Virus record (IMG/VR): IMGVR_UViG_3300045988_056908
Span: 65,792-129,791 of that record
From: a virus
DNA: 64,000 bases
Reading direction: 5' to 3' (one strand)
Both the position numbers and the translations under genes were made by a program. Positions 1 to 64,000 of this stretch are shown piece by piece. The notes beneath the pieces are model-generated. The model had not been told where the DNA came from, did no database searches, and saw only the letters and a list, made by a program, of their open reading frames with translations. How positions within the stretch are numbered: position 1 is the first letter of the stretch; each line of letters opens with the position of its first letter.

Positions 1-774
1 TGATATTACAATCCTGCACAGTATTACCAGAGTCTTTAGCATCATGAATAGTAAACGCACTCTTTCCCTGCTTAAACCTCTCAATATTTCCTTGCTCTCT
101 ATTAGCTTGCTGTATTACTACAGGACTAACGCCACACTTATCTCTAAAGAAGAGAAGATAGCTAGAAAGTAAGTCTATGTCAGGTTTAGTACCAACTAGA
201 CCAATATGATCTACTACGATATTATAGATAAGATTAGGATTATTAGGCTTATATAGAAGTCTTGTCTCACTTTCAGAAAAAGTTCCCATTTCTTCTAACC
301 TAGTTTTCAAGATAGCATACACCTTTTTTGGAGACACTTTCTTGTCATAAATTTCCAGCTTTTTACTAATCTTATCTACCCAGGGCATACATTGCTTAAC
401 TAGGTCATAATGTTCCTCTGACAAAATATATTCCTTTTCTCTTGAAAGAATCTTCTTAAAGGATAATTGTATTCCATACGTTTCGAAGATATATATGGAT
501 AATAGCTTAATATATAAGGCTACTTCTCCCATCTCTAGACTAAAATACAATACCTTAAAATCATCATCATCAAGATGTTCCATTAGTGGTCTATAAACAT
601 AAGCATAAAGGGCAAATGAAGTTTTACCTGCACCAGAGTTAGATAGAATTAGTGTATAGGTTTCCCTAGTAACTCCATCAATAATACTCTCTAGTTTAGG
701 AAGTTTCATAGATATACCATGATTTAACCCCAATCTACCTCTATCAATTTCATAAAGAAGCTTCTCAGAAATCA
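1..774 (-). CDS. DnaB-like replicative helicase, RecA-like C-terminal domain (start at 774, runs off window edge)
   Basis: Minus-strand translation from ATG 772-774 gives MISEKLLYEIDRGRLGLNHGISMKLPKLESIIDGV...SNSGAGKTSFALY (Walker A) ... IVVDHIGLV (Walker B-like). No stop before position 1. Confidence 0.7.
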
Positions 775-1377
775 TAGCAATCTCATGGAATCATAATTAA
801 CTCCGCCTTCATCTTTTAGTGCTTCAAGTTCTTCCCACTTATGGTCTATTACAAAGTTGGCAATAGTGGTACATAGAATATTGTGCTCTCTAGCCCACTT
901 TACTAGCTCTATAATTTGATTATGAATTTCTGGCTTCCATCTGATAGTCCTACCATAAAACCTATAGAAGTCTTCGATGGTGTCAAATTTCTTGGACACG
1001 CTTCTAAGACCCACTTGTGAATTATTAACTATCCCGAATTGAGGATAGGTATCCCATAATTCCTTACCTAGCTCAAATGAGCATTTGTAGAAATCTTTAA
1101 CCACATTTTTGTTTAGTGGAATATCTAAGGGATTAAATACACTTCCTTTTTCAGGAATTTTATAGGATTTATGAATAATTCCAGCATTGCGAAGTCCAGT
1201 TAATAGTTCTATTGTAAAACCACGAGCGCATACTCTAGAAGAGAAATACTCGTGGACAATTTCGGATTCATCACCCTCTTGGGCGATAAGAAGAATTTCT
1301 AACAACAACAGCTCACTTGGGTTTATGCTATATTTTTCACAAAACAAAAGTTGCTGTTTCAGTTCAAGATTTTTCAC
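772..1377 (-). CDS. hypothetical protein; possibly a separate helicase N-terminal domain or helicase-associated protein
   Basis: 201-aa ORF whose TGA overlaps the ATG of the helicase domain ORF (ATGA overlap). Confidence 0.5.
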   Translation of the reverse strand: MKNLELKQQLLFCEKYSINPSELLLLEILLIAQEGDESEIVHEYFSSRVCARGFTIELLTGLRNAGIIHKSYKIPEKGSVFNPLDIPLNKNVVKDFYKCSFELGKELWDTYPQFGIVNNSQVGLRSVSKKFDTIEDFYRFYGRTIRWKPEIHNQIIELVKWAREHNILCTTIANFVIDHKWEELEALKDEGGVNYDSMRLL

Positions 1378-1634
1378 GTGTACAAATTAATAGATTTTCT
1401 ACTAATCTATACACCAAGTCTAGTTTACTTGTTAAAGCGTTAAAACTTGGTTACGTGATAAACTTTAGTCCTCAACTTTTTCGTTGGCGGTTTCAAGAAG
1501 TACTGCGTAATCCTTCTTTAATTCCTTCAACTCAGATGTCAGTTTACTAACTTTAGTTTCTAGCGACTTACATTTCTTAGTAAGTGCAGATTTCATCTCA
1601 TTATACTCTTTCTTAGTGTAATAAGTTTCCATAA

Positions 1635-2912
1635 TTAAAAACGATAAGTAAAATTTTGTATTTTCTTCTTATAAGGCTCATAGGGTTCTCCCCTTAGAAC
1701 TTTCATAAGATTCTCTTCATCAATAGTTATATAATTCACTCCTTCGTGTGATTTCTTGTACCATTCACACTCTACAGTGTTTTCAATAACGATTGTGAAC
1801 ATTTCGGCATACTTAGTAGGTTCTTCCTTTCGTATTACCCTACCAGTTCTCTGCTTACTCTTTATAGGACTGGAATCTAAACCAAGAACAATACCAACAG
1901 ATAAACCCTTACAGTCTAAACCCTCATTAGCTAGCTGGACGCTATTAAGCACTCCAGAACTAAGTGTGGAAAATTCTTCTATGGTTATTCTGTTTTTCTT
2001 TTTACTCTCTCTTCCAGTGTAAACATATCCTATACCTATGCTTTCAGCCATTTTCACATTAGCTGAAAAGGTAATGATTTTCTTATCAGACCTATACTTG
2101 ATTATCTCCTTGGCTATTTCTAGCTTCTTAGCATGATTGTATATGAACTTTTTCCTACTCTGCAAAGCTCTCATGAACGCCGTAGCATGAAAAGTAATTT
2201 CCTTGAAAACTTCTTTCCTATCCAGCTTGCTGTTTCGGTTACATAGTTCGTCCCTATACTTAGCCCTATTGACAAATCCGTTTGGACCTAACATACTCAT
2301 AACTAAGTCAAAATCAAAGTTAAAATATTCAAAATGTTGAACAAACTCCTTGTTATATTTTCTGTACAAGTCTATGTCGTCCACTGTTATTATAACTTGA
2401 TATTCTGAAAAGTTTGATACCCAACCATTGGCTTTGGCTACTTCTATAGAGATATTATCAATCTCTGGACAGTACTTTTCTATGATACTGTGCTTTCCAT
2501 CGAGTCTCTCTATGGTAGCAGTTAAGCCAAGAATAAGTTTATATTTTACCTTAGTAAATACAGAAGAGAAAGTATCAGCAGGACATCTGTGAATTTCATC
2601 CAGAATTAGAAGGTCACAATCATACCCGTTCTTTGCCATGGAATTAATAATTCCAACTTCGACATTCAATCCATATCCCAAACTGTCTAGGATTCCAGAC
2701 CATTGTTCTTGCAAAGTAGAATTTGGAACGACTACTAATACCCTGATAGAAGGATACTTAGAAATAAGTTTTCCTATAATAATAGTAGCAACCCTAGTCT
2801 TTCCATACCCAGTACAAGCAACTATTGTACCTCTTCCTTTGGACTTAATCCACTTTTTGACGGACTCCTCCTGCCGCTCATCACGAGTGACAGGAGTAAA
2901 AAGGTCCTTCAT
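1635..2912 (-). CDS. SF2 (DEAD/DEAH-like) DNA/RNA helicase
   Basis: Motif I ACTGYGKT, motif II DEIH, motif III TAT, motif VI QRTGRVIR in a 425-aa ORF. Confidence 0.85.
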   Translation of the reverse strand: MKDLFTPVTRDERQEESVKKWIKSKGRGTIVACTGYGKTRVATIIIGKLISKYPSIRVLVVVPNSTLQEQWSGILDSLGYGLNVEVGIINSMAKNGYDCDLLILDEIHRCPADTFSSVFTKVKYKLILGLTATIERLDGKHSIIEKYCPEIDNISIEVAKANGWVSNFSEYQVIITVDDIDLYRKYNKEFVQHFEYFNFDFDLVMSMLGPNGFVNRAKYRDELCNRNSKLDRKEVFKEITFHATAFMRALQSRKKFIYNHAKKLEIAKEIIKYRSDKKIITFSANVKMAESIGIGYVYTGRESKKKNRITIEEFSTLSSGVLNSVQLANEGLDCKGLSVGIVLGLDSSPIKSKQRTGRVIRKEEPTKYAEMFTIVIENTVECEWYKKSHEGVNYITIDEENLMKVLRGEPYEPYKKKIQNFTYRF

Positions 2913-3775
2913 TAGTCTATATTTCTAGTGATGTCCCAACCTTTAAGTTCGGCAACTTTCTTAATTTCTTCCATTTTGTCCTTCCACTGCTTGGCTTGAC
3001 TTTCACATTGATTCTGGAAGCGATAAAGAACCTTGCTCGACAACAGTCTCAACTGATCACTAGTTAAGTTTGCATATTTATCTCGTTTCAGTCTACACAT
3101 CGATCTAAACTCAGCATAACTTAATCCAGTATCACAGATTTTAAGAGCAATAGAAGGATTCAAACGAAGTTCCTTACTTACCACCAAAAGTCTATTGACA
3201 GCTTTACCTGTTACAGGGTCTTTACGATACAAGTCCTTTTGCATTTCTTGCTGTGTAAACCAAAGTCCCATCTTGACAATGAAATTCAACGTCAAATGAG
3301 AGTTATCAAACAATCCCAAAGAATCCAGACAAGCGTCCATAACTAAACTTACAGGTACTTCTCTAAACTCTACAGGGATACCATTAAGAATATTTCCAAT
3401 AGGATAAACTTTAATAGCCTCATTGGTCAAAATCTCTTTATTATTCTTGATGGTAATTCTCAGGTCTTCCAAACAGCGAGTGTTTGTGTATTGTTTCTCA
3501 GCTCTAAGCCATCTAATAAGAAGCTCTGCTCGACATCTCTGTATTTGATCGGACACTATATCTAGTAATGTTAAACGACCCGGATTCTTGGTATCCGAGT
3601 TGTACAACATTTGTTCACAGTGGTTATAGAAGCGTTTCAGCTGGTCATAATCAGCATCCACTAACTTTATTTCCTCCTGGACTCCATTTACTTTAGGTCC
3701 TTTCCATACATAGCTATTAACATCGTTTGCTTTATCATTCAAAGCCTCTCTCAGCTTATCTCCTAATACAGTCAT
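2912..3775 (-). CDS. hypothetical protein
   Basis: 287-aa ORF tightly packed (ATGA overlap) with the SF2 helicase. Confidence 0.55.
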   Translation of the reverse strand: MTVLGDKLREALNDKANDVNSYVWKGPKVNGVQEEIKLVDADYDQLKRFYNHCEQMLYNSDTKNPGRLTLLDIVSDQIQRCRAELLIRWLRAEKQYTNTRCLEDLRITIKNNKEILTNEAIKVYPIGNILNGIPVEFREVPVSLVMDACLDSLGLFDNSHLTLNFIVKMGLWFTQQEMQKDLYRKDPVTGKAVNRLLVVSKELRLNPSIALKICDTGLSYAEFRSMCRLKRDKYANLTSDQLRLLSSKVLYRFQNQCESQAKQWKDKMEEIKKVAELKGWDITRNID

Positions 3776-3819
3776 AAATTATTCTTTAAAAATACTTCAT
3801 AGTTCATCTAATTTTAATG

Positions 3820-4143
3820 TTAATCTAATAATATTTGTCCACATTCTAGAGACGGTTTTTCATGAATAAATTTCAAGAAAATTATATTACTATCCTTGTA
3901 TGGAACAAAATCTTTACCATCGTACCATTTATCGATGCCTTCTTCTACGTATCTTAGTGAAACATAGCCGACATCTCCTAATTTCATAGAACACTGGTTC
4001 CAATTCGGGAATCGAACACACATTATATCCTTGTAATCTAGATTATCATATTCTAGCCTTTCAAAGACATAATTAGCGTATCCCATCCCGTCCTCACATT
4101 CAGCAACAAATTTGACATGGTAAGTTACTTCTTTGGTTTCCAC
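3820..4143 (-). CDS. hypothetical protein
   Basis: 107-aa ORF in a co-directional gene train. Confidence 0.45.
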   Translation of the reverse strand: METKEVTYHVKFVAECEDGMGYANYVFERLEYDNLDYKDIMCVRFPNWNQCSMKLGDVGYVSLRYVEEGIDKWYDGKDFVPYKDSNIIFLKFIHEKPSLECGQILLD

Positions 4144-4297
4144 ACTTCAAATGTATTAATATCCTCGAACTTCCTACAACCATAAGAAGCGAAGTCTCCT
4201 TGCAGCTTATCCATGTTAGGCAAGCAAGGGTAATTCTTACACCTAGTGCAGCTACGTTCAGGATGTTTGTAGTGAAAACCATCTTTGTCCTTAAACA

Positions 4298-4672
4298 TTA
4301 CTTCAGTAATAGGCATAATAATATTAATACACATGAACCAGCAGCGCCATATTTAATGACATTCTGCTTCTTTTTTAAAGACTTATTAAGACCTTCAATA
4401 GATCTATTTTTATCTTCAATTATGTTTCCATAATACAGTAACTGAACTCTACGAAGAGAATCCGTTTTTTCCCAACTCTTATTTATTAGTTCTAGATTAG
4501 TTATTCGCTTATTCAATAACGGAACAGTTTCAGACAACTTCTGATGCTCGGCAAATATCAGATTAGTTGTTTTTAGTTGCTCGCTGGTTATTGTAACGGT
4601 CGATGTATTCTGAGAAAAAGCACAAATTGATGCTATCAGAACTAGACATAATAGTAGATACTTTCTCATCAT
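4298..4672 (-). CDS. secreted or lipoprotein-like coiled-coil protein
   Basis: N-terminal signal peptide MMRKYLLLCLVLIASICAFSQ. Confidence 0.5.
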   Translation of the reverse strand: MMRKYLLLCLVLIASICAFSQNTSTVTITSEQLKTTNLIFAEHQKLSETVPLLNKRITNLELINKSWEKTDSLRRVQLLYYGNIIEDKNRSIEGLNKSLKKKQNVIKYGAAGSCVLILLCLLLK

Positions 4673-4854
4673 ACTCTTTGTCTATATACTTAATTTTCTC
4701 CACGATGGAATCGTTAACTATATAGATGCTATCTCTAATTATAGAATCCCTTACTATTTCCTGCACATTAGGCGGAGAAACTGCGGTTTCCTTCTTAGGT
4801 ATTAGCAAATAAATAATTAACAATCCCATCAAGGCTATTAAGATATAGCAAAAC

Positions 4855-5439
4855 TTAGTCCTGTTCATTTAGCTCAACGCCTATTGCCTTGGCTTTAGTT
4901 ACCAGTTCAGCGCATTTAACTACATCTATACCTTCTTTAGCTAGATTCAAAGCTTGCTTCTCTTTATCAGAGAGATTTTTGATTTCATTTTTGAGGGCTT
5001 CTTTTCTTTCAAACCGAGCTTTCATTTGGTTATATCCCTTAATGATACGCTCTGGATTTTCTTTCAAGAAAGTAAGCTCCTGTTCCAAGAATGCTTTTAC
5101 CAGCACTTTACCTGCTACACCTCTAGATGTAGTATAAATAGCTGGACACTTTGGATCATGAAGAGCCTTATCGTAAGCCTTCTTCTGTCCCTTAGCCAAA
5201 TCGAAGGTATCACTAGGATTACATACTGCAATACCAACGGTTACTACTCTACAGATTCTAGCATAGTCCGGATCATTTGTGCATATGTATTCATCGGGAG
5301 CCACCCAACCTACTGCTAAGACACAATCATCCTCACTTACTTCAGCAGCCTGACTTAAAGCACAAGCTACAATTTTACGTTCTTCACCCTTAAAGTCTAC
5401 AAATGAGTCTACCATGTACTCAATCACATCCTGTTTCAT
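4855..5439 (-). CDS. hypothetical protein
   Basis: 194-aa ORF. Confidence 0.5.
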   Translation of the reverse strand: MKQDVIEYMVDSFVDFKGEERKIVACALSQAAEVSEDDCVLAVGWVAPDEYICTNDPDYARICRVVTVGIAVCNPSDTFDLAKGQKKAYDKALHDPKCPAIYTTSRGVAGKVLVKAFLEQELTFLKENPERIIKGYNQMKARFERKEALKNEIKNLSDKEKQALNLAKEGIDVVKCAELVTKAKAIGVELNEQD

Positions 5440-5669
5440 TTTCTACAATTTTAAAACCGTTATTAATTAAATATTCTTCGGGAGCAAATTGTAATTCAAA
5501 GAATCTATGCAGAGAGTATTTCTTCCTCTTACAACATAGTTGACTCTTTTTCAATACAATAGGTTTATTAGAAGAGTAGTATTTTTCTTCCATTAGAGCA
5601 GCTCCCCAGCTCCATATTTGATATACTGAACTACAGTAGATAAACTTATCATGCGTATGCACAATCTGT

Positions 5670-6143
5670 TTATCCTTCTCGTAAGTCCTCCGTGAGGTCG
5701 TCATAAAACACCTTTATAGTCTTAAAAATGAATTGATTCTTTTGAGTATTATAACAGTCATTCCAGCTACATTTCTGATAGTGAGATAGTAGTTCGGAAG
5801 CTTTTACTCCAGTATACACATTTCTGCAAAAGCTATCGTCATCATCACAATCTGCTGCGTTTATGGTGTACTTTCCAATAGAAATCGCATAATGATAATG
5901 ACTTCTCGCTACTTCGCTAAACTTTTCTTCTAGTTCATAATCCTCGTAAATAATGACTTTGAACTTGAATTTATCTCTACTTAGTAGCCTAGCTAGACAG
6001 TATGCTATATAGCAACACCCTCCACAATTAACGTCATATTCCTCATCTAAGAATCTACAAAGCTTATTCAGCCTCTCCGCTAGAATCTCCTGAATCTCCT
6101 GAGACTTCGAGTTTAATTTCCTCCTTTGCCTTTTTAAACTCAT
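5670..6143 (-). CDS. hypothetical Cys-rich protein
   Basis: 157-aa ORF with NCGGCCY motif. Confidence 0.45.
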   Translation of the reverse strand: MSLKRQRRKLNSKSQEIQEILAERLNKLCRFLDEEYDVNCGGCCYIAYCLARLLSRDKFKFKVIIYEDYELEEKFSEVARSHYHYAISIGKYTINAADCDDDDSFCRNVYTGVKASELLSHYQKCSWNDCYNTQKNQFIFKTIKVFYDDLTEDLREG

Positions 6144-6366
6144 CTAAGTACCTACCTAAAGTTATAACTTCATCTTTTCCGAACTTTTTTCTTACTGCAT
6201 AATGGCGACATCGCTCTATAGCAGCTTCTAGGGGATAGCCATAGCCCTCCACTTTAAATTCTTTTCTCGGATTTTTCCCACCAATATCATACAACAATTC
6301 CAAGTCAAACCTCGGAGAAGATTCACTAATGGGAGTAAGTCTGTAAAAAGGACCTTCAATTACCAT
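6064..6366 (-). CDS. hypothetical protein
   Basis: 100-aa ORF. Confidence 0.4.
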   Translation of the reverse strand: MVIEGPFYRLTPISESSPRFDLELLYDIGGKNPRKEFKVEGYGYPLEAAIERCRHYAVRKKFGKDEVITLGRYLDEFKKAKEEIKLEVSGDSGDSSGEAE

Positions 6367-6375
6367 TTTATTTTG

Positions 6376-7185
6376 TTATTTACAAACGTCTATTACAGTT
6401 AAGTTCTCGTTGCTGGGACGATAATTAATATCCCTATGAGAATTAGATACAATAACCTGGTCAAAATTATTACACATATTAATCAGACCTTTATCATTAA
6501 CTGCGTGACATACAATTATGATAAACTTGCTATTTGGATATCTCTCTTTGAGAACCTTAAGCTCTCCTAGGAAAGTTCCTCCAGCATCACACAAGTCATC
6601 AATGAACACAAATGTAGAATAGTAGCAATTCTTAGACTCCTCTATTTCAAAGGACTCAATTCTTCCAGTCTCTAGATTTCTTTCCTTTTTGAAAATTAAA
6701 TAACCATAGTGAGAATAGTTACTTCCATATCTGTCCTTCGCCCCGTGGTCTGGGAACACGATATTACTTTGGGCTGGAATCCAAGAGTGGTGTCCAAATT
6801 CCCAAGGTAAACATCTGTCACCAAGAAGATGAAAAGTTCTACTAGAATGTGCCTCAAGAACATATATGTTTCTATAGCCTAAGCTATTTAACATATTACA
6901 TACTACTTTCAAGGAGAATGGACGATTAAAACTCATTACTCTATCCATACGCATAGACATTAAATAAGTAATGTGTAAATCCCATTCTACTTCTTGTCTA
7001 TCTAAAATATCTCCTACTTGCATTAAGAGGAATAAATCCTCAGTATTAGATATTCTACAAATGACATCAATAGATTCCTTTCTGTTTAATTCCTCAGTAA
7101 GGAAAAACTGAGGCTCTCCATCAGGAAATCTAGTAACATCGTACTTAATTTCACTGATTTCCTTGTTGATTAAGTTTAATTTCAT
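6376..7185 (-). CDS. ribose-phosphate pyrophosphokinase (Prs) family protein; candidate ADP-ribose pyrophosphate synthetase (Adps-like)
   Basis: N-terminal Prs-like KYDVTRFPDGEPQF and the PRPP-binding signature FIDDLCDAGGTF. Adjacent to a NAMPT-like gene. Confidence 0.75.
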   Translation of the reverse strand: MKLNLINKEISEIKYDVTRFPDGEPQFFLTEELNRKESIDVICRISNTEDLFLLMQVGDILDRQEVEWDLHITYLMSMRMDRVMSFNRPFSLKVVCNMLNSLGYRNIYVLEAHSSRTFHLLGDRCLPWEFGHHSWIPAQSNIVFPDHGAKDRYGSNYSHYGYLIFKKERNLETGRIESFEIEESKNCYYSTFVFIDDLCDAGGTFLGELKVLKERYPNSKFIIIVCHAVNDKGLINMCNNFDQVIVSNSHRDINYRPSNENLTVIDVCK

Positions 7186-7615
7186 CTACTACATATTTTA
7201 AGATTTCATAACTTTCTTCCAGACCTGCCCTATCATCTAGGAGGATATTGTAATAAGGTTTCTTAGATTTAGAGAATATAGAACTACTAATGTTTGGAGC
7301 AGATAAAGTATTAGAAGTAATATTTGCTATTCCTAATCGCATACAAATTGTCTGCTTTGCCATAATTTTATAATCATCTTCATCAGTGGTGAATAAAATC
7401 ATTTCAAAACCTAGAAGTGAGCATTCTTTAAGTAGTTCTATAACGCAACTATAATCTCCGCCAGTATTATGGTAATCGAAAATAGTATTATCAAAATCGA
7501 AAGCGACTATTAGCTTTCCGTATTTATGATACTCTTCTAATAGTCGTTTCTTGCAAGCTTCTTTCCCAAAAGGATGATTAAAGTCCACGGTCAATTCTTT
7601 GTCTAATTTCTTCAA
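7151..7615 (-). CDS. HAD-superfamily hydrolase or phosphatase
   Basis: HAD motif I DFDNT (DxDxT) near the N-terminus. ORF sits between the prs-like and NAMPT-like genes. Confidence 0.6.
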   Translation of the reverse strand: MKKLDKELTVDFNHPFGKEACKKRLLEEYHKYGKLIVAFDFDNTIFDYHNTGGDYSCVIELLKECSLLGFEMILFTTDEDDYKIMAKQTICMRLGIANITSNTLSAPNISSSIFSKSKKPYYNILLDDRAGLEESYEILKYVVDEIKLNQQGNQ

Positions 7616-9128
7616 GAGAATATTCTTTCTTCAAGATACCATCTTCAAAGACAGTCTCTAAGCATCCCTCTTTTTCCTCCTCGATTGAGACCTGGTCGGC
7701 AGCAGTATACTTCCCATCCAGACCTTTATAGACAGCAATCAAACCTTTCAAAGAGTTCTTAGTACCATCATCAGTTTTAGGATGTTTGAAGATTTCTTTC
7801 AACTCGCCATTTACTACGCAAGCAGTAGCCTTAATAGCAAACCCAAGACTATCTCTACTTGCATACTGATAGGAATATGAACCTACTCCCAGAACGAGAT
7901 TACAAGCCGCCATATTAGCGTTTTCTAATCTCAAGTAGATTTGCTTTTGACGTTCTAGAGTAATAGAATCTCCATAAAGCAGACCAACCTTAGTGCTAGG
8001 ATAGCGGTAATCCTTTGAAGTAGTATTCCATCCGAAGATTTTACCAAGCATATAATATGCCCCATAATATTGACCTTCGGACACTTCAACATACTCTGCA
8101 TCGTCGTTAAACGGAGCATAGCAGCAATAATACTTACCTTCTTTCATTCTGGTATTGAAGTGAGGATTAGTTCTCAACCCGCAGATTATATCTACTGGGT
8201 CTCCACTATCAGGACGGATTACTACTCTACCATCACGAGCCATAATGTCTTTCTTCAGCTTGGGTAAGAAATTTTCAATTACATTCCAGAAATCCCAAGT
8301 ATCAGATACAATAGAAACAAACCCAGAAGGATACAAATCATTAATTAGACGTTTGAAAGTGCCCAGCTCATCTTCCTCCCCTCCAGCACACATTACAGAG
8401 TGTTCTGTTGCTGGAACTGTAGCAGCAATCAATTCCTCGTCTGAATTAGCTCCATAATATTCTTCCAGGGCAGCAATAGCTGGAATAGTCTCACTTCCCA
8501 CAAAAGAAGTCATATGCGCCATACCAGATATGATTGCAGCTTCCATTCCCGCCATACCTCGCATTGAGAAATCATGACAACAAAAACCAAGATTTACATC
8601 TGTTGGAAAACCAGTCTTGCAAGCATGACGATGTAGCTCTTTCTTATAAAGCCTAGCTCTAGTAGCAGATGTGCATGGCATCCACAAGGTACAGCTGATA
8701 ATAGTCTCTAAGTAGTTAGTTAACCAAAAGAACTCGGGTAGGGTATTTGTAATGGTCATCATGGGAACCCGAATAGGGCACACAGAACCTTCAGGAAGAG
8801 CCTTTATGCGAATTGGTAGATACCCAAGGTCATATAAAGCTTCAATATGTCTGTACCCAACGGATTCAATACCAACAAAGTTGTTTACTCTACGATAGAA
8901 CATCTCCACAGCTTCCTTCTTTGGTAAATTAAAGAAGTTTTTCTCAAACTGTTTAATGAGATATTCTTTGATTAGGTATTGAATACCAAATACTACTGAA
9001 CCTTCGGTTGCTTCTGGGAAGTATTTATTACTTCTAGGAGTCCAGTTACTATAAACTTGTTCAGTACCTTCGGGGTACATTCTGTGATGGCCCAATTTGT
9101 AACCATCTGTAGCATTAATTATTTCCAT
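7578..9128 (-). CDS. nicotinamide phosphoribosyltransferase family (NadV/NAMPT-like; candidate Namat)
   Basis: 516 aa. N-terminus INATDGYKLGHHRMYPEGTEQVYSNWTPRS resembles the NAMPT N-terminus ATDSYK...Y. The length fits the family. Confidence 0.8.
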   Translation of the reverse strand: MEIINATDGYKLGHHRMYPEGTEQVYSNWTPRSNKYFPEATEGSVVFGIQYLIKEYLIKQFEKNFFNLPKKEAVEMFYRRVNNFVGIESVGYRHIEALYDLGYLPIRIKALPEGSVCPIRVPMMTITNTLPEFFWLTNYLETIISCTLWMPCTSATRARLYKKELHRHACKTGFPTDVNLGFCCHDFSMRGMAGMEAAIISGMAHMTSFVGSETIPAIAALEEYYGANSDEELIAATVPATEHSVMCAGGEEDELGTFKRLINDLYPSGFVSIVSDTWDFWNVIENFLPKLKKDIMARDGRVVIRPDSGDPVDIICGLRTNPHFNTRMKEGKYYCCYAPFNDDAEYVEVSEGQYYGAYYMLGKIFGWNTTSKDYRYPSTKVGLLYGDSITLERQKQIYLRLENANMAACNLVLGVGSYSYQYASRDSLGFAIKATACVVNGELKEIFKHPKTDDGTKNSLKGLIAVYKGLDGKYTAADQVSIEEEKEGCLETVFEDGILKKEYSLEEIRQRIDRGL

Positions 9129-9943
9129 TCTAATTTTTTGTTAAAAGTTATTTCTTTTACTTCTTCAGTTTCGAGTTTTCCACCTTTGATAAAGTATTGG
9201 TGAATAAGAGTATTAATTGTTCTTGCTCCAAGAGTATTATTGCGAAAAGAGCTTTCAAGATACCCTTTCAAATCACTAATGACTTGTTCTCTATTCACAT
9301 TAAAGAATAAGTCAAGATAATTCTGTAACAAGTCTGAACACTCCAAGATAGAATACAAATCCTCTAGAGTGAGAGGTTTAGTATTGTAGATTAATCCTAC
9401 TCTTCCAAGAAACTCTGTTTTAACTCCAAAGTCTCTTAGTCTATCTAATGTAATGTGAGGCTCATTATTGAACGCTCCGGCAAACACAAATAGTACATTA
9501 TCAATAGGGACTGATATGTACTTCCCATAATCGCCAAAAACACTAGTAGTATCAGACTCTAAAAGTTTGAGAAACTCGTTCTGTACACTGGCAGTAGATT
9601 CATTAGCTAGTTGGCTATTAGTGTTTCCGTTGATGAAAAGTTTATCAAACTCGTCTACGAAGACTACGATAGGTGTGTGACTATAGTTAACAAGCGGAGA
9701 TAGAATTTTGCTTAAACTATTTCCAGAAATACCCTCTTTAGTTATTTGAGCTGCATTAACTTCTAGAAAGTTAAGTTCATTCATATCACATAACTGTTTA
9801 ATAGTAAAGCTCTTACCAGACCCACTCTCACCTGTAAGAATAAAGTGCGGTCTTATCTTGCAATTACTATTTACAAATACCTGAAATATTCTATTAACTT
9901 CCTTAATTAACTTGTCTTGCCCTATTATCTTACTCATAGTCAA
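9119..9943 (-). CDS. AAA+ ATPase
   Basis: Walker A GESGSGKS and Walker B VVFVDEFDK. Confidence 0.75.
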   Translation of the reverse strand: MTMSKIIGQDKLIKEVNRIFQVFVNSNCKIRPHFILTGESGSGKSFTIKQLCDMNELNFLEVNAAQITKEGISGNSLSKILSPLVNYSHTPIVVFVDEFDKLFINGNTNSQLANESTASVQNEFLKLLESDTTSVFGDYGKYISVPIDNVLFVFAGAFNNEPHITLDRLRDFGVKTEFLGRVGLIYNTKPLTLEDLYSILECSDLLQNYLDLFFNVNREQVISDLKGYLESSFRNNTLGARTINTLIHQYFIKGGKLETEEVKEITFNKKLEWK

Positions 9944-10442
9944 TTTTCAATAAATATTTAATATTACCTCCGGCACTCAAATGCCTAAAGCATTTAGTTA
10001 CGAAGTCCTTGGTTTCGGGATGTATAGCTCTAGGTGAACTTAGAAATTTAATCCACCAGTTGTACTCACTCCCATAGGTAAAATCTTTATTATAGGTTCT
10101 CCCAGCAGCCAGATAATCACAGACTAATTCCAAAGCATATTTTCTTGGCATTTTCGCTGGAACTCCTCCTTCATCTAAACTATGAACCCAATATTCATAG
10201 TGATGTGGATTTCTTCCTCGATGATGTAGGAAGGTTTCAGAATATCCGTGTATGTTTTTCTCATTAGCTAGAGGACTAATAGCATCGTCCCAGTACTTTA
10301 TTGACCTACTAAATTCAGTATAGCTAAACTTAGACCAGTCATGTACTATTCCCTGCCAATAAAGACCTAACTGGAAACAATAGCGTGCTACCCAGTATTT
10401 ATGCTTAATAATCCTAATTAGATGTTTAAATATTCGTGTCAT
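9930..10442 (-). CDS. hypothetical protein (His-rich)
   Basis: 170-aa ORF with HHRGRNPHHYEYWVH. Confidence 0.5.
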   Translation of the reverse strand: MTRIFKHLIRIIKHKYWVARYCFQLGLYWQGIVHDWSKFSYTEFSRSIKYWDDAISPLANEKNIHGYSETFLHHRGRNPHHYEYWVHSLDEGGVPAKMPRKYALELVCDYLAAGRTYNKDFTYGSEYNWWIKFLSSPRAIHPETKDFVTKCFRHLSAGGNIKYLLKIDYE

Positions 10443-10740
10443 GTATTGAGTTTGATAAAAACTTAATAAAAGAAACGTCTACCTCGTAATATTTATCGCC
10501 GAGAAACTTAAGCATATATATAATCCAGCTTACTATAGAAAGCGAGACAGCTACAGGAGGAAGACATAGGCTCACTAGGGCTATAACTACAGCCCAACCA
10601 GGCACAGATATTCTTCTCCACCTTCTCCACCTTCCAGAACCTAAATAATCTAGTTCATAGGTATGATAAAGTGTATAGTATAGGAGCGCATAGAGCACAA
10701 CTCCTATACAATCACTTATCAACATAATCTTTACGTCCAT
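10426..10740 (-). CDS. small membrane protein
   Basis: Two predicted TM helices in a 104-aa ORF. Confidence 0.45.
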   Translation of the reverse strand: MDVKIMLISDCIGVVLYALLYYTLYHTYELDYLGSGRWRRWRRISVPGWAVVIALVSLCLPPVAVSLSIVSWIIYMLKFLGDKYYEVDVSFIKFLSNSIHDTNI

Positions 10741-11005
10741 ACTTAATTAGTATTTCTGGACCACAGAATAATGTATTCCCTATATCCCTTACCATTATAC
10801 CATAATAAGACATTATCCTCTGTAATATCTACATATGGGTCGTAATAAATAAAGGCGATTATCAAGACTATTGCTAGTATAATAGCTAACATAGATTATC
10901 GAGTTTTAACGGAACCAGGTCTAGTGGTTGCAGCTTGGAAATCTTTTCCCTGCTTATCCCACCATGCCTGTTTATCCTTTAACCATTTTACTTTTTTCTT
11001 GTATT

Positions 11006-12022
11006 TCATTGTTCTGTTACGATTACGATTCTGTTAAATTCTCTATCTCCAAACTCAGTAGTGCTTCCGCAGCCTTTAACTATAAGCTTATCCTCTGGAG
11101 CGCCATAACTGATAAGGGCCTTCTTCATAGATTCTGCTCTAGCTACAGCTAAGTTGTCATTAAAATCTACTGGACCTTCTTCAGAAGCATATCCTTCAAT
11201 CATATATGACTTACCACTATTTGAAATATAAGCTGCTAACTCCGATACTGCAACATTAGAAGTTGTAGAGATTTCAGAAGAGTTCTGTAAAAACTGAATT
11301 TTAGGTGTAAGAAGTTCTACCTTAGTAACTACTATAGTATCAGTCTTAATTATTTCTACTGGTTTACGAGATTCCAATTCGCTATTCTTAACCCTCAACT
11401 CGTTAATAGCAGCATTAAGACTTTCTACTTCAGCGTCACTATATAGTTTCATCATAGGAAAGTTTCCTTTATTAGACTTAAACCGGTAAGTGGCTCCTAT
11501 ATAAACATTTACTTCATGATTTAGAGGAGTAGTCTTTGGAAGTAGCATATACTCTGGAGTAACATTTAGTGCCCAACTATCAGTAATATTAAAGTTGCAT
11601 CTAATTGCACCTCTTGCAGATACATTATTATAAACATCACCATAAGTATGATACCAACCAGCACCTATCAGTAATACAGGCTCAAATAAACGTCTAGAGC
11701 CTTCGTATCCACAAATAAGATTAGTTAGATTAGTAGTTACATTAGCTGTAAGGTTATGGGAATCGAAGAACGTTTTACTGCCTTGATTCATACCTGCCAT
11801 CATATCTAACTCTAGTCCGAAGATAGGAGTAATTTCTTTACCCACCGCAATATTTACTAATACATCATGAGGTTCAGCCCAACTTCTTGAGTTGTCCCAA
11901 ATTGTGGTACCTACATTACCAGAAACATACCAGTTATCTTTCAAACTTCCAGTTTCAACAACTTGTGCGCTAGCAAACACGCACATTAAACACAAACAAA
12001 TAATACTAAAAATTTTCTTCAT
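11006..12022 (-). CDS. OmpA-family outer-membrane protein (signal peptide, beta-barrel N-terminus, OmpA-like C-terminal peptidoglycan-binding domain)
   Basis: Signal peptide MKKIFSIICLCLMCVFASAQ. C-terminal MIEGYASEEGPVDFNDNLAVARAESMKKAL...REFNRIVIV matches OmpA C-terminal domain signatures. Confidence 0.75.
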   Translation of the reverse strand: MKKIFSIICLCLMCVFASAQVVETGSLKDNWYVSGNVGTTIWDNSRSWAEPHDVLVNIAVGKEITPIFGLELDMMAGMNQGSKTFFDSHNLTANVTTNLTNLICGYEGSRRLFEPVLLIGAGWYHTYGDVYNNVSARGAIRCNFNITDSWALNVTPEYMLLPKTTPLNHEVNVYIGATYRFKSNKGNFPMMKLYSDAEVESLNAAINELRVKNSELESRKPVEIIKTDTIVVTKVELLTPKIQFLQNSSEISTTSNVAVSELAAYISNSGKSYMIEGYASEEGPVDFNDNLAVARAESMKKALISYGAPEDKLIVKGCGSTTEFGDREFNRIVIVTEQ

Positions 12023-12038
12023 AATTCTATTAATTAAA

Positions 12039-12473
12039 TTAATCCCACCAAGACCTCATACGTTCAAACTTTAGTTTGTTGTATAAGTACCAGGCTTTTT
12101 CTCTTCTCAGATAATCTTTAAGGATTGGAGTATTCCAATCGAGATCAGCAGCCTTAGGGTGGAATCGATTCCAATTTTTAGTATTTATGTGTCTATCTAC
12201 AAATCCCTTTGACCCAGGTCTAAAGTCATGGTGATACGCAGAATCTATTTCTAGCACAATATCTAATAGCTTTAGTGCTAGATTTAGCTCTTTTTCGACA
12301 CGTTCATTGCCTTCCGCAATTCTAGATACCTTAAAGTATTCATACATTCTAATTAGGGCTTGTTTCTCTAAAGAGAGAACAAATCCATAATCGAATGGAT
12401 AAAACTTCATAGCTTCTTTGATAAGTTTCTTATTCTTATTCTTTCTTAGTTTCATATTCCTGACTTGCTTCAA
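12039..12473 (-). CDS. hypothetical protein
   Basis: 144-aa ORF. Confidence 0.5.
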   Translation of the reverse strand: MKQVRNMKLRKNKNKKLIKEAMKFYPFDYGFVLSLEKQALIRMYEYFKVSRIAEGNERVEKELNLALKLLDIVLEIDSAYHHDFRPGSKGFVDRHINTKNWNRFHPKAADLDWNTPILKDYLRREKAWYLYNKLKFERMRSWWD

Positions 12474-12879
12474 CTGCTAATTTATCTGCGAGATTATTCA
12501 TCTGAGAAAAGAAGTCTGAACTTGAAGTATGTCCTTTCACCCAACAAAAATCTATATTAGGACAAAATTGCTTTGCCTTATTTAAGACCTTGTCGTATAA
12601 ATTCCATAACTCTACGTTCTTCTTTCTTTTCCATCCTTTAGTAGCACATCCTATGACGTACTGAGAATCTGAGTAAATAGTCAGAGATTCGATTTTACGA
12701 CTTACTGCATTTAGAGCATAAATTACTGCTAACAACTCACATTTATTATTAGTAGTATTAGGAATCATCTTACTAAATTCATAGGCTTTTTCCCCATCAA
12801 TTACGAATACAACTCCTACTCCTCCTGTGTCTCTAGACGAGCTAAAAGCTCCATCAGTGAACACTTCTAGCCTGCTCAT
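12436..12879 (-). CDS. rnh: ribonuclease H
   Basis: VFTDGA...NNKCELLAVIYAL...DSQYV...KGH...NNLADKLA matches the RNase HI catalytic motifs. Confidence 0.85.
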   Translation of the reverse strand: MSRLEVFTDGAFSSSRDTGGVGVVFVIDGEKAYEFSKMIPNTTNNKCELLAVIYALNAVSRKIESLTIYSDSQYVIGCATKGWKRKKNVELWNLYDKVLNKAKQFCPNIDFCWVKGHTSSSDFFSQMNNLADKLAVEASQEYETKKE

Positions 12880-13267
12880 CAGCAGTATTTACTCTCATGT
12901 TAGTTCCGAGTAATATTGCTATCTTTAGCAAATCGTCTTGATTGTCACAAAATATATTATCTAAAATATAGTTTGCATAATCAACAATTCTAACTCTCTT
13001 TCCTATAGCACCATATTTTTCGTTAAGCCATTTAAGCTGAGGAGCAAAATCTTCTAGGTCGTCCCCTAAATGCCGTAAAGCCTTCCTAATAGGAACAGGA
13101 AACCACATTTTCTCCTTTATCCAGTCTAAATGACAATAACCAAACGCAAATGCTCTACTTAAATCCTTCTGAATAAACTCGTCTAACTCGAAATTTCTCT
13201 CATGCCTACCAGCTTCCTCGAAATCATCTTTCAAATCCTCACAAAAAATCTGATTAAATTCAATCAT
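12854..13267 (-). CDS. hypothetical protein
   Basis: 137-aa ORF. Confidence 0.5.
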   Translation of the reverse strand: MIEFNQIFCEDLKDDFEEAGRHERNFELDEFIQKDLSRAFAFGYCHLDWIKEKMWFPVPIRKALRHLGDDLEDFAPQLKWLNEKYGAIGKRVRIVDYANYILDNIFCDNQDDLLKIAILLGTNMRVNTADEQARSVH

Positions 13268-13658
13268 AACTCCAAGTTTCTAGGCAAGCTATAAGTTCCA
13301 GCATCCCATATCTGCAAATAACCTTGAATGGTCCAGTAGCTATAGAAAGATAAGGACTTTTGTTGTCATTGTACAGCTTCATTACTTCTCTTAGTAGTAC
13401 GCTAGCATTTCTGGATAGTTCGTAAAGAGTGGGAACTCTGTGTTCGTTCGGACCTACATACATTTTCCATGTACTTTTGCCTATACAGCGACCCTCGTCA
13501 TCATATTCTCTATGACTCTTGTCCCACTGCATATACTCCAGAACCTTATCAAAATCAAAGTTCTCCATAATGCTTTTGTATTGTTCCTCCAATGGGGGAC
13601 AATCATCCCTTGTCAGGACTGTTCTCTTTGTTTTGCTCATTTTTGTAACAATTAACAA
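13260..13658 (-). CDS. hypothetical protein
   Basis: 132-aa ORF. Confidence 0.5.
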   Translation of the reverse strand: MLIVTKMSKTKRTVLTRDDCPPLEEQYKSIMENFDFDKVLEYMQWDKSHREYDDEGRCIGKSTWKMYVGPNEHRVPTLYELSRNASVLLREVMKLYNDNKSPYLSIATGPFKVICRYGMLELIACLETWSYD

Positions 13659-13944
13659 GATTCTGTAAGTTGGACAACTTATCAGTTCTTACACTGACCA
13701 GTAGCCCACCCTTACGTAAGTTGTAACTAAGTTTAATTCCGCAATGATTTAGAATTTCGATAAACTCTCTCAATGCGCTTCCCTTTAACACATTTCTGTA
13801 GACTAGTTTCTGACCATCTTGATATCCTGCTCGATAGTATTCATTCGCAACATCAGAAATAAGCCATCGCTTAATAGGAGATACCCTACTTAAGAGTTCA
13901 TTGACTCTGGTTGCGATAAAATCCATATTACTGAATACTATCAA
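13603..13944 (-). CDS. hypothetical protein
   Basis: 113-aa ORF. Confidence 0.45.
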   Translation of the reverse strand: MIVFSNMDFIATRVNELLSRVSPIKRWLISDVANEYYRAGYQDGQKLVYRNVLKGSALREFIEILNHCGIKLSYNLRKGGLLVSVRTDKLSNLQNLVNCYKNEQNKENSPDKG

Positions 13945-14100
13945 TTACAAGACTATCCACACCTAGAGTGTCTACACTCATTGTGTCAGCAACTTCTTTA
14001 ACGATTGCGATAGAATCGTTTTCTGGAGCCTGAGTCTTTGTATTACCTGCACAAGCAGACATCAGTGCAACCATTCCGAAAAGCAATAGTACTTTCTTCA
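13924..14100 (-). CDS. small putative lipoprotein
   Basis: MKKVLLLFGMVALMSACAG: signal peptide with a lipobox-like Cys. About 58 aa, below the ORF-track cutoff. Confidence 0.35.
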
Positions 14101-14158
14101 TTTTTCTTAATTTAAATCAGTTAATAATCATTTTATCTATCAAAAAAAGAGTGGTTCC

Positions 14159-14182
14159 AGTATCTGTGCTTCACCAGATACT
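14159..14182 (-). terminator. hairpin (AGTATCTG / CAGATACT) with a downstream T-run on the minus strand; possible intrinsic terminator
   Basis: Perfect 8-bp stem and 8-nt loop. The T7 run lies about 10 nt downstream on the minus strand, so the spacing is not ideal. Confidence 0.35.
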
Positions 14183-14582
14183 TTCCCCACTCCTATCACT
14201 CCGAAGAGCTTGTACCATTATTAGGTTGGTCAACCTCCCTCTTCATCTTGTTGAGAATTTGGGATAATAGTCACCAAGTTTAAAGATTACTTGTAACTGA
14301 AGCAAATGCTGAAACCCTTAACAGGGCTTCGTAACTCCTCCAACAACTTGGTTGGTGAGCTATAGTAGGAAGCTAACACGCAGGCAAAGATGAAATCAAA
14401 GTCGAAGACCTGGTCACACTAGCGAAGACTAAGACAAAGACTCTCAATAAGAGAGTAATTTCAAGATTTTTGTGAGACCAGCGAATGTGTAAGTCAGAAA
14501 TCCTTAGATTTCCAAATAAAGATTCATATATTATTCCTAACGTATATATAAATTGTTAGCTTCCTACAGAAAATTCCTCTAA

Positions 14583-14924
14583 TTACTTAGAGGAAGGATC
14601 GCCTTGTTTCCTAATCTCTTCGAAAATTCCTAGAAGATTCGTTGGCAAGGTAATCTTTAGTTGAGAGATTCTCTCCTGTTCAGACGTTCTCCAGTTATTA
14701 AACTGACTTCTAAACTCTTGCATTTTAGAATTATATCTCTCATAGTCAGCCTTAAATTCTGCTACTCTATCTTGATATTCCCTTTCTCTAGTCATATCAA
14801 GTTTATTTACAGTCTCTTTAAGTTCTGCCTTCATAGCGTTCAGTTCTTTTTCATAAGAACGATACGTATCTTGAAGAGACATAAACATCGCATCAACATC
14901 CTCTACCTCTGATTTTAATGTCAT
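14583..14924 (-). CDS. coiled-coil protein (start uncertain; overlaps the 3' end of the upstream homing endonuclease gene)
   Basis: 113-aa ORF, heptad-rich. Confidence 0.45.
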   Translation of the reverse strand: MTLKSEVEDVDAMFMSLQDTYRSYEKELNAMKAELKETVNKLDMTREREYQDRVAEFKADYERYNSKMQEFRSQFNNWRTSEQERISQLKITLPTNLLGIFEEIRKQGDPSSK

Positions 14925-15336
14925 GAGCTTTCAATACTTTTCTTACAGTATCATCACTACATCCCACTTTCTCCGCAACTTTTTTGCAAGTATATCCCAT
15001 ATTGTACAGTTCGATTATCTCTTGATAATCATATAACTATGTTCCGTCACCACCCTTAGTAGCATTATAGCCTTTGGAGCCATAAGTTTCCAACTCTTTT
15101 ATCCAATATACCTCTCTTTCTGAAAGTATGTTTTCGTCCTTTACATATTCTAATTCCTCTACTATAAAGTTTTCAACTCCATATTTATTCATAGCATCAT
15201 ATAATGGACGTTTTTCACATCTTTCTTTTCGAGAATCCTTGCAGTGTTCCTAAAATCTTTCCTATATAGTAAAGAGGGTTTTACCAACGTATCTTTTATT
15301 GTTGATAATATTTGTAATGCAATAGATATATCCCAT
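14893..15336 (-). CDS. GIY-YIG homing endonuclease; needs 3 in-frame TAG codons read as sense
   Basis: MGYIYCITNIINNKRYVGKT...(TAG)ERF(TAG)EHCKDS... on the minus strand. GIY...YVG and RFxEH motifs. Ends at TGA. Length 444 nt, in frame. Paralogue of 24237-24812. Confidence 0.75.
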
Positions 15337-15423
15337 ATCATAAACTATTTATAACATTATTAATAATTGATTGAATTAGCTTTACCCAAAACACACCACG
15401 TGGAGGTTTCAATCTTGTGTTTC

Positions 15424-15509
15424 TACCCGAAGTGGGACTCGAACCCACACGCCCATTACTGGGCATCAGAGCTTAAATCTGACGTGTCTACCAATTCCAC
15501 CATTCGGGC
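15424..15509 (-). tRNA. tRNA-Leu(UAA), type II
   Basis: Cloverleaf: acceptor GCCCGAA; anticodon stem TCAGA/TCTGA with loop TTTAAGC; long variable arm; T-arm GTGGGTTCGAGTCCCAC. Confidence 0.85.
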
Positions 15510-15674
15510 ATAGTAATTAGCTATACTCACGTACCGCTAATCAACTTACTATAATAACAGTACAAGTGTTAAATTCAAAGTTAAAAACCGTTAACTTATT
15601 TAAACTGCAAACAAATGTTAATAAATTTATCGACATCAGTTCCGCAATCTACATAATTCGGAGTGATAGCTTCT

Positions 15675-16169
15675 TCAATTTGAGCTTCCATATTTATTAA
15701 GTATATCTAATTCCAATTCCTTAACTTTACTTTCATACAAGGAATCCTCAGCGTAGCCAATTCTGTCTAGGAATTTGTAGTAATCCTCTTCTGGGTTATA
15801 CTTACTAAGGATAAATTGCTTATAAGCGAATACACAGCTTATCCAACTATCGAACTTGAAGTAAGACATTGTTCTGGAATTATACAATCCGAACAGATTG
15901 TTATTGTCCTTACAAAGTTTCGATTTAAAATTGCCAGATTCCAGAACAGCCTGAGCTGTTATAATTGCTGGATTTGGAAAATCGTAATGCTTCAAAGTAT
16001 TGTACAATACTTCTTCGTTTACTTCATCCAATAAGTAGAATGGATGCTCTGGCAGCAATACCATTTCCTCCTGTTTCTGATTGAAATGTATCAGATGATG
16101 CAAAGAATAACCAGTTGCAAATCCGAATACAATACTAATCATAAGGATAATTAAAACTTTCTTTTTCAT
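15675..16169 (-). CDS. peptidoglycan hydrolase, glucosaminidase (GH73/FlgJ-like) domain with N-terminal membrane anchor
   Basis: AQAVLESGNFKS...NNLFGL matches the FlgJ-type glucosaminidase signature. N-terminal TM helix. Confidence 0.7.
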   Translation of the reverse strand: MKKKVLIILMISIVFGFATGYSLHHLIHFNQKQEEMVLLPEHPFYLLDEVNEEVLYNTLKHYDFPNPAIITAQAVLESGNFKSKLCKDNNNLFGLYNSRTMSYFKFDSWISCVFAYKQFILSKYNPEEDYYKFLDRIGYAEDSLYESKVKELELDILNKYGSSN

Positions 16170-16323
16170 AAAACTTCTTCTTCTATTAATCTAATATCCC
16201 AGTAATTTTGAGTTACCGCCCATTCTATAGCGTCTTTCTTCTCTAGAAAAAGAGGAGAGATCTTCTCATAGTTTATAGGGACTTGCCCGTCATATGCCGT
16301 GGGAATTGAAATATAATATACTT

Positions 16324-16626
16324 TCATATCTCAATTGAATTAATAAATCTCGCATCATTAGCTAATTGATATACAGTAGTATTTAGCTCTGGTACATAGA
16401 CTATATAGTAGTAATCAAAGAATTGATTATTATCCTCAAATCCTATGATTACTCCTTTTCGTCCTCCATCTACAATGCAGTCTCTATACATATATTTTGC
16501 AATATCTTGACGGATTCCGTCATGATTTATTACAGCCTGCAATGCAGAAAGTCCGTAGTAAGATGTATTTACACCCCTTATCTCATGTCCAAGCAAATCT
16601 TTATCAAAAGGAGAACTTACTATCAT
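16324..16626 (-). CDS. hypothetical protein
   Basis: 100-aa ORF. Confidence 0.45.
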   Translation of the reverse strand: MIVSSPFDKDLLGHEIRGVNTSYYGLSALQAVINHDGIRQDIAKYMYRDCIVDGGRKGVIIGFEDNNQFFDYYYIVYVPELNTTVYQLANDARFINSIEI

Positions 16627-16946
16627 AACAATACTTTAGTTAGGTCCTCTACAGTTAGATTAGCTATCTTCGATAATTCACAGATTTGGTTTGAGAAATC
16701 TAGCCTTGTTTTAAGTTCTAAATCCCTCCATTGCCGTACCTCCTCTCGACTCTTTCTAAGTTCTTCTTGTAAGTAGGATATAGCCGCCCTTGCTGACTTT
16801 AATTGCTCTGTAGAACAAACGACAAAGTGCTTAGCTCCCTTCTTATTTGTAGAAGGAAGAGCGGCCTCAGCCTCTTCAATACTATCGAACTGTCCTAAGA
16901 TAAAAGGAATATTATTACATTCCTTAATTAAATAGTACTTACTCAT
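16623..16946 (-). CDS. hypothetical protein
   Basis: 107-aa ORF. Confidence 0.45.
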   Translation of the reverse strand: MSKYYLIKECNNIPFILGQFDSIEEAEAALPSTNKKGAKHFVVCSTEQLKSARAAISYLQEELRKSREEVRQWRDLELKTRLDFSNQICELSKIANLTVEDLTKVLL

Positions 16947-17163
16947 CTTTAATTCCTAGATAATCCTTTAATAATTGAATGTTTCCTTCTCTCAAATGCC
17001 GAATAAAAGCCTCCCTTTCTCTCTCAAATAGCAGAATTTTACTCTCTAACAGGTCTATTCGTCTTTGTTGATTTTCCTCGTATTCTTCAATAGCGTCAGA
17101 AATTGCTTTAAGTATAGAAGATTCCTTCATAGCGCTACTCATTGTAGAACTCTTCGTCCCCAT
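16939..17163 (-). CDS. hypothetical protein
   Basis: 74-aa ORF overlapping its neighbours by a few nt (operon-like). Confidence 0.4.
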   Translation of the reverse strand: MGTKSSTMSSAMKESSILKAISDAIEEYEENQQRRIDLLESKILLFEREREAFIRHLREGNIQLLKDYLGIKDE

Positions 17164-17362
17164 TATCGTCGCCTATAGGATTCTCCCATCCGTACTTTAC
17201 AGCAGTAGCCTTAAACAAAGGCAACCCATACATAGCATAATTCTCTTCAGGATAATTCTCTAAGCCCTCTTCTAGAACTTGATTCCACCTTAGTACCACG
17301 TAGAACATTAGGCTAGCTGAAATGCCTCTCTGGTCTAGAGCCTTCTCAAAACCAAACTCCAC
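17135..17362 (-). CDS. hypothetical protein
   Basis: 75-aa ORF. Confidence 0.4.
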   Translation of the reverse strand: MEFGFEKALDQRGISASLMFYVVLRWNQVLEEGLENYPEENYAMYGLPLFKATAVKYGWENPIGDDNGDEEFYNE

Positions 17363-17562
17363 GTCAGACTTAAGTTGCTCTAGGATATTCTCTCTAGTCC
17401 ATTCCTTAGGCTCTGGATAAGGCTCATCACCATCGTACTTGAAGCCTATTTTTCTAACTGCTCTTCTGTTAAAAACTTTGCTAATCTAGAACCGAAACGG
17501 TCATCGAGAACTACGGCATAGTCTTTGTAATTGTCTAAAATCTCATTTAACGTTTTCATTTT

Positions 17563-17883
17563 TTACATATCTTTTAGGTAAATATTTTGAGGATATTCCC
17601 CGAATACTGATAGAGTTACAGCACAAATCCATACCCTGTCATTGTAATTCTTACTTTTGCATAAGTAAGTTGCTCCACATTCATCCTCCTCAATTTTAGA
17701 CAACGTTATCTTAGCTGCAGCTGGGTCAACCATCTGCAATCTAACAAACTTATTATCTAGAGAATCAAGAAGTTCATCTGCACCACCAACCATTGCTAGT
17801 TCCTCTGGTGTTCCGTCATAATCTGGCCACCAATAGAACCAGACTCCTCCAACCTTTATAAACTCAAATGTTTTTCTCATCAA
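17563..17883 (-). CDS. hypothetical protein
   Basis: 106-aa ORF. Confidence 0.45.
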   Translation of the reverse strand: MMRKTFEFIKVGGVWFYWWPDYDGTPEELAMVGGADELLDSLDNKFVRLQMVDPAAAKITLSKIEEDECGATYLCKSKNYNDRVWICAVTLSVFGEYPQNIYLKDM

Positions 17884-17940
17884 TTATTAATTATATTAAA
17901 CAAAAAATACCCCAACAACTTTCGCTGCTGGGGTACATAG

Positions 17941-18012
17941 TAACGCCAACGGGATTCGAACCCGTATGGCAGGCGTGAAAAGCCTAAATCCTAACCATTA
18001 GATGATGGCGCT
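17941..18012 (-). tRNA. tRNA-Glu(UUC)
   Basis: Acceptor AGCGCCA/TGGCGTT; anticodon loop TTTTCAC; T-arm ACGGGTTCGAATCCCGT. Confidence 0.8.
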
Positions 18013-18015
18013 ATC

Positions 18016-18690
18016 CTACTGCACAATCAAGCTATAAGCTTCTTGCAACAGTTTAATAGTTGGAACCATACGGTTATCAACAACTATTATTTTATAAATG
18101 TTCAGAATTTCTTTGTAGGTTAAAGATGTACAAGTTAGAAATATCTGCACATCTTCGTTTACAGAACCATTTGACAATCCCAAATCTACTTTAATCATAC
18201 TGGGTAATGTTCCAATCTGAGAAATATCCCAAGTAGATTTAGTTCTCCTGAAAACTTCCCGCTGTTTGGAAGTAAGTTGCTTTTCTTTCAATCTAGACTC
18301 AATAATAGTACCATCAAACGTTAACGAACCTCCATCGGTATTACTATTATTTAATGCTAGCTGAATCTTCTGAACTGCAGAGTCTTTAGGTTTTGGCTTA
18401 AGTTGCACTCCTTCCTTCAAGCCCTTAATAATCTGCAATGAAGGAATAAAGTCTTTTATTTGAGTTGCATTCCATACAAGAAATTTTCCAGGACTATCCT
18501 TAACAGTAACTATATACTTAGTCCCTCCGTTCAATGGGATAATTACTTGTAAGTCTGCATCACTCATTTTACTTAAATGGTCTGATACTCTAACTTTGAC
18601 GTTTCCAATGACAAAGTAGCGAGAAACAGTTGTTTCCGCTTCGATAATCTCAGTAGCAGTTGCTACTAAATACTTTTCTAATCTAGTCAT
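18016..18690 (-). CDS. hypothetical protein
   Basis: 224-aa ORF. Confidence 0.5.
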   Translation of the reverse strand: MTRLEKYLVATATEIIEAETTVSRYFVIGNVKVRVSDHLSKMSDADLQVIIPLNGGTKYIVTVKDSPGKFLVWNATQIKDFIPSLQIIKGLKEGVQLKPKPKDSAVQKIQLALNNSNTDGGSLTFDGTIIESRLKEKQLTSKQREVFRRTKSTWDISQIGTLPSMIKVDLGLSNGSVNEDVQIFLTCTSLTYKEILNIYKIIVVDNRMVPTIKLLQEAYSLIVQ

Positions 18691-18717
18691 AAAAATTAAT
18701 CTGATTTAATGGTTAAG

Positions 18718-18790
18718 ATCCCCCACTCGGATTCGAACCGAGGTCTCGAGATTACAAATCACGTGTTCTAACCAACTAAACTACAGGGGA
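18718..18790 (-). tRNA. tRNA-Thr(UGU)
   Basis: Anticodon loop TTTGTAA; T-arm CTCGGTTCGAATCCGAG; acceptor has two G-U pairs; one mismatch in the anticodon stem. Confidence 0.65.
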
Positions 18791-18796
18791 ATAAAT

Positions 18797-18834
18797 GCCG
18801 AGACTGGGGGATTCGAACCCCAACCTTCACAGTG
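18797..18834 (-). pseudogene. tRNA 3'-half remnant (T-arm plus acceptor 3' strand only)
   Basis: GGTTGGGGTTCGAATCCCCCAGTCTCGGCA has no matching 5' half. Lies between tRNA-Asp and tRNA-Thr. Confidence 0.45.
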
Positions 18835-18906
18835 CCGAGAGTACCAGACTCGAACTGGTGACCTTCGCATAGACAGTGCACTATTCTACCACTGAACTAA
18901 CCCTCG
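18835..18906 (-). tRNA. tRNA-Asp(GUC)
   Basis: D-arm TAGTTCAGTGGTAGAATA; anticodon loop CTGTCTA; T-arm ACCAGTTCGAGTCTGGT; acceptor CGAGGGT/ACTCTCG. Confidence 0.75.
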
Positions 18907-18917
18907 GTGTAACTGGA

Positions 18918-19469
18918 TTACTCCAGACTAATTAAACCCTTCTCTAACATAATATGGTGATTCGGACATAACCATACTAAATTATTCTCGTTGTTAATCT
19001 CCTTAATAAGAGTGTCTTCGTCAAATCCTAATATTCCTTTAAGATGATGTACTTCAAGTATTGCATCAAATTCATGATTATGACAATATTGACATACTTT
19101 CTCACGTTCGGAACTTTCTAATACTCTACGAGCATTAGTCCTTATTTCTTGACATTTAGATGATAAGTACTTCTGCCCAGATGTATAATAACCTAATGTT
19201 TTGTTACCAATTCCATTAAGTTCTTCCCAGCAACTACGACACATTTCTGAATCTTTATGCTTAGGTTTACCACATCTAGGACATATCTTGTTTTCATCGT
19301 GCTTTATCCTACCTCTATTATTGTAAGAAGCAGCACACGAATGACTACAAAACTGTTTCTTCCTCACATCTGCGACCCTCTGATTATCTAGTACTTCGAT
19401 TACCTTACCACATTCCTTACAGTGGTTAGGATTCTCATAATACAATTTAAGAGATTGTTCTCGATTCAC
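18918..19469 (-). CDS. HNH endonuclease with Zn-ribbon motifs
   Basis: CKECG, CPRCG, and EVHHL...NLVWLCPNHH. No in-frame TAG. Confidence 0.75.
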   Translation of the reverse strand: MNREQSLKLYYENPNHCKECGKVIEVLDNQRVADVRKKQFCSHSCAASYNNRGRIKHDENKICPRCGKPKHKDSEMCRSCWEELNGIGNKTLGYYTSGQKYLSSKCQEIRTNARRVLESSEREKVCQYCHNHEFDAILEVHHLKGILGFDEDTLIKEINNENNLVWLCPNHHIMLEKGLISLE

Positions 19470-19641
19470 AGATAAGTTTAATTAATTTTAATGACAGTGT
19501 GATATGCAAGCCATTACACCACAGCCTCGAAAATGCAGGTATTTATCTCGTTACACCTGCGAGTCCGGCAATCCTTTCTTATATACCGCGTGAGCTGGCG
19601 GTTTTGTAGGGCTAATCAGACTTGAACTGATAACCTCCACA

Positions 19642-20190
19642 TCATAGCGCAATTACTCCTGCGTGAATTTCTCTGTGACACCTACAACAGAGAAGTATAC
19701 ATTTATCTACCTCTTTCTTTAAAAGTTCTATAGGTTTGTGCTACCCAGATAATGAGAAATCTTTCTCGCTTGGGTCGAGGTGATGAAAGTCTAATGCTTC
19801 ATTACATCTATTATAGCCGCATATCTAACACTTTCCACCTTTATACTCGACTAGTTCCTATTTTGTACGCTTTCTATATTCTTTAACGTTGTCGTAGCCA
19901 GTTTTAGGAGTTATCTTTTTGCTTACTATAACGTTTCGAAGTCTATTATAGGATATTCCAGAGAGTCTCGCAACCTCTTTTATGTTACCTATTTCGTCAT
20001 ACATTTTCTAAACTTCTATAATTTTCTCTGGAGTTAGCTCAACTATCTTTTGGCATAATCCAAATTCTTTACAGATATTAGAAACAGAACCTTTTCCAAT
20101 AGACAATTCTTCAGATATTTTATCATAAGAATATCCATTTTCTCTAAGAACTTTTACTTGTTGTTTGATTTGTTCAGAAATTTTCTACAT
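19642..20190 (-). CDS. HTH plus HNH homing endonuclease; needs 5 in-frame TAG codons read as sense
   Basis: Minus-strand reading M(TAG)KISEQIKQQVKVLRENGYSYDKISEELSIGKGSVSNICKEFG...ICGYNRCNEALDFHHLDPSEKDFSLSG(TAG)HKP...CILLCCRCHREIHAGVIAL then TGA. 549 nt, in frame. Confidence 0.7.
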
Positions 20191-20207
20191 ATTATTTACA
20201 GTATTAG

Positions 20208-20279
20208 TTGGGAAGGACAGAGTTGAACTGCCGTCTAGAAATTATCAGTTTCTTGTTCTAACCGTTAAACTACATCCCA
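20208..20279 (-). tRNA. tRNA-Ile(GAU)
   Basis: Anticodon stem AGAAA/TTTCT with loop CTGATAA; D-arm GTTTAACGGTTAGAAC; T-arm GGCAGTTCAACTCTGTC. Confidence 0.75.
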
Positions 20280-20290
20280 ATATTATTGAT

Positions 20291-20320
20291 GTGGTGCTCT
20301 AACCAGTTGAGCTATAGCCC
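20291..20320 (-). pseudogene. tRNA 5'-half remnant (acceptor plus D-arm, no 3' half)
   Basis: GGGCTATAGCTCAACTGGTTAGAGCACCAC, followed directly by the next tRNA. D-arm resembles the tRNA-Met at 29602-29676. Confidence 0.4.
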
Positions 20321-20327
20321 TGTTATG

Positions 20328-20824
20328 TGGACCTAACGGGAGTCGAACCCGTGTCCAAACAACCCTTATTACAAGGATAACGTGCGTCTCATTTTTATTA
20401 CATCAGCTGTTGAGTTCAGCATGTAGATAGTTTTACTAAGAAGCTGAGTGTTAATTCACCAATTACGTCTCCTCGTAAGGCTACGACTTAGTTGTTCACA
20501 AACTACCAAACTGGGCTTGACCGAACGGTCGCTCCACCACTCCATTTACGTTGGAGAACGTCTATTTGTAACCCATAGCTAGGTAGTGGAGATTTCAGCT
20601 TACTAACTCTTAGAGCGTTCGGTTAATGACGTTTGTCAATCCTCTTCTGTTTCTAGGTCTCTCCAGTAACCCGACTTGATTAATAGTGTCTATTAATAAG
20701 CCAGCAGCTTAGGCTGCCATTCTTACAGGTGCAATTTCTGCAGTTATTTGTTTTCGTCGTTTAAAGAGATTGCGCTCTACACGTCCTTATAATTTGTAAT
20801 CGCCTGTCAAATCCAAGTAGGCCC
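20328..20824 (-). ncRNA. ssrA: tmRNA (ssrA-like), about 497 nt
   Basis: 5' end GGGCCTACTTGGATTTGACAGG resembles E. coli tmRNA GGGGCTGATTCTGGATTCGACGGG. 3' end TTTGGACACGGGTTCGACTCCCGTTAGGTCCA resembles TTTCGGACGCGGGTTCAACTCCCGCCAGCTCCACCA. Acceptor pairs GGGCCTA with TAGGTCC, giving a G3:U70 alanine identity pair. Internal A-rich AAAUAACU GCA resume context. Candidate tag AEIAPVRMAA then TAA; alternative AISLNDENK. Confidence 0.7.
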
Positions 20825-20947
20825 ATATAAATAAAATAATTACTAGGTTTGTGTCTTTTTCACTGATTCCGTCACATTGAGGTTGGGGCTACCAACGTGT
20901 GTCCCTGGGCATTACTGTTTTCTTCAGCCAACTATGTAATTATTCTA

Positions 20948-21508
20948 TTAGAGTTTACACTGTTTAAGTATTTCTTTAGTTATTATTCCATCACTAGCAA
21001 GAGAATTTAATTTCTCTAAATCAAACTCACTAGGTTGGAACTTGAATTGAATCCAAGTTGGCTCGCTTGGTCTATAATCTAACCAAGATTCGCAGTCATC
21101 AGTTCCAAGAACTTCTCGTACCATAGCTAAAATGCGTTCTCCAGCAGCTTTAGTTTTTACGAATCCAGATAAATCGTAACCAACACCTCTAGAACGCCAA
21201 TATTCTCCTTCTTCTGGTCTAACGTCTTTAGGCTCCCAATGCCAAGGAGAAATACCTTTTCTAGGATGGTCTATTCTTATAGCTTCTTCCTTTACCCATT
21301 CAGAGTTTGGGTCAGACGGATTCTCTGGATAAGCTCCATACAAACACTTCATAGTAGGATTATCGCTCCTTACTTCAAAATGTATACCACAGTGCCTACA
21401 AGTACCAGAAGTTAAACCTCCTCCAGATACACAACTACCTTTAATGGCATCACAACCACAGTTGGGACAACCCCATTTTAGGTATTCGTCATAAAGTATT
21501 GATAACAT
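20948..21508 (-). CDS. hypothetical protein with N-terminal Zn-ribbon
   Basis: CPNCGC...CRHCG in a 186-aa ORF. Confidence 0.5.
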   Translation of the reverse strand: MLSILYDEYLKWGCPNCGCDAIKGSCVSGGGLTSGTCRHCGIHFEVRSDNPTMKCLYGAYPENPSDPNSEWVKEEAIRIDHPRKGISPWHWEPKDVRPEEGEYWRSRGVGYDLSGFVKTKAAGERILAMVREVLGTDDCESWLDYRPSEPTWIQFKFQPSEFDLEKLNSLASDGIITKEILKQCKL

Positions 21509-21804
21509 TATTTATTGAGTTTAAATTCCACTTCTTTTAGAACAACATACATTTTACCATCCTCTTTCTGTTCAACACAATTATTAGCTTGTAAAAAACT
21601 AATTATAAACTCCATAGGAATATGGTAACTATCAGTAACGAGCATACCACCATCAATATGATAGCGTTCTTTTCTTTCTAATCTAGTGGGATTACCGTTT
21701 ATAGTAATCTCACCAGAATATTCATTATCCTTATCTGGTTTTATCCCTTTTATATAAATAGAACATCCAGAATCAGCTAGATAAACTTGTTGTATTACAC
21801 TCAT
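21508..21804 (-). CDS. hypothetical protein
   Basis: 98-aa ORF. Confidence 0.45.
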   Translation of the reverse strand: MSVIQQVYLADSGCSIYIKGIKPDKDNEYSGEITINGNPTRLERKERYHIDGGMLVTDSYHIPMEFIISFLQANNCVEQKEDGKMYVVLKEVEFKLNK

Positions 21805-22226
21805 AACTTAGGAACATCAGAACGATTATCATGATAACCTTCGTCTCCAACAAGTTGAGCCAGACAACCATGCATATAAGGAACAAGCTCAGGTTTCTCC
21901 TTATAACACCTGTATAGCATCCAACTCATGCTCATAGAGTTTCCACTATGACCATTATCAAAGTAAGGAAGTTTGTCTTTGATAGCCTCAATCAGCTCAA
22001 ATAAGCTAGGATATTTCTCATAGAAGGCTTTACATTCCTCCAGACTCATTTCTTTGAAAAACTCAGAGAATGATAGGGCTTGCTTTATACAAGCCATTTC
22101 ATAACCAAATAGGTCATTTTCTTCAAATGTACCATCACCAGCTTCAACGAACAAACGATTGAAACGTTCGATTCTCTCCTGAAATTCTTTCGGAAGAGAT
22201 TCCTTTGTAAGATTCTTGAAATCCAT
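21801..22226 (-). CDS. hypothetical protein
   Basis: 141-aa ORF. Confidence 0.5.
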   Translation of the reverse strand: MDFKNLTKESLPKEFQERIERFNRLFVEAGDGTFEENDLFGYEMACIKQALSFSEFFKEMSLEECKAFYEKYPSLFELIEAIKDKLPYFDNGHSGNSMSMSWMLYRCYKEKPELVPYMHGCLAQLVGDEGYHDNRSDVPKL

Positions 22227-22258
22227 AATCTAATTTTAATTGTTAAAAATAACTTAGT

Positions 22259-22329
22259 AGCGGGAGTCGGATTCGAACCGACGACCTTCAGGTTATGAGC
22301 CTGACTAGCTACCTCTGCTATCATCCCGC
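22259..22329 (-). tRNA. tRNA-Met/Ile2(CAU)
   Basis: Anticodon stem TCAGG/CCTGA with loop CTCATAA; D-arm TAGCAGAGGTAGCTA; T-arm TCGGTTCGAATCCGA; acceptor has one non-canonical position. Confidence 0.7.
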
Positions 22330-22333
22330 GATA

Positions 22334-22519
22334 TTACAAATGCTTTTTAAATATTTCACAATGATTGTATTCACCTCCCCAACGTATGGGATATTCTTCT
22401 TCCTTGGCTTTCTTATAGCCTTCGGCTTCCTTTTTATCCAGAAATATCTGACACTCAGTTTTATAGTTCTGAGGCGCATTAGCTGGATGATGGTTCACTA
22501 CGACTACGTATACTTTCAT
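22334..22519 (-). CDS. small hypothetical protein
   Basis: 61-aa ORF between two tRNA genes. Confidence 0.4.
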   Translation of the reverse strand: MKVYVVVVNHHPANAPQNYKTECQIFLDKKEAEGYKKAKEEEYPIRWGGEYNHCEIFKKHL

Positions 22520-22537
22520 AATTATTTAATTTTGTTG

Positions 22538-22610
22538 TGGACACGCAGGGACTCGAACCCTATCTTCCGGTGTGCAAAACCAGCGCTCTAGCCATTTGAG
22601 CTAACGGCCC
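22538..22610 (-). tRNA. tRNA-Ala(UGC), with imperfect acceptor stem
   Basis: GGGCCGTTAGCTCAAATGGCTAGAGCG; anticodon stem CTGGT/ACCGG with loop TTTGCAC; T-arm TAGGGTTCGAGTCCCTG. G3:U70 is possible, but only 4 of 7 acceptor pairs form. Confidence 0.55.
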
Positions 22611-22874
22611 ATGTTTGAGATTTTCTTTTTAATTGGTGACATAACTCATAAATTTCCACTGTTAGGATTCCATAACCTAACATCACCAGATAAGTCTTTA
22701 ATTAGTTATATTCTGGATACATAAGTTTGTAACTATATATCTTTTAACGGCAACCATCCGTTTAACAATTCTCAAGTTCAGCTTGCCTATTATAACTACG
22801 CAGGGACTGGCTTCGACTTATTAGCATAAATGCTAACAGACCCCGACTGGATTTTTACCTTGCCAGGTTAGTAT

Positions 22875-23072
22875 TTACTTAATAATTACTTTCTTAGCGC
22901 TTTCTCTAGCTTTAGCTTGCCTAATCTTATAGTCTCTAACTACTTCCTTCATATGGGTATTAAATTCTTTCATGTCCTCCCATGATACAGGATTAGATAG
23001 TTTAGGCTTAGTAAATATGCTATAACTTTCTAGGCTTTTCATTTTCTTCTTTCTGTTTACGAGCCTTCTCAC
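22875..23072 (-). CDS. small basic hypothetical protein
   Basis: 65-aa ORF. Confidence 0.4.
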   Translation of the reverse strand: MRRLVNRKKKMKSLESYSIFTKPKLSNPVSWEDMKEFNTHMKEVVRDYKIRQAKARESAKKVIIK

Positions 23073-23309
23073 ACGCTTTCCGTCTCATTACGTATGGACA
23101 ATCACAGCACCCACTGGCAGGATTATACCAACAACAATAATCACATTGATGCATATCTAACAGCAAATTGTTTATTTCTCTTTGTTAATACTTTAATCGC
23201 TTCCCATATGTCTTTAATATCATTTGGAATTTCACCTTTCTTGTCCATCATATTCCTCTTTCTGCACTCTCTAGACACTTCCCTAAGAACTCGTCTTTTG
23301 ATAGTGGAG

Positions 23310-23675
23310 TTAACCTTCCTTATTTTCATACAAATCTAATTTTTCAAATCTAACAAAATGTCCACCGCCTTGTTGAGGCGGAAGTATCAAGTTTGGGAAG
23401 CGACTACTCCATAGTGCTAATCCAAGAGGAGACGTGCTTGTGAAAAACTCTCCAAGTTCCGATATAGGTTTTTTCAGTTCTCTAAGCTTTTCCGAAATTT
23501 CCTTATACCTTTTACTCTTTTTATTAATCCCACTTCGCTGTGCCTCTAACTCAGCTATATTATCTAATATAGGTTTGACAATAGACTTGTAGTCTTCCTG
23601 AGTTATTAACAGCTTAACTTGACTTATACCATTTGCATAAGTAAGTTTAAACTTTCCAATAGGTTGTACTATCAT
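23310..23675 (-). CDS. hypothetical protein
   Basis: 121-aa ORF. Confidence 0.45.
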   Translation of the reverse strand: MIVQPIGKFKLTYANGISQVKLLITQEDYKSIVKPILDNIAELEAQRSGINKKSKRYKEISEKLRELKKPISELGEFFTSTSPLGLALWSSRFPNLILPPQQGGGHFVRFEKLDLYENKEG

Positions 23676-23835
23676 ATCTAATTAATTAAAAGTTGGTGGA
23701 TGCTAGCCGTTTCTATTCCACCATTGCGTACTACAGTGCTAGCTACCGTCTAGACGACTCTCTTCCTCACATCGGTCTAGAGTTTGCTGGATTACTATTG
23801 CTTAGTTAAAAACTAAGGAGGGTTCAGCAAAAAGG

Positions 23836-23920
23836 CGTATGGTGCAGGATTCGAACCTGCGATGGGATTTCTCACGACGGGTTAACAGCCCGCTGCCGTC
23901 GGCCACTTGGCTAACCATAC
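23836..23920 (-). tRNA. type II (long variable arm) tRNA with anticodon GUU; Tyr-like architecture but reads Asn codons
   Basis: 85 nt. Acceptor GTATGGT/ACCATAC is perfect. Anticodon stem GCGGG/CCCGT with loop CTGTTAA. 16-nt variable region. T-arm GCAGGTTCGAATCCTGC. Confidence 0.6.
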
Positions 23921-24236
23921 ATATTATTTCCTCCCAGACATCTGTAAGTACCCCATTGGTACTTACCTTTTAATGATATTTTTACTCTTGTCCTCTGTAT
24001 GGAGGAGGTATTGTTCCAGACACTAACCAAGTGTAGTTCTTAGAACTCTGTTCAAAATACCATTTAGCAGCTTTCTTTACAACATTAATTACTTTCTTCA
24101 TAACATTAAAGTTTAAAATTGTTAATAATTAATCTAATAACAGAGCCACAAAAGGAGTTTAGTTGCGGAGGTAGGATTATTTCCAAATAAATTTATATGC
24201 AGTTTTCAATTTCCCTTTTACACATAAACTAATCTT

Positions 24237-24812
24237 CTAGCGAACACCTCCATTATAAGTTTTAGCATAGCCATTGTCTACTAACCAGTGTGCAGCATCG
24301 GCTATACTGTTCCAAGTCCTGATAAAGTTATTATTTAAATCATACTGAGATATTGATACAGGTTGCTTGCAACTTCCCAAATAAAATTTGTTCTTTGGTA
24401 TATTGTTTATATTTATTACTTTAGAAACTGTATCAACAGAACATTGCATTTTGGCGGAAACTTCAATCATTGTCATTCCGCTAGTATATAAAGATATTAT
24501 TTCTTTATAATCGAATAAGATAGCTCCATCGCCTCCCATAGTAGCATTATAGCCATTTGAGTATGTGTCTAGCTTATCTATAAATTGAATTTCATAAGAA
24601 GCTAATTCCTCATCATCACATTCATACAGCTACTCAACTATGAAATTCTCAACCCCGTACTTATTCATGGCATCGTACAACGGTCTCTTTTCACATCTTT
24701 CCTTCTTGCAATCATTACAATGTTCTTTAAATCTCTTAGTTACAGAATAAGTAGTTTTTCCAACATACTATTTTCCATTAATTAGATTTGTAATACAATA
24801 AATATATCCCAT
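24237..24812 (-). CDS. GIY-YIG homing endonuclease (paralogue of 14893-15336); needs 2 in-frame TAG codons read as sense
   Basis: MGYIYCITNLINGK(TAG)YVGKTTYSVTKRFKEHCNDCKKERCEKRPLYDAMNKYGVENFIVE(TAG)LYE...GYNATMGGDGAILFDY... continues into listed ORF 24237..24539. 576 nt, in frame. Confidence 0.75.
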
Positions 24813-24895
24813 GTTCTATTCTTATTTAAAATTAAACATATTAGTAAGATTAGCGTTATCCAACTCACACCACGTGGAGGTTCTTACTTGTGAGT

Positions 24896-24975
24896 CTTGC
24901 GGAGGTAGGATTCGAACCGTTTATGACGATTTCTAGGTTATGAGCCTAGCGAGATGACCACTTCTCTACTCCACG
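24896..24975 (-). pseudogene. degenerate tRNA-like element (intact CAU anticodon arm, defective T-stem and acceptor)
   Basis: CGTGGAGTAGAGAAGTGGTCATCTCGCTAGGCTCATAACCTAG...GGTTCGAATCC has no complementary T-stem 5' strand. The acceptor partner is displaced by about 35 nt. Confidence 0.3.
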
Positions 24976-25112
24976 ATATTGGTAGCTACTTTACATCCGC
25001 TACCCAGGGATGCCTCTATCACCAGTGAGGCACGGACTATTCTAACCGTATAGCACGACTGGTTGGTAACGTCTCCAGACACGGCATTTAGACTGAAAAT
25101 GTCGAAACAGTG

Positions 25113-25186
25113 ACTCGGTGGTCAGATTCGAACTGACGAACTAAGGATTTGCAGTCCTAGCCATTAAACCACTCTGGTACACCGAG
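25113..25186 (-). tRNA. tRNA-Cys(GCA)
   Basis: Acceptor CTCGGTG/CACCGAG; anticodon loop CTGCAAA; T-arm GTCAGTTCGAATCTGAC. Confidence 0.7.
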
Positions 25187-25191
25187 ATTTG

Positions 25192-25272
25192 TTCCGATTA
25201 AAGAATTTGAACCCCTGACCTCCCACCAATGCCTTATAGTTGTGGGCGCTCTGCCAACTGAGCTAAATCGGA
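25192..25272 (-). tRNA. aberrant 81-nt tRNA-like gene with an expanded (15-nt) anticodon loop containing a CUA triplet
   Basis: Perfect acceptor TCCGATT/AATCGGA. Canonical D-arm TAGCTCAGTTGGCAGAGC. Stem CCCAC/GTGGG enclosing AACTATAAGGCATTG. Weak T-arm AGGGGTTCAAATTCTTT. Confidence 0.4.
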
Positions 25273-25278
25273 ATATAG

Positions 25279-25350
25279 AGTAGGTAATGAGAATCGAACT
25301 CACATCCTCGGCAGGGCAAGCCGATGCACTAACCGTTGTGCTATACCTAC
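25279..25350 (-). tRNA. tRNA-Gly(GCC)
   Basis: Acceptor GTAGGTA/TACCTAC; anticodon stem TCGGC/GCCGA with loop TTGCCCT; T-arm GTGAGTTCGATTCTCAT. Confidence 0.75.
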
Positions 25351-25355
25351 AAATG

Positions 25356-25430
25356 TGCAGATAGAGAGACTCGAACTCTCCCCTCCAGATTGGAAGTCTG
25401 ACGTGCTCAAACCATTAACACCACATCTGC
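25356..25430 (-). tRNA. tRNA-Gly(UCC)
   Basis: Acceptor GCAGATG/TATCTGC; anticodon stem TCAGA/TCTGG with loop CTTCCAA; T-arm GAGAGTTCGAGTCTCTC. Confidence 0.7.
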
Positions 25431-25467
25431 ATAAGGAGAGTTATACGATACTCTCCTAAACGCTATC

Positions 25468-25809
25468 TTAAGATAGTAATTCCTGCGCCTCAATCTCGCC
25501 GATTATTTTAGTAACCGCAATCTTGAACGGATTTCCCTTAGTTTTGTCAAACAGATGTACATCACGTACCTCGTCAACCTTGTCAGGAACATTCACCTTT
25601 CTTTTCCCTCTTTCTATGGTCTTCCAAGTGATGACTTCGCACCGTTTCACGTCATAAACGCTATCGTTGCGGTCTACATAGACCTTGAAGAAGTTCTTCT
25701 TATGCTTCACAATCTCAACTCTTTTAAAGTTTTTGATGTTAGCATGAAATTTCAAATCGCATTTTCCGTTAGGTAAGAAAATCAATTCTGCCATAATGAT
25801 ACTCCGCAT
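25468..25809 (-). CDS. hypothetical protein
   Basis: 113-aa ORF. Confidence 0.45.
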   Translation of the reverse strand: MRSIIMAELIFLPNGKCDLKFHANIKNFKRVEIVKHKKNFFKVYVDRNDSVYDVKRCEVITWKTIERGKRKVNVPDKVDEVRDVHLFDKTKGNPFKIAVTKIIGEIEAQELLS

Positions 25810-25930
25810 AGTCGGAGATTCAAAGTTAAACTATGTTAATTCCAGTCTTTCGTCTGGCACTCCACCTCGTTTTAACCAATAGCTACTGTTCTTCACTACT
25901 TGAGCTAAGCTCTAAACTGGGATAAAGGTA

Positions 25931-26314
25931 TTATTCTATATAAATAAATGGTTTTCCAAATTCTTGCCTGAAAGACTCAAACCAGCCTTCCATTTCCTCA
26001 TCACTATCAAAATAGATAGACTCATCATGTCTCTCAGAGAACTCTAGAATAATATGCGGCTTCTGGTATACTATTCCATCCTTGTAGAAGGACGTTCTCT
26101 TACTAATTGATTCGAGCATCCCTTTCTCAGAGTAAGTCCCAAAGCATGGGTCTAGAAGATACCAATAGTCAATATGTCTTTTCCAGAATAAGAATTTAGT
26201 ATCTGCTATTTTATGCTCCCATTCTGGATGTTTTCTAGTTTTAAAAACTAGTATCCTCCTTATTAAATTTCCATTAATATATTTATCCATAATTAATCCC
26301 AATATTCTGGACAA
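25931..26314 (-). CDS. hypothetical protein
   Basis: 127-aa ORF. Confidence 0.45.
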   Translation of the reverse strand: MSRILGLIMDKYINGNLIRRILVFKTRKHPEWEHKIADTKFLFWKRHIDYWYLLDPCFGTYSEKGMLESISKRTSFYKDGIVYQKPHIILEFSERHDESIYFDSDEEMEGWFESFRQEFGKPFIYIE

Positions 26315-26709
26315 TCATCTGTCATTAATAATCCTTTCTCGCATAGACCTCCATCATAGAATATACATGATGAGCATGAAAGATTGTCTCTGGACTCATA
26401 TTCCTGAATACCTTCCTGAATATCTTTCTTAGCCTTATATCTATCTTTTCTATTCTCTTTCTTATATTCGTATTGCATCATCTTACTTCTGTAGGGAGAA
26501 GTGCAATTCTTAAGCATTTTGGCATACTTGGAATCATTAAGAAAATCCGTAATTGATTCACAAACTCTAACCGAACCGAAAGTAAATCGTGTTCTATAAT
26601 CTTTAATTCCTTTTATTGGAACATAAAATTCCTTATAAGAATTGTAGATTTTTTTAGCTCTAGAAATCCACTTTCTTTTAGAAAGCTCTCTTCTTAATTT
26701 TCTGTCCAT
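26293..26709 (-). CDS. hypothetical Cys-rich protein (start trimmed to the internal Met so it does not overlap the tRNA)
   Basis: Listed ORF 26293..26805 runs through tRNA-Cys. Internal start MDRKLRRELSK at about 26709. Confidence 0.45.
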   Translation of the reverse strand: MDRKLRRELSKRKWISRAKKIYNSYKEFYVPIKGIKDYRTRFTFGSVRVCESITDFLNDSKYAKMLKNCTSPYRSKMMQYEYKKENRKDRYKAKKDIQEGIQEYESRDNLSCSSCIFYDGGLCEKGLLMTDDCPEYWD

Positions 26710-26729
26710 AGGCAAATAAATTAGTGTAG

Positions 26730-26803
26730 AATCTGGAGTGGGATTCGAACCCACGAAACACGGTTTTGCAGACCGTTCCCTTAGACCACTCGGGCATCCA
26801 GAC
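26730..26803 (-). tRNA. tRNA-Cys(GCA), second copy, different sequence
   Basis: Acceptor GTCTGGA/TCCAGAT; anticodon stem ACGGT/ACCGT with loop CTGCAAA; T-arm GTGGGTTCGAATCCCAC. Confidence 0.65.
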
Positions 26804-26830
26804 ATAAAGGGGAGCTAGTCTCCCCAGTTT

Positions 26831-27571
26831 TTAAAGTACCAAAGAATCGTATCTTCCTGTACGATACAGAGATGGTTTACTGTTAGGATCTTTAATCCAA
26901 TAGTAGTTAATTTCGTTACCGTCCTTAGTAACAACAACATTCAACTTCTTGTCAATAGCGATAATCTCGTCATTGTAGAAGTCGTCTCCTACCTTAAGAT
27001 TGCTGAACTTGGTAGAAGAATAGATAAAGTTATATGACAGGCTGTGGAAGTTATGACGACGATACTCATAATATTCGTTGAGGGCTTTTCTTTCCTCTAT
27101 AGTACAATTATCCTCGTCATCAACAATAGGCTTAGGTATAGGATTATTAAATCTCTCAACAGCCTTGGAGAAGTTTTCAATAGAGAACTTATTCTTGTCT
27201 TGCTCAATTTCTCCAGTGTAAGCGTAACCTCTGATACAAGAATACTCATACTCATTAGTTACTACGTTGAAGAAACTCTTAGCCTTTTTCAAACCTTCAA
27301 TTCCATGAATGTTAACTTCATTAACTATAGTTTTGAGAATATCAATAGTTGATATGGTCAAAGAATCAATGAAGTCAAGCAAATCTTGACGTGCTTCTGG
27401 AACCTCCAAGGCATCGTCTAGATATTCGTTTACAACCTTCAAATCAAGATTTTCAAACTTCTTGACGTAGCGGATTCTGGACGGACGCCCTACCATATTC
27501 TCGTTGATAGACATTGCATTAGTAGTCAACAAGAATACCTTACGATACTTGGAGTTATAAACTCCATCCAT
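26831..27571 (-). CDS. AAA ATPase C-terminal part (Walker B, sensor 1, arginine finger); downstream half of a split gene
   Basis: Frame-extended upstream of the listed Met: CVLFLDEFEKNF...ILQIMDG...KVFLLTTNA...GRPSRIRY are classic AAA motifs. Confidence 0.6.
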   Translation of the reverse strand: MDGVYNSKYRKVFLLTTNAMSINENMVGRPSRIRYVKKFENLDLKVVNEYLDDALEVPEARQDLLDFIDSLTISTIDILKTIVNEVNIHGIEGLKKAKSFFNVVTNEYEYSCIRGYAYTGEIEQDKNKFSIENFSKAVERFNNPIPKPIVDDEDNCTIEERKALNEYYEYRRHNFHSLSYNFIYSSTKFSNLKVGDDFYNDEIIAIDKKLNVVVTKDGNEINYYWIKDPNSKPSLYRTGRYDSLVL

Positions 27572-27621
27572 AATTTGGAGGATTGTAGAATCCGATTCGC
27601 TGAAGTTCTTTTCAAACTCGT

Positions 27622-28242
27622 CTAGGAAGAGAACACAATCCCCTCAATGCCAGAGAGAAACTCAATCATAGATTGATTATGGTCTCCCATATCCTTTACG
27701 ATAATAACAGGAAGGTTCAACTTATTAGCTAATTCTTTAGCTGTGACAGTCTTTCCAGTACCTTTTGTACCAGTAAGCATGATTCCTAAGTTTCCTTCCG
27801 TGTTACTATAAGTTTTGATTACATGGTCTATGAAATCTTCCTGCAGTCCATACATCTTGTACGGAAATACGAACTTGTCTGCATACTTATCCAGGTGATA
27901 ACCTGTCATTGTCAGACAAATACTGTAGATTCCAACTGGGAGAGACTGCTCAACGCTATAGCCTGAGCTTACCTGGGTATATGTAGACCCAGAACACATC
28001 CAAACTTTGTTCATTTTTTCTTTTTCTAAGTTACTTAAAACAGATGCCTGTTTGAGACATCCTACTAATTGATTAGCTATAGATTCTATAGCTTCTTTGT
28101 TATCAGTTTCCTCTGAGAGTCTTTTTACAAACCACTCTTTAGAACGGGCAACTATTTGCTCATCAGTCTCATTTTCAGAGATTGTTTCAGCAAATTCATG
28201 GTAGATACTAGTCAGCTTACCTTCTAATTCTTCTACGGTCAT
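27622..28242 (-). CDS. AAA ATPase N-terminal part (Walker A); upstream half of a split gene
   Basis: IMLTGTKGTGKTVTAKELA P-loop about 40 aa before the ORF end. Terminates at TAG. The Walker B region follows in the -1 frame. Confidence 0.6.
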   Translation of the reverse strand: MTVEELEGKLTSIYHEFAETISENETDEQIVARSKEWFVKRLSEETDNKEAIESIANQLVGCLKQASVLSNLEKEKMNKVWMCSGSTYTQVSSGYSVEQSLPVGIYSICLTMTGYHLDKYADKFVFPYKMYGLQEDFIDHVIKTYSNTEGNLGIMLTGTKGTGKTVTAKELANKLNLPVIIVKDMGDHNQSMIEFLSGIEGIVFSS

Positions 28243-28429
28243 TAGTAATCCTCCTCGTTATGTTCATTAGTTATGAGAGAACGAGCCTTTTCTATGCCGG
28301 ATTTGTAAGCCTCTGTAACAAACACTATGGCAGTTTTTAGGTCCATTTGACCCATGGAATTGCCATTGTCTACCATTTCCTGAATAATTTCACTTAACTC
28401 TTTCATATTACTTAATAAATAAAAGTTGT

Positions 28430-28511
28430 AGGGTAGGAGGGACTCGAACCCTCACGCCTTGCGGCACTAGATCCTAAGTCTAGCGCGTCTACCAATTCCG
28501 CCACTACCCCA
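28430..28511 (-). tRNA. tRNA-Leu(UAG), type II
   Basis: Acceptor GGGGTAG/CTACCCT; anticodon stem CTAGA/TCTAG with loop CTTAGGA; variable arm TGCCGCAAGGCGT; T-arm GAGGGTTCGAGTCCCTC. Confidence 0.8.
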
Positions 28512-28515
28512 ACTG

Positions 28516-28977
28516 TTAGGTTGCTTTTATTTCTTTAGCAACCTTAACCATTTCGTTATATTTCTCTACTACCTTATTAAAGTCTTCTTCAGATATTTGA
28601 AAAACTTTGTGAGAGTTTCCATACCACTCTTCTTGACCAGGAAGCCACATTATATTAATATATCTCTTCTTTTCTAATTCCATATGTACCTTAGATGAAT
28701 CAATATAAACTGAATAGGCATCCTCTTCGATTCTACTACTTCGTGGATCTGTTGGGTCGGATGTAAGTCTGAAAAACATTGTTGACATACCATTGAAGTC
28801 TATCTTGAAACACTTTCCTATATAGCTTTTAAGTAGTGCTTTATGTCTATTGTCGCTGTCTACCTTCTCTTGGTGTCTCTTCCGTTCTTCTTCCTTAACA
28901 TATTCATTATACTCTCTTAGAGAGCTATCTGGATACTTGTCCAGATATTCTTCTATAGGACTCTTTCTTCCCCACAT
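28516..28977 (-). CDS. hypothetical protein
   Basis: 153-aa ORF. Confidence 0.5.
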   Translation of the reverse strand: MWGRKSPIEEYLDKYPDSSLREYNEYVKEEERKRHQEKVDSDNRHKALLKSYIGKCFKIDFNGMSTMFFRLTSDPTDPRSSRIEEDAYSVYIDSSKVHMELEKKRYINIMWLPGQEEWYGNSHKVFQISEEDFNKVVEKYNEMVKVAKEIKAT

Positions 28978-28978
28978 A

Positions 28979-29389
28979 TTATACTACTTTAAGATGGCAA
29001 TAAATACTAAATTCTGGAATTGGAATCCAAGTTGCAATACCATTGCTATCTACTGGTTTACCCTTGTTGATTGTACAAATAGTGATATGAGGTTTAGCAT
29101 TTGCACAAGGCAGATATTGGTCTCCCAATTCTACTCCAAAAGCTATTGCTTTCTCAGAAATCCCTATTTTGTTTACAATTAATCGAAAATTACCATCTAT
29201 ACGATATTGTAGGTCATTAGCCATCTTTTCTTCATGTTGATTTTTATGGAGAAGAGTGCAATGATCTAAATAAATAGTACTTCCTCTTTGGAACACCAGA
29301 TTGCAAATAATGGGATTTCCAATGATAACTTGCATAAGTTTGTTTCTAGTTGGTTCATCTAAGAACAATCCAAAATACTGATAATTCAT
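28979..29389 (-). CDS. 2H phosphoesterase superfamily protein (LigT-like)
   Basis: Two H-x-T/S-x motifs: LDHCTLL and KPHITICT, in a 136-aa protein. Confidence 0.55.
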   Translation of the reverse strand: MNYQYFGLFLDEPTRNKLMQVIIGNPIICNLVFQRGSTIYLDHCTLLHKNQHEEKMANDLQYRIDGNFRLIVNKIGISEKAIAFGVELGDQYLPCANAKPHITICTINKGKPVDSNGIATWIPIPEFSIYCHLKVV

Positions 29390-29527
29390 AAGTTTTATTT
29401 TTTAATTATTTGAAATCAGACCTCATATCCGTTCCATGGAGCGCAATATAAGCCGACTATACTCGTGGCAACCTATATTACTTGATATGTCTTTTCGGTT
29501 GTACTACTTTCTCCGTATCTGATTATG

Positions 29528-29596
29528 TGAACCTATTGGGACTTGAACCCAAATCTAGCCAACGCGTCTAGACCTTTATTCCAATTAGGTAGGCTC
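29528..29596 (-). pseudogene. degenerate tRNA-like element (9-nt anticodon loop, poor D-arm)
   Basis: GAGCCTACC...TCTAG ACGCGTTGG CTAGA...TTGGGTTCAAGTCCCAATAGGTTCA. The acceptor pairs with a G3-U70, but the cloverleaf is non-canonical. Confidence 0.3.
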
Positions 29597-29601
29597 AAGT
29601 G

Positions 29602-29676
29602 TGGACCTAGAGGGCTTTGAACCCCCGACCTTCTGATTATGAGTCAGCTGCTCTGACCGGACTGAGCTATAGGTCC
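29602..29676 (-). tRNA. tRNA-Met/Ile2(CAU), second CAU tRNA
   Basis: Perfect acceptor GGACCTA/TAGGTCC; D-arm TAGCTCAGTCCGGTCAGAGC; anticodon loop CTCATAA; T-arm GGGGGTTCAAAGCCCTC. Confidence 0.7.
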
Positions 29677-29682
29677 TAAATA

Positions 29683-29892
29683 TTATTCGTATGCACTTAT
29701 TGATTTGCATTCAAATATTACTGTCTTCCCTAGAACATCACTTGGTTTTATATTAAACTTAGCAAATTCCAGCATCAACTTTTCCATTTCTTCTACAGAA
29801 TGTGTTTCTCCTATGATACTTTTTCTATCTATAGAAGTTTGAAAATTGGCAAACAATTCTGTAACTAAACAACTATTAATTATTACTCTCAT
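29683..29892 (-). CDS. small hypothetical protein
   Basis: 69-aa ORF. Confidence 0.4.
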   Translation of the reverse strand: MRVIINSCLVTELFANFQTSIDRKSIIGETHSVEEMEKLMLEFAKFNIKPSDVLGKTVIFECKSISAYE

Positions 29893-30048
29893 TTCTTACT
29901 ATTATTTGTTCTTCTGGTTTTAACTTTTCTGCTGCATCAGAGTGTAACTTACCACACCTAACACACCAACAAACTCCGAATGAATTTTCCCGGACTTTAC
30001 ATTTACCTTTGTCACAAAACTTGACAACCTTTCTATAATCTTCTGGCT

Positions 30049-30375
30049 TCATAATTTAGAACGTATATCGTTAATTAACGCTTGAATCATATGAGTTTGT
30101 TCTCTCCATTTGTAATGAAATTCAAGACTGTTAGACTCTTCTTCGGTTAATGGAATATGAAATAATATTTTATGGTATATATTCTTAAACCATTTCCTCT
30201 CAAGCTTCCTACTTTCCTTAGTTCCTACCTCATATCCTCTCTTAGATTTACGGTTCTTAGAACGACCACGTGCCCAACCAAATTGTTTGCCATCATTCAC
30301 CCATTTCCAGTCGGCTCTGGCTTCTTTTTGCCTAAGCCTCTTGTTAATGATATTAATCTTTTCTATCTCTTCCAT
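30049..30375 (-). CDS. hypothetical basic protein (start trimmed to the internal Met to avoid the tRNA)
   Basis: Listed ORF 30049..30447 overlaps tRNA-Gln. Internal start MEEIEKINIINKRL. Confidence 0.45.
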   Translation of the reverse strand: MEEIEKINIINKRLRQKEARADWKWVNDGKQFGWARGRSKNRKSKRGYEVGTKESRKLERKWFKNIYHKILFHIPLTEEESNSLEFHYKWREQTHMIQALINDIRSKL

Positions 30376-30389
30376 ATTTGTTAATTTTG

Positions 30390-30461
30390 TTGGGCTACTA
30401 GGACTCGAACCTGGACTCTCAGAACCAAAATCTGATGTGACTACCATTACACCATAGCCCA
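30390..30461 (-). tRNA. tRNA-Gln(UUG)
   Basis: Acceptor TGGGCTA/TAGCCCA; D-arm TGGTGTAATGGTAGTCAC; anticodon stem TCAGA/TCTGA with loop TTTTGGT; T-arm CCAGGTTCGAGTCCTAG. Confidence 0.75.
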
Positions 30462-30524
30462 GTTTAACTTAACTATTCTCTCGAACCGTTAAGCCCATAT
30501 TTACCATGAAAAACACACAATGCG

Positions 30525-30601
30525 TGGGACGAGGCAGGATCGAACTGCCGCTATCGTCCTGGATTTTCAGTCCAGCGCTCTACCAACTGAGCTATCGTCC
30601 C
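30525..30601 (-). tRNA. tRNA-Phe(GAA)
   Basis: Acceptor GGGACGA/TCGTCCC; D-arm TAGCTCAGTTGGTAGAGC; anticodon stem CTGGA/TCCAG with loop CTGAAAA; T-arm GGCAGTTCGATCCTGCC. Confidence 0.8.
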
Positions 30602-30607
30602 ATGTAA

Positions 30608-30847
30608 TCAGATACTCAAATCTAATACATTTTTGTTCCACCAGTTAGTTAAATCTTGTAAAGAAAACTTAAATTCTTCCTCAAACTTTTCTACTGGAAC
30701 AGTTTCATCTCCTAATTCTATTGCCCATCTCCAGCAAGCTTCTGTTTCTGCTACGTCAATAGGTTCCTCCATTAGCCAAGTATCATCCATAAGTAAGTCA
30801 AGAAATGGCTTATGAAGGGACTTAAATATTTCAATTCTTTCTTCCAT
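30608..30847 (-). CDS. hypothetical acidic protein
   Basis: 79-aa ORF. Confidence 0.45.
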   Translation of the reverse strand: MEERIEIFKSLHKPFLDLLMDDTWLMEEPIDVAETEACWRWAIELGDETVPVEKFEEEFKFSLQDLTNWWNKNVLDLSI

Positions 30848-30863
30848 AACACATTTTATTAAG

Positions 30864-30948
30864 CGGAGGCAGCTGGATTCGAACCAGCGGGACCCGAAGG
30901 CCCTCCGTCTTAGCAGGACGGTGGTTTAAGCCACTCACCCATACCTCC
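30864..30948 (-). tRNA. tRNA-Ser(GCU), type II
   Basis: Anticodon stem CCGTC/GACGG with loop CTGCTAA; long variable arm GGGCCTTCGGGTCCC; T-arm GCTGGTTCGAATCCAGC. Confidence 0.8.
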
Positions 30949-31010
30949 AGATTGCAAAGGGGCTTTTGTTATACTTTACTATTGAAATTGTAAAGCCCCT
31001 TCGCTGTGAA

Positions 31011-32984
31011 TTACTTCACTTCTTCAAACTCAGTTGTTTCAGCTTTCTTCTCCTCCAACTCTTTCTTGCCGAGAACACTTTTCAGTGTATCAGCGAAAGG
31101 TATAGAGCGAAGCAAGTCGAACGCAGGATTCAAGTTCTCAGCAGTTTTAGCCATGAAGTTACCAGCGGTATTCTCGTTACCATAAACAGTAACCTGTCCA
31201 AGGTGAACGTGTTCAAACATCTGAGCAGATGCTTCTGCAATACCTGTCAACTGGTCAACTGTCTTGTACTGAACCACCATTTCCGGAGTCAAGCCAGATT
31301 CAATCATCTTCTGGACTGCCAGAGCAGGAGCCATTTCAATAGCCTGGACTTTATCAGCCTCAGCCATCAAAGATGCTCTCTTACCCTCAGCTTCAGCAAG
31401 CAGTTTCTTTCTTGTACCTTCAGCTTCGGCTTCTAGCTGCAACTTTGTAGCATTTGCTTTAGCCTCCGCTTCTTTCAGAATTTCAGCAGCCTTAGCTTCT
31501 GCTTCAAGTACAGCTTTCTGCTTAACAGCTTCTGCCTCAATCGTAATACGTTCCTTCTCCTTTTGAGCAGGAACAATCGTCTCAGCATGAAGCTTAGCTT
31601 CCATAGCCAATGCAGCTGCTTCATTTACTTCCAGTTGCTTTTCTTGCTTAGTTTTCTCGATAGTCATTTGAGCTTCTACCTTAGAAGTTCCTGCTACCTT
31701 TTCAGCTTCAGCCTTAGCTTTCTCGGCTTCTCCCTTAGCTTTAGAGACTTCAATCGTGGCATTTTGTTCTGCCACTCCTGCAATCTTATCAGCTTCGGCT
31801 GCCTTTACACGCTTGTCTGACTCATACTTAGCAACTGCAGCTTCCTGTTCGTTAATTGCCTTTTGCGTCTCAGCTTCCTGTTTTTGCTTAGCCTGAGCAA
31901 TACGAGTTTGTTTCTCTGCTTCTGCTTCTGCTTTCTTAGAGTCAGCTTCTGCTTTAGCCTTAGCTACATTAGCCTCAGCCAGTGATTCAGACTCTGCTCT
32001 ATTAGAATCGGCTTCTGCTTGAGCTTTAGCTATAGCTGAAATTTTCTCAGCTTCTGCTTTAGCTTTCTCCGATTCCGCTGCAGTATTAGCTTTAGCAATA
32101 TTGGCAGCTTGCTCAGCTTTCTGATTAGCAATACCTGATTGCTTATTCTTCTCAGCTTCTGCAAGTTTGATTTCCTTCTCCTGGTTAATCTCTGCCACAC
32201 GAACCTCTTGCTCTTGTCTAGTCTGAGCAACAGTAGTTTCACGCTCTTTCTCAGCGTCTGCTACAGCAATTTCACGTTGCTTGTTGGTTTCTGCAATCTG
32301 AATATCTCCTTTCTTCTTCTCTTCTGCAATATCAGCCTGTGCCTGAGCAAGAGCTTTAGTTGCAGCTTTCTGACCTAGATTCTTGATATAGTTTGCATCA
32401 TCCGAAATATCAGCATTGTTAATGTTGATAATACTGAAACCTACCTTATTCAACTCGGTCTCAATATTCTCCTTAGCTTTGCCGATAAACTTGATTCTAT
32501 CAGCGTTAATTTCCTCAATCGTCATCGTAGCCATCAAGCTTCTCACTTCACCAATGAGAATATCCTTGATTTGGTCTGAGATTTCAGAAGTTTTAGCTGT
32601 TAAGAATCTGCTTGCAGCATTTTGCATTAATGTTTGAGTAGTTCCAATACCAGTGGTCAATGTTACAGGAATAGTTACCTTAATCATTTGACTGGAAACA
32701 CCAGTAACATTTACTTGAATTTGGATAGGTTTCAAAGACATTTTAGCCCAGTCTTGAATTACTGGCATTACGAATGTACCTCCACCATGAATGATTTTGG
32801 ACGGCAGAATAACTTCCTCAGGCTTTCCAGTCTTCTCGTTAACTACTTTTTTCTTACCAGCCTTACCAAACACAACCAAGATTTCATCACTAGCACACTT
32901 ACGATACCGTGACAAAAGTCCAATAAAGGTTAAAACTACTAGCAATACAATAACACCTGCTACAATAAGAGTTTCTGTTGTCAT
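31011..32984 (-). CDS. flotillin-like SPFH/band-7 protein with a long Ala/Glu/Lys-rich coiled-coil C-terminus
   Basis: N-terminal TM helix and an SPFH-like region (ILVVFGKAGKK...VVQYKTVDQL). About 400 aa of AEAEKxK coiled-coil repeats. Follows an NfeD-like gene, as in bacterial nfeD-floT operons. Confidence 0.7.
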   Translation of the reverse strand: MTTETLIVAGVIVLLVVLTFIGLLSRYRKCASDEILVVFGKAGKKKVVNEKTGKPEEVILPSKIIHGGGTFVMPVIQDWAKMSLKPIQIQVNVTGVSSQMIKVTIPVTLTTGIGTTQTLMQNAASRFLTAKTSEISDQIKDILIGEVRSLMATMTIEEINADRIKFIGKAKENIETELNKVGFSIININNADISDDANYIKNLGQKAATKALAQAQADIAEEKKKGDIQIAETNKQREIAVADAEKERETTVAQTRQEQEVRVAEINQEKEIKLAEAEKNKQSGIANQKAEQAANIAKANTAAESEKAKAEAEKISAIAKAQAEADSNRAESESLAEANVAKAKAEADSKKAEAEAEKQTRIAQAKQKQEAETQKAINEQEAAVAKYESDKRVKAAEADKIAGVAEQNATIEVSKAKGEAEKAKAEAEKVAGTSKVEAQMTIEKTKQEKQLEVNEAAALAMEAKLHAETIVPAQKEKERITIEAEAVKQKAVLEAEAKAAEILKEAEAKANATKLQLEAEAEGTRKKLLAEAEGKRASLMAEADKVQAIEMAPALAVQKMIESGLTPEMVVQYKTVDQLTGIAEASAQMFEHVHLGQVTVYGNENTAGNFMAKTAENLNPAFDLLRSIPFADTLKSVLGKKELEEKKAETTEFEEVK

Positions 32985-33002
32985 CTTTTAAAAATTCTTT
33001 TT

Positions 33003-33521
33003 TTAGTTAAAATAATACTTTCCATTCTCAAATTTAGAAATTACCACACGAGTACCAACCATATATCCCATTTTTGGGACTTCTGGATAGGCTACAATTT
33101 CCTCAGAACCTCCATTTACTTCAATAGTAATGAAGAAATGGTTTTCACAAGGAACTGTGATAATTCCAACCCTTCCAATCAAGGCTTCGCCCTCTTCTGG
33201 AATAACTTGATGCTGGAGTTTTAAACAGAATTTATATAAGTAGTAAAGTATAACCACGAAAAGAATACCGCATACTAATGCGATTAGATAATCATACCAT
33301 TCTACAGAATGGGATACGGATTGCTTAACACAAAGCCATCCACTAGCTCCCATTATAAAATGGATTAATCCCTTAAATGAGACAATATCACTCACGTTCA
33401 TATCTAGTTCTCCATCTAAATCAACATCTAAGTCAGTGTCTCCACCAAACCAAGATAAAATGAATTGAACTAGAAAAATGCCATATGAAATGGCTGCCAA
33501 AAGATAATACACTTCACTCAT
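33003..33521 (-). CDS. NfeD-like membrane protein (OB-fold C-terminus)
   Basis: Multiple TM helices followed by GRVGIITV...IEVNGGSEEIVAY beta-barrel-like tail. Immediately upstream of the flotillin-like gene. Confidence 0.6.
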   Translation of the reverse strand: MSEVYYLLAAISYGIFLVQFILSWFGGDTDLDVDLDGELDMNVSDIVSFKGLIHFIMGASGWLCVKQSVSHSVEWYDYLIALVCGILFVVILYYLYKFCLKLQHQVIPEEGEALIGRVGIITVPCENHFFITIEVNGGSEEIVAYPEVPKMGYMVGTRVVISKFENGKYYFN

Positions 33522-33745
33522 CTCTTACAATATTTACAATCTGGGTCATGAACTACTCCGGAAATCTTATACTGTCCAAATCCTTCAACAAACTTAATGT
33601 ACTGATGATTCTTGTACTTGAAGTGAACTGCGTTATCAAACGGAATAATCCCGTCTGGAGCGCTCATAGTCGCTTTTGACTCTGGTACTGGACCACAGCT
33701 ATATAGCAACATAAGCCCCAATAAAACAATTACTAATCTTTTCAC
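33518..33745 (-). CDS. small lipoprotein
   Basis: MKRLVIVLLGLMLLYSCG: signal peptide with lipobox. Confidence 0.5.
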   Translation of the reverse strand: MKRLVIVLLGLMLLYSCGPVPESKATMSAPDGIIPFDNAVHFKYKNHQYIKFVEGFGQYKISGVVHDPDCKYCKR

Positions 33746-33768
33746 AATCTAATTTATTAATTAAATAG

Positions 33769-33842
33769 CACGCCCGCTAGGATTCGAACCTAGGAATAAT
33801 AGTTTTGGAGACTATCCTCTTAAACCACTTGAGTACGGACGT
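33769..33842 (-). tRNA. tRNA-Trp(CCA)
   Basis: Acceptor ACGTCCG/CGGGCGT; anticodon stem ATAGT/ACTAT with loop CTCCAAA; T-arm CTAGGTTCGAATCCTAG. Confidence 0.75.
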
Positions 33843-33847
33843 ATTTG

Positions 33848-33937
33848 CGGAAGGACAGGGATTCGAACCCTGGGGACGCTCATCACGCCCGACGGTTTTC
33901 AAGACCGTTGCAATAAGCCTGACTCTGCCACCCTTCC
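33848..33937 (-). tRNA. tRNA-Ser(UGA), type II
   Basis: Anticodon stem ACGGT/ACCGT with loop CTTGAAA; long variable arm; T-arm CAGGGTTCGAATCCCTG. Confidence 0.8.
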
Positions 33938-34032
33938 AAAAGCTAGTCTTATGACTAGCCAAAAATCATACCAAGAAGCAATATTACACAGAATATAGCT
34001 AGAATACACCAGCCTATAGCCTGGATTGCTCC

Positions 34033-34512
34033 TCAGCCAAATATACAAATCATTGAAGATATAAAGAATACAGCTCCTCCTACTACACTTATCCAACCTC
34101 CAGCATCTTCATCGTTTTTGGATAGTCTACCTCTACCAGTTAATAGCATAAATACTGATATTCCTAATAGTATGGTGCCTACTACAATTCCGGCTATCTC
34201 CTTATAGAGGAGTTTCCACACTACGATAGTTATTGCTGTTTGTCCTAGGTTGGATTCTGCTATTCTTATGGCTGAATCTTCAACTGCTTTTAAGGTTTCA
34301 TTGACTGCTACGCCAATTTCCTTACCAAGATTTGCATACTCAGAAACTTCCTTGATTTCACCCTTTATAGCTTTCTCTGTTGTTATCTTCTCAATTTGAG
34401 TTCTAGTATCGCTTGGCAACTTATCATAGTCTTCTTGTGATATAGTTATCTGAGAAAAAGCTGCTACGCTCATCCAGAGCATAGCAAGCATAAATACAAG
34501 GAACTTTTTCAT
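34033..34512 (-). CDS. membrane protein (signal peptide plus C-terminal TM helices)
   Basis: MKKFLVFMLAMLWMSVAAFSQ signal peptide; hydrophobic C-terminal third. Confidence 0.5.
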   Translation of the reverse strand: MKKFLVFMLAMLWMSVAAFSQITISQEDYDKLPSDTRTQIEKITTEKAIKGEIKEVSEYANLGKEIGVAVNETLKAVEDSAIRIAESNLGQTAITIVVWKLLYKEIAGIVVGTILLGISVFMLLTGRGRLSKNDEDAGGWISVVGGAVFFISSMICIFG

Positions 34513-35072
34513 TAGTCAAGCCATTCAAATTCTTCACCCTTGAAATGTCTTGCAAAACAAGCATCGAACACTAGCTTTCCAAACTGGGTTGATACGTATT
34601 TGGCAATTTCTTCAGATTTGCACGCTAGCATCCCGACATGGGAATAGGCACTGCCGACGCCATCGTAAGAATAGAAAAAGCCGAGACCCGCAATGCCGCC
34701 ATAAGACGCGCTGCCGCCTACCAACGCGAATTTCTCGCCCTGATAACGGAAGTGACCAATGACCTCTGCATCCTTCGGAACTGATTTCATTCTAAAGAAG
34801 CGAACCCAGGGATACCATATAGTACCAGTTAACAGATTGAACTTGTGACCTTCATTTAGCGCATCCAAGACTGTCTGCAACTTAGCTAGAGAATTTACAG
34901 ATCTATTGTAGTAAATAGTATCTCTAGTAACACACCCTAGATAGTTTACAGCATCCTCATAGGTTCTTATCCGTCCCATAATGTTTTCTGGAACGATTTC
35001 AACATTGCCAGTTTCGGCATTATAGATGGGTTTATAACCATCTGGACATTCAATTTCAATTGTCTTTTTCAT
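34512..35072 (-). CDS. remote DGR target protein (CLec-like variable C-terminal region)
   Basis: C-terminal LVGGSASYGGIAGLGFFYSYDGVGSAYSHVG parallels the tail-fibre VR LLVGGYASDGGNAGLGYFFSNRVVGFASSTVG. Its coding DNA matches TR 59740-59837 except mainly at TR adenines. Confidence 0.7.
   Translation of the reverse strand: MKKTIEIECPDGYKPIYNAETGNVEIVPENIMGRIRTYEDAVNYLGCVTRDTIYYNRSVNSLAKLQTVLDALNEGHKFNLLTGTIWYPWVRFFRMKSVPKDAEVIGHFRYQGEKFALVGGSASYGGIAGLGFFYSYDGVGSAYSHVGMLACKSEEIAKYVSTQFGKLVFDACFARHFKGEEFEWLD
34632..34729 (-). repeat. DGR variable repeat 2 (VR2)
   Basis: About 95 nt align to TR. 17 mismatches sit at TR adenines; 4 non-A mismatches cluster at the 3' end (IMH-like). A GC-rich island in an AT-rich genome. 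Confidence 0.7.
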
Positions 35073-35102
35073 TCGTTATAATATTTAATAAAACATGATT
35101 AG

Positions 35103-35176
35103 GGTGTTATAGCGGATTCGAACCGCTGACCTCTACAGCCACAATGTAGCGTTCTGACCAACTGAACTAATAACAC
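35103..35176 (-). tRNA. tRNA-His(GUG), with encoded G-1
   Basis: Acceptor GTGTTAT/ATAACAC; extra 5' G opposite discriminator C; anticodon stem CTACA/TGTAG with loop TTGTGGC; T-arm AGCGGTTCGAATCCGCT. Confidence 0.8.
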
Positions 35177-35183
35177 CATCAAA

Positions 35184-35642
35184 TTATTCGAATAGCGGCA
35201 GCAACTTCTTTCCTAGTATCTTCACCGCTTTCTGTACATCAGCTACAGTTCTAAAATAAACAACACCTGGATATTTTACGTTTTGATGCATAACGACGTA
35301 CACTCCTTTTATATCAGTTTCCGTCTTTCCAGATAGAGAAGAACCCCTTCCAAGGAAATAACCGCTGTTACTCTCTGTTTTATTCCAACCATTGTTTAAG
35401 TAATTAGCTACTATTTGTAGACAAATTAGAGACTTAGTTTGCTCTGATATCCCTAAAGGTAAAAATAGCACATCCCAATCCTTTTCAGATTCTAATATTT
35501 CTCCAAGAGAAGGGACTAGAACTTCTTCACTAAAAGCGGTAAGAGCTAATTTTTTCAAGTCTTCATTGCCACTCTCATACCATTTACGTGCCTGTTCTAA
35601 AGTTATTTCAAGGCAAGCTTTTGTTTTATTCATTTTATTCAT
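35184..35642 (-). CDS. hypothetical protein
   Basis: 152-aa ORF. Confidence 0.5.
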   Translation of the reverse strand: MNKMNKTKACLEITLEQARKWYESGNEDLKKLALTAFSEEVLVPSLGEILESEKDWDVLFLPLGISEQTKSLICLQIVANYLNNGWNKTESNSGYFLGRGSSLSGKTETDIKGVYVVMHQNVKYPGVVYFRTVADVQKAVKILGKKLLPLFE

Positions 35643-35643
35643 T

Positions 35644-35889
35644 TTATTTATTAGTTTTTAATGGACACCAATCTGGAATTAATACCCTTTCGTAAGGTCT
35701 TAACATTCCTTCAATTAGTTTATTCTCAGACTCCTTACAGAGCGCTTTCTCGTCGTCATCATTGAACCAGTCATTAGGATCTGGGTCAGGAACAATTAAG
35801 CAGTGCGGACATTCTCTACACTGCTTAATTTCTTTTTGAAATACTACACTAGTACCAGATTTCTGGTAAGTATCCTTCTCCGTACTCAT
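35644..35889 (-). CDS. hypothetical Cys-containing protein
   Basis: 81-aa ORF. Confidence 0.45.
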   Translation of the reverse strand: MSTEKDTYQKSGTSVVFQKEIKQCRECPHCLIVPDPDPNDWFNDDDEKALCKESENKLIEGMLRPYERVLIPDWCPLKTNK

Positions 35890-35895
35890 AATTTG

Positions 35896-36111
35896 TCATT
35901 TTGTAATTTCTTTAAATTCGTTTATAACTGTTTTTATAAATGGTTTAATACCAAATAATAGTATTACAATAACAAATATAGTATTTATTACTGGTAATGC
36001 CATTATTGCGAGTCTTCTAACTGTAACAAATCGTTCATTTACTGCCATATAAAAGCCAACTATGTACATGCTTATTATGTATATAAATGCTGAATATACA
36101 AATATCATCAT
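35896..36111 (-). CDS. small membrane protein
   Basis: 71-aa ORF with two TM helices. Confidence 0.45.
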   Translation of the reverse strand: MMIFVYSAFIYIISMYIVGFYMAVNERFVTVRRLAIMALPVINTIFVIVILLFGIKPFIKTVINEFKEITK

Positions 36112-36129
36112 AATATATTGAAATTAGTG

Positions 36130-36213
36130 TGGGATTGGGAGGACTCGAACCTCCAGTCTCAAAAGAGAGCAGATTTACAGTCTGCGCGGCTACCAATTAC
36201 CGGTTACAATCCC
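36130..36213 (-). tRNA. tRNA-Tyr(GUA), type II
   Basis: Acceptor GGGATTG/CAATCCC; anticodon stem GCAGA/TCTGC with loop CTGTAAA; long variable arm; T-arm GGAGGTTCGAGTCCTCC. Confidence 0.8.
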
Positions 36214-36426
36214 GAATCGACCTAGTAGAGAACCCTGGTTTCCTCATTTAAATATGACTAACCTATATGCAGTGGGTATACATATTTCTAAAATCCATAT
36301 CCTAGGTCTCGCTAATAGGGTTTTATTCATAGATAGATTGATAATAATCTATCCAATAGTCTGCCTGCATATCTTCGAAGATTTCTTTGAGTTCTTCATC
36401 AGATAGCCCTTCATATTTGTCTTCCA

Positions 36427-36798
36427 TTATATCTTTCTCCTATTAAATAGTCTAAAATATTCGTCAGAATATACGCTGCATAAGTCCTTATACTTTTTTG
36501 GCATAGGATAATCAAAGTCATCAAATGCAGACTCTTTAATAAATCCATCATGTAGAGCCATATTTGCTGTGGTAACAGCAATATTACAATTACGCTCCTT
36601 TCCCCAGTCAACAATGTTACTCATAACACTATTAAAGTATTCTGTATCATTATCTACTTGGAGATAGATTTCCACTCTGCAAATTGCAGGATTTTTGAAT
36701 CCTTGTCTACCTTGTCTAAGAGTTATCTTAGATACGAAATTCAAGTCTAGCAAATCTGCTATTCTATCCTTAGCTACAATTCTAGAAATTCTTATCAT
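36427..36798 (-). CDS. hypothetical protein
   Basis: 123-aa ORF. Confidence 0.5.
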   Translation of the reverse strand: MIRISRIVAKDRIADLLDLNFVSKITLRQGRQGFKNPAICRVEIYLQVDNDTEYFNSVMSNIVDWGKERNCNIAVTTANMALHDGFIKESAFDDFDYPMPKKYKDLCSVYSDEYFRLFNRRKI

Positions 36799-36825
36799 CT
36801 TTTGGTAAGTTATTTTACATAATTG

Positions 36826-36909
36826 TGGGATAGGTAGGATTCGAACCTACTAAGCCTAAAGGCAACGGATTTACAGTCCGTCCCAACTCTCCATCGTTGG
36901 CGCTATCCC
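36826..36909 (-). tRNA. tRNA-Tyr(GUA), second, divergent copy (type II)
   Basis: Acceptor GGGATAG/CTATCCC; anticodon stem ACGGA/TCCGT with loop CTGTAAA; long variable arm; T-arm GTAGGTTCGAATCCTAC. Confidence 0.7.
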
Positions 36910-37121
36910 ATAAAGCAATTAACAGATTTGTTCTAATTAACATAGCTACTACAATTCTTCCTCTTGGCACCCCAAGTCCTCTAGTAGCTAATAGCCGCAC
37001 TAGTGCGTGGTAACAATTTTAAGGGAACTCACCTCTGTTAATCGGAGTAATCAGGGATTCATCTAAAAGGCACCCTACAGTCCTAATTGCTGTACTAATA
37101 GTGAATGTTGATTACTTCTTG

Positions 37122-37194
37122 TCTGGATAGCAGGATTCGAACCTGCGGTCTCTACATCCCAAATGTAGCATCTTACCAACTCGACTATACCCAG
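37122..37194 (-). tRNA. tRNA-Pro(UGG)
   Basis: Acceptor CTGGGTA/TATCCAG; anticodon stem CTACA/TGTAG with loop TTTGGGA; T-arm GCAGGTTCGAATCCTGC. Confidence 0.7.
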
Positions 37195-37248
37195 ATGCAA
37201 ACACGTGTTTCACAACAAATGTTTACTAGCGGAATAAAAGAAAAAGAG

Positions 37249-37322
37249 TGACTCCGCCGAGATTCGAACTCGGGACCCCGATATTAAAAGTATCGTGCTC
37301 TAACCAACTGAGCTACGGAGTC
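37249..37322 (-). tRNA. tRNA-Lys(UUU)
   Basis: Acceptor GACTCCG/CGGAGTC; D-arm TAGCTCAGTTGGTTAGAGC; anticodon stem CGATA/TATCG with loop CTTTTAA; T-arm CCGAGTTCGAATCTCGG. Confidence 0.85.
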
Positions 37323-37423
37323 ATTAATTTAGCCTCACTATCGTAGGGCTATAAGCTCCCAACGTCTGACTGTTTACAGAAGGTTATTTCTCGAGCTAAT
37401 AACCTATTTGTATGGAATTGACC

Positions 37424-37684
37424 TTACCTATGATTCTCTCTATAATATACTCTATCACTATTTTTATTTTTAGATTTATAAGTATCCAACTGAGAATCGC
37501 AGTTAGGGCAAATGCATCTTAAATTATCTCTTCTATTGTTTGAAGCTTTTCCGTCTATGTGGTCAACTATAAACACTAATGGCTTTCCATTATGTTCTGG
37601 TTTACAACCACATATTGCACATATACCATCTTGTTCGTTAAGAATATCTTCTCTAAATATTGAAGGAGAGTAGTTGGCTCTCAT
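37424..37684 (-). CDS. HNH endonuclease (small, Zn-finger type)
   Basis: CAICGC...VDHIDG...N...CPNCD. Confidence 0.7.
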   Translation of the reverse strand: MRANYSPSIFREDILNEQDGICAICGCKPEHNGKPLVFIVDHIDGKASNNRRDNLRCICPNCDSQLDTYKSKNKNSDRVYYRENHR

Positions 37685-37834
37685 GATAGACTCGTCTCCC
37701 TCTAAAATTAGCTTATATTTTTGTTTATGTTGATATTCTAACTAGCAGACGTTGTTGCAATATTTATTTCTGTTGGGAATCTCCTTCCCACAATTTAAGC
37801 ACTATTTCATAAAGATTAAAATTAAATATTTAAG

Positions 37835-37907
37835 TGAGGCAGGCGAGAGTCGAACTCGCACTCGTCAGATTAGAAGTCTGATGCTTTATCCATTAAGCTA
37901 CTGCCCC
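37835..37907 (-). tRNA. tRNA-Arg(UCU)
   Basis: Acceptor GGGGCAG/CTGCCTC; D-arm TAGCTTAATGGATAAAGC; anticodon stem TCAGA/TCTGA with loop CTTCTAA; T-arm GCGAGTTCGACTCTCGC. Confidence 0.75.
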
Positions 37908-37959
37908 GTCGTGTTCGCTATTATATACAGCGAACTACGTTCTCCTTAGTTAAGAATTG

Positions 37960-38919
37960 TTAAATCTTCTCTTCAGAGATTAGTGCGTTCCCACAAGTAA
38001 TTCGGTCAGAATCTTCCTCCTTAGATGGAACAAACACTATAACATCCCAACCTTCTTTCAATAAAGGTTGTTCAAAGCGACGATAAACGTCATAATCAGA
38101 GTATCCAGTTACCTGGAAACCATTCTCTATAGCAGAAGCTGTTTCATGTATAGGAGTGATTTTAACAATAAATTTCTCCCTATCAAATAGCTTTGACAAT
38201 TCCTTCGCATCGAGAATAGTTTGTGAGGTTACTGGAAAATTTAGAGTATACTTTCTGCCTACTGGCATTGGTAACTCGTCAGCCAACCGGGAAATTTGTG
38301 CTAGTGACAAACTCTTAGAGTCAAACAGCTCATTTCTCTGTTCATCGTCTGTAGAATTGATTGAAAACTGCAAGCCTGCTTCTCCATTGTAGAACTCATT
38401 TTTTATGCTACACCAAACCTGTAAGAAGTTTCCAAGCTTATTATTTGCTTTCGGAAGCATCGTGGAAACTACTGGATGAACAGTTTTAGCTATTAACCCT
38501 GCAGACTTAACCACACCTCTGAGAGCAAGTCCAAATGCTAATACATTATCATTCCATGTTGGTTCTCCCATTCTAGCAAAGTGTACATTAAACCTGTCTG
38601 TTTCTCTGACACTTTCGCCTTCTATAATAGTTCGGATTTGTCTATCCATATCTTCTATAGAAGCATTTCCATAGAATCCAAACTTGGGAACATCACAGAA
38701 TTTACAATGCATAGGACAGCCTTTCTGAGTTGAAATAGTTGCTACCCATTTCTTGCTTAGGTCTACTGCTGTATTCTCTACTCCATTGATTTCCTTAGTT
38801 AGACCTAAGAAATCAGCCTTGATGTTGTTCTCCTTACCATAGTCTCCTACAGTTAAGAACTCTAGTCTATGTTCTGTATCGACATAGATTTTTCCTGTAT
38901 GGGTTAATATTGTTTTCAT
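37960..38919 (-). CDS. radical SAM domain protein
   Basis: CPMHCKFC (CX3CX2C) cluster-binding motif near residue 70. 319 aa. Confidence 0.65.
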   Translation of the reverse strand: MKTILTHTGKIYVDTEHRLEFLTVGDYGKENNIKADFLGLTKEINGVENTAVDLSKKWVATISTQKGCPMHCKFCDVPKFGFYGNASIEDMDRQIRTIIEGESVRETDRFNVHFARMGEPTWNDNVLAFGLALRGVVKSAGLIAKTVHPVVSTMLPKANNKLGNFLQVWCSIKNEFYNGEAGLQFSINSTDDEQRNELFDSKSLSLAQISRLADELPMPVGRKYTLNFPVTSQTILDAKELSKLFDREKFIVKITPIHETASAIENGFQVTGYSDYDVYRRFEQPLLKEGWDVIVFVPSKEEDSDRITCGNALISEEKI

Positions 38920-39196
38920 TCGTCTTCAATCATTTTCCACATGATGATTAATATTATAAATACAACGATGTATGTCATACAATCCTCCAATCTGGTCTAT
39001 TTCTAGTTATACGAAATTTGTTAGCCTCAGACCAGCTTGAGAAGGCCCTAACGACCTTCCCATAACTGTCTAACAGATAATATTTCATAGCGAACTAGTT
39101 CTCCATTTATTTGTACTGTAATTAATACTATTTCTCCTACGATAATCATAGTTTCTACCACAATTATCTCACCGTTTATTTCGGTAATTCTTCTCA

Positions 39197-39448
39197 TCAT
39201 TGCCATAAGTCAAATACTTTTTTGGTTAGCGGATAGTTTCCTCTCCACTTTGTTGCATACTTAAATACACGAGAATCGCCTGTACGACGCCAAGTAGATC
39301 GAAATAGCGGGAATAAAATCGCCATAACGACAAGTCCAAATACTAGAACAATGAAAGTTAAACCTTTCAGTATATGTTCTAATAACCAAACGGGTAAAGT
39401 AATGCCCCATCTAACAATTGCTAATAAATCTTCCATATTAGTTCTCAA
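39197..39448 (-). CDS. small membrane protein
   Basis: 83-aa ORF with hydrophobic core. Confidence 0.45.
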   Translation of the reverse strand: MRTNMEDLLAIVRWGITLPVWLLEHILKGLTFIVLVFGLVVMAILFPLFRSTWRRTGDSRVFKYATKWRGNYPLTKKVFDLWQ

Positions 39449-39671
39449 CTATCAGAGTGTTATGGATTCTCAATTCCTCTTCCGAAATCGGAATTAATTC
39501 TCCAAATACTCTTATGTATTTTTGTTCTTTGATTACTAATGATGTGGTAATTTCAGTGATTACCTCGATGTTAGCATTGTGCCATCTCTTTAAATACTGA
39601 GAATGTATTCTTCTAGACAATTCGTAGTTGTCTGAAGATGCTATTCTCGCAGCTTTGAATCTTTTTCTCAT
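39438..39671 (-). CDS. hypothetical protein
   Basis: 77-aa ORF. Confidence 0.4.
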   Translation of the reverse strand: MRKRFKAARIASSDNYELSRRIHSQYLKRWHNANIEVITEITTSLVIKEQKYIRVFGELIPISEEELRIHNTLIVEN

Positions 39672-41032
39672 GGTTTTCTTTTTAATTCGTTAAATCTTTT
39701 TCTTGCTAATTTTCCATTCACAAATGTTTCTGTAACTGTTCTGATGCCTTCTATGTGAATGGTATACTCGAAGGCGTGGGTTCCAGTGAGAGTTATCACT
39801 CTTCCCCCATGAATCTGTAAATCTTGCGCGAACAGTTGAATCGCAGTGTAATCTGTTGAATTTTCTCATTTTCTTTTTCTTTTAATCCTGACTACCTATT
39901 TCTAGGTAGTTTCGTCTTAATTTTCAAAGACTCGTCAGAGGATTTTTAAAAATATCCCCACCGCTGTGGGATAAAAAATGAACACTATCAAAAGACCTTC
40001 CTGTGCCACTCTCCTTTGAATTGTTTCACAACAATTACATAGTCTCTGGGCGTACCCATTATAATCTCCAATAATACACAACAATAGTTCCCTACTCTGG
40101 ACTTGAACCAGAATCTTCTCCTTTAGAGAGAGATATACTGACTTGTACTAGTAGGGAAATACTCCACCTGCCTAAGCTCCCTATGGGAGCTGTAGGCTAT
40201 CTAGAATAAGATGGAGAGTTATTTAGATAGTTTCCTACGCTATCTACGTTACCAACGTCCACTAAGAATATAGGTAGCTAATCCATATTCTTGCGACTGA
40301 GTTCGAGGTAGGAAATATACCCTTATGAGGTATCCTCTTATCAGCTAGCCTATCCTTATCGCTCCGCGATAAGGGTTTCTAGCGGCTTATACTAGGCAAC
40401 TTCTAAATAAATAAAATGCATAACTATAAGTGATATGCTTTGGTCGACTGGCATATCAGCAGTACTTCATAATGTTGCTATAAGCGACCAACCCTATAGC
40501 TCAATCCTCTTGTAATAGTGTTTAAGTTTGCGAATATACACATTACAATCGTAGCAGTTATTTTCGGATATTGGGCTATCTGCGTAACCCCGCTTTTTGT
40601 TGCCTTTTTATAGGCTGATGTTAGAGTAAATAATCATTGTAGTATGAGTTATAAAACTCGTCCTACTGGCGATTTTTTGAAAACTGGAAAAAGTCGGAAA
40701 ATTGGGTGTCGGGGTTGTGGACAATTCTTCTCCTTACTCTCCATATTTTCACGTGAAACATACACGATTTTACTAGAAATGATAGTCTTTCCTATCAGCC
40801 AGACATAAAACTAAAACTACTACAAAAGTTAACTCGGTTTTTGATTTTTTTTTGTTTTGTTGTTGATTTCTCCGTTGACCAATGTTCCAATGATGGAGTT
40901 CATATGGGCATTTTATTTTAACTCATAATACCTTAGAGCTGCACGTTTGACTTATTTTAAATCTCGTTGTGCGCTGAGATTGACTCTAAGATTCGGTCAC
41001 ACTCTCACTTATTTATACACGAGAGAGTCGTG
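39672..41032. other. about 1.36 kb of ORF-poor DNA carrying several perfect hairpins (39893-39910, 39953-39972, 40168-40182, 40349-40371) and a T-rich tract (40845-40860)
   Basis: No ORF of 60 aa or more on either strand. Examples: CTACCTATTTCTAGGTAG, CCTTATCGCTCCGCGATAAGG, GCTCCCTATGGGAGC. Confidence 0.4.
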
Positions 41033-41227
41033 TTAATCTACAAAGACAATTCTTATTACTTTTGGGATGTCTTCTTCTGACTTTTGATAAGTCATAATCC
41101 ATGCTTCAGAAGTTTTACAATAAACTCTGTCCGCTTTGAGATTTAACTTTTCTCCAGTCTTTGGGTCATAGATTGCTCCCCAGCTATACAAACACTTTTT
41201 CGTTCTGAACTTTTTTCTCGTGTCCAT
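41033..41227 (-). CDS. small hypothetical protein
   Basis: 64-aa ORF. Confidence 0.4.
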   Translation of the reverse strand: MDTRKKFRTKKCLYSWGAIYDPKTGEKLNLKADRVYCKTSEAWIMTYQKSEEDIPKVIRIVFVD

Positions 41228-41278
41228 AACTACAAAGATTATTTGTATATAAAAGAAAGGGGATTTCTCCCCAATCTT

Positions 41279-41725
41279 TTACTCGTAATCCTCAACCTCA
41301 AGTTTGTAAGTTCTCTTGGTATAAGCCGGAACTTCTCCGTGTGCCTCGATGTCTTCAGAGGTGATGCTCTTAACCACAAATGTTACTTTGTGGTCTATGC
41401 ACCAAACAAGGAAATTTGCATTTTCCAAAGGAGTAGAACCAATAGCCGGAGCTTCGTCGTCGATAGTTACGCCAGCGAAGTGTTTAGCTCCGATTGATGC
41501 ACCACTGTCAGTTGTGAAAGTGATAGGCACAAACCTTGCTTGTCCTTCTCTTTGTGTATTGTTTGTCAATTCCATTTTGTTCATAGCAACAATCTGGAAC
41601 TTATCGCCCTTCTTCAAGCCGACAACAACTGAACGTTCATTACCTTCCAAACCTAATGAGTTTACCACTGATTTAGCACGTTCTTCTACGCTGAGATTAC
41701 TGTTCTTTAATTCTTCGAGTGTCAT
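41279..41725 (-). CDS. hypothetical protein
   Basis: 148-aa ORF; last minus-strand gene before the strand switch. Confidence 0.5.
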   Translation of the reverse strand: MTLEELKNSNLSVEERAKSVVNSLGLEGNERSVVVGLKKGDKFQIVAMNKMELTNNTQREGQARFVPITFTTDSGASIGAKHFAGVTIDDEAPAIGSTPLENANFLVWCIDHKVTFVVKSITSEDIEAHGEVPAYTKRTYKLEVEDYE

Positions 41726-42043
41726 AATACTAAAAATTTTTAATTTGTTAATACTGTGAGTTACTTTTGTTTTTGTTTTAGTTTTATATCAATATACAGG
41801 GGGGGACTAAAGGGGTTGTGGACCGCCATAACAGTCTCTCATATAATTTTCGGAATCTAGGTAACTTTCACCTGTATATAAATTCCGAATTTATTAAACA
41901 CCCAGGGGGCTATTTATATAAAGTACCTGTACCCATTTACGGATAACTAAATGAAATATGTATAATATTAGAATTAGAATTTTTTAACTTTGTATTTAAC
42001 TTTTCAGAAGGTATTGTTGTATATAACTAAAAAAGAAACAATT

Positions 42044-42445
42044 ATGATTACAGACTTAGAAACATTACTAAATTAGGACGAGTTTAAGAATCTCGTTGAT
42101 GCAATTAATAAGAACTAGGAGTATTATCTATCAAGTAATGGTCTAACCATTAAAGCGGAATCTACAGATGATTCTTTATTCTTATTAATATCTTATGAAA
42201 GATAGAAAGAGGAAAGCTGTCTAGCTAATGAAGAAGTAGGCAAATTCCAGAAATACTTAGAATCTTTAGATGATGATTTATTTATAGATGTCTGTGAATA
42301 TCTAGGGGAGTCCGAACTGAATAAAATTCAAGAATGTTTGGAAAGTGGAAAATTGGAATCAGTAAGAGCCGGAATTACTAAATTCAGAATGGCATTATCT
42401 AATGTGGTAACTATGAAAATAGAACAACTGAAAGCATATGTATGA
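42044..42445 (+). CDS. hypothetical protein; needs 4 in-frame TAG codons read as sense
   Basis: MITDLETLLN(TAG)DEFKNLVDAINKN(TAG)EYYLSSNGLTIKAESTDDSLFLLISYER(TAG)KEESCLANEEVGKF(TAG)KYLESLDD... ends at TGA. 402 nt, in frame. Confidence 0.5.
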
Positions 42446-42578
42446 ACAAATAGCTCAAATAAGAATGCTTCTTGCTAATGTAAATGCAACTATGTAGGCT
42501 TTATTTCACGAAAACGAACAGTTAAGGAAAGAACTAGAGAAATTGGCAGCGGAGAATAAATCTCTAAAAGAGAAATAA
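42438..42578 (+). CDS. small coiled-coil protein (1 TAG read as sense)
   Basis: MYEQIAQIRMLLANVNATM(TAG)ALFHENEQLRKELEKLAAENKSLKEK. Confidence 0.35.
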
Positions 42579-42582
42579 ATAC

Positions 42583-42654
42583 TGCCCTATGGTGTAATGG
42601 TCAGCACAGATGACTCTAAATCATTTAGTCTGGGTTCGAATCCTAGTAGGGCAA
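42583..42654 (+). tRNA. amber suppressor tRNA, anticodon CUA, derived from tRNA-Gln (predicted to insert Gln at UAG)
   Basis: TGCCCTA TG GTGTAATGGTCAGCAC A GATGA CTCTAAA TCATT TAGT CTGGGTTCGAATCCTAG TAGGGCA A. Anticodon loop CTCTAAA gives CUA. The backbone (TGGTGTAATGGT..., CCTAGTAG...) is closely similar to tRNA-Gln(UUG) at 30390-30461. Confidence 0.8.
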
Positions 42655-42684
42655 CGCCAAAATTAATAGTTATGATAAATTTAA

Positions 42685-42921
42685 ATGAGAATTATGATAA
42701 ATTTAAATGAGAATTATGCTGTAACTCCAACAGGAGCTAAGACCCTTATTATTGAAGAGGGAGATGATTGGAATAAAGTTTGCGATAAGGTAGTTGGATG
42801 TAGATTTGATTACATATTTGTACCTCAAGAATTTGGGAATCAAGCCTGCTACTTTCTTCCACAAATAAGTATTCAAGGAAAGCAGATAGGTAAGATATGT
42901 ACTTATAAAGTAGTGAAATGA
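42685..42921 (+). CDS. hypothetical protein
   Basis: 78-aa ORF. Its start lies inside a 22-bp tandem duplication. Confidence 0.45.
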   Translation: MRIMINLNENYAVTPTGAKTLIIEEGDDWNKVCDKVVGCRFDYIFVPQEFGNQACYFLPQISIQGKQIGKICTYKVVK

Positions 42922-43232
42922 AACAGTGTGCAGTCGTATTGAATGGTAATGATGTTGTCAAAGTTTCTAATTTAAAAAGAAAGTATGACAAAATAATGAG
43001 TAATCCCAATATGAAAATATTGGAAGAGTGTGATAAGGAAATGCTAGATGAGAAATACAACTACTGGAATAGAACATTAAATAGAAATATAGAAGAGGAG
43101 AAAAATGAGGAAGCAAAACTCCATCATTTTAGGAATCCAAAAACAGGTTGCACTATAGCAAGTATCTATCCAGATTTAGAGGAATGTAAATCATATATAA
43201 AAGACTGGATGGATTATGTTAAACTTGACTGA
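42918..43232 (+). CDS. hypothetical protein
   Basis: 104-aa ORF. Confidence 0.5.
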   Translation: MKQCAVVLNGNDVVKVSNLKRKYDKIMSNPNMKILEECDKEMLDEKYNYWNRTLNRNIEEEKNEEAKLHHFRNPKTGCTIASIYPDLEECKSYIKDWMDYVKLD

Positions 43233-43395
43233 TAAATACAACGAACTAACTAAGCCAAATTTAAAAGAGTTATCTGAAACTATACTCTTAGCAGCAGAAT
43301 CTTTAATTGAGATTGTTGCAGAAGAAGGAAAACAAAATGAACAATGGTTTCTAGATTACCTAGATGAATTAAATAGACTAAGTGTGATATATTAA
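43216..43395 (+). CDS. small hypothetical protein
   Basis: MLNLTDKYNELTKPNLKELSETILLAAESLIEIVAEEGKQNEQWFLDYLDELNRLSVIY, 59 aa. Confidence 0.35.
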   Translation: MLNLTDKYNELTKPNLKELSETILLAAESLIEIVAEEGKQNEQWFLDYLDELNRLSVIY

Positions 43396-43397
43396 AT

Positions 43398-43613
43398 ATG
43401 ATAGACTTTAAAAAGACATTAACAAACTTACATAATGAATTTCCAGAATTTGACTTGGATACATTATTTAAAATACTAGATGCTATAGTAGAAACTTCTA
43501 CTCCTACAATAACCATCCCAAGTGGTATTAGACAACCATCAGATAAACCTTGGTGGGAGGATGGTATAAATAGAATCACTTGTACTTATGATACAAAGTA
43601 TAATGTTAAATAA
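43398..43613 (+). CDS. hypothetical protein
   Basis: 71-aa ORF. Confidence 0.45.
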   Translation: MIDFKKTLTNLHNEFPEFDLDTLFKILDAIVETSTPTITIPSGIRQPSDKPWWEDGINRITCTYDTKYNVK

Positions 43614-43644
43614 AAATAGGCGAACCTAATCTCTAGGCTCGCCT
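43614..43644. terminator. bidirectional intrinsic terminator hairpin between convergent genes
   Basis: ATAGGCGA...TCGCCTAT stem flanked by AAAAAT upstream and TTTTATT downstream. Confidence 0.55.
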
Positions 43645-43658
43645 ATTTTATTATATAA

Positions 43659-43850
43659 TATAGTACCAATCAGTTCTCTCCATAACTCCTTTTTCTCTAA
43701 GCTATTTATTATCCAAATGATAATCTCCGTTTCTGAAATTCAATTCCTTTTTAGAATAATCCCAATAAAAATATCCTCTCCATCCAGGAAGTAAGAGAGT
43801 GCGACCTGTTGCCGCATAAAGAGTAGACTTATTATAATCCATATTACTTA
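43659..43850 (-). CDS. small hypothetical protein (1 TAG read as sense)
   Basis: MDYNKSTLYAATGRTLLLPGWRGYFYWDYSKKELNFRNGDYHLDNK(TAG)LREKGVMERTDWYYII. 192 nt, in frame. Confidence 0.4.
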
Positions 43851-43905
43851 TGATTAAATAATAATAGTAAATAAAGATAGATCTTAAGTATAAATTTTCT
43901 AATAT

Positions 43906-44247
43906 TCATCGCTTCTTAGTTTTAATAAATCCATAAGTTCCCTTCTTTAATCTAGTAGTAGGAATCCACCCATTATCTAGAATAGACCTATGCCCACTCG
44001 GTTTATGTATCTTAGCCCCATCTTCGTGTTTCCATTTAGAAGCATTTCTAGCAAAATTAGCTCGCTTCTTCTAAAGAGGGGTAGCGTTAGGATTGTTTAG
44101 TACGTGCTTAGCGTGTTCTTGTACAGATTCTCCTGCTGCCTTGGCAGATGCTGTAAATTTGCCTCTGTTCTTCTCTTTAATGTGGATGCCCGACCCATTT
44201 TTGAAAATTGGACACCCAAATGTTGTAATTTTCTTACTGTTAGACAT
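43906..44247 (-). CDS. hypothetical basic protein (1 TAG read as sense)
   Basis: MSNSKKITTFGCPIFKNGSGIHIKEKNRGKFTASAKAAGESVQEHAKHVLNNPNATPL(TAG)KKRANFARNASKWKHEDGAKIHKPSGHRSILDNGWIPTTRLKKGTYGFIKTKKR. 342 nt, in frame. Confidence 0.5.
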
Positions 44248-44361
44248 TTTTAATATAATGTATTATTTATTGATTTGTATCTTACAAAGAATATTAATAT
44301 ACTTGAAAAGTATCAAATAAATATAGATAAATGTGATAAATGATTAAATGAATTATGACTA

Positions 44362-45276
44362 ATGGACAAAAGTAAAATTACAAAACAAAATGGGAACATA
44401 GCTTTTGAGGAAGAAGCTCATATTTATTATGATGTTACAAAGCCAGAACAGAAGTTTATATCTGTAACGACTTTAATTCATTCTTTCACCCAACCATTTG
44501 ATAAGGAGTTCTGGTCAGCATATAAAGCACTAGAGAAACTCTTACCTAAAGAAGATTGGGCTATAGAAAAAAAGTCTTTGTTGAACACTAAGAAATTTGA
44601 TAAAGTTCTACTTGAACTTCATAACATTACAGAAGACGAGTTTAATAAAGAGCAACAAGCTATCTTAGATGCTTGGGATTTAGAGAATAGAAACTCATGC
44701 GAGAGGGGAACTAAAATCCATGCAGATTTGGAAAACTCTTTCTATAAAAAGAAACAGAACATAGACCTTAGTAAATATCAAATAGGTGGCAAGTTCGAGT
44801 GTATAAAAGACCACAATGAATTAGATTTAGAGAATGGTGTATATCCTGAGTATTTAATATCTAGAGTATCGGATGATGGAAAGCTCAGAATAGCAGGACA
44901 GATTGACTTATTAGTTAAAAGGGGAAATAAGATAATTATAGGAGACTGGAAGACCAATAAGAAAATAGAAACTAAGAGTTTCTTCAATTCTAAAACCAAA
45001 ACTTCTGTTAAGATGAAATATCCTCTAAATAATTTAGATGATGTTAATTACTGGCACTATACTTTACAATTAAGTACTTATGCTTGGATGATTCAAAAGA
45101 AAAATCCAGAGTTTGAAATAGAGGATTTGGTTTTGGTACATTTCGACCATAATGACAATATGACAGTATATCATTTACCATATCTAAAAGATGAGGTTAT
45201 AAAAATGCTAGCCTTCTATAAGAAGGAATCTATATTGGCAGAAAATAAAAGAAAACGTCAACGTATTGAATATTAA
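44362..45276 (+). CDS. PD-(D/E)XK nuclease superfamily protein (YqaJ/Cas4-like exonuclease fold)
   Basis: GQIDLLVKRGNKIIIGDWKTNKK fits the D...(D/E)xK core. 304 aa. No TAG. Confidence 0.6.
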   Translation: MDKSKITKQNGNIAFEEEAHIYYDVTKPEQKFISVTTLIHSFTQPFDKEFWSAYKALEKLLPKEDWAIEKKSLLNTKKFDKVLLELHNITEDEFNKEQQAILDAWDLENRNSCERGTKIHADLENSFYKKKQNIDLSKYQIGGKFECIKDHNELDLENGVYPEYLISRVSDDGKLRIAGQIDLLVKRGNKIIIGDWKTNKKIETKSFFNSKTKTSVKMKYPLNNLDDVNYWHYTLQLSTYAWMIQKKNPEFEIEDLVLVHFDHNDNMTVYHLPYLKDEVIKMLAFYKKESILAENKRKRQRIEY

Positions 45277-45278
45277 TT

Positions 45279-45494
45279 ATGACACTAGAGGAAATAGAAG
45301 AAAGATTTGAGATATGTAGACGCTGCCCAATATGTGACCAAGATAATGGATTATGTAATGGGCATTTGTATCTAAATCCAAAGAATAATGATATAAGTAT
45401 AAGCCCTAAAGAAGGGTATATAAAGGGATGTGGATGTTTACTAGAGAAGAAGATTCCAAACGAAAAGAAACATTGTCCAGCAGGGAAATGGTAA
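45279..45494 (+). CDS. small Cys-rich Zn-binding protein
   Basis: CRRCPICDQDNGLCNGH...GCGCLLEKKIPNEKKHCPAGKW. Confidence 0.5.
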   Translation: MTLEEIEERFEICRRCPICDQDNGLCNGHLYLNPKNNDISISPKEGYIKGCGCLLEKKIPNEKKHCPAGKW

Positions 45495-45814
45495 TCTATG
45501 GAACTCCTATATTATATAAACCAGATAAGCATTATATACTTACTGTCCAAAATATAAATAGGGAAACAAAGGAGGAAGATATGATATGGAAATGGATTAA
45601 AGCAATATTTACTAAACCTTTAACAATATTGAAAAGTATATATTTCAATATATTCGGAATAAATCAAGATTTGACAACCAAAAGATTAAAAATTTGTGAC
45701 GCTTGTTCCCATAAATTACAAACATCTGTTGGGGAAGTGTGCGATGAATGTGGTTGTATATTAGAGAATAAAACAAGAATTGAAGATGAACATTGTGATT
45801 TATGTAAATGGTAA
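45488..45814 (+). CDS. small Cys-rich protein, paralogue of 45279-45494 (start uncertain)
   Basis: C-terminus ICDACSHKLQTSVGEVCDECGCILENKTRIEDEHCDLCKW parallels the preceding gene. Confidence 0.45.
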   Translation: MVIYGTPILYKPDKHYILTVQNINRETKEEDMIWKWIKAIFTKPLTILKSIYFNIFGINQDLTTKRLKICDACSHKLQTSVGEVCDECGCILENKTRIEDEHCDLCKW

Positions 45815-45822
45815 AATGAATT

Positions 45823-46425
45823 ATGGAAACTTTAAGAACAGAATTAAACAGTAACGAAAAACTAGCACTATCATTAACTGGAATGGAAGGTACGGGAGAA
45901 CATTTTATTTTAAATGGAGAAGCTGCAGACCAAACATTATTAAGAGAAAAACAAGAGAAGTTTAATACCTCAGTAGATGAGTTAGAAGATAAATTCTCTA
46001 AACATAATCAGGCACTAGAGGATTACGCTAAATCATTATCTAACGATATGAATGGAGTTGAAATTATGCCGATGTATGGGTATGCATTAATTAAACCCTT
46101 TGAACAAAACCCATTCCAAAAAATAAAAACTACTAAAAGCGGTCTTATTACTGATTTAGGTGGATTTACTCCTACTTATAAATCTAATGAGACTGGAGAA
46201 ATCGAAGAAGAACAACAATTTATTAAAGTAGGAACTGTGATAGAAGTAGGACACAAGTGTGAGTTCTTGAAGCCTGGAGATATTGTATTTTATACAATAG
46301 CTAGTGAATGTATGGTTCCATTCTATAAACTAGGATTTGTAGTAGTTAATGAGAATAGAATCATGGCTGTAGTTAATGAGAAACTAACTGAAAGAAGAGA
46401 CGAATTGAAGCATGGAAACAATTGA
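45823..46425 (+). CDS. GroES-like co-chaperonin domain protein with N-terminal extension
   Basis: C-terminal half IMPMYGYALIKPFE...SGLI...LKPGDIVFY...RIMAVV parallels GroES IRPLHDRVIVK...GGIVL...VKVGDIVIF...DILAIV. Confidence 0.5.
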   Translation: METLRTELNSNEKLALSLTGMEGTGEHFILNGEAADQTLLREKQEKFNTSVDELEDKFSKHNQALEDYAKSLSNDMNGVEIMPMYGYALIKPFEQNPFQKIKTTKSGLITDLGGFTPTYKSNETGEIEEEQQFIKVGTVIEVGHKCEFLKPGDIVFYTIASECMVPFYKLGFVVVNENRIMAVVNEKLTERRDELKHGNN

Positions 46426-46635
46426 TGAAAAAGTTTATTTTAAGCCTGGGGATTGTGTTACTTTACGGTAGTGTAAAGTAATGCACTCTCCAGTTATGCT
46501 TGTTCTAAGAAGAGAAGCAGCTTTATTTAAAGATAACCAAGGATTACGAGGACTAAGATGTAGATGGTTTACTGATTCTGGATTAATGCAGGAAGCAGTA
46601 TTTAATACAAAGGATTTAATTAAAGTAGAAGAGTA

Positions 46636-47208
46636 ATGGCTAATTAGGAAGAATTACAGAAGGCATTCATGGCATACTTGATACAAGATGCCCAAGCACA
46701 AGGAATACAATTACAATCAGAGCAAGATTTATAGGCTTACGCTGAGTAGCTTGGAGAAGATGGAATCAAAGCCAAGTATCAAGAATTTATGTAGAAGATG
46801 CAAGGCGGAGTTATGGCTAGACTTGGAGCTAAACTAGAATACTATAAAAAATTAAAAGGAGTATGCCCAGAAGGAGAGGAACTTGTTTATTTTAAACAGG
46901 GAGGAAGAATCTGCAAAGCTTGCCAAAAAGCATAGAAAGGAACTAAGGTTACTAAGAAAGCTAATGAAGTTGACAAGTTCAAAGCTGGAAGAGCTTAGTA
47001 TAAAAAGGATATGAAATCTGCAAAGGATGAAGCGTCCAGAGATTCCGTATCAATTAATAAATATAATGACCAGGAGGTTATGGCGAACAGGGGACACAAG
47101 GGAAATTTCAAAAATGGAAAATGGGTTCCAGATAGAACAAAGTATGCTAAGAAGGATGCTTGTGGTTCTAAAATGAAAGTAAGTAAATGCGGTTCTAAAA
47201 TGAAATAA
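46636..47208 (+). CDS. hypothetical basic protein; about 8 in-frame TAG codons read as sense
   Basis: MAN(TAG)EEL(TAG)KAFMAYLI(TAG)DA(TAG)AQGIQLQSEQDL(TAG)AYAE(TAG)LGEDG... ends ...CGSKMKVSKCGSKMK then TAA. 573 nt, in frame. Confidence 0.55.
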
Positions 47209-47238
47209 AAAGATTAAAGATGTTAATGTTAATGATTG

Positions 47239-47805
47239 ATGAGTATGAATGTATTTAATTATAACACTTTAACTAAATAGTTAGAGATAAATGAACCAGA
47301 GCTTCTTCTAGTTAAAGAGTTTAAGGCTTTGATACAGAGAGATAAATCTGTTGACAAGGAACGAGTAACTAGAGAATTGTCTTACATTTATCTAGCTATT
47401 GATTGGAAGAGTCCTTATAGCCAATATTCAGAACATGAAAGACATGATGAAGCTATTAGTGACTCTGGACTATCTGAATCCGAATTTAATGACCCGTTAT
47501 TCAGGGAAGCCTGTAGAAAATACCGAGCATTGTAGGATTCTAACAAATCAATAAAACTTCTAGAAGCAGCTAAAAGAGCAGCTGACTAGTTTATTGATTA
47601 TTTTGATACTATAGTAGATTTAAATGAACGTGATAATAATGGCAAACCCGTCTTTCAAGCTGAAAAGGTAATGAAAGAAATGGCTACTCTTCATAAAGTT
47701 CATGAAGAATTAGTAACACTAGAAGAGCAGGTTAAGAAAGAGCTTACAGAACAATCTACTGTAAGAGGTGGAGCTACAGACGGCTTTGACCCAGGAGACT
47801 TTTAA
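47239..47805 (+). CDS. hypothetical protein (4 TAG read as sense)
   Basis: MSMNVFNYNTLTK(TAG)LEINEPELLLVKEFKALIQRDKSVDKERV... ends ...GFDPGDF then TAA. In frame. Confidence 0.55.
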
Positions 47806-47807
47806 TT

Positions 47808-50168
47808 ATGCCTAGAAAGAAAAAAATATTACCTGAAGAAATCTAGAATATAGTAGATTAGGTAAGAGAGAAAGAACAAAAAGAGGATGCCAAAGAAGCT
47901 AGAGAACTAGTATAGAAGATAAGAGAGGAAAGAGGCAAAAATGCTGATTATTGGGATGTAAAAAGAGGAGATAAGATAGAGGTATTTGACCCTACTTTAT
48001 CTTATGAAATAACTGGATATAGACCAATAGATGAAACACATGGTCTTGACTTCGACCCAGATTGGTTTACTGAGACCAGAGAAGTGTATAGAAAAACTGG
48101 AAAGTATTGTCCATATCTAAAAGATAGTAAGAGATATAATGAGTTTTGGAAGGAATAGTATAGAAGATGTAAATATGGAATGACTGTTAATGGTTATACA
48201 ATTACTGGAGATAACTATTTCTTCCTAAACTTCTACTAGCTTCCTATTATTGATGATAACAAGGCATCTGGAGAAGGAACAAGTAGTGACTTTCCTATAT
48301 TTTTCGCATCTCATTATATGTTCTTTCATTATCTATAGATGGCTAGAGTTCTGCATAAACACGCAGCTCTTATGAAAGCTCGTTCTATTGGATTCTCTGA
48401 AATAAATGCATCCTTATCTGCAAGAATGTATTCAGTAATCAGAAGAAGCAGAGTAATGATTACTTGTTTTAATGATACCTTCCTTAAAGGTACTTTTAGT
48501 AAGTTTGATAATGCTTTAACATTCTTGAATACTTGTACAGGAGGAGGATTCTTCAAACTACGTTTGATTGACCAAGACTTAAGAAAGAAGTCTGGTAAAC
48601 AGATTAAGGTAAACGGACAGTTTGAGGATGTTGGATTTAAATCAGAAGTAGTTGGAATAAATGGAGCTAAGGCATCTAATATTCGTGGAGACCGTGTTGA
48701 CCTATTAATATATGATGAAGCGGGGTCTTGGCCCGGACTAGATACTGCTGTAGTGCAGGGACAAGAGCTTTGTGAAGTTCAGGGTAAACCTCGTGGAACA
48801 ATGTTATTTGGAGGTACTGGTGGTGATATGGGTGCTCCATTAGCAGGTCTTAAGAAGATATATTACAATCCAAAAGCTTACAAGGTTCTTCCATTTAGAC
48901 ACAATTATACACAGGACGGAACTACTATTGAAAGTGGGTTCTTCATTCCATATTTTGTCTAGTCTCTAAATTCAGAATACATGGACCATAGAGGTGTATG
49001 TAATACAGTAGAATATAAAAAGTATCTATAGGAAGAGCGCGACAATTTATTAGCAGTTCCAGACGACTATCTAAAGAAGTGTGCCGAACGATGTTGGAAT
49101 GCAGAAGAAGCATTTAATCTTGAAGGTGTTAACAAGTTCAACAAGATTCTTATTGCGGACCAGTTAGCTAATATAAGACTTAAGAAAATAGGACCAAGAC
49201 CAGAATCTGGATACATAGACTACTTCTATAAAAATAATAAACACACCTAGGATAATATAGATGGTTTTAAATGGATTCCTAATATTAACGGAAAAGTAAA
49301 AATACTTGAACATCCTGTATGGTCTGATTTGTATAAAGAGTAGATGGATAAACTTAGATAGGAAGCTGAGGAAAGGGGAGAAGAATTTGAATCTCCAGCG
49401 TACAAAGAAATGCATGATTTATATGTTGCAGGAATAGACGGTATTGATATAGGAGCTAGTCAAACTTCAAAAGAAACAAGAGATCCTTCTGATTTCTGTA
49501 TAACTATAAAAAGAAGAGCATTTGGTCTAAACGAACCGTAGTATGTTGCTATGTATAAAGACAGACCTAATGACATTAGAGAAGCCTATAAAATAGCTAT
49601 GTGTTTAGCTAGATACTATAATTGTAGAATAAACATAGAAGCTACCCGTGTAGGTATGATTACCTGGGCTAGAGAAAAGGGTTGTTTAAACTACTTTATG
49701 AAAAGACCTAGAGCTACTCTAACAGACGTCAAGAATGGAACTACTAAATAGTACGGAACACCCGCTACCAAAACTATTATAGAACAACATACTGATTTGA
49801 CGGCAGCCTTTATTGAGGATTTCTGTCATACTATATGGTTTGAAGAAATGTTAGACCAATTTACTGGATATAATGATGAGAATAAAGGTAAATTCGATAT
49901 TGTAGCCGCTGTGGGAATGACAGAATTGGCAGACTAGGAATTGTCAGGAAGATAGCCAGTGCTTGTTGAAAAAGAAGTTGAACAATTCCAAGATTATGGT
50001 TATTATTACGACGAGAGAGGAATCAAAAGATTTGGGGTTATACCAACTTCTAAGACTTTTGAAACTAACATACAAAAAAATGAATACGATGACCCATACA
50101 GAATTGAAACAAGTGATTCTAGGTTATATGAGAGACTTGTACAAAATGGAATACGTAGGTGGGCTTGA
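47808..50168 (+). CDS. terL: terminase large subunit (TerL); about 25 in-frame TAG codons read as sense
   Basis: Single frame from ATG 47808 to TGA 50168 (786 aa) once TAG is read as sense. ATPase region KQIKVNGQFEDVGF...RVDLLIYDEAGSW. Nuclease region DFCITIKRR...IAMCLARYYNCRINIEATRVGMITWAREKG. Listed fragments 48339.., 49551.., and 49959..50168 are all in this frame. Confidence 0.75.
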
Positions 50169-50424
50169 AATTCAGAACCTAGATCCAGTTGGTTATAAGG
50201 TATCGTTTAACTTTGATAGGTCAGAGATGCCTTTAGTCATTATAGCTGATTTACCTGATGAAGAATTTCTCCCATTTATAAAGGAAGAATTAAGAAGTAG
50301 GAAGTTACAAAGAGTTAAATACTATAATGCAACTAAACTTCCTCCAGAACAGCATAATTTATGTTATGAAAGAAAAAGAACTGATAGACAAGACGAACGA
50401 GGCTATTGCGGAGCTTGTATATGA
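50080..50424 (+). CDS. hypothetical protein overlapping the TerL 3' end in another frame (start uncertain)
   Basis: Frame +1 ORF (listed 49963..50424). First plausible ATG after the TerL core is at 50080. Confidence 0.3.
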   Translation: MNTMTHTELKQVILGYMRDLYKMEYVGGLEIQNLDPVGYKVSFNFDRSEMPLVIIADLPDEEFLPFIKEELRSRKLQRVKYYNATKLPPEQHNLCYERKRTDRQDERGYCGACI

Positions 50425-52537
50425 TAAGTACGAATTATAGAAAGCCTATAATTACTACAACGGAAAGAGAGACCCAGAATAGTTTCGTTACCTGGAAGAA
50501 AACTTCGGAATAGGTAGTCCTACTTCTGTAGAATTTACACCGTTACTAAAGAAGCACGTAGATGCTCTAGTAGGGGAATATCTAGGAACCCCTATCCTTC
50601 CGAAGATTTCTTGTAAGGATTCAGATACCATTAGTAATATCACTAGAGAAAAATAGTTGGAAATAACTAAAGGGATAGTTAAATTTCTTAGAGACCATTT
50701 AAGTAATTCTATTCTGAAATTTATCGACGGAAAAGATATTACAGATAAAGCCGTGAAGACTTAGTTAGATAAAATTATTCAAGACATTGATTAGTCTTTT
50801 ATTTCTCAATATGAGATAGCTGCATAGAATATTATTCATTATATCATGCAGTCTAGAGAAACCGATTTAATAACTAAACTCCGATAGTTACTTACAGATT
50901 TATTAATTACTGGCTATACATTTTTCAGAGTAAAATCATCATCTTCTGGAACTAACATAGAAATAGAAGTTCTGAATCCTTTAAATACCTTCGTAGATAG
51001 GAATCCAGAATCTCCATATGTTAGAAATTCGTACAGAGTAGTAGTTAGAAAATGGATGAGTAAAAGCTAGATATTAGCTAAATACGGAAAAGAAATCTCT
51101 AGAGAAGATTTGAAAAGACTAAAAGATGAATGGAGAGCTGATAATTCAGCTGCAGTTTATAGAAGAGTTTATGGTGACACTTGTACTATAGTAAACGAAG
51201 ATTAGAATCATGAAACTATTCCTGGATATCCAGATAATGAATATAGTGCTCATAGATTTTAGTTAATTCCTGTTTATGATGTAGAGTGGATAGAAACTGA
51301 TGACGATTTTGTAATGTAGAGATACAATACCATTAGAATTGGAGAAGAAATATATATTCTGAGAGGTCTAGACAAGACTGTTATGAGGTCGAAAGATAAT
51401 CCTAATTTCTGCTCTTTGTCTGTGAATGGGGTATATTTCTTAAATCGTTCTCAACAACCGTACTCTCTGATATTAAAGTGTGCACATCTACAGGATAGAT
51501 ATGACTTGTTAAATTATTATAGGGATAACCTGATAGCTAACAGCGGTACTGCTGGAGTAATCATGGATATGTCATTGCTTCCTACTAACCTAGGCGTAAA
51601 ATGGCCAGAAAGAGTATAGAAATGGTTAGCATACAAGAAGGGTGGTATCATGTGGATTGATTCTACTTAGGAAGGGAGAAATGATGGAGCGCAAGCACCT
51701 AACTAGATATACAATGGATTTGATGATACCTTAAAAGCTTAGGCTGTATAGGCTATTGAATTAGCAATTCAATCAGTAGAACAAACTACATCATCTATAA
51801 CTGGAGTATTTAGAGAAAGATTAAATGGAATAGAAACTCACGATGCTGTAACTAACATTAAGCAAGGTGTTACTAACTCTTACATAGTAACCAAGCATTA
51901 TTTCTAGTAGATGGACCTAATCACTTGTGAAATATTATTGGATAGTCTAAACTAGGCTAAAATAACATATAAGAAAGGATTGACTGGTACTATTATACTT
52001 GGAGATAAATACTAGCAGATATTTACAGCGCTTCCAGAATATTTTACGGTTACTGATTATGACATCCATATAACTTCTAGCTCTGAAGTAATGGAAGATT
52101 TACAAACTATTAAAGCCATTATTCCAGAGTTTGTTAAGAGTCAGCAAATGGATCCTGACATCATATTTGAAGCACTAACTGCTAAGAGTCTTACAGACCT
52201 TAAATATAAGGTTAAGAAAGCAGTATAGATTCGTAAAGAAGAAAACAATTAGCTATAGCAGCTATAGGAAAAACTGGAAGAAACTTCACAATAGGCACAG
52301 CAGTTACAGCAAGAACTATAGAAAGCTTAGTAGAAGATAGAAAGTTTGGATGAATAGAGATTAGGATTAGAGTAGCAGAAAATGTAGTTAGAATATAAAG
52401 TTAACTGGCTCAAAGCTCAATCTGATTCTACATATAAAGATAGACAAATGGATATAGAAGAAAAGAGAACTGAAATAGAGTTAGCTTAGCTTCATGATGG
52501 AAATCCATATAATGACAAAATAAGACAAATACATTAA
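50327..52537 (+). CDS. portal protein (many in-frame TAG codons read as sense; start may be 50366)
   Basis: 736-aa frame opens after TAA 50291-50293. M(TAG)LNFL...MKEKELIDKTNEAIAELVYDKYEL(TAG)KAYNYYNGKRD.... Position and size right after TerL. Q-rich coiled-coil C-terminus. Confidence 0.6.
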
Positions 52538-52538
52538 T

Positions 52539-53273
52539 ATGGCAACTGGAACAATTGTATATAATAAGGATTAGCAATAGATTTATCCTATTTCAGATGG
52601 TTCAGTAATTATTAGTAATGCTTCTGGTTCCAAATCAAATGTGGAAGAAGATTTAAAGAAACTATTTAAATAGGTGTCAGACCTTTCTGGTTCTAGTGAA
52701 GCGGTAAATAATATTATTATTAAGATTCATTACTTACCTGCTGACACTGCTGAAGAATCTGAGATAAAATTATCTACTAAATAGTGGACTGATACTTTTG
52801 AACTTCCAACTGAAGAGAATCCATACATCTGGAAAAGAACTAAATTTACTTTCTAGGGAGCTGACGAATCTCAGGGAACTACTATTTATGAGATTGTAGC
52901 AAGCGATGTTTCTACTATTATCTAGAATATATACACTAGAACTGAGGGAATAACTCCAGTTATTGAGTATAAGCAGAAAACAGATGAGGATGGAAATCCT
53001 CTATATGTAGATTCGGAAGGACATGAAACAACGACTGTTACTCCAACTAAAGTGTATGACTATAATTATTATTGGAATGGAAAACCAGCTGGTAAGTTAA
53101 ATAGTCTACCACCGACCCCTAAAGGTTAGTCATATACATGGACAGACTATCCTCAAGATATTAGTTTATCATTTAGTTCAGTTTTTATGTCTAGACGTAT
53201 ACGACAAGAAGGTAAGTGGAAACCATTTTCTACTCCTGCTCAATATGGTCAATGGCCTACTACTGAGTCTTAA
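52539..53273 (+). CDS. virion-associated hypothetical protein (TAG recoded)
   Basis: MATGTIVYNKD(TAG)(TAG)(TAG)IYPISDGSVIISN... 244 aa, in frame to TAA. Confidence 0.5.
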
Positions 53274-53283
53274 TTATTATAAT

Positions 53284-54012
53284 ATGGAATTTAGTATTGA
53301 TATACATACCCAGATTAACGGGGAAATAACTATTGAAGACTTTTCAAAGGAATATGGATAGTATATTGATGAAGATTTAGAGGTAGTAACTTCCTATGAT
53401 TCTTATAAGTATAGTGAAAGTGCTACCCTAAATACTATCATAAAAGTTAGTATAGGAGATGCTACTTTGATAGACGTACTTCTCAATGACCATACAGAGG
53501 ATTTAGACTCTTGTACATTTAAGGTGAAAGAAGATGGATATTATGTAGTAGACCACATAATTCTTCCTAATATGAAATGGTATGAAAATTCATCTGATGA
53601 ATACAAGGAGTATTATGAAACTATCTATATAACTGATGGAGAGAAACTATATAAAGAAGTAGATGGAGAGCTAGAGGAATGTACTGTAAAAGAAATCCTT
53701 GAAAGAAATATAGAAGGGACTACTATCAAAAAATGTAAGGTAGATGTGTTCTTTACAGGAAATCTGCAATAGTGTTATATTAACTACTGTAAGAAACTCT
53801 TTGACTCTTTATTAAATAAGTGTTTAACTAGAGAACATGATGCAGATATATTTGCAAGAGATTTTATCTGGATGACACTTAACATTATAGATTATTTAAT
53901 AGGCTTTAAACAATTCATGGAAGCTGAAAGATTGTTAGCAATGTTCCGTACTTGCGGTGGATTCTGTAACAATCACCATGAACATAAACGTATAGGTTGT
54001 GGATGCTCTTAA
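53284..54012 (+). CDS. hypothetical protein with Cys-rich C-terminus (TAG recoded)
   Basis: MEFSIDIHT(TAG)INGE... incorporates listed ORF 53467..53772 ... ends CGGFCNNHHEHKRIGCGCS then TAA. Confidence 0.5.
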
Positions 54013-54167
54013 AAGAAAGGCTATTAAAAGGTATGAGGATTTCCTTAAAAGGGTTAGAAAGGGATATAGACCAGATTATTAGGATATTTTGAATCTAATT
54101 TGTTTTATTAACCTACCCGTAAAATTAGATAATCACGAATTTATTAAATAGCAATTATTGAATCATA

Positions 54168-55757
54168 ATGATACAGCCTATTTATACTTCGGTAAGCAAT
54201 GCTGATATAAAGCCTTGTGGAAAGAAAGGACATTTAATAAAAAGTGAACCTATACCTCTCCTAAGAAACAACTATCTTGGAGAATATAGAACTGAATTAG
54301 AAAGAGCTAAGGTTAGAAAGAATCTAGGTATTGCTGATGAGTAGAGTCTTCTTTGGGGAAATATAGAAGGAACTATAGAAGCCTAGAAAGATTTAGTATA
54401 GTACATAGAATAGAAATGGACTTATACTAGTGATGTTGCAGAGAATATCAATACTGTAAAAGATGCCTTAGATTATGCTTTATTCTTTATAAGTTAGTAC
54501 GAAGCTAATACAGAAGAAATAGAGGAGATAAAAGTTGATATAAGTAATATCAGAACTTCTATTACTGTACTTAAGGAAGAACTTGAAGAAGAAATTGAAT
54601 CTAACAGAACTGGCATAAACAATCTTTCTGAGAAAATAACCTAGATTAATGAGGCAATAGAGGATATTAACGAGTCTATCAAAAATATAGATGTTGACAA
54701 AAACATCTAGAATTGGATAACTAATAGTCTAAGAAACTCCAAAACCATAGAAATAAAGGATGATAATACTCTAGAAGTAATTCTATCTTAGTAGGAGGAT
54801 AATGCAATACATCTGATTCAGTAGGAAATTCCTCCAGTAGAGGAGGAAGGAGAACCTTCCACAGTAGTTCTACCTGGAATATATGTAAAAGACCTGGAAC
54901 CATCTCTAACAGAGGTAAAGGAAGAAGTTAAGGGAGTATAGGAAGCTTAGAAGAACACTGATTCTAAAGTAGATTCTAATACTGAGAATATCACAAATAT
55001 ATAGACAAGTTTAGAAACTATAGCTACTTATCAAACTGAACTTCCAGATGATACTACTTCTACTGTTATTCAAGGAACTACAGTTGAAAAATTGAAAGGA
55101 AAGCCGTTTAATGAGATTATAGACACTCTATTATTTCCTACTGTTGTTAGAGATTTGGTTTATCCTTAGTTGTATTATAGCTTCACCTCTTAGATTGTGG
55201 AGGTAGGATCCGCTTTACTTACCCCTACTTTAACATTTATAAAAAATGATGCTGGAGAGGAAACTGGTAGAGAAGAAACTATTACCTATAATGATTCTCC
55301 TGTAGAATCTGAAACATATGATTCTATCGGTGTTTATGTGCATTCTGGTACCGTAAATTATGCTGCTGGAGAATATCTTATTAACAACAAGGGAGAGGTT
55401 ACAGACAAGAGGGTGGAGGCTGGTTCAATATCAACTACAGCATAGGTGACTGCTACCTACCCTTGGTATTCTGGTAATACAAATAGTTTAATCAAATAGA
55501 GTCTTGTCCCATTTGGACAATCTTCTGGAATTATTACATTTTCATTAAGTGGAAAGGCTATTATAAAATTACCTGGAAGTAATACTTAGCTAAATTCATT
55601 TACAGTAGATGGAGGACTAGGATACCTAAATGTTGATTTAAGTGGCTGGGAAACTTCTACTGAATAGATAAATGGATTTCCTTATAAAGTATGGACTAAG
55701 AAGGATACTTATTCTTCAGCATTGCCTCATCAAATTAACTTTACTTTATCACAATAA
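54168..55757 (+). CDS. structural (tail-fibre-like) protein with coiled-coil segment (TAG recoded)
   Basis: 529-aa frame MIQPIYTSVSNADIKPCGKKGH... incorporates listed ORF 55197..55445. In frame to TAA 55755-55757. Confidence 0.5.
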
Positions 55758-57625
55758 TGGCATTTAAATATACAGGTGATGCTACATTAGGCGTTGCTTT
55801 AACCGTAGAAACTCCTAAACCTCTTGATAATAGAACAGTAGTCGATAATTTAGACGAATTATATTCTATTCCGGAGAAATATGCTTATCAAGGCATGACC
55901 GTTTCAAATATAGATAACGGAAATATTTATATGCTAGTAGATAAGTCTAAGATTAAATACAAAGAAGGTTGGAAAGCTTCTTATGAATCTATTTAGATAA
56001 TCACCTGTACAGAGGCTGAATATAAGGAATGGTCTGAAAATACCACAGAAGATTTTAAACCTATAGACGAAAATAAAACATATCTTCATGCAGAAACATA
56101 TTATTATATATATGAAGACAGCCTAGATGATGATTAGTTTTATTTATCAGCAGAATGGGGTAAAAAGATAGAGGAATAGTTGAAATAGAAAGCTCTAAAT
56201 ACTACTGTCGTACAGATTAGAACGGATTTAGACTAGACAATCTCTAACCTTTCCAAGTATGCTACTCTTGAAGAGTTAACTGAGAATTATGCCCCTAAAA
56301 CTGATCTAGATTTAGAGGACCCAGAATCCTTGTTATCTAAAGCCTTATCTAACCATTATACTAAGGAAGAAACTGATGACATATTTGTTACCAAAGAAAG
56401 TCTTAGAGGAGAAGGAATGGAAGGAGATGATTTTGTCTTTGTTACAAAGAAATAGTATGACGAAGACCAATAGGCTATTCAAGATGAGCTAGATAAGACT
56501 TTAAAGGTAGATGGAGATGGTTCCCTAGAAAGTATTACTGTAGGATAGATAAAGTCTCCAGTAGTAGAAGGAGAGGATTAGCTAGTAGTAGATGTTAAAT
56601 CTGATGGGTTGTTTGTTGGAGAAGACCAATTCGCAATGATGTCAGATGTTCCTAATCTGGTTACATTAACTGAAGAGGAATATTTAAAACTAGTAGAAGA
56701 GGAGGCTATAGAACCTGACACATATTACTATGTGTATGATGTAACAAATGATGCTAAAGTTTATATTACTAAGGAGTACTTAGATCAAAATTACCATACT
56801 ACACATCAGTATTAGTCCTGGGTTGCCACTAATTATTATTCAAAGACATAGATTGATGAAATTGTTTCTGGTTTATAGAAACTAGGAAGCTACGTTACTA
56901 CAGAAGATATTAAAGCATACTACACTAGCTCGTAGGTAGATGAAAAGTTTCTTACAAAAGAAAATGCTCAATCTACATACGCCACTCAATAGTCGTTAAC
57001 TGACCTTTCCGATTAGATAGCAGAGGAGTATGTGACAAAAGAAAGTTTGAGAGGAGATTCTCCCGAAACCGGTGATGACGATTTTATATTTGTTACCTAG
57101 AAGAAATATTAGGAAGATTAGGATGCCGCTTCTAAGGAATTTAGCACAGAGCTTCTAAAATCAACCTCTATAGAAACTTCTGATATTACTATTTAGAAAA
57201 TTGTCGAAAAAGAAGTACAATAGGGAACAACTGGAGAAAGTTCAGAAGATGAAACAACTGAACAGACTATTGAAAGTTCTGTTAAACTTACTACAGAAGA
57301 CAATAGATTATTAGCATCTGGAAAGCAAGTTGCTCTTACAGAAGAGGTTCCTAAATTGGTATGTCTTCCACAAACAGATTATGATGACTTAGTTGAAAAT
57401 AATAAGACAGAGAACGATACGTACTATTGTACTTATGGAGAAAAAGATATATAGGATACAGGATATGTCAGAAGTGAATATCTGACAGAACGCTACTATA
57501 CAAAAGCTGAGGTGGAAGAATTAATAAAGGCTGCTGTAGACGAATTGTAGAAGAAAATAGATGCAATATAGCCTGGTTCTGGTAACGTACAGGTAGATGG
57601 AGAAAATAAACAATTAATATTTTAA
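55757..57625 (+). CDS. tail-fibre-like protein with internal sequence repeats (TAG recoded)
   Basis: 622-aa frame. Repeated blocks VTKESLRGEGMEGDDFVFVTKK(TAG)YDED(TAG)(TAG)A and VTKESLRGDSPETGDDDFIFVT(TAG)KKY(TAG)ED(TAG)DA. Incorporates listed ORFs 55757..55996 and 56609..56815. Confidence 0.55.
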
Positions 57626-57630
57626 ATAGT

Positions 57631-57840
57631 ATGGGAACAATTTGGGTTGAAGGGTAGTTTAAGAACTCAGCAAAACCAGTAAAAGTTGTTGGAGGAAATG
57701 TAGGAGGATCTGGAATAGACCCAGATACATTAAAGAACTACGCTACCAAGGCTGAACTGTAGAAAGCTGTTGAAGACTTAACTGCCTCCATAGAAGGAAT
57801 AGATCATAATGTAGAAGAAGAAACTTTAATAATACAATAA
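57631..57840 (+). CDS. small virion-associated hypothetical protein (TAG recoded)
   Basis: MGTIWVEG(TAG)FKNSAKPVKVVGGNVGGSGIDPDTLKNYATKAEL(TAG)KAVEDL... 69 aa. Confidence 0.4.
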
Positions 57841-57841
57841 T

Positions 57842-59662
57842 ATGGCAGCTATCAAATCTATAAAGGTTAGAGAAACCGTATATGACTTAAAGGCTACCTA
57901 TGATGGCTCTGGAAATGTTATAGATTAGACATATGCAAAATCTAGTGCCATTCCAACTAAAGTGTCCTAGTTATAGAATGATGAAAATTATTTAAAGGAA
58001 CACTAGGATATAAGTGGTTTAGCTACTAAACCGGAGTTGGAAAGTAAGGTAGATAAAGAATTAGGAAAAGGACTTTCTGAAGCTAATTACACAGAAACTG
58101 AAAAACAGAAACTTAGTGGTATTGCAGATAATGCAAATAATTATGTACACCCAACTACTTCTGGAAATAAACACATACCTGCTGGAGGAGCACTTGGATA
58201 GATTTTAACCTTTTCTGAAGATGGGACTGCATAGTGGGCAGATACTAGTACTAAGTTAAAGAAACAATTTGATGCTCTTAATACTGCTTGGGAAGAATTA
58301 CAAAAAGAGCAATAGAGTCTAAGCAAACAAGTCACAGAGTTAAGCAGTAACGTAGACTTATACTCTTACGGAGTAGAATGGGATATTACCGTATTTTCTC
58401 CTATCCTTACTAGAATAGGAAACCCACTGTTACATAAATCCCTTCCTATTTAGTCTGCTTACAGAGGATGTGTAGCAAATAACGGTGCGGTAAATTACTA
58501 TTTATATCCAGACGATTGGGCTTACAAAGAAGATGGAAATACTCCTTCTGTGCTTGATGGAACTGATGGAACTGTAAGAGTCCACACTCCTAAATTTTAT
58601 GGTAAATCAGGCTCTAATGGAAATAAAAGATGGGTTAGAATTTCTCTAGTAAAGCTTGATGATTCATGGATAGAAATACCAGAACTATTAATTGACGCAT
58701 ATAGAAATACCGTTGATAATACTGTGTCAGCAACCCCTAAAGCTGTGTCTGTGGTCAATACTACAGAAGCATTTAGAGGTGGTGGAAATAGAGCACAATT
58801 CGATGAGTATCTAACTACTGAACTTGATACCAAAGATGCTTTTAGAAGCGATTTAGGAAAACCTAGAACTAATGTTTCTAGAACTAATATGAGAACTTAT
58901 GCTACAAATGCAGGTTCTGAATTATTATGCTATGAATATTATAAATGGATATTCTACTGGAACTATGTAATAGAATATGCTAACTTTAACTCTCAGGCTG
59001 CCTATAATGCCGAGCTTACTTCTGATGGTTATCGTCAAGGAGGACTTGGTCCTGGAGTTACAGACTGGAGTAACTCTGATACAAGTTGGTCTGAATATAA
59101 TGGAACCTATCCTATTACTCCATGTGGTTATTGTAATGATATTGGTAACTTCACTGGAATCAAAGATTTAGTTATTCCAGAGTGTACTGCAACAAACGGA
59201 ACAGGTACAGTAGCGACTAAGACATTTAAAGTTCCAAGATGGAGAGGTTTTGATAATCCATTTGGAGATATTTGGACAAACCTAGATGGAGTAGTTATTC
59301 AAAGAACTGCGGCAAATGAAATCAGTAGTGTATATACTACCACAAACAAGGAAGAGTTTACTGACGTAATTGGCAATAAGACCGTAGCAGGATACGAGGT
59401 AGCGCAAGATGGATACATTAAAGAGCTTGACTTGGGAGAGACAGCAGAGATTATACCATCTTCTTGTACTGGAGCCTCAGCTACAACTTATATGTGTGAC
59501 TACCACTCTTGCAACGCTACCTCTACAGCGCTTCGCACGCTGCTGGTGGGCGGCTACGCGTCTGATGGCGGCAATGCGGGTCTCGGCTATTTCTTTTCTA
59601 ACCGTGTCGTCGGCTTTGCCTCTTCCACTGTCGGGTTCAGGACTCTAAACAGAGTATCTTAA
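57842..59662 (+). CDS. tail fibre or receptor-binding protein; primary DGR target with C-terminal variable region (TAG recoded)
   Basis: 606-aa frame incorporating listed ORF 58550..59662. C-terminal CLec-like segment CDYHSCNATSTALRTLLVGGYASDGGNAGLGYFFSNRVVGFASSTVGFRTLNRVS encoded by GC-rich VR1. Confidence 0.7.
59540..59637 (+). repeat. DGR variable repeat 1 (VR1)
   Basis: Aligns to TR 59740-59837 with about 17 mismatches at TR adenines and about 3 elsewhere. Confidence 0.75.
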
Positions 59663-59739
59663 GATATAAAATATAGAAATCGATTTAGATATAAATCGTA
59701 GGATATTACTTCTAAAAACCGTTGATTGGCAAAAAAGAA

Positions 59740-59837
59740 CTGCTAGTAGGCAGCAACGCGAATAATGGCAGCAATGCAGGTCTCAGCTATTTCAATTCTA
59801 ACAATGGCGTCGGCTTTGCCGATTCCATTGTCGAGTT
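59740..59837 (+). repeat. DGR template repeat (TR)
   Basis: Non-coding A-rich copy of VR1 and VR2, located between the target gene and the RT. Followed by hairpin CTTGCC TCTA GGCAAG (59893-59910). Confidence 0.75.
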
Positions 59838-59978
59838 ATTATATATTTAGAACAATTTATTTTATTTTTTTTTAGTTTGCTAAGTAATATCCTTGCCTCT
59901 AGGCAAAAGACAACGTAGTGTTAAATGAAGGGTGTTAGTAGGTTAAATCTCGAAAGCTTCCGATGAAATATATAAAAA

Positions 59979-61253
59979 TTGAAACGTGTAGGATATTTGC
60001 ACGAACGAGTGTATGATTTGAAAAACATCGAATTAGCTGATGATAAGGCTAGAAGAAATAAATCAATTCGATGTGGTATTAAGTAGCATGATAAGAATAG
60101 ATTAGAAGAAAATAAGGAATTATCAGACAAATTAAAATAGCTAATCTATTAGACTTCTGAATATAGTACATTTATAATATATGAGCCTAAAGAAAGATTA
60201 ATCTTTAGACTTCCATATTACCCTGATAGAATCACTCATCATGCTATAATGAATATTATGGAACCTATCTGGACCAGCATTTTTATAGATTAGACATATT
60301 CCTCTATAAGAAATAGAGGGACTCATAAGGTAGAGTATGATTTATTCAAGGTATTGTAGAAATACCCAGATGAAACTAAATACTGCCTAAAAATGGATAT
60401 AAGAAAATTTTATCCATCTATAACACATGACATCCTGTATGAGATGTTGTAGAAGAAAATAAAGGATAAGAAACTGTTAAGTCTATTGAAGGAAATAATA
60501 TATTCAGCCAAAGGAGTTCCTATTGGAAACTATCTATCATAGTTCTTTGCAAATTTATATCTGACATATTTTGACCACTGGATAAAAGAGGAGTTAAAAT
60601 GTAAGTACTACTTTCGATATGCTGACGATATTGTGATTCTTGGTAATGACAAGAATTATTTGAGAAATGTATTAGTATCTATAAAACTGTATTTGAAACA
60701 AGTTCTTAATTTAGAATTAAAACCTAACTACTAGATATTTCCAGTAGAAAGTAGAGGAGTAGATTTTGTAGGCTACAAATTTTATCACACTTACGTTCTA
60801 TTAAGAAAATCTATAAAAATGAGAATGTTTAGGCTTATAAATCTATATAAGCAAAATAAGATTGATAAAGAAGAATTGGAAAGAAGAATGAGATCTTATT
60901 TCGGCTGGATGAAATTCTGTAATTCTAAGAATTTGTTGAAAAAGATAGAAACTTTGACTGGTTTGAAGTTCTCAAATTGGAATGGAAAGGAAGTCAATAT
61001 ATCTAAGTTTTATAATAAGTATATTCATATCATAGAGGTGGTTGATTATCATAGCCATTTCAGAGTGCACTTTATGTATAACAACAAACCCTATTATTTT
61101 AAAAGCAAGAATAAGAAATTATATTATTCTTTGTTTAGATACAAATTTCCTATAAATTTTAAAGTAACACCTCATGTTAGAACCAAAGAGAATACAAATG
61201 AACGTTTGTCCTTAGGTAATTCAAAAACTTGGCAACGGTACTTATTATTATAA
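59979..61253 (+). CDS. DGR reverse transcriptase (TAG recoded; start TTG 59979 or GTG 60009)
   Basis: RT motifs in one frame: YEPKERLIFRLPYYPDRITHHAIMNIMEPIW (motifs 1-2), LKMDIRKFYPSIT (A), KGVPIGNYLS(TAG)FFANLYL (B), RYADDIVILG (C, YADD), SYFGWMKFCNS. Several in-frame TAG. Ends TAA 61251-61253. Confidence 0.75.
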
Positions 61254-61563
61254 TTATGATATAAGAGAAGTTGAGGCTGAAGTTGAAATACTAGATGAGA
61301 AAGACAGTACTAAATTTGAAACTTAGTACAATTTCATCTAGGTTTTACTTAATGGACAACCTAATTATAAGGATTGCGTAAGAGCTATTATTAGAAGTTT
61401 TATAACCATAGATGAAGAATTTGATTTAATCAACTCGTATAATAGTTATACAAAAAACCTTAGCACAGATTCTTCTATCATAACAGATTATCAAGAATAT
61501 CTTACTAAATTAATGGATATTAAAGACAAAGTCAAAAAAGATTTTGGACTTGTGAATAAATAA
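61198..61563 (+). CDS. hypothetical acidic protein overlapping the RT 3' end (TAG recoded)
   Basis: MNVCP(TAG)VIQKLGNGTYYYNYDIREVEAEVEILDEKD... 121 aa. Frame +1 relative to the RT. Confidence 0.35.
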
Positions 61564-61610
61564 TTTAAAATTGTTAAGTATTATACTTTACAATATTAAA
61601 AATCTAATAA

Positions 61611-62105
61611 ATGGAAAATTACAAAAATTTAAATTTCTCCGCTGAACAAATAAACCAAAAGCTAGCTTGGGTTGGAGATAAGTCTAAGTTAGCAACTACA
61701 TTATAGGAGACTCCTGTAAACTAGATTATGTTTACTAAAGACTAGAAAACTTTAAAAACTATCATAGACGCAAATAACTAGATAATTACCGTAGAGACTA
61801 ATGATATGATAACAGAACCTGGGTCTAAATTGGAGTCTTGGAATGTATATGTGGACCACTTACTCTGCATAAACTCTATATCTTGTGAAGGAACAATGTG
61901 TTCTCATAATTATGTTGAGTTAGGTAATGGCTCTAAAAAGGATATCAATTTAAATGGTTTATACTTATTATACACAGATTGTTCTAAGAGATTAGAATCT
62001 GACATTGGGTATGTTTGGCAATATCTCCCATTGACTGGAGTTATCAAGGCAGGGTCTACTTTTGTTATTAGGGAAAGCAAACTAATACAATTAAAGGTAG
62101 TATGA
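61611..62105 (+). CDS. hypothetical virion protein (TAG recoded)
   Basis: MENYKNLNFSAEQIN(TAG)KLAWVGDK... incorporates listed ORF 61806..62105. 164 aa. Confidence 0.5.
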
Positions 62106-64000
62106 TAAAAGTAGACTCTTATGATATGGAGTGGGATATAGAATTTAAATAGAATAAAGCTGCCTTCTATTTATGTGCTGGAGATTCTTTTAAACCCTTA
62201 TTAGAATCTAATAGCCTTGGCAATCCTTGGGAAGCTAATTTAATTGGGTATATTGATTCTTGTGGATTTGGAGCAGAAGCACCAGCAGAGGGGAATTCTC
62301 CTTTGCTGGTTAATGATAATTGGAATGATATTATCTTTGTTAGATGGTTTATGTTTGAAACGGCTAAACAAGGTACTAAAGCTTTTGCTAAAAGAAAAAC
62401 TAAAGATTTATGGACTTATATAGATTTAACTAAGAATACTACTAAAGCAGGAAATAGTATATAGTATTATTATAGTGACAATATAAAGTTAAAATATGCT
62501 CTTAAAGCTTCATATCTAGGTAAAGATTTCTTTACTATATCTACATTATTTAGATAGGATATTCCTAATTATGTAAATTTAACTTTTGGAAGATAGGCAA
62601 CCGACTCTGGAAGTGGTGCAACTAGATGCTTCAACTGGATTTCTGTTGGATATTATGATGAATATGTGGAGATAAGAAAATAGGGAGAAGAGTGGTCAAA
62701 ACATTATTCTATAATTGAAAAAGATAGTAGTAATACTGCTAACATTAATAAGTTTATAAATTATTATAAAAGATATAAATGGATTGCTCCAGATGGGACT
62801 TTTGTTACTACTCATAAATGTATTATAGATAAATTAACAGCTGGAACTTATGAATATCGAATTAGAAGAGATAATTCTAATTATTCAAGTAAAATTTATA
62901 TTTTTAAAGTATTAGGGGATTCAGAAGTAACTACTTTTAGTTATATTTAGACTTCTGATTAGCAGGGATTTAATTGGCAAGAATATCAAGCTTGGAAAAA
63001 ATCTTCTTATATGATAAGTAAAGAACAAAATATTGAATTTACTATCAATACAGGAGATATTACTCAAAATGGTAATAGAGTTAGCGAATGGTTAGATTAT
63101 TATGATGGTAGAGAATACTTAAATAATCTCCCAGAGATGTTTACTGTTGGAAATAATGATTTGTGTGGAAAAGATTTCTCAGAACTAACAGATGGAGAGG
63201 TAAATACTTCAAAATATAATCATATCAATGTTTTAAGATATTTTACTTTTGAAATGGATCCAGATAATCCATGTTAGGTTACTTGGGAGGAAAATACTTA
63301 TCCTATTTATTCTACATATTCATTTAATTATGGTAAATATCATTTTGTATCTTTAAATTCTGAATATGCTCAAGCTTCTAGTAAAATGTATAAAAATAAA
63401 GATATTGATTCTGATAAAGGAGATATTACATTTGCTCAAGCTGTAAATGCGGCTATTGAAGAATGGTTTATAAAAGATTTAAAATCATGGAAACAAACTG
63501 AAGAATTTCCAACTGGCTGCGAAAAATGTATTGTTTACACTCACGATGCCCCATTTTCAATAGTTACCTATGATTTTATGAATACTAGTACTACTGCTAG
63601 AGCCGGTTCTAAATTAAATACTATAAATAATAATGGAACTTATAGATTTTCTAGGCTCTTTAAAAAGATGGGAATTAGATTAGTAATGGCTGGTCATAAA
63701 CATACTTATGGAATAAGCAAACCTATCTATGATGCACCTATTGAGTATCTAGAAGGTAATAAGGCTAGTTCTGCAGTAGACATATTGTCAGGAGAAATTA
63801 CTACAGATATGTCTAGAAAACCTGTTATTTAGGTGCTACGACAAGATTAGGTATAGGTAAATAATTTTGCTAGATACGAAGTTGTAGAAAATATTACAGC
63901 TCCGACCTATGTAACTTGCTAGGCAACTGGATATAAATTAATCTCTAATAAAGAATAGCCATCTGGGGATGCTTATAGAATACCTTGGTTGCTGGCTTAC
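62102..64000 (+). CDS. large structural protein with calcineurin-like metallophosphoesterase motifs (TAG recoded; runs off window edge)
   Basis: Frame from ATG 62102 (ATGA overlap). Motifs TGDITQNG (GDxxDRG-like), VGNNDL (GNHD/E-like), MAGHKHTYG (GHxH). Incorporates listed ORFs 63011..63277 and 63386..63832. Confidence 0.5.

What the first reader, a model, noticed from the sequence alone, without database searches (positions are those of the whole stretch)
6376..9128. Prs-like plus HAD phosphatase plus NAMPT-like cluster: candidate NAD+ reconstitution (NARP1-like) counter-defence
Three consecutive genes encode a PRPP-synthetase-family enzyme (PRPP-binding loop FIDDLCDAGGTF), a HAD hydrolase (DFDNT), and a 516-aa NAMPT-family enzyme. 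No NMN adenylyltransferase is visible nearby. The recently described phage NARP1 pathway pairs a Prs homologue (ADPR-PP synthetase, Adps) with a NAMPT homologue (Namat) to rebuild NAD+ from ADPR and nicotinamide after NAD-depleting immunity (Thoeris, DSR, SIR2 and related systems). Alternatively this is classical PRPP plus nicotinamide to NMN salvage. The interposed HAD phosphatase is an extra, unexplained member.
Basis: partly seen in the sequence, partly recalled or inferred. Interest (0 to 1): 0.7.

Follow-up and report, generated by a model that had tools for sequence, protein, structure and literature searches.

The report
Phage NAD-rebuilding operon with extra phosphatase
A gut crAss-like phage carries the known two-enzyme pathway that rebuilds NAD+ after bacterial immunity destroys it, plus a small, previously unremarked phosphatase gene that sits beside this pathway in many unrelated phages and bacteria and probably extends what the pathway can use as raw material.

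Summary
Three overlapping minus-strand genes encode a NAMPT-like protein (7578-9128), a 154-aa HAD phosphatase (7151-7615) and a Prs-like protein (6376-7185). No NMNAT, Nudix or Macro gene was found in the 64-kb window.

The NARP1 reading is supported by sequence. The NAMPT-like protein scores 490 bits against the crystallised SPbetaL1 Namat and about 226 bits against true NAMPTs. It carries the adenine-clamp motif GSYSYQYASRD and keeps 15 of 20 NAD-contact residues, with the other 5 conservative changes. The Prs-like protein falls in the phage Adps clade (100% bootstrap against Prs) and keeps the catalytic lysine. Related crAss-like phages are already listed in Osterman 2024's NARP1 tables, so the core is a new member of a known kind.

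My best guess, which is inferred, is that it dephosphorylates a phospho-ADPR such as ADPR-1''P to feed Adps. That would make it a non-homologous analogue of the Macro-domain phosphatase Adpp.

The parts
7578..9128 (-). Namat-type nicotinamide ADP-ribose transferase (516 aa), first gene of the trio. It ends in TAA.
   Evidence: It scores 8e-146 / 490 bits against 9W5X/9W5W, the SPbetaL1 Namat, and about 226 bits against mammalian NAMPT. The clamp motif reads GSYSYQYASRD. Of the 20 NAD-contact residues, 15 are identical and 5 are conservative changes. R306 maps to R305 and the catalytic His in ATEHS is kept. It matches phrog_448 at 7e-182. It has an insertion of about 38 aa (residues 318-355) relative to SPbetaL1 Namat.
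7151..7615 (-). Minimal capless HAD-superfamily phosphatase (154 aa from TTG 7615, or 145 aa from GTG 7588). It is the middle gene, ends in TGA, and overlaps both neighbours.
6376..7185 (-). Adps-type ADP-ribose pyrophosphokinase (269 aa), last gene of the trio. It ends in TAA.
   Evidence: In the NJ tree the Adps clade excludes Prs with 100% bootstrap, and the window protein groups with crAss-like Adps at 100%. TIGR01251 gives 60 bits against a cut-off of 113; E. coli Prs scores 423, Bas63 Adps 138 and SPbetaL1 Adps 106. SPbetaL1 K162 maps to window K167. The Adps-type motifs KKERNLETG and DDLCDAGGTF are present. It is 45% identical to cr126_1 Adps, which is listed in Osterman Table S1.
7260..7500 (-). 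Hypervariable central cassette inside the HAD gene (codons ~50-118). It corresponds to the segment between HAD motifs I/II and III, at the C2-cap insertion site.
   Evidence: Against IMG/VR locus L029 the region 5.4-10.2 kb is mostly 97-100% identical (90-100% per 60-nt window), apart from the AAA gene, which L029 lacks, and this patch, which is 47-58% identical. At least four alleles share nearly identical N- and C-terminal segments but differ here.

Best explanation
The cluster is a three-gene version of the phage NAD+ reconstitution pathway NARP1, carried in the early/middle, standard-code gene block of a human-gut crAss-like phage.

Core pathway, inferred from strong homology to characterised enzymes: after a host NADase (SIR2, TIR, SEFIR and similar) splits NAD+ into ADP-ribose and nicotinamide, the Prs-like enzyme (Adps) uses ATP to pyrophosphorylate ADPR at C1'' and gives ADPR-PP. 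The NAMPT-like enzyme (Namat) then replaces the pyrophosphate with nicotinamide and regenerates NAD+ directly, so no NMNAT is needed.

The middle gene: it encodes a catalytically intact, capless HAD phosphatase. It is not a passenger. It is a conserved accessory of this pathway in many phage and bacterial lineages.

Most likely role of the HAD, inferred from context and precedent and not shown: it removes a phosphate from a phosphorylated ADPR species that Adps cannot use. The leading candidate is ADPR-1''-phosphate, made either by RES-domain NAD+ phosphorylases (aRES) or by decay of ADPR-PP/ADPR-cP. 2'-phospho-ADPR derived from NADP+ is another candidate. The product, ADPR, would feed Adps. 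On this reading the HAD is a non-homologous functional analogue of the Macro-domain phosphatase Adpp of NARP1-AP.

Confidence by part: NARP1 core identity about 0.9. HAD functionally coupled to the pathway about 0.85. HAD substrate is a phospho-ADPR feeding Adps about 0.4.
For: Namat identity:
- 490 bits against the SPbetaL1 Namat crystal structures, against 226 bits for NAMPT.
- The published Namat-specific clamp motif GSX-phi-X-phi-X-phi-TRD with aromatic X is present as GSYSYQYASRD.
- 15 of 20 NAD contacts are identical and the rest are conservative.

Adps identity:
- Adps clade at 100% bootstrap, catalytic Lys conserved, far below the Prs model cut-offs.
- A Namat gene lies immediately adjacent, which is the criterion Osterman 2024 used (97% of Adps-clade members).
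- crAss-like relatives are already in their tables.

No NMNAT, Nudix or Macro in the window.

HAD is catalytic: all four motifs are invariant and the fold is HAD.

HAD is linked to NARP1:
- 71 of 76 IMG/VR loci and 55 of 80 bacterial-genome loci have Adps and/or Namat beside it.
- Dereplicated at 70% identity, 27 of 46 clusters have both partners under strict distance cut-offs and 9 more have one partner or the A-N-H order. Gene orders seen are NHA, AHN, HAN, ANH and NPH.
- The lineages are unrelated: crAss-like phages, Bacillus Wphvirus, Phass-1, Lak megaphages, Flavobacteriia, Saprospiraceae, Cohnella/Paenibacillus and Bdellovibrionales.

HAD is accessory: cr85_1 has Namat abutting Adps with no HAD. 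Only about 6% of Adps-encoding phage records have the HAD (82 of 1364).

Precedent: accessory genes inserted in NARP1 operons convert modified ADPR to ADPR. Examples are the Macro Adpp acting on ADPR-1''P and RyDEP acting on cADPR signals.

Other support:
- In Lak phages the HAD stays next to Adps while Namat lies elsewhere.
- aRES systems are recorded in Bacteroidales and B. cereus.
- HAD and Macro are almost mutually exclusive, co-occurring in 1 of about 130 NARP1+HAD loci.
Against: - No biochemistry exists for any of the three proteins.
- The Prs outgroup in my tree is small.
- The SCL stacking residue is assigned by alignment only (K35-Y36).
- Nothing in the sequence or model identifies the HAD substrate. 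Foldseek found no PDB neighbour, and the nearest fold, BT0820, is uncharacterised.
- One locus (L158) has both a Macro Adpp homologue and the HAD, which argues against simple redundancy.
- In Mucilaginibacter the HAD sits by a true Prs-type kinase and a Nampt-type transferase without the aromatic clamp, so its role is not strictly tied to ADPR-PP chemistry.
- 28 of 160 loci show no NARP1 partner.
- The near-exclusivity of HAD and Macro may simply reflect host phylum (Proteobacteria against Bacteroidota/Bacillota).
Confidence: 0.7

Rival explanations
1. The NARP1 core is as described, but the HAD is an inorganic pyrophosphatase. It would hydrolyse the PPi released by Namat (or by Nampt) and so pull the transferase reaction towards NAD+/NMN.
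For: PPi is the one product shared by Namat and Nampt. That would explain the HAD's association with both Namat-type partners and, in Mucilaginibacter, Nampt-type partners. In Bacillus phages and Phass-1 the HAD is next to Namat rather than Adps. HAD-family pyrophosphatases exist (BT2127; from my own knowledge).
Against: Hosts already have abundant inorganic pyrophosphatase. In Lak megaphages, Cohnella and Paenibacillus the HAD is next to Adps, and in Lak phages Namat is hundreds of kb away. The known HAD pyrophosphatase has a cap domain (my own knowledge), whereas this protein is capless with an open site. No sequence similarity to any characterised pyrophosphatase was found.
Confidence: 0.1
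2. The NARP1 core is as described, but the HAD acts on a different NAD-related phosphoester. Options include NADP+/NADPH 2'-phosphate (turning NADP into NAD), NMN/NaMN (a 5'-nucleotidase) or ribose-1,5-bisphosphate. It would then top up or balance pyridine-nucleotide pools rather than feed Adps with ADPR.
Against: Dephosphorylating NMN would waste the side product of the pathway. Nothing specific supports NADP as substrate. The overwhelming partner is Adps/Namat, whose only known input is ADPR.
Confidence: 0.15
3. The cluster is classical salvage: Prs makes PRPP, a NadV-type NAMPT makes NMN, a host NMNAT finishes NAD+, and the HAD is an unrelated nucleotide phosphatase.
For: Automated annotation says so. 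NCBIfam NF006629 names the large protein 'nicotinate phosphoribosyltransferase' at 525 bits, above its cut-off, and the PHROGs call the proteins 'ribose-phosphate pyrophosphokinase' and 'nicotinamide phosphoribosyl transferase'. SPbetaL1 Namat retains weak PRPP-to-NMN activity in vitro.
Against: The protein has the Namat-specific aromatic clamp that NAMPTs lack, and it scores twice as high against Namat as against NAMPT. The kinase lies in the Adps clade and fails every Prs model cut-off. Validated SPbetaL1 Adps gave no PRPP-synthetase-type product. No phage NMNAT was found in the window.
Confidence: 0.04
4. The HAD is a Pnkp-like 3'-phosphatase for nucleic-acid ends, or a dNMP nucleotidase, that merely hitch-hikes next to NARP1.
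Against: Adjacency to Adps/Namat is kept in five different gene orders across phages of three host phyla and in bacterial chromosomes. Hitch-hiking cannot explain that. The RNA-repair-like ORFs are about 20 kb away. No kinase domain is fused to the HAD.
Confidence: 0.05

Closest known systems
NARP1 (Adps + Namat) of phages Bas63, SPbetaL1 and FADO (Osterman et al. 2024, bioRxiv 10.1101/2024.02.11.579819; Namat structures 9W5W/9W5X, Lan et al. 2026, PMC12774641)
   Same: Both core enzymes are present, adjacent and co-directional. The Namat clamp motif, the NAD-contact residues, the catalytic Arg and His, and the Adps catalytic Lys are all conserved. There is no NMNAT. crAss-like relatives are already in the authors' NARP1 tables.
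   Different: The gene order is Namat first and Adps last, with a third gene between them. Adps is only 25-30% identical to the validated enzymes. The clamp has Ser where the consensus has Thr, and Lys-Tyr where SPbetaL1 has Arg40. Namat has an insertion of about 38 aa. The host phylum is Bacteroidota. None of the activities has been tested.
NARP1-AP: Adps, Adpp (Macro-domain ADPR-1''P phosphatase), Namat of Vibrio phage Gary (Osterman et al. 2026, bioRxiv 10.64898/2026.01.28.702374)
   Same: It is a three-gene operon with a small phosphatase gene placed between, or next to, Adps and Namat. The phosphatase is an accessory present in a minority of NARP1 operons (15% for Macro; about 6% of Adps-encoding phage records for the HAD). 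The proposed logic is the same: convert a phosphorylated ADPR into ADPR for Adps.
   Different: The phosphatase has a different fold (HAD, not Macro) and uses a different catalytic mechanism (aspartyl-phosphate intermediate; established HAD chemistry, from my own knowledge). No Macro gene is present in the window. Hosts are Bacteroidota/Bacillota rather than Proteobacteria. The substrate is unknown. One locus carries both phosphatases.
RyDEP glycosidase inserted in the NARP1 operon of mycobacteriophage DyoEdafos (Lopez Rivera et al. 2026, bioRxiv 10.64898/2026.05.28.727677)
   Same: It is an accessory enzyme embedded in a NARP1 locus whose product (linear ADPR) feeds Adps.
   Different: RyDEP cleaves a ribose-ribose glycosidic bond in cADPR signals. 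A HAD phosphatase cannot do this. The two proteins share no homology.
NARP2 / classical NadV-NadM(Nudix) salvage, e.g. vibriophage KVP40 (Osterman et al. 2024)
   Same: It uses a NAMPT-family transferase and counteracts NAD+ depletion.
   Different: NARP2 needs an NMNAT/Nudix enzyme and PRPP. No NMNAT or Nudix was found in the window, and the transferase here is Namat-type, not Nampt-type.
BT0820-family capless HAD phosphatases (PDB 2OBB; NCBIfam NF046079) and the T4 Pnkp 3'-phosphatase domain
   Different: Identity is only 22%. The NF046079 score is 20 bits against a cut-off of 165, so this is not a BT0820 equivalog. BT0820 has no known substrate. There is no kinase domain as in Pnkp.

Membership tests
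Namat (nicotinamide ADP-ribose transferase of NARP1) | A NAMPT-fold protein closer to characterised Namat than to characterised Nampt | tested here: met
   phmmer against the PDB gives 489.7 bits (8e-146) for SPbetaL1 Namat 9W5X/9W5W, 226 bits for mammalian NAMPT and 200 bits for a bacterial 'PBEF-related' Nampt.
Namat (nicotinamide ADP-ribose transferase of NARP1) | Selectivity-clamp helix motif GSX-phi1-X-phi2-X-phi3-TRD with aromatic X residues that stack on adenine (Lan 2026) | tested here: met
   The window has G416-S-Y-S-Y-Q-Y-A-S-R-D426. All three X positions are Tyr, phi1 is S, phi2 is Q and phi3 is A, with T replaced by S. F392 maps to Y418 and Y396 to Y422. For contrast, the Nampt-type sequence in Mucilaginibacter reads GMGGALLQKVDRD.
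Namat (nicotinamide ADP-ribose transferase of NARP1) | Selectivity-clamp loop with Arg, or Lys/Tyr followed by a stacking residue, at the position of SPbetaL1 R40 | tested here: inconclusive
   The pairwise alignment puts K35-Y36 at R40-V41, which fits the Bas63-type rule. However, the loop is variable and differs in length by 2 residues, and no structure or model was examined.
Namat (nicotinamide ADP-ribose transferase of NARP1) | Conserved catalytic core (R306, catalytic His, NAM/R5P contacts) | tested here: met
   R305, D307, H243 in ATEHS, F187, S188, R190, Y10 and D8 are present. 15 of 20 NAD contacts are identical and 5 are conservative changes.
Namat (nicotinamide ADP-ribose transferase of NARP1) | Prefers ADPR-PP over PRPP and makes NAD+ directly | not testable with these tools
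   This needs an enzyme assay.
Adps (ADPR pyrophosphokinase of NARP1) | Falls in the phage Adps clade, separate from cellular Prs | tested here: met
   In an NJ tree of 23 Adps and 3 Prs sequences, the Adps clade that contains the window protein has 100% bootstrap (200 replicates). The window protein groups with crAss-like Adps at 100%. blastp gives 52-92 bits against non-crAss Adps and 38-50 bits against Prs.
Adps (ADPR pyrophosphokinase of NARP1) | A Namat homologue within ten genes (97% of the clade) | tested here: met
   Namat lies one gene away in the same overlapping gene string.
Adps (ADPR pyrophosphokinase of NARP1) | Catalytic lysine (SPbetaL1 K162, which inactivates the enzyme when changed to Ala) | tested here: met
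   K167 in KKERNLETG aligns with K162. The Adps-type K-x-R-[ND]-x-x-T-G and GGTF motifs are present, where Prs has KRRP-R and GGT[LI].
Adps (ADPR pyrophosphokinase of NARP1) | Uses ADPR, not ribose-5-phosphate, as the acceptor | not testable with these tools
   This needs an enzyme assay. No Adps structure was found in the PDB copy.
Bona fide ribose-phosphate pyrophosphokinase (Prs) | Reaches the curated Prs model cut-offs | tested here: not met
   TIGR01251 gives 60.3 bits against a cut-off of 113, and all equivalog models are far below cut-off. Pfam Pribosyltran_N and Pribosyltran are also below their gathering scores. E. coli Prs scores 423 bits.
NARP1-AP (NARP1 with associated phosphatase) | A third, phosphatase-encoding gene inside the Adps/Namat operon | tested here: met
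   The HAD gene overlaps both neighbours and all its catalytic motifs are intact.
NARP1-AP (NARP1 with associated phosphatase) | The phosphatase is a Macro-domain (Poa1p-like) Adpp | tested here: not met
   There is no Macro family in the window. An Adpp HMM built from 8 published sequences finds nothing in the window or in 159 of the 160 HAD loci. The fold is HAD.
NARP1-AP (NARP1 with associated phosphatase) | Dephosphorylates ADPR-1''P to ADPR and rescues phage from aRES | not testable with these tools
   This needs biochemistry and plaque assays.
HAD (haloacid dehalogenase-like) phosphatase superfamily | Four catalytic motifs: DxDx[TV], S/T, K, and DD/ExxxD | tested here: met
   D40-F-D42-N-T44, T76, K119 and D127-D128 are invariant or nearly invariant in alignments A1 and A2.
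HAD (haloacid dehalogenase-like) phosphatase superfamily | Rossmannoid HAD core fold | tested here: met
HAD (haloacid dehalogenase-like) phosphatase superfamily | Membership of a curated HAD sequence family (Pfam, or the NCBIfam BT0820 equivalog) | tested here: not met
   There are no Pfam hits at E<=1. NF046079 gives 20.4 bits against a cut-off of 165. The only match is PHROG 1238, which is labelled 'phosphoheptose isomerase'.
NARP2 / classical NadV salvage | A partner NMN adenylyltransferase (often fused to Nudix) in the phage genome | tested here: not met
   Neither was found among 70 ORFs of the 64-kb window. The remaining roughly 35-40 kb of the genome was not available.

The most novel reading that the evidence does not exclude
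The HAD defines a second, non-homologous class of NARP1-associated phosphatase that is widespread in phages of Bacteroidota and Bacillota and in some bacteria. It would let NARP1 use a phosphorylated ADPR produced either by aRES-type NAD+ phosphorylases or by a still undescribed NAD(P)-degrading defence. Its sharply hypervariable central cassette, set between invariant catalytic segments, would record an arms race over substrate range or over a host inhibitor.
Probability: 0.35. Interest if true: 0.75.

Novelty: new variant of a known kind. Interest (0 to 1): 0.6.

Why it matters
NAD+ depletion is one of the commonest bacterial anti-phage strategies. NARP1 is the main known phage answer, and its limits are set by which NAD+ breakdown products it can use.

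crAss-like phages are the most abundant human-gut viruses, and little is known about how they evade Bacteroides immunity. Placing a NARP1 module in them is incremental, because relatives are already in the published tables.

The larger point is that a catalytically intact HAD phosphatase travels with Adps/Namat across at least 27 dereplicated lineages and five gene orders. That gives a concrete hypothesis that can be tested quickly: a third kind of 'feeder' enzyme for NARP1, after Macro Adpp and RyDEP. It also points to phospho-ADPR-producing defences in Bacteroidota and Bacillota.

On the practical side, current annotation hides the system. The HAD is labelled 'phosphoheptose isomerase', Namat 'nicotinate phosphoribosyltransferase' and Adps 'ribose-phosphate pyrophosphokinase'. 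The HAD family has no Pfam model, so domain-based screens of NARP1 neighbourhoods would miss it.

Tried and rejected
- PHROG membership as an Adps/Prs discriminator: rejected. E. coli Prs scores higher on phrog_619 (193 bits) than the window protein (177 bits).
- Sequence search of the HAD against the PDB: only noise.
- Foldseek against afdb50: the library was not available. BFVD returned only unnamed phage HAD-like proteins.
- Literature on BT0820/2OBB: nothing relevant. Searches for NARP1 together with HAD terms: no paper held both. Searches for crAss-like plus NAMPT/Prs: nothing relevant.
- Neighbourhoods of 'orphan' HADs (uncultured Bacilli, Clostridia, Pirellulaceae and others): neighbours have no Pfam hits or unrelated ones such as Ddl, a dockerin protein and radical SAM, so they give no functional clue.
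- Sigma-70 promoter and terminator scan around the cluster: counts equal the shuffled expectation, so it is uninformative.
- A link between the HAD and the CPD-like 2H phosphoesterase ORF in the window (ADPR-1'',2''-cyclic phosphate chemistry): set aside, because that ORF is a partial domain about 20 kb away among the tRNA genes.
- Fusion partners of long family members: a GIY-YIG fusion, probably a homing-endonuclease or gene-call artefact, and two Nuc_deoxyri_tr2 fusions. These are only weakly informative.
- Technical failures: the first bootstrap script timed out, and the first motif regex had the wrong spacing. Both were redone.


Full report
**1. What is there**

The window is part of a human-gut crAss-like phage. 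The region is 99% identical to an unannotated faecal phage record (MT836666) and 66-70% identical at the DNA level to Crassvirales of the Steigviridae (cr126_1, cr111_1, DAC15/17, Kolpuevirus).

They are transcribed in that order and overlap by 38 and 35 nt. They sit inside a tightly packed co-directional gene string.

The HAD start is ambiguous (TTG 7615, TTG 7594 or GTG 7588). Metagenomic gene calls use the 145-aa form.

The quoted motifs FIDDLCDAGGTF and DFDNT are present. Homology statistics leave no doubt that these are genes.

**2. The NAMPT-like protein is a Namat**

Against all PDB sequences, the best matches are 9W5X/9W5W at 490 bits (E 8e-146). Lan et al. 2026 identify these entries as the SPbetaL1 Namat bound to nicotinamide and to NAD+. 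True mammalian NAMPTs score about 226 bits and a bacterial Nampt about 200 bits.

Lan et al. define a Namat-specific 'selectivity clamp' that stacks on the adenine of ADPR-PP/NAD+. One part is a helix motif, GSX-phi-X-phi-X-phi-TRD, with aromatic X residues. The other is a loop that contributes Arg, or Lys/Tyr plus the next residue. The window protein reads GSYSYQYASRD. The alignment puts K35-Y36 at the position of SPbetaL1 R40.

Of the 20 residues that contact NAD+ in the crystal structure, 15 are identical and 5 are conservative changes (D to E, A to S, F to Y, R to K, T to S). R306, whose mutation inactivates the enzyme, and the catalytic His in ATEHS are both kept.

By contrast, a Nampt-type homologue I met in Mucilaginibacter reads GMGGALLQKVDRD at this site.

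**3. The Prs-like protein is an Adps**

- **Prs models.** It fails every curated Prs model. TIGR01251 gives 60 bits against a cut-off of 113, where E. coli Prs scores 423, Bas63 Adps 138 and SPbetaL1 Adps 106.
- **Tree.** I built an NJ tree with 23 Adps sequences, taken from Osterman 2024 Table S1 and from fetched loci. The Adps clade containing the window protein is separated from Prs with 100% bootstrap. The window protein groups with cr126_1, cr111_1 and DAC15 at 100%. This crAss group joins the Firmicutes-phage Adps (SPbetaL1, FADO, BPS13, Zuko, K, A511) at 92%.
- **Residues.** The catalytic Lys (SPbetaL1 K162) aligns with K167. The protein shares the Adps-type K-x-R-[ND]-x-x-T-G and GGTF motifs rather than the KRRP-R and GGT[LI] of Prs.
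- **Neighbourhood.** Osterman et al. found a Namat neighbour for 97% of Adps-clade proteins and almost never for bacterial prs. That criterion is met here.
- **Prior listing.** Their supplementary tables already list the cr126_1, cr111_1 and DAC15 proteins as Adps homologues with a Namat nearby, and the cr126_1 Namat as 'Adps-associated'. So NARP1 in crAss-like phages has in effect already been catalogued.

PHROG membership could not discriminate Adps from Prs.

**4. The refutation test**

A Pfam scan of 70 coding-strand ORFs across all 64 kb found no NMNAT (CTP_transf_like), no Nudix and no Macro domain. An HMM built from eight published Adpp sequences found nothing in the six-frame translation of the window.

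The remaining part of the genome was not available, so absence from the whole genome is not proven.

**5. The HAD gene is the interesting part**

*It is a real, catalytically intact HAD.* Motifs I-IV (D40xD42xT44, T76, K119, D127-D128) are invariant across homologues down to 37% identity. So are a family-specific D47-(Y)-H49..G52 loop and Y121-Y122-N123.

*It is a divergent, minimal HAD.*
- An AF2 model (pLDDT 87, pTM 0.82) shows a minimal capless core.
- Foldseek found nothing significant in the PDB.
- There is no Pfam match even at E<=1.
- The NCBIfam BT0820 model scores 20 bits against a cut-off of 165.
- The only family match is PHROG 1238, which is mislabelled 'phosphoheptose isomerase'.

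*The family is modest in size.* It has 864 representatives at E<=1e-3 among 1.84 billion cluster representatives.

**6. Genomic context of the HAD family**

| Source | Result |
|---|---|
| Annotated phage collection | 82 records: crAss-like, 15 Lak megaphages, 54 large Bacillus phages, Phass-1 and others |
| Bacillus Wphvirus (BPS13, Zuko) | Order Adps-Namat-HAD |
| cr126_1 and the window | Order Namat-HAD-Adps |
| Phass-1 | Nicotinamidase, Adps-type, Namat-type (GAYTYQYVTRD), HAD, NAD synthase |
| IMG/VR (76 loci) | 71 have both partners next to the HAD; 2 Lak-like loci have HAD-Adps only; 3 are cut at the contig end |
| One genome per GTDB species (80 loci) | 55 have Adps/Prs-like and/or Namat/Nampt-like genes beside the HAD |

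The bacterial loci include chromosomes of Flavobacteriia (Namat-HAD-Adps), Saprospiraceae and Bdellovibrionales (Adps-HAD-Namat), and Cohnella/Paenibacillus (HAD-Adps-Namat, with Adps 55% identical to SPbetaL1 Adps).

Nearly all linked transferases carry the aromatic Namat clamp.

Overall, 118 of 160 loci have both partners under strict distance cut-offs, 14 have one partner (this group includes the A-N-H orders) and 28 have none. After dereplication at 70% HAD identity there are 46 clusters: 27 with both partners, 9 with one and 10 with none.

The HAD is an accessory, not a core gene. cr85_1 has Namat abutting Adps with no HAD. Only 82 of about 1364 Adps-encoding phage records carry it, although in Bacillus phages the figure is 54 of 84.

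No paper in the searchable library mentions NARP1 together with any HAD term. The two papers that describe NARP1 accessory genes report a Macro-domain phosphatase and a RyR-domain glycosidase, not a HAD.

**7. How it most likely works**

*Shown elsewhere and transferred here by homology.* Adps + ATP + ADPR gives ADPR-PP. Namat + nicotinamide then gives NAD+ + PPi.

*Inferred for the HAD.* The enzyme hydrolyses a phosphomonoester. Its conserved placement with Adps/Namat implies that its substrate or product belongs to this pathway.

There are two precedents for accessory genes embedded in NARP1 operons, and both convert a modified ADPR into plain ADPR:
- Adpp acts on ADPR-1''P. That compound is made by aRES, and NARP1 cannot use it.
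- RyDEP acts on cADPR signals.

I therefore favour a phospho-ADPR phosphatase that feeds, or recycles to, Adps. Candidate substrates are:
- ADPR-1''P from RES-type NAD+ phosphorylases, or from decay of the labile ADPR-PP/ADPR-cP;
- 2'-phospho-ADPR from NADP+ cleavage.

Points that support this reading:
- aRES systems are recorded in Bacteroidales (B. thetaiotaomicron, Prevotella) and in B. cereus.
- In Lak megaphages the HAD stays beside Adps while Namat lies far away.
- Macro and HAD accessories are almost mutually exclusive.
- A capless HAD has an open active site that suits bulky substrates (general knowledge of HAD cap classes, from memory).

Points that weaken it:
- One locus (L158) carries both Macro and HAD.
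- In Mucilaginibacter the HAD accompanies a genuine Prs-type kinase and a Nampt-type transferase. A unifying chemistry would be removal of the C1 phosphate from a 5-substituted ribose-1-phosphate, that is ADPR-1''P to ADPR or ribose-1,5-bisphosphate to ribose-5-P. PPi hydrolysis would also fit both contexts.
- The substrate therefore remains open. I put about 0.4 on the phospho-ADPR feeder, 0.1 on a pyrophosphatase, 0.15 on another NAD-related phosphoester, and small weights on classical salvage and on hitch-hiking.

**8. Comparison and novelty**

By every sequence criterion I could test, the two core genes are members of Adps and Namat.

The trio works like NARP1-AP but is not a member of it, because the defining Macro-domain Adpp is absent and is replaced by an unrelated fold.

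I therefore file the core as a new member of a known kind, and the three-gene arrangement as a new variant of a known kind.

**9. Other observations**

- **Stop-codon recoding.** The phage carries 27 tRNA genes, including two amber-suppressor tRNA(CUA) genes. Its plus-strand late block (about 42-64 kb) only yields long ORFs if TAG is read as sense: 6170 aa against 1638 aa in stop-to-stop ORFs of at least 150 aa. The NARP1 genes lie in the standard-code block and end in TAA, TGA and TAA.
- **HAD mosaicism.** The HAD gene contains a sharply bounded hypervariable cassette. Against L029 the surrounding region, other than the AAA gene that L029 lacks, is mostly 97-100% identical, but about 240 nt inside the HAD drop to 47-58%. 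Several alleles share identical catalytic ends with different centres.
- **Deletion chimeras.** Natural deletion variants fuse the upstream AAA ATPase to the HAD at a VFVDEFD/VAFDFD microhomology and remove Namat entirely.
- **AAA ATPase polymorphism.** The upstream AAA ATPase gene is itself present in some genomes and absent in others.

Noticed in passing
window 40087-40157 (-), 42583-42655 (+); + strand block ~42700-64000: There are two tRNA(CUA) amber-suppressor genes among 27 tRNA genes. The + strand late-gene block has few long ORFs under table 11. Stop-to-stop ORFs of at least 150 aa rise from 7 (1638 aa) to 15 (6170 aa) if TAG is sense, and do not rise if TGA is sense. This points to TAG recoding of late genes, as is known for crAss-like phages. 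The GC skew flips at about 42 kb.
   Followed up: partly
window ~7260-7500 (inside the HAD gene); L029, L021, L036, L030: A sharply bounded mosaic patch. Near-identical phages (Namat and Adps 99-100% identical) carry HAD alleles only 68-69% identical, and all the divergence lies in codons ~50-118. The motif I and motif III/IV segments stay identical. This suggests cassette-like recombination or diversifying selection on the cap-equivalent region.
   Followed up: partly
proteins P0005, P0006, P0007 (metagenome contigs of 46-186 kb); corresponds to window 7500-9850: These are chimeric proteins made of the first ~100 aa of the upstream AAA ATPase joined to the HAD at its DFDNT motif (microhomology VFVDEFD/VAFDFD). 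They represent deletions that remove the whole Namat gene. There are three contigs and two different junctions. They could be natural NARP1-loss variants or assembly artefacts.
   Followed up: no
window 9119-9943 (-) AAA ATPase (phrog_5534); L029: The AAA ATPase gene directly upstream of Namat is entirely absent from the otherwise 97-100% identical locus L029. It is a presence/absence polymorphism next to the NARP1 module.
   Followed up: no
window 28979-29389 (-), 27622-28242 (-): A 136-aa ORF matches part of the fungal tRNA-ligase cyclic phosphodiesterase (2H) domain (PF08302, E 2e-7). A nearby ORF ends in a P-loop (AAA_18). Both lie among the tRNA genes and may be the remnant of an RNA-repair (CPD + kinase) system.
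   Followed up: partly
L161 (Phage Phass-1, OQ749652.1 93792-102178): A five-gene NAD cluster: nicotinamidase (isochorismatase, 1e-23), Adps-type kinase, Namat-type transferase (GAYTYQYVTRD), HAD, and NAD synthase NadE (7e-45). It hints at a deamidated variant of NARP1 running nicotinate to NaAD to NAD.
   Followed up: partly
L116, L117, L119, L136 (Mucilaginibacter chromosomes): Here the HAD family member lies 0.2-2.5 kb from a Nampt-type transferase (GMGGALLQKVDRD, no aromatic clamp) and a genuine Prs-type kinase (Pribosyltran_N 4e-19, Pribosyl_synth 3e-11). So the HAD also partners classical PRPP-based salvage.
   Followed up: partly
L158 4139-6200 (MAG contig DAORGW010000032.1): This is the only locus with both accessory phosphatases: an Adpp-like Macro protein (HMM E 1e-36), then Adps, an 83-aa ORF and the HAD (cut at the contig end). 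It argues that Macro and HAD are not simply redundant.
   Followed up: partly
L077, L079 and Lak phage records (e.g. MK250021 HAD at 420737, Namat at 196431): In Prevotella Lak megaphages the HAD is directly followed by Adps (a 45-nt gap), but the Namat homologue lies more than 200 kb away. The NARP1 genes are split, with the HAD staying beside Adps.
   Followed up: partly
proteins P0189, P0214 (from the representative search): The HAD domain is fused to a C-terminal nucleoside 2-deoxyribosyltransferase-like domain (PF15891, 4e-18 and 1e-8). This hints that the family handles nucleotide or ribosyl-phosphate substrates.
   Followed up: no
window 6376-9128; PHROG 1238, NCBIfam NF006629: Systematic misannotation. 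The HAD family is labelled 'phosphoheptose isomerase' in PHROGs and RefSeq phage records. Namat passes the NCBIfam equivalog cut-off for 'nicotinate phosphoribosyltransferase'. Adps is called 'ribose-phosphate pyrophosphokinase'.
   Followed up: yes
window 7578-9128, protein residues ~318-355: Namat has an insertion of about 38 aa (LRTNPHFNTRMKEGKYYCCYAPFNDDAEYVEVSEGQYY) relative to SPbetaL1 Namat, placed just after the RPDSGDPV motif. Enterobacterial-phage Namat sequences in Osterman Table S2 also appear to carry extra sequence after this motif.
   Followed up: no
window 11006-12022 (-): A phage-encoded 338-aa protein with an outer-membrane beta-barrel domain and an OmpA-family C-terminal domain (Pfam 2e-10 and 1e-10) and a signal-peptide-like N-terminus.
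   Followed up: no

What the first reader, a model, noticed from the sequence alone, without database searches (positions are those of the whole stretch)
14893..24812. Homing endonucleases in the early/tRNA block require TAG read-through
Three selfish endonuclease genes on the otherwise standard-code minus strand only form complete proteins with TAG as sense. They are GIY-YIG 14893-15336 (3 TAG), HNH 19642-20190 (5 TAG), and GIY-YIG 24237-24812 (2 TAG). This is why the ORF track shows nothing here. Neighbouring HNH genes (18918-19469, 37424-37684) have no TAG. Because they use the late-phase code, their expression should be coupled to suppressor availability, which would be a built-in timing switch. 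All sit immediately next to tRNA genes, like T4 segB.
Basis: partly seen in the sequence, partly recalled or inferred. Interest (0 to 1): 0.7.

Follow-up and report, generated by a model that had tools for sequence, protein, structure and literature searches.

The report
Amber-coded homing endonucleases inside tRNA genes
Selfish DNA-cutting genes lodged inside this gut phage's tRNA genes are written in the phage's "late" genetic code (TAG = glutamine). Two of them begin with a small self-cleaving RNA, so the finding is real, its idea is partly published, and it points to a ribozyme-plus-endonuclease mobile cassette I could not find described.

Summary
The core observation holds. Three ORFs on the minus strand are homing endonuclease genes whose only in-frame stops are TAG.

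- The third ORF's "stop" at 24237 is itself a TAG. The gene runs to 24177 and has 3 TAG.
- The "TAG-free" HNH at 37424-37684 really starts at 37810 and has 2 TAG.
- The first GIY-YIG gene is truncated at its C-terminus.

TAG makes up 50% of Gln+TAG codons in these four genes. The figure is 54% in late genes and 0% in 50 other minus-strand ORFs. TAG aligns with conserved Gln in homologues. Orthologues are under purifying selection (pN/pS 0-0.2). Dozens of related ~185-kb zeta crAss-like genomes lack one or another cassette at the same site.

The genes are mobile cassettes inserted into tRNA genes:
- The GIY-YIG cassettes sit in the T-loop and regenerate the tRNA 3' end. They start with a minimal HDV-like ("theta") ribozyme whose cleavage site abuts the tRNA.
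- The HNH cassette splits tRNA-Ile at the anticodon loop and brings a replacement tRNA-Ile.

The idea of suppressor-gated timing is plausible but untested. It was already proposed for a TGA-recoded intron endonuclease (Borges et al.). I found no report of the ribozyme-endonuclease link.

The parts
15424..15510 (-). tRNA-Leu(UAA). It is the target and upstream partner of GIY-YIG cassette 1.
   Evidence: ARAGORN. Rfam tRNA 56.9 bits, ending at 15424.
15365..15423 (-). Minimal HDV-like (theta-type) self-cleaving ribozyme, copy 1. Its first base follows the last base of tRNA-Leu.
   Evidence: Rfam RF02682 28.7 bits, E = 8e-4, below the gathering score of 44. Own covariance model R1 50.4 bits, E = 6e-8. 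Covariation in P1, P2 and P3.
14893..15336 (-). GIY-YIG homing endonuclease gene 1: 147 aa, 3 in-frame TAG. It is truncated at the C-terminus by a deletion; relatives have 211 aa with 4 TAG.
20290..20320 (-). 5' half of the split tRNA-Ile(GAU), type 1.
   Evidence: Alignment with the intact gene in relatives.
20207..20279 (-). Replacement tRNA-Ile(GAU), type 2, carried by the HNH cassette.
   Evidence: ARAGORN and Rfam, 64.2 bits. It is present only where the cassette or its remnant is present.
19642..20190 (-). HNH homing endonuclease gene 2: 182 aa, 5 in-frame TAG including codon 2.
   Evidence: Colinear with TAG-free homologues across all five TAG positions.
19605..19642 (-). 3' half of the split tRNA-Ile, type 1. 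It starts at the anticodon-stem 3' strand.
24897..24976 (-). tRNA-Met(CAU). It is the target and upstream partner of GIY-YIG cassette 3.
24839..24896 (-). Minimal HDV-like (theta-type) ribozyme, copy 2. Its first base follows the last base of tRNA-Met.
   Evidence: Rfam RF02682 25.2 bits, E = 6e-3, and drz-agam-1 E = 0.08. Model R1 50.2 bits.
24177..24812 (-). GIY-YIG homing endonuclease gene 3: 211 aa, 3 in-frame TAG. Full length.
   Evidence: pN/pS is 0-0.2 among orthologues. Aligns with the I-TevI catalytic domain, E = 3e-4.
24163..24178 (-). 16-nt direct repeat of the tRNA-Met 3' end (AATCCTACCTCCGCAA). It marks the right edge of the cassette.
   Evidence: Exactly two copies in the window, 0 expected by chance. 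Alignment of occupied and empty sites.
37424..37810 (-). HNH homing endonuclease gene 4: 128 aa, 2 in-frame TAG. It starts 23 nt after tRNA-Arg (37834-37907).
18918..19469 (-). TAG-free HNH gene. It serves as the contrast case.
   Evidence: 0 TAG in 17 of 17 relatives.
42583..42655 (+). Suppressor tRNA(CUA), 70% identical to the phage tRNA-Gln(UUG) at 30389-30461.
40087..40157 (-). Second, divergent suppressor tRNA(CUA). It lies on the same strand as the tRNA array and upstream of it.

Best explanation
The window comes from a roughly 185-kb zeta-type crAss-like phage that reads TAG as Gln in its late genes. Its tRNA array carries four functional or recently functional homing endonuclease genes translated with TAG = Gln. 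They are mobile cassettes that home into tRNA genes, in two designs.

Design 1 (both GIY-YIG genes):
- The cassette sits in the T-loop of a tRNA. It carries a copy of the tRNA 3' end, so the tRNA stays intact upstream.
- A 12-16-nt repeat of that tRNA end remains downstream.
- Next comes a 58-nt HDV-like ribozyme whose cleavage site is the tRNA 3' end, and then the endonuclease ORF 30 nt later.
- By inference, the tRNA and the cassette are co-transcribed. The ribozyme then cuts, releasing a correct tRNA 3' end and a separate endonuclease mRNA.

Design 2 (HNH 19642-20190):
- The cassette splits tRNA-Ile in the anticodon loop.
- It brings a different, complete tRNA-Ile 16 nt upstream of its ORF.

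The cassettes have no room for a promoter of their own, so the in-frame TAGs make nuclease synthesis depend on amber suppression by the phage tRNA-Gln(CUA). The first TAG falls at codons 2-25.

Shown:
- ORF integrity.
- TAG = Gln.
- Purifying selection.
- Occupied, empty and decayed sites.
- Target-site repeats.
- The ribozyme fold and its position.

Inferred:
- Self-cleavage.
- Co-transcription.
- Cleavage of empty tRNA sites by the endonucleases.
- Any delay of expression.
For: Code:
- The four genes have 13 TAG, 11 CAA and 2 CAG (TAG share 0.50). Late genes have a share of 0.54 and 50 other minus-strand ORFs (8,624 codons) have 0. Fisher P = 2e-15 against early genes and 0.84 against late genes.
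- TAG replaces the conserved Gln of the QYD motif in five unique GIY-YIG sequences. TAG columns are 3.7-fold enriched for Gln.
- HNH4 codon 23 aligns with the conserved Gln of KCQxEY.
- TAG<->CAG swaps occur between close orthologues.
- The plus-strand suppressor tRNA is 70% identical to tRNA-Gln.

Function:
- 45 unique family members carry 2-6 TAG and no TAA or TGA. Only two copies look decayed.
- pN/pS is 0.0-0.2 at pS up to 0.37.

Mobility:
- The tRNA-Met to tRNA-Asn spacer is 241-243 bp in about 25 genomes and 975-977 bp in four, with a 16-nt repeat.
- At tRNA-Leu(UAA), about 20 sites are empty and lack the ribozyme, and six are occupied.
- The same design occurs at tRNA-Pro and at the tmRNA 3' end.
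- tRNA-Ile occurs in three states: intact in 17 genomes, split in 3, and cassette remnant in 9.

Ribozyme:
- Searches give the evidence.
- 15 of 18 pairs show compensatory changes. 121 cells carry double changes, against 32 +/- 5 in shuffles.
- There are exactly two hits in the window, both in front of GIY-YIG genes.
- In 1.08 Mb of loci not chosen through GIY-YIG, 16 of 19 hits are followed by a GIY-YIG ORF.
Against: - Timing is untested. One suppressor tRNA gene is on the same strand, upstream of the array.
- Several HNH lineages in these arrays are TAG-free.
- A TAG share equal to that of late genes fits relaxed constraint as well as it fits selection for gating. Early placement of the first TAG is only weakly significant (combined P = 0.03).
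- The Rfam scores for the ribozyme are below the gathering threshold.
- The covariation alignment was assembled using a pairing criterion, so it leans towards the structure.
- In a wider sample chosen by the ribozyme motif, only 8 of 32 ribozymes have an endonuclease or remnant downstream. The ones next to suppressor tRNAs have none.
- The three HNH2 copies are identical, so there is no selection test for that gene.
- HEG1 is truncated in this window.
Confidence: 0.75

Rival explanations
1. Neutral drift, not a switch. The endonucleases are under selection only for their own spread and need to act only once replicating DNA and suppressor tRNA are present. TAG therefore accumulates to the mutational equilibrium seen in late genes, without having been selected as a gate.
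For: - The TAG share is 0.50, against 0.54 in late genes.
- TAG positions differ widely among paralogues, across 30 alignment columns.
- TAG-free HNH lineages coexist in the same arrays.
- One relative has a TAG in a non-endonuclease early gene.
Against: - The first TAG tends to lie early, at codons 2, 3, 15 and 25 (P = 0.03).
- T4 endonucleases are actively restricted to late translation (PMC2988022), so there is precedent for selection on timing.
- Whatever the origin of the TAGs, dependence on the suppressor would be the same.
Confidence: 0.4
2. These are decaying pseudogenes. The TAGs are nonsense mutations in dead endonuclease genes.
For: - HEG1 is truncated in the window.
- Decayed copies exist elsewhere: L080 has 4 TAA and 4 TGA, and L228 and L297 are remnants.
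Against: - All 13 in-frame stops are TAG (P about 1e-7).
- There are no frameshifts.
- pN/pS is 0-0.2.
- Intact ORFs are conserved across paralogues that are 45-60% identical.
- TAG falls at conserved Gln positions.
Confidence: 0.03
3. The ribozyme belongs to the tRNA genes, as a general phage device for tRNA 3'-end maturation. On this view the endonuclease genes merely landed downstream of it.
For: - Kienbeck et al. 2024 (PMC10879173) describe theta ribozymes as tRNA 3'-processing elements.
- In the wider sample, 24 of 32 ribozymes have no endonuclease downstream, including all those next to suppressor tRNAs.
- Three loci in relatives have a ribozyme after tRNA-Met without a GIY-YIG gene.
Against: - In this clade the ribozyme is absent from every empty tRNA-Met site (about 25) and every empty tRNA-Leu(UAA) site (about 20). 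It is present in every occupied site.
- It lies inside the segment bounded by the tRNA-end repeats.
- Only the two tRNAs followed by a GIY-YIG gene have it, out of the 27 tRNA genes found by ARAGORN in the window.
- Remnants show that an endonuclease can be lost while the ribozyme stays (L228, L297).
Confidence: 0.15
4. The cassettes were recently imported from fully recoded donor phages. Their TAGs would then be inherited baggage, with no relation to this genome's early/late split.
For: - Homing endonuclease genes move between phages.
- The HNH2 copies are identical in three genomes.
Against: - The family sits in the tRNA arrays of dozens of related genomes.
- Orthologues have diverged to pS 0.3-0.8 while TAG<->CAG/CAA turnover continued in place.
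Confidence: 0.1

Closest known systems
T4 SegB, a free-standing GIY-YIG homing endonuclease in the T4 tRNA gene cluster (PMC2330249)
   Same: - A GIY-YIG enzyme located among phage tRNA genes.
- SegB recognises the T-psi-C stem-loop motif GGTTCRANTCC and cuts a tRNA gene of segB-less relatives. Here the cassette edges lie in the T-loop.
- It drives inheritance of the flanking tRNA alleles.
   Different: - The cassettes here are inserted within the tRNA gene, with a duplicated tRNA 3' end.
- They carry a ribozyme.
- They are written with in-frame TAG.
- Sequence relationship goes only as far as the GIY-YIG domain. The Pfam SegE-type match is below its cut-off.
- Cleavage specificity was not tested.
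TGA-recoded group I intron endonuclease in an early gene of Agate phages (Borges et al., bioRxiv 10.1101/2021.08.26.457843; published 2022)
   Same: - A homing endonuclease embedded in the standard-code early region carries in-frame reassigned stops.
- The authors state that this should prevent its production until late.
   Different: - That case uses TGA = Trp; this one uses TAG = Gln.
- That endonuclease is intron-encoded inside a protein gene; these are free-standing cassettes in tRNA genes.
- That is a single gene family; here there are at least six recoded lineages.
- That case involves no ribozyme other than the intron.
Theta ribozymes, minimal HDV-like ribozymes 3' of phage tRNAs (Kienbeck et al. 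2024, PMC10879173)
   Same: - The same fold and size.
- The cleavage site lies within 1-3 nt of a tRNA 3' end.
- They occur in gut Caudoviricetes of Bacteroidota and are enriched in code-15 phages.
- tRNA-Met and tRNA-Leu are among the commonest partners.
   Different: - The paper does not mention endonucleases, homing or GIY-YIG. It interprets the ribozymes as tRNA-processing and code-switch devices.
- Here the ribozyme is the 5' module of a mobile endonuclease cassette, and it is absent from empty sites.
R2 retrotransposons with a 5' HDV-like ribozyme (own knowledge: Eickbush & Eickbush 2010; Ruminski et al. 2011). I did not read PMC11331408; the search listing only shows that it uses the term 'HDV-like' 27 times.
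   Same: A mobile element is inserted in a structural RNA gene and co-transcribed with it. An HDV-like ribozyme at the 5' junction frees its own mRNA.
   Different: - R2 is a eukaryotic retrotransposon in 28S rDNA that destroys its target copy.
- Here a DNA-level homing cassette in a phage tRNA gene leaves the tRNA intact.
Late translational gating of T4 I-TevI, I-TevII, I-TevIII and segB, and of Aeh1 mobE (PMC2988022)
   Same: The endonuclease genes ride on early or middle transcripts but are translated only late.
   Different: - T4 uses hairpins that sequester the ribosome-binding site, together with late promoters.
- Here the proposed gate is the genetic code.

Membership tests
GIY-YIG homing endonucleases | GIY-YIG catalytic domain scoring above the curated threshold | tested here: met
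   PF01541 scores 45.5 bits (14893-15336) and 40.7 bits (24177-24812), against a cut-off of 22.6. The matches span the TAG positions. The domain aligns with the I-TevI catalytic domain 1mk0, E = 3e-4.
GIY-YIG homing endonucleases | C-terminal DNA-binding module joined by a linker | tested here: inconclusive
   - HTH_28 scores 27.8 bits in gene 1, above its cut-off of 25.
- NUMOD1 scores 20.7 bits in gene 3, below its cut-off of 22.8.
- Gene 1 in the window has lost the last 64 residues.
HNH homing endonucleases | HNH (beta-beta-alpha-Me) motif scoring above the curated threshold | tested here: inconclusive
   - HNH4: HNH_3 scores 27.0 bits against a cut-off of 24.8, so it is met.
- HNH2: Pfam HNH scores 16.6 bits against a cut-off of 21.4, so it is not met. 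However, phrog_2255 gives 5e-25, and the CxxC...HH...CxxCH motif is colinear with homologues.
Homing (mobile) endonuclease genes | Presence/absence polymorphism at the same site in close relatives | tested here: met
   Empty and occupied sites exist at tRNA-Met, tRNA-Leu(UAA), tRNA-Ile and tmRNA.
Homing (mobile) endonuclease genes | The enzyme cleaves the empty allele, and the occupied allele is immune | not testable with these tools
   This needs purified protein and empty-site DNA.
Genetic code 15 (TAG = Gln) phages | TAG aligns with Gln in homologues, and a tRNA(CUA) of Gln type is encoded | tested here: met
   The tRNA(CUA) at 42583-42655 is 70% identical to tRNA-Gln(UUG).
HDV-like / theta ribozymes | Match to a curated HDV-like family above the gathering score | tested here: not met
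   RF02682 scores 28.7 and 25.2 bits, against a gathering score of 44 (E = 8e-4 and 6e-3). P4 is reduced to about one nucleotide, as in minimal variants. Rfam listed no theta family.
HDV-like / theta ribozymes | Nested double-pseudoknot helices P1, P2 and P3 supported by covariation | tested here: met
   - 99.7% of cells are paired.
- 15 of 18 pairs show changes on both sides.
- 0 of 500 shuffles reach the observed score, and slid controls give 33-48% paired.
- Caveat: the alignment was built with a pairing criterion.
- P1.1 was not tested.
HDV-like / theta ribozymes | Conserved cytosine in J4/2, and G1 forming a G.U pair at the cleavage site | tested here: met
   - There is an invariant C in the ...GCUAA segment, aligned to the RF02682 consensus.
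- The first pair is G-U in 12 of 21 sequences and C-G or G-C in 7.
HDV-like / theta ribozymes | Cleavage site within a few nucleotides of a tRNA 3' end | tested here: met
   The offset is -1 or 0 in 38 of the 40 cases that have a called tRNA or tmRNA.
HDV-like / theta ribozymes | Self-scission | not testable with these tools
   This needs in-vitro transcription.
Group I intron with a homing endonuclease in a tRNA gene | Group I ribozyme core flanking the ORF | tested here: not met
   No Intron_gpI match appears at the gathering score or at E <= 1 in 19400-20900. Fewer than 30 nt remain unassigned in the 690-bp insert.

The most novel reading that the evidence does not exclude
A substantial share of the theta ribozymes found next to phage tRNAs would be the 5' modules, or the surviving relics, of endonuclease cassettes that home into tRNA T-loops. 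The composite of ribozyme and amber-coded GIY-YIG gene would then be the tRNA-gene counterpart of a group I intron with its endonuclease. The ribozyme keeps the invaded tRNA functional, and the altered code keeps the nuclease silent until the phage has switched codes. On this reading the link went unnoticed because standard-code annotation breaks the endonuclease ORFs.
Probability: 0.3. Interest if true: 0.8.

Novelty: new variant of a known kind. Interest (0 to 1): 0.65.

Why it matters
- It gives a clean natural case in which the genes inside a standard-code block that use the reassigned codon are mobile endonucleases. This makes the "code as a timing gate" hypothesis testable on small, non-essential genes.
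- It shows that homing cassettes shape phage tRNA arrays. They replace tRNA alleles and leave split or duplicated tRNA pieces behind.
- It suggests a concrete role for at least some theta ribozymes: insulating an invaded tRNA from the selfish gene placed in it.
- In practice, standard-code annotation hides these genes. tRNA-array "non-coding" gaps in recoded phages should therefore be re-read with code 15.

Tried and rejected
- **Group I intron in tRNA-Ile.** Rejected. There is no Rfam hit and no room for a ribozyme core.
- **Other TAG-dependent genes in the minus-strand block.**
  - The candidates 25468-26079, 12854-13369, 6376-7194, 15675-16223 and 28516-29100 are upstream extensions of standard ORFs.
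  - 17308-17559 is a frameshifted copy of a 150-aa gene.
  - Across 45 loci of 20 kb, the only conserved TAG-dependent ORF not in my endonuclease query set was another HNH gene.
- **The 150-200-bp "insertions" of the window relative to MT836666.** They are unique coding sequence, not repeats. That unverified scaffold appears to lack them, so I relied on IMG/VR contigs instead.
- **Selection test on HNH2.** Not possible, because the three copies are identical.
- **Duplicated tRNA ends after HNH4, HNH2 and the tRNA-Cys-linked GIY-YIG gene.** None found.
- **A ribozyme at the suppressor tRNAs or at any other tRNA of the window.** None found with the filters off.
- **MAFFT alignment of the ribozymes.** It put the helices out of register. 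I replaced it with a structure-guided, N-padded alignment.
- **A universal ribozyme-endonuclease link.** Not supported. Only 8 of 32 ribozymes in a motif-chosen sample have an endonuclease or remnant downstream.

Full report
**What the window is**

The window has 35% G+C. From 1 to about 41,700 the genes run on the minus strand and form long ORFs in the standard code. They include a helicase, a nicotinamide phosphoribosyltransferase and 25 tRNA genes. From about 46,400 onward, plus-strand genes can only be read with TAG as sense. The large terminase has 15 in-frame TAG and the portal protein has 32. Two tRNA(CUA) genes lie between the blocks.

The terminase is 26-29% identical to those of crAss-like phages and 42-45% identical to two human-gut scaffolds. 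Close relatives in IMG/VR are contigs of 180-190 kb. This matches the amber-suppressing zeta crAss-like phages tabulated in PMC12386605.

**Checking the observation**

All three ORFs exist as described, and every in-frame stop is TAG. Profile searches on the TAG->Gln products give GIY-YIG domains well above Pfam's cut-off. They also give strong PHROG homing-endonuclease and HNH matches, and these run across the TAG positions.

Three corrections are needed:
- The stop of the third ORF (24237) is another TAG. The gene ends at 24177 and includes the family's conserved C-terminus.
- The HNH gene at 37424-37684 was called TAG-free. It begins at 37810 with a treble-clef zinc finger that holds two TAG codons, and this N-terminus is conserved in more than 50 homologues.
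- 14893-15336 is a truncated copy. Relatives encode 211 aa with a fourth TAG. In the window, a deletion of about 1 kb fused the remnant to the tail of the next gene.

HNH 18918-19469 is truly TAG-free.

**Is TAG really decoded, and as what?**

Codon use:
- In the four genes TAG accounts for 13 of 26 Gln+TAG codons.
- In twelve late genes it accounts for 137 of 255.
- In 50 other minus-strand ORFs (8,624 codons) it accounts for 0 of 248.
- Fisher's test gives P = 2e-15 against early genes and 0.84 against late genes.
- If the stops were random, 13 of 13 being TAG has P about 1e-7.

Conservation:
- IMG/VR holds many relatives of the GIY-YIG genes. Forty-five unique full-length sequences carry mostly 2-6 TAG and no TAA or TGA. 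Only two copies look decayed.
- TAG columns are 3.7-fold enriched for Gln. The conserved Gln of the QYD motif is TAG in five unique sequences.
- HNH4 codon 23 aligns with the conserved Gln of KCQxEY.
- Close orthologues show TAG<->CAG exchanges.

Selection and suppressor:
- Orthologues of gene 3 have pN/pS of 0.0-0.2 at pS up to 0.37. Orthologues of gene 1 have 0.1-0.26.
- The plus-strand tRNA(CUA) is 70% identical to the phage tRNA-Gln(UUG). The minus-strand tRNA(CUA) is divergent.

The pseudogene reading is therefore excluded. These genes are translated with TAG = Gln.

**How general is the pattern?**

I examined 45 loci of about 20 kb spanning the tRNA array of related genomes. These loci were fetched through a neighbouring non-endonuclease gene.
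- 806 non-endonuclease ORFs of at least 80 aa (138,458 codons) are TAG-free.
- All 29 GIY-YIG ORFs contain TAG, and so do several HNH lineages.
- The 18918-type HNH (17 of 17 copies) and two other HNH lineages are TAG-free.

TAG use thus marks most of the endonuclease lineages, but not all of them.

**The genes are cassettes inserted in tRNA genes**

Every endonuclease ORF starts 16-90 nt downstream of a same-strand tRNA, both here and in relatives.

tRNA-Ile site (HNH2):
- 17 relatives have an intact tRNA-Ile(GAU).
- In the window and two other genomes this gene is split at the anticodon loop by about 690 bp. The insert consists of a different, complete tRNA-Ile(GAU) and HNH2.
- Nine genomes keep the new tRNA-Ile, the first 17 codons of HNH2 and a stub of the old gene.
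- These three states correspond to the empty, occupied and decayed stages of a homing cycle.
- The insert is not a group I intron.

tRNA-Met site (gene 3):
- The spacer to tRNA-Asn is 241-243 bp in about 25 genomes and 975-977 bp in four.
- The roughly 733-bp insert is bounded by a 16-nt repeat of the tRNA-Met 3' end, which begins in the T-loop.

Other sites:
- The full-length gene 1 cassette at tRNA-Leu(UAA) has the same design, with a 12-nt repeat.
- So do two cassettes at tRNA-Pro, and one at the 3' end of the phage tmRNA gene in relatives.
- About 20 genomes have the empty tRNA-Leu site, which continues exactly as the sequence after the repeat does.

T4 SegB recognises the T-psi-C motif and cuts a tRNA gene (PMC2330249). 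These enzymes plausibly do the same, but I could not test it.

**A ribozyme at the head of the GIY-YIG cassettes**

The 76-89-nt leaders between the tRNA and the GIY-YIG start share a conserved core, ACCUCCACGUGG...GGGUAACGCUAA. Two interleaved helices flank this core, and their sequences differ from copy to copy.

Rfam evidence:
- Rfam aligns both window copies end to end with the F. prausnitzii HDV-like ribozyme, RF02682.
- The scores are 28.7 and 25.2 bits (E = 8e-4 and 6e-3), below the gathering score of 44.
- The first ribozyme base is the one after the tRNA. P4 is reduced to a nucleotide or so.

Covariation:
- I used 21 unique sequences.
- 15 of 18 pairs in P1, P2 and P3 show compensatory changes.
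- 121 cells carry double changes, against 32 +/- 5 in shuffles. Slid partners pair in only 33-48% of cells.
- The alignment was assembled with a pairing criterion. However, every leader that was first picked by position alone and that contains the core satisfied that criterion.

Searches with a covariance model:
- The model finds exactly two copies in the window, at 15365-15423 and 24839-24896. Both are in front of GIY-YIG genes, and none is at any other tRNA.
- In 1.08 Mb of loci not chosen through GIY-YIG, 16 of 19 hits are followed within 13-32 nt by a GIY-YIG ORF or its remnant.
- The ribozyme is missing from all empty sites.

The ribozyme corresponds to the "theta" ribozymes of Kienbeck et al. 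2024. Those authors place them at tRNA 3' ends, mostly of tRNA-Met, tRNA-Sup and tRNA-Leu. They do not mention endonucleases. A full-text search found no paper that links HDV-like ribozymes with homing endonucleases.

The link is not universal. In a sample of IMG/VR loci chosen by the ribozyme core alone, 32 passed the model. Only 8 of these have a GIY-YIG gene, an HNH-like gene or a remnant downstream. Those next to suppressor tRNAs have none. The GIY-YIG cassette linked to tRNA-Cys (19-nt spacer, 6 TAG) has no ribozyme and instead brings a whole tRNA, as HNH2 does.

**Mechanism: shown and inferred**

Shown:
- The cassette anatomy.
- Mobility at population level.
- Decoding of TAG as Gln.
- Purifying selection.
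- The fold and position of the ribozyme.

Inferred:
- The cassettes are transcribed with the tRNA array, since only 16-90 nt separate each tRNA from the following ORF.
- The ribozyme cuts at the tRNA 3' end. This would give a tRNA ready for CCA addition and a separate endonuclease mRNA.
- The endonucleases cut empty tRNA alleles of co-infecting relatives.
- The in-frame TAGs keep the nuclease from being made until the suppressor is active.

Borges et al. stated it for a TGA-recoded intron endonuclease. It is functionally parallel to the late translational gating of T4 endonucleases.

Against it as an adaptation:
- One suppressor gene shares the strand of the array.
- TAG-free HNH genes coexist in the same arrays.
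- The TAG share equals that of late genes.
- The early position of the first TAG is only weakly significant (P = 0.03).

**Verdict**

What appears to be new is the composite element: a theta-type ribozyme plus an amber-coded GIY-YIG gene, inserted in the T-loop of tRNA and tmRNA genes so that the tRNA is regenerated. A second design replaces the tRNA outright.

Noticed in passing
window 20325-20824 (-): A phage-encoded tmRNA, missed by ARAGORN. Rfam gives 76 bits against the full-length model, and the tag reading frame ends ...MAA-stop. It lies directly upstream of the split tRNA-Ile. In relatives L185, L195 and L222 its 3' end is itself the target of a ribozyme + GIY-YIG cassette.
   Followed up: partly
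window 40213-40404 (-): RAGATH-14 RNA (Rfam 154 bits, gathering score 149.1), immediately upstream of the minus-strand suppressor tRNA(CUA) at 40087-40157. Function unknown.
   Followed up: no
window 40087-40157 (-) and 42583-42655 (+): Two suppressor tRNA(CUA) genes on opposite strands flank the divergent intergenic region. The plus-strand one is 70% identical to tRNA-Gln(UUG). The minus-strand one is only 39-47% identical to any tRNA I compared it with.
   Followed up: partly
window 23834-23920 (-): A tRNA with the Asn anticodon GUU is 87 nt long and has a long variable arm (type II shape). Many close relatives have an ordinary 73-nt tRNA-Asn at the same position, so two very different alleles occupy one locus.
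   Followed up: partly
window 17135-17559 (-): A gene that is a single 150-aa ORF in relatives (for example L001 22804-23256) is frameshifted here into two pieces. This is either a pseudogene or an assembly error.
   Followed up: partly
window 18016-18690 (-) and 27622-28242 (-): These are the only two of 50 minus-strand ORFs that end in TAG. The first has a back-up TAA six codons later, overlapping tRNA-Glu. The second, an AAA-ATPase N-terminal part, overlaps the next ORF (26831-27571) and may be a frameshifted or split gene.
   Followed up: no
window 42044-42445 (+): A 133-aa ORF with 3 in-frame TAG and no family match. It lies upstream of the plus-strand suppressor tRNA and ahead of a run of TAG-free plus-strand ORFs (42685-46425).
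   Followed up: no
window 25192-25272 (-) and 22538-22610 (-): Two additional tRNA-like genes found by Rfam (45.1 and 39.5 bits) but not by ARAGORN. In relative L002 the first of these and tRNA-Cys are replaced by a block made up of a 100-aa ORF, an 86-nt tRNA-Cys and a GIY-YIG gene with 6 TAG.
   Followed up: partly
L200 16262-16318, L214 15451-15507, L216 15899-15955; also L268 and L249: In a neighbouring phage clade a weaker ribozyme copy (33.9 bits) follows tRNA-Met without a GIY-YIG gene. In L268 and L249 a 158-160-aa ORF beginning MEYNK...ERGYTI... follows instead. I suspect it is another endonuclease type but did not run a family search on it.
   Followed up: partly
L195 9708-10001: One relative has a TAG at codon 6 of a non-endonuclease early gene (the homologue of window 21508-21804), at a position where the window has Gln. 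This is a rare leak of TAG into the standard-code block.
   Followed up: no
L001 (MT836666.1) versus window 7249-7448, 7648-7831, 9133-9327, 12030-12202, 12984-13131: This unverified GenBank scaffold lacks five unique 150-200-bp stretches that lie inside intact coding sequence in the window, including the NAMPT gene. The cause is probably assembly gaps rather than biology.
   Followed up: partly
L262, L245, L259, L285, L299: Ribozyme copies directly after suppressor tRNA(CUA) genes in other IMG/VR phages. In four of the five a TAG-free 93-103-aa ORF (MIAAIYELNGK...) follows, with no endonuclease similarity. The fifth locus (L259) is too short downstream to tell.
   Followed up: no

What the first reader, a model, noticed from the sequence alone, without database searches (positions are those of the whole stretch)
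20328..20824. Phage-encoded tmRNA (ssrA) hidden in a 600-nt ORF-free stretch of the tRNA array
Both ends of the minus-strand transcript mimic E. coli tmRNA. The 5' end is GGGCCTACTTGGATTTGACAGG, against GGGGCTGATTCTGGATTCGACGGG. The 3' end is TTTGGACACGGGTTCGACTCCCGTTAGGTCCA, against TTTCGGACGCGGGTTCAACTCCCGCCAGCTCCACCA. The acceptor helix forms with a G3:U70 pair, the AlaRS identity element. An internal A-rich AAAUAACU precedes a GCA resume codon, and a short ORF ends in -MAA then TAA. This is a phage carrying its own trans-translation RNA, in a genome that reassigns a stop codon.
Basis: partly seen in the sequence, partly recalled or inferred. Interest (0 to 1): 0.7.

Follow-up and report, generated by a model that had tools for sequence, protein, structure and literature searches.

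The report
Phage-encoded tmRNA in tRNA array
A gut phage that reads the TAG stop codon as an amino acid carries its own, unusually long copy of tmRNA, the RNA that frees stalled ribosomes; phage tmRNAs are already known, but this lineage's was missed because the standard detection program fails on it.

Summary
Rfam's tmRNA model (RF00023) matches window 20325-20824 (-) end to end at 76 bits (gathering score 47, E 1e-27).

The gene belongs to a family found in 33 IMG/VR contigs (most about 100-190 kb) and two GenBank human-faecal phage fragments. It always sits at the same place in the tRNA array. Across 23 distinct sequences of 497-574 nt, the tRNA-like domain and helix 2 never vary. The 10-codon tag frame is kept through synonymous, replacement and stop-codon (UAA/UGA, never UAG) changes.

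The genome is a distant crAss-like phage. Its late genes are full of in-frame TAG (32 in the portal gene) and it carries two amber-suppressor tRNAs.

Three features are unusual. The RNA is 80-160 nt longer than any of 109 bacterial tmRNAs compared. No second stem of pseudoknot 1 was found. ARAGORN misses 20 of the 23 sequences and mis-reads the tag in the other three.

Phage tmRNAs are already described, so this is a new member of a known kind. A functional link to TAG recoding is plausible but untested.

The parts
20328..20824 (-). Whole tmRNA (ssrA) gene, 497 nt from G1 to the discriminator A. CCA is not encoded (…GGUCCA|CAU), as for all 27 neighbouring tRNA genes.
   Evidence: RF00023 76 bits, full length. 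Boundaries come from the family alignment. tRNA 3' tails are.
20818..20824 (-). Acceptor stem, 5' strand (GGGCCUA), with G3 of the G3·U pair.
   Evidence: Pairs 1-7 with 490-496. All 7 pairs are invariant in 23/23 sequences and pair 3 is G·U.
20328..20352 (-). T arm (ACGGG / UUCGACU / CCCGU), acceptor 3' strand (UAGGUCC) and discriminator A.
   Evidence: cmscan alignment; invariant pairs. This is the only stretch with sequence similarity to bacterial tmRNAs in nhmmer.
20779..20806 (-). Helix 2, 5' strand (tmRNA positions 19-46): three stacked segments of 9, 9 and 5 bp.
   Evidence: RNAalifold and pair counts: 23 pairs, all standard and invariant in 23/23.
20356..20385 (-). Helix 2, 3' strand (positions 440-469).
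20765..20778 (-). Hairpin AGAG-CGCAAU-CUCU at the position of pseudoknot 1 (positions 47-60). No conserved second stem was found.
   Evidence: 4 invariant pairs. cmscan marks the PK1 pairs as non-standard. A manual search of positions 61-83 for a partner of the loop found at most 2 bp, and these are broken in relatives with CGAAG.
20742..20764 (-). A-rich single-stranded leader ending AAAUAACU before the resume codon. A is kept at -3 and -4 in all variants (…AAUAACU, …AAUAAAU, …AAUAAUU).
   Evidence: Family alignment. The same context, AUAACU|GGC or AAUAAAU|GGC, occurs in Bacteroidales tmRNAs L176, L191 and L193.
20709..20741 (-). Tag reading frame: resume codon GCA, 10 codons (AEIAPVRMAA), stop UAA.
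   Evidence: Relatives encode ATYSEVRMAA or AAYSEVRMAA, with a synonymous GCC>GCG change and stop UAA or UGA.
20704..20717 (-). Helix 5 hairpin (GCAGC / CUAA / GCUGC) holding the stop codon in its loop.
   Evidence: 5 pairs, 100% paired. The pairing is retained in the UGA-stop variant.
20672..20703 (-). 12-bp hairpin following helix 5 (positions 122-153).
   Evidence: helix 7: 100% paired, one A-U to G-C double change (13 vs 10 sequences) and three one-sided changes.
20587..20665 (-). Branched domain closed by UGGAGA/UCUCCA (positions 160-238). It holds a variable module that is a 12-nt hairpin here and a pseudoknot-containing insert of 36 to about 90 nt in relatives.
   Evidence: Closing helix 97.8% paired, with double changes at the terminal pair. 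The insert differences are visible.
20562..20584 (-). Proposed H-type pseudoknot (ACCU..CUAU GGGU…AUAG, positions 241-263).
   Evidence: Manual model. Both-sided changes occur in stem 1 (U-A/C-G at columns 313:324) and stem 2 (A-U/C-G at 318:334). Relatives of the L003/L005 type carry a different module here.
20540..20561 (-). Proposed H-type pseudoknot (ACGU-U-CUCCA-ACGU-AAA-UGGAG, positions 264-285).
   Evidence: Manual model. In L005-type relatives, stem 2 is replaced by CCUACUU/AAGUAGG and stem 1 by CGUU/AGCG (sequences). Pair counts on A2 are 89-91% paired.
20426..20507 (-). Long variable arm closed by GGUAG-UU/AA-CUAUC (positions 318-399).
   Evidence: Closing helix 100% paired, with G-C/G-U/A-U at one pair. 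The interior differs between subfamilies but keeps a covarying stem (columns 450-453 with 507-510).
20388..20420 (-). Proposed last pseudoknot (GCUG..CUCA..CAGC, an A-rich 14-nt loop, then UGAG; positions 405-437), next to the helix 2 3' strand where PK4 lies in bacterial tmRNA.
   Evidence: Manual model. Stems are 100% and 91% paired but almost invariant, so covariation neither supports nor contradicts it.

Best explanation
This is a functional one-piece tmRNA gene carried by a TAG-recoded, distantly crAss-like gut phage. Shown: the RNA has every sequence and structure element needed to act as tmRNA, and the phage lineage conserves them. Inferred: it is transcribed with the surrounding tRNA array on the minus strand, and its 5' end is cut by RNase P like a tRNA. 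CCA is then added, since no gene in the array encodes it, and the host AlaRS charges it with alanine through G3·U70 and the A discriminator. It most likely works with the host's SmpB, because none is encoded nearby. It enters ribosomes stalled at the 3' end of broken or stop-less mRNAs. Translation resumes on GCA and adds AEIAPVRMAA, then terminates at UAA, releasing the ribosome and marking the peptide with a C-terminal -MAA tail. The likely benefit is keeping ribosomes available during infection. Demand for rescue should rise when the phage's two amber-suppressor tRNAs make ribosomes read through host genes that end in UAG, and when host mRNAs are degraded. This last link to recoding is hypothesis only.
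For: - Rfam: RF00023 matches full length at 76 bits against a gathering score of 47. Seven relatives tested score 56-75 bits.
- tRNA-like domain: the acceptor stem with G3·U, the T arm and 23 bp of helix 2 are invariant in 23 distinct sequences, while the rest of the RNA varies.
- Structure: the hand-built model has 93.9% of cells paired against 39-47% when partners are slid. It has 9 pairs with changes on both sides against 1-3 in the slid controls.
- Tag frame: always 10 codons, with the C-terminal VRMAA kept. Changes seen are a synonymous GCC>GCG change, a UAA>UGA stop change and replacement of the N-terminal half. The stop always lies in the helix 5 loop and is never UAG.
- Resume context: it matches Bacteroidales tmRNAs.
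- Tag ending: -MAA occurs in bacterial tags, in 2 of 109 sampled, e.g. Akkermansia.
- Synteny: the order tRNA-Met … tmRNA – tRNA-Ile – Asp – Thr – Glu is the same in relatives.
- Phage identity and recoding.
- Suppressor link: read-through by suppressor tRNAs is an established source of trans-translation substrates (PMC3985003, citing Ueda et al. 2002).
- Precedent: phage tmRNAs exist (PMC4131195, PMC7162821).
Against: - There are no expression, aminoacylation or tagging data.
- The Rfam score is about half that of bacterial tmRNAs (129-170 bits), because the central domain does not align.
- No second stem of PK1 was found.
- The last pseudoknot has no covariation.
- Conservation of the last tag codons could partly reflect helix 5 pairing rather than selection on the peptide.
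- The tag has Arg at -4 and Met at -3 instead of the Bacteroidales -YALAA. Whether proteases recognise it is unknown.
- No SmpB gene lies in the window or in 336 kb of related loci, so dependence on host SmpB is assumed. About two thirds of the roughly 190-kb genome was not available.
- The two nearest TerL relatives with sequence available show no tmRNA, so the gene is not required across the wider clade.
Confidence: 0.75

Rival explanations
1. The RNA performs trans-translation, but its tag is not a degradation signal, or it directs peptides to a different fate. The phage would replace the host's -YALAA tagging with -VRMAA tagging, so that ribosomes are recycled without loading host proteases, or so that tagged products are handled by a phage factor.
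For: The phage tag differs from the Bacteroidales tags GENNYALAA and GNTSYALAA in every position except the final AA, and it carries a charged Arg at -4. The C-terminal five residues are the conserved part of the tag, so something selects on them.
Against: Tags ending in -MAA occur in bacteria (2 of 109), so VRMAA may be an ordinary degron. Part of this conservation is explained by helix 5. No candidate phage adaptor or protease was seen near the gene.
Confidence: 0.12
2. The RNA is an inhibitor or decoy. It competes with host tmRNA for SmpB, EF-Tu or stalled ribosomes, shutting down host trans-translation rather than supplementing it.
For: A TLD-only tmRNA in mycobacteriophage DS6A has been discussed as a possible SmpB titrator (PMC4131195). 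The most rigidly conserved part here is the tRNA-like domain plus helix 2, which is the SmpB-binding part. No phage SmpB was found.
Against: A decoy would not need the resume context, a 10-codon frame kept through synonymous and stop-codon changes, or a stop codon placed in helix 5. Maintaining a 497-574 nt RNA is costly for a decoy that needs only about 100 nt.
Confidence: 0.07
3. The gene is a decaying or neutral passenger captured from a host, or the remnant of an integration site. Many temperate elements integrate into ssrA and carry a copy of its 3' end.
For: The covariance score is low relative to bacterial tmRNAs. PK1 appears degenerate. The centre of the RNA is hypervariable, with large indels.
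Against: The gene is full length, not a 3' fragment. Apart from the T arm it has no sequence similarity to any of about 120 bacterial tmRNA loci compared, so it is not a recent capture. The functional core is invariant across 23 distinct sequences whose other parts have diverged and recombined. No integrase was seen among the neighbours examined.
Confidence: 0.04

Closest known systems
Bacterial one-piece tmRNA (ssrA, Rfam RF00023), Bacteroidales type
   Same: The tRNA-like domain has G3·U70, the T loop GGUUCGACUCC, a long helix 2, an A-rich leader ending AUAACU/AAUAAAU before the resume codon, a short tag ending in -AA, the stop codon in helix 5 and pseudoknots downstream. The 5' motif UUGGNUUUGACAG and the lack of an encoded CCA are shared with Bacteroidales examples.
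   Different: It is 497-574 nt against 390-415 nt for the Bacteroidales examples and at most 415 nt in 109 sampled bacterial tmRNAs. It scores 56-76 bits against 129-170. The resume codon is Ala (GCA/GCU) rather than Gly (GGC). The tag is …VRMAA rather than …YALAA. PK1 is reduced to a hairpin. The 3' domain is expanded, with interchangeable modules. It is encoded in a phage tRNA array, with no adjacent smpB.
Mycobacteriophage Bxz1-group and Bacillus phage G tmRNAs (tmRNA Website; PMC4131195)
   Same: These are complete tmRNA genes carried by large lytic phages that also encode many tRNAs.
   Different: They have different hosts (Actinobacteria, Bacillus) and no known stop-codon reassignment. 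Standard tmRNA finders detected those genes, whereas ARAGORN fails on 20 of 23 here. No sequence comparison could be made because those sequences were not retrieved.
tmRNA and SmpB genes of huge phages (Al-Shayeb et al. 2020, PMC7162821)
   Same: They form part of a phage-encoded translation toolkit, with tRNAs and termination or rescue factors, in large phage genomes.
   Different: Those were found with ARAGORN and sometimes accompany a phage SmpB. Here no SmpB was found in the 64-kb window or near the gene in relatives. The carrier is a phage of about 190 kb related to crAss-like phages, not a phage over 200 kb.
TLD-only tmRNA of mycobacteriophage DS6A (PMC4131195)
   Same: It is phage-borne, with a tRNA-like domain that could engage SmpB.
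   Different: DS6A lacks the mRNA-like domain. The present gene has a conserved resume site and tag frame.

Membership tests
tmRNA (ssrA; Rfam RF00023) | Covariance-model score at or above the curated gathering threshold over the full model | tested here: met
   76.0 bits against 47, model positions 1-374, E 9.8e-28. Seven relatives score 56-75 bits.
tmRNA (ssrA; Rfam RF00023) | tRNA-like domain: the 5' and 3' ends form a 7-bp acceptor stem stacked on a T arm with a GTΨC-type loop, and there is no anticodon arm | tested here: met
   Pairs 1-7/490-496 and 473-477/485-489, loop UUCGACU. All are invariant in 23/23.
tmRNA (ssrA; Rfam RF00023) | Alanine identity: G3·U70 wobble pair and an unpaired purine discriminator | tested here: met
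   Pair 3:615 is G·U in 23/23. The discriminator is A. Charging itself is not testable here.
tmRNA (ssrA; Rfam RF00023) | Long helix 2 connecting the tRNA-like domain to the rest of the molecule | tested here: met
   9 + 9 + 5 bp, 100% paired. It is invariant, so supported by conservation and not by covariation.
tmRNA (ssrA; Rfam RF00023) | Internal tag reading frame with no start codon. It begins at a resume codon after an A-rich single strand and ends at a stop codon in or near helix 5. The peptide ends in hydrophobic-Ala-Ala. | tested here: met
   AAAUAACU|GCA … GCC UAA gives AEIAPVRMAA. The frame length and VRMAA are kept through synonymous, replacement and stop-codon changes. The stop lies in the helix 5 loop.
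tmRNA (ssrA; Rfam RF00023) | Pseudoknot 1 between helix 2 and the resume codon | tested here: not met
   Only a 4-bp hairpin (positions 47-60) is present. cmscan flags the PK1 pairs as non-standard, and no conserved partner for the loop exists in positions 61-83. From memory, not checked here: PK1 has been replaced by a hairpin in E. coli without loss of tagging, and it is not universal. I therefore treat it as typical rather than strictly defining.
tmRNA (ssrA; Rfam RF00023) | Pseudoknots (PK2-PK4) between helix 5 and the 3' strand of helix 2 | tested here: inconclusive
   Three H-type pseudoknots are proposed by hand (positions 241-263, 264-285, 405-437). Two have changes on both sides or module-level compensation, and one is invariant. 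They do not align to Rfam's PK2-PK4, and extra hairpins and arms are present.
tmRNA (ssrA; Rfam RF00023) | Works with SmpB; is alanylated; tags stalled nascent chains | not testable with these tools
   No SmpB was found in the window or in 336 kb of related loci, using an HMM built from 52 bacterial SmpB proteins. The rest of the genome was unavailable. A scan of viral contigs for SmpB was swamped by E. coli prophage flanks.
Phage-encoded tmRNA (as in Bxz1-like mycobacteriophages, phage G, huge phages) | A complete tmRNA gene resident in a bona fide phage genome, not at a prophage-host junction | tested here: met
   The window encodes terminase, portal and tail proteins and an RT. TerL is 26-29% identical to crAss-like TerL. 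The gene lies inside a 27-tRNA array, at a conserved position in 33 viral contigs of up to 270 kb.

The most novel reading that the evidence does not exclude
The tmRNA is an integral part of the phage's code-switching machinery. It is co-expressed with the amber-suppressor tRNAs from the same strand. It would clear the ribosomes that run off host and early messages once UAG stops being read as stop, or after phage-induced mRNA decay. Its own tag deliberately ends at UAA or UGA so that it still terminates in a UAG-suppressing cell. Its enlarged, module-swapping pseudoknot ring and its -VRMAA tag would be adaptations to that role, for example escape from host nucleases or a phage-specific fate for tagged proteins. 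If so, ribosome rescue would be a required companion of stop-codon reassignment in phages.
Probability: 0.25. Interest if true: 0.7.

Novelty: new member of a known kind. Interest (0 to 1): 0.45.

Why it matters
The finding adds ribosome rescue to the known translation toolkit of the large, TAG-recoded crAss-like gut phages, which already includes tRNA arrays and suppressor tRNAs. Neither the survey that defined these groups nor a 2025 study of Zeta crAss-like genomes mentions tmRNA (PMC7886860, PMC12386605).

It also exposes a blind spot. ARAGORN, the tmRNA finder used in the phage-annotation studies read here, misses 20 of 23 family members and mis-assigns the tag in the other three. Phage tmRNAs of this type are therefore probably under-counted.

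The co-occurrence of amber suppressors and a private tmRNA gives a concrete hypothesis: suppressor-driven read-through raises the need for trans-translation. This could be tested in a cultured Bacteroides-phage pair.

The expanded, modular 3' domain is a natural experiment on how much the pseudoknot ring of tmRNA can be altered.

Tried and rejected
- **ARAGORN.** On the window, on the isolated region and on all 23 family members, it finds no gene in 20. In three it finds the gene but places the tag wrongly (VQQKDDRATVLNLKAKG at positions 185-241). I attribute this to a limitation of the program on these sequences, since the covariance model scores all tested members above threshold. It is not evidence against the gene.
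- **Bacterial origin.** A scan of genome contigs with the 21-nt T-arm pattern returned at least 120 loci from many phyla. nhmmer with the family profile found only the T arm in them. End-region identities put Bacteroidales first by one or two matches only. No source lineage can be named.
- **More distant phage relatives.** The 14-nt 5' pattern in viral contigs gave at least 120 hits. Apart from contigs already in the family, none had tmRNA similarity.
- **SmpB.** No hit in the window or related loci. The viral-contig scan returned only E. coli-type smpB at prophage ends.
- **Automatic covariation scan of all column pairs.** It was too noisy, because the sequence is AU/GU-rich and the variable modules are misaligned. 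I replaced it with a hand-built model tested.
- **RNAalifold pairing of tag codons AGAAUG with CGUUCU at tmRNA positions 265-270.** Rejected in favour of the local pseudoknot at 264-285, which is supported by module-level compensation.
- **Loop of the PK1 hairpin pairing with AUUGC inside the tag.** Rejected, because the partner is absent in the ATYSE-type tags.
- **Sigma-70 promoter and terminator scan.** Matches were at chance level, and the only 'terminator' is helix 5.
- **Low-threshold Rfam search of the region.** No intron or other known RNA lies inside the extra length.
- **Nearest TerL relatives.** MT835470 and MT835539 show no tmRNA, but both contigs are incomplete.

Full report
**Observation.** Rfam's covariance model RF00023 matches 20325-20824 (-) over its whole length at 76.0 bits (gathering score 47, E 9.8e-28). 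A permissive search of the region alone finds nothing else of note inside it. The quoted 5' and 3' sequences are present. The ends form a 7-bp acceptor stem with G3·U and an unpaired A, stacked on a 5-bp T stem with loop UUCGACU. AAAUAACU precedes GCA at 20741-20739, and the frame reads AEIAPVRMAA followed by UAA. No minus-strand ORF of 40 aa or more lies between 20004 and 20948. ARAGORN reports 27 tRNAs but not this gene.

**Context.** The window is phage DNA. On the + strand from about 43 kb it encodes terminase, portal, tail protein and a reverse transcriptase. These are readable only if TAG is sense, with 15, 32, 8 and 5 in-frame TAGs respectively and 23 TAG per 1000 codons overall. The minus-strand block from 1 to 43 kb reads in the standard code, with 33 TAA, 11 TGA and 3 TAG stops among 47 ORFs. 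It contains all but one of the tRNA genes, including an amber-suppressor tRNA-CUA. A second tRNA-CUA on the + strand most resembles the phage's own tRNA-Gln. The terminase is 26-29% identical to crAss-like terminases. Large genome, many tRNAs, late-gene TAG-to-Gln recoding and an RT match the description of the Zeta crAss-like group (PMC7886860). I did not formally assign the phage. No tRNA in the array encodes CCA, and neither does the tmRNA.

**Family.** The 29-nt 3' end occurs in 33 IMG/VR contigs, mostly 100-190 kb. Two GenBank human-faecal phage fragments also match. Extraction gave 23 distinct sequences of 497-574 nt, and the window's is the shortest. Seven relatives tested all pass the Rfam threshold at 56-75 bits. 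The gene keeps its place in the array: tRNA-Met … tmRNA – tRNA-Ile – Asp – Thr – Glu. The acceptor stem, T arm and 23 bp of helix 2 are identical in all 23, while the centre differs by substitutions and by whole-module replacements of up to about 60 nt.

The tag frame is always 10 codons. There are three peptide versions (AEIAPVRMAA, ATYSEVRMAA, AAYSEVRMAA), a synonymous GCC>GCG change, and UAA or UGA but never UAG as stop. The stop codon stays in the loop of helix 5. Modules assort independently. For example, the window shares its tag with L005 but its 3' arm with L003, which indicates recombination among co-circulating phages.

**Structure.** RNAalifold recovers the tRNA-like domain, helix 2, a hairpin at the PK1 position, helix 5 and several downstream helices. 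I added three H-type pseudoknots by hand, at tmRNA positions 241-263, 264-285 and 405-437, and tested the whole model on the alignment. 93.9% of cells pair, against 39-47% with partners slid. Nine pairs show changes on both sides, against 1-3 in the slid controls. Because I derived the model partly from these sequences, the paired percentage is inflated; the both-sided changes are the more meaningful figure. The core helices are invariant, so they are supported by conservation only. I found no second stem for PK1. The last pseudoknot is conserved but does not covary.

**Comparison with cellular tmRNAs.** A T-arm pattern retrieved at least 120 bacterial loci, and ARAGORN extracted 109 tmRNAs of at most 415 nt from them. 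Five of these score 129-170 bits on RF00023, about twice the phage value. nhmmer finds only the T arm in common, so there is no recent donor. Bacteroidales examples share the 5' UUGGNUUUGACAG and the resume context AUAACU| or AAUAAAU|. They use a GGC resume codon and GENNYALAA or GNTSYALAA tags. Tags ending in -MAA exist in bacteria, in 2 of 109.

**Mechanism.** Shown: all recognisable determinants of a working tmRNA except PK1's second stem, and purifying selection on them. Inferred: co-transcription with the tRNA array, RNase P and CCA maturation, alanylation, use of host SmpB, resumption on GCA, and release at UAA. Host SmpB is assumed because none is found in the window or in 336 kb of related loci, and the rest of the genome is untested. 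The biological rationale is inferred as well. Suppressor tRNAs create stop-less translation that tmRNA must resolve (PMC3985003, citing Ueda et al. 2002). Recoding has been proposed to sabotage host protein synthesis by read-through (PMC7886860). In recoded E. coli, tmRNA activity determines whether UAG-containing viruses propagate (PMC6207430). A private tmRNA would keep ribosomes available in such a cell. The nearest TerL relatives available lack a detectable tmRNA (incomplete contigs), so the gene looks lineage-specific.

**Known or new.** Phage tmRNAs are documented in Bxz1-like mycobacteriophages, Bacillus phage G, a TLD-only form in DS6A (PMC4131195), and in huge phages together with SmpB (PMC7162821). 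Full-text searches for tmRNA together with crAss-like phages or with recoding found no description of this family. The two dedicated papers on these phage groups do not contain the word. ARAGORN's failure on 20 of 23 members explains how it could be overlooked. I therefore rate it a new member of a known kind, with unusual length and a reduced PK1. Interest is moderate: solid and useful, but not surprising in kind.

Noticed in passing
window 40213-40404 (-), next to tRNA-CUA at 40087-40157 (-): A full-length RAGATH-14 RNA (RF03145, 154 bits against a gathering score of 149) lies 55 nt upstream of an amber-suppressor tRNA on the same strand. Its function is unknown. The adjacency to the suppressor may be meaningful.
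   Followed up: no
window 40087-40157 (-) and 42583-42655 (+): Two tRNAs carry the anticodon CUA. The second is most similar to the phage's own tRNA-Gln(UUG) at 30389-30461, consistent with TAG being read as Gln. The first is divergent from all other tRNAs in the window.
   Followed up: partly
window 20291-20320 (-): A 30-nt 5' fragment of a tRNA (GGGCTATAGCTCAACTGGTTAGAGCACCAC) lies between the tmRNA and tRNA-Ile(GAU). In relatives such as L004 587-661 the same sequence begins a complete tRNA-Ile. Here a different tRNA-Ile allele has displaced it, leaving a stump.
   Followed up: partly
window 60249-61253 (+), beside tail protein 57842-59662 (+): A reverse transcriptase (phrog_1423, E 7.7e-90; YADD motif) with 5 in-frame TAG codons sits next to a tail protein gene. 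This looks like a diversity-generating retroelement, as reported for Zeta crAss-like phages. Template and variable repeats were not searched.
   Followed up: partly
window 28979-29389 (-) and 27622-28242 (-): RNA-repair-like genes lie inside the tRNA array. One ORF has a tRNA-ligase cyclic-phosphodiesterase domain (PF08302, E 2e-7). A P-loop ORF is cut by TAG shortly after its Walker A motif and does not continue sensibly in frame, so it may be a split, intron-containing or frameshifted gene.
   Followed up: partly
window 18918-19469 (-), 14896-15348 (-), 24180-24821 (-): An HNH endonuclease (Pfam/PHROG hits) and two paralogous ORFs with a GYIYCITN… GIY-YIG-like N-terminus (motif only, not HMM-tested) are interspersed among the tRNA genes. 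They look like homing endonucleases. The third has an in-frame TAG.
   Followed up: no
window 25192-25272 (-) and 22538-22610 (-): Rfam's tRNA model finds two further tRNA-like genes (45.1 and 39.5 bits) that ARAGORN did not report. ARAGORN also labels both suppressors 'Pyl'.
   Followed up: no
window 7578-9128 (-) and 6376-7185 (-): A nicotinamide phosphoribosyltransferase (phrog_448, E 7e-182) and a PRTase-like protein suggest a phage NAD-salvage module. Also present are an OmpA-like protein (11006-12022), an SPFH/Band 7 protein (31011-32984), RNase H (12436-12879) and a glucosaminidase (15675-16169).
   Followed up: no
L003, L005, L001 (relatives), tmRNA alignment A2 columns 190-270 and 310-370: The tmRNA's variable modules are swapped as units between otherwise near-identical genes. 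Tag type, insert type and 3' arm type assort independently, which implies frequent recombination within this 0.5-kb RNA gene.
   Followed up: partly
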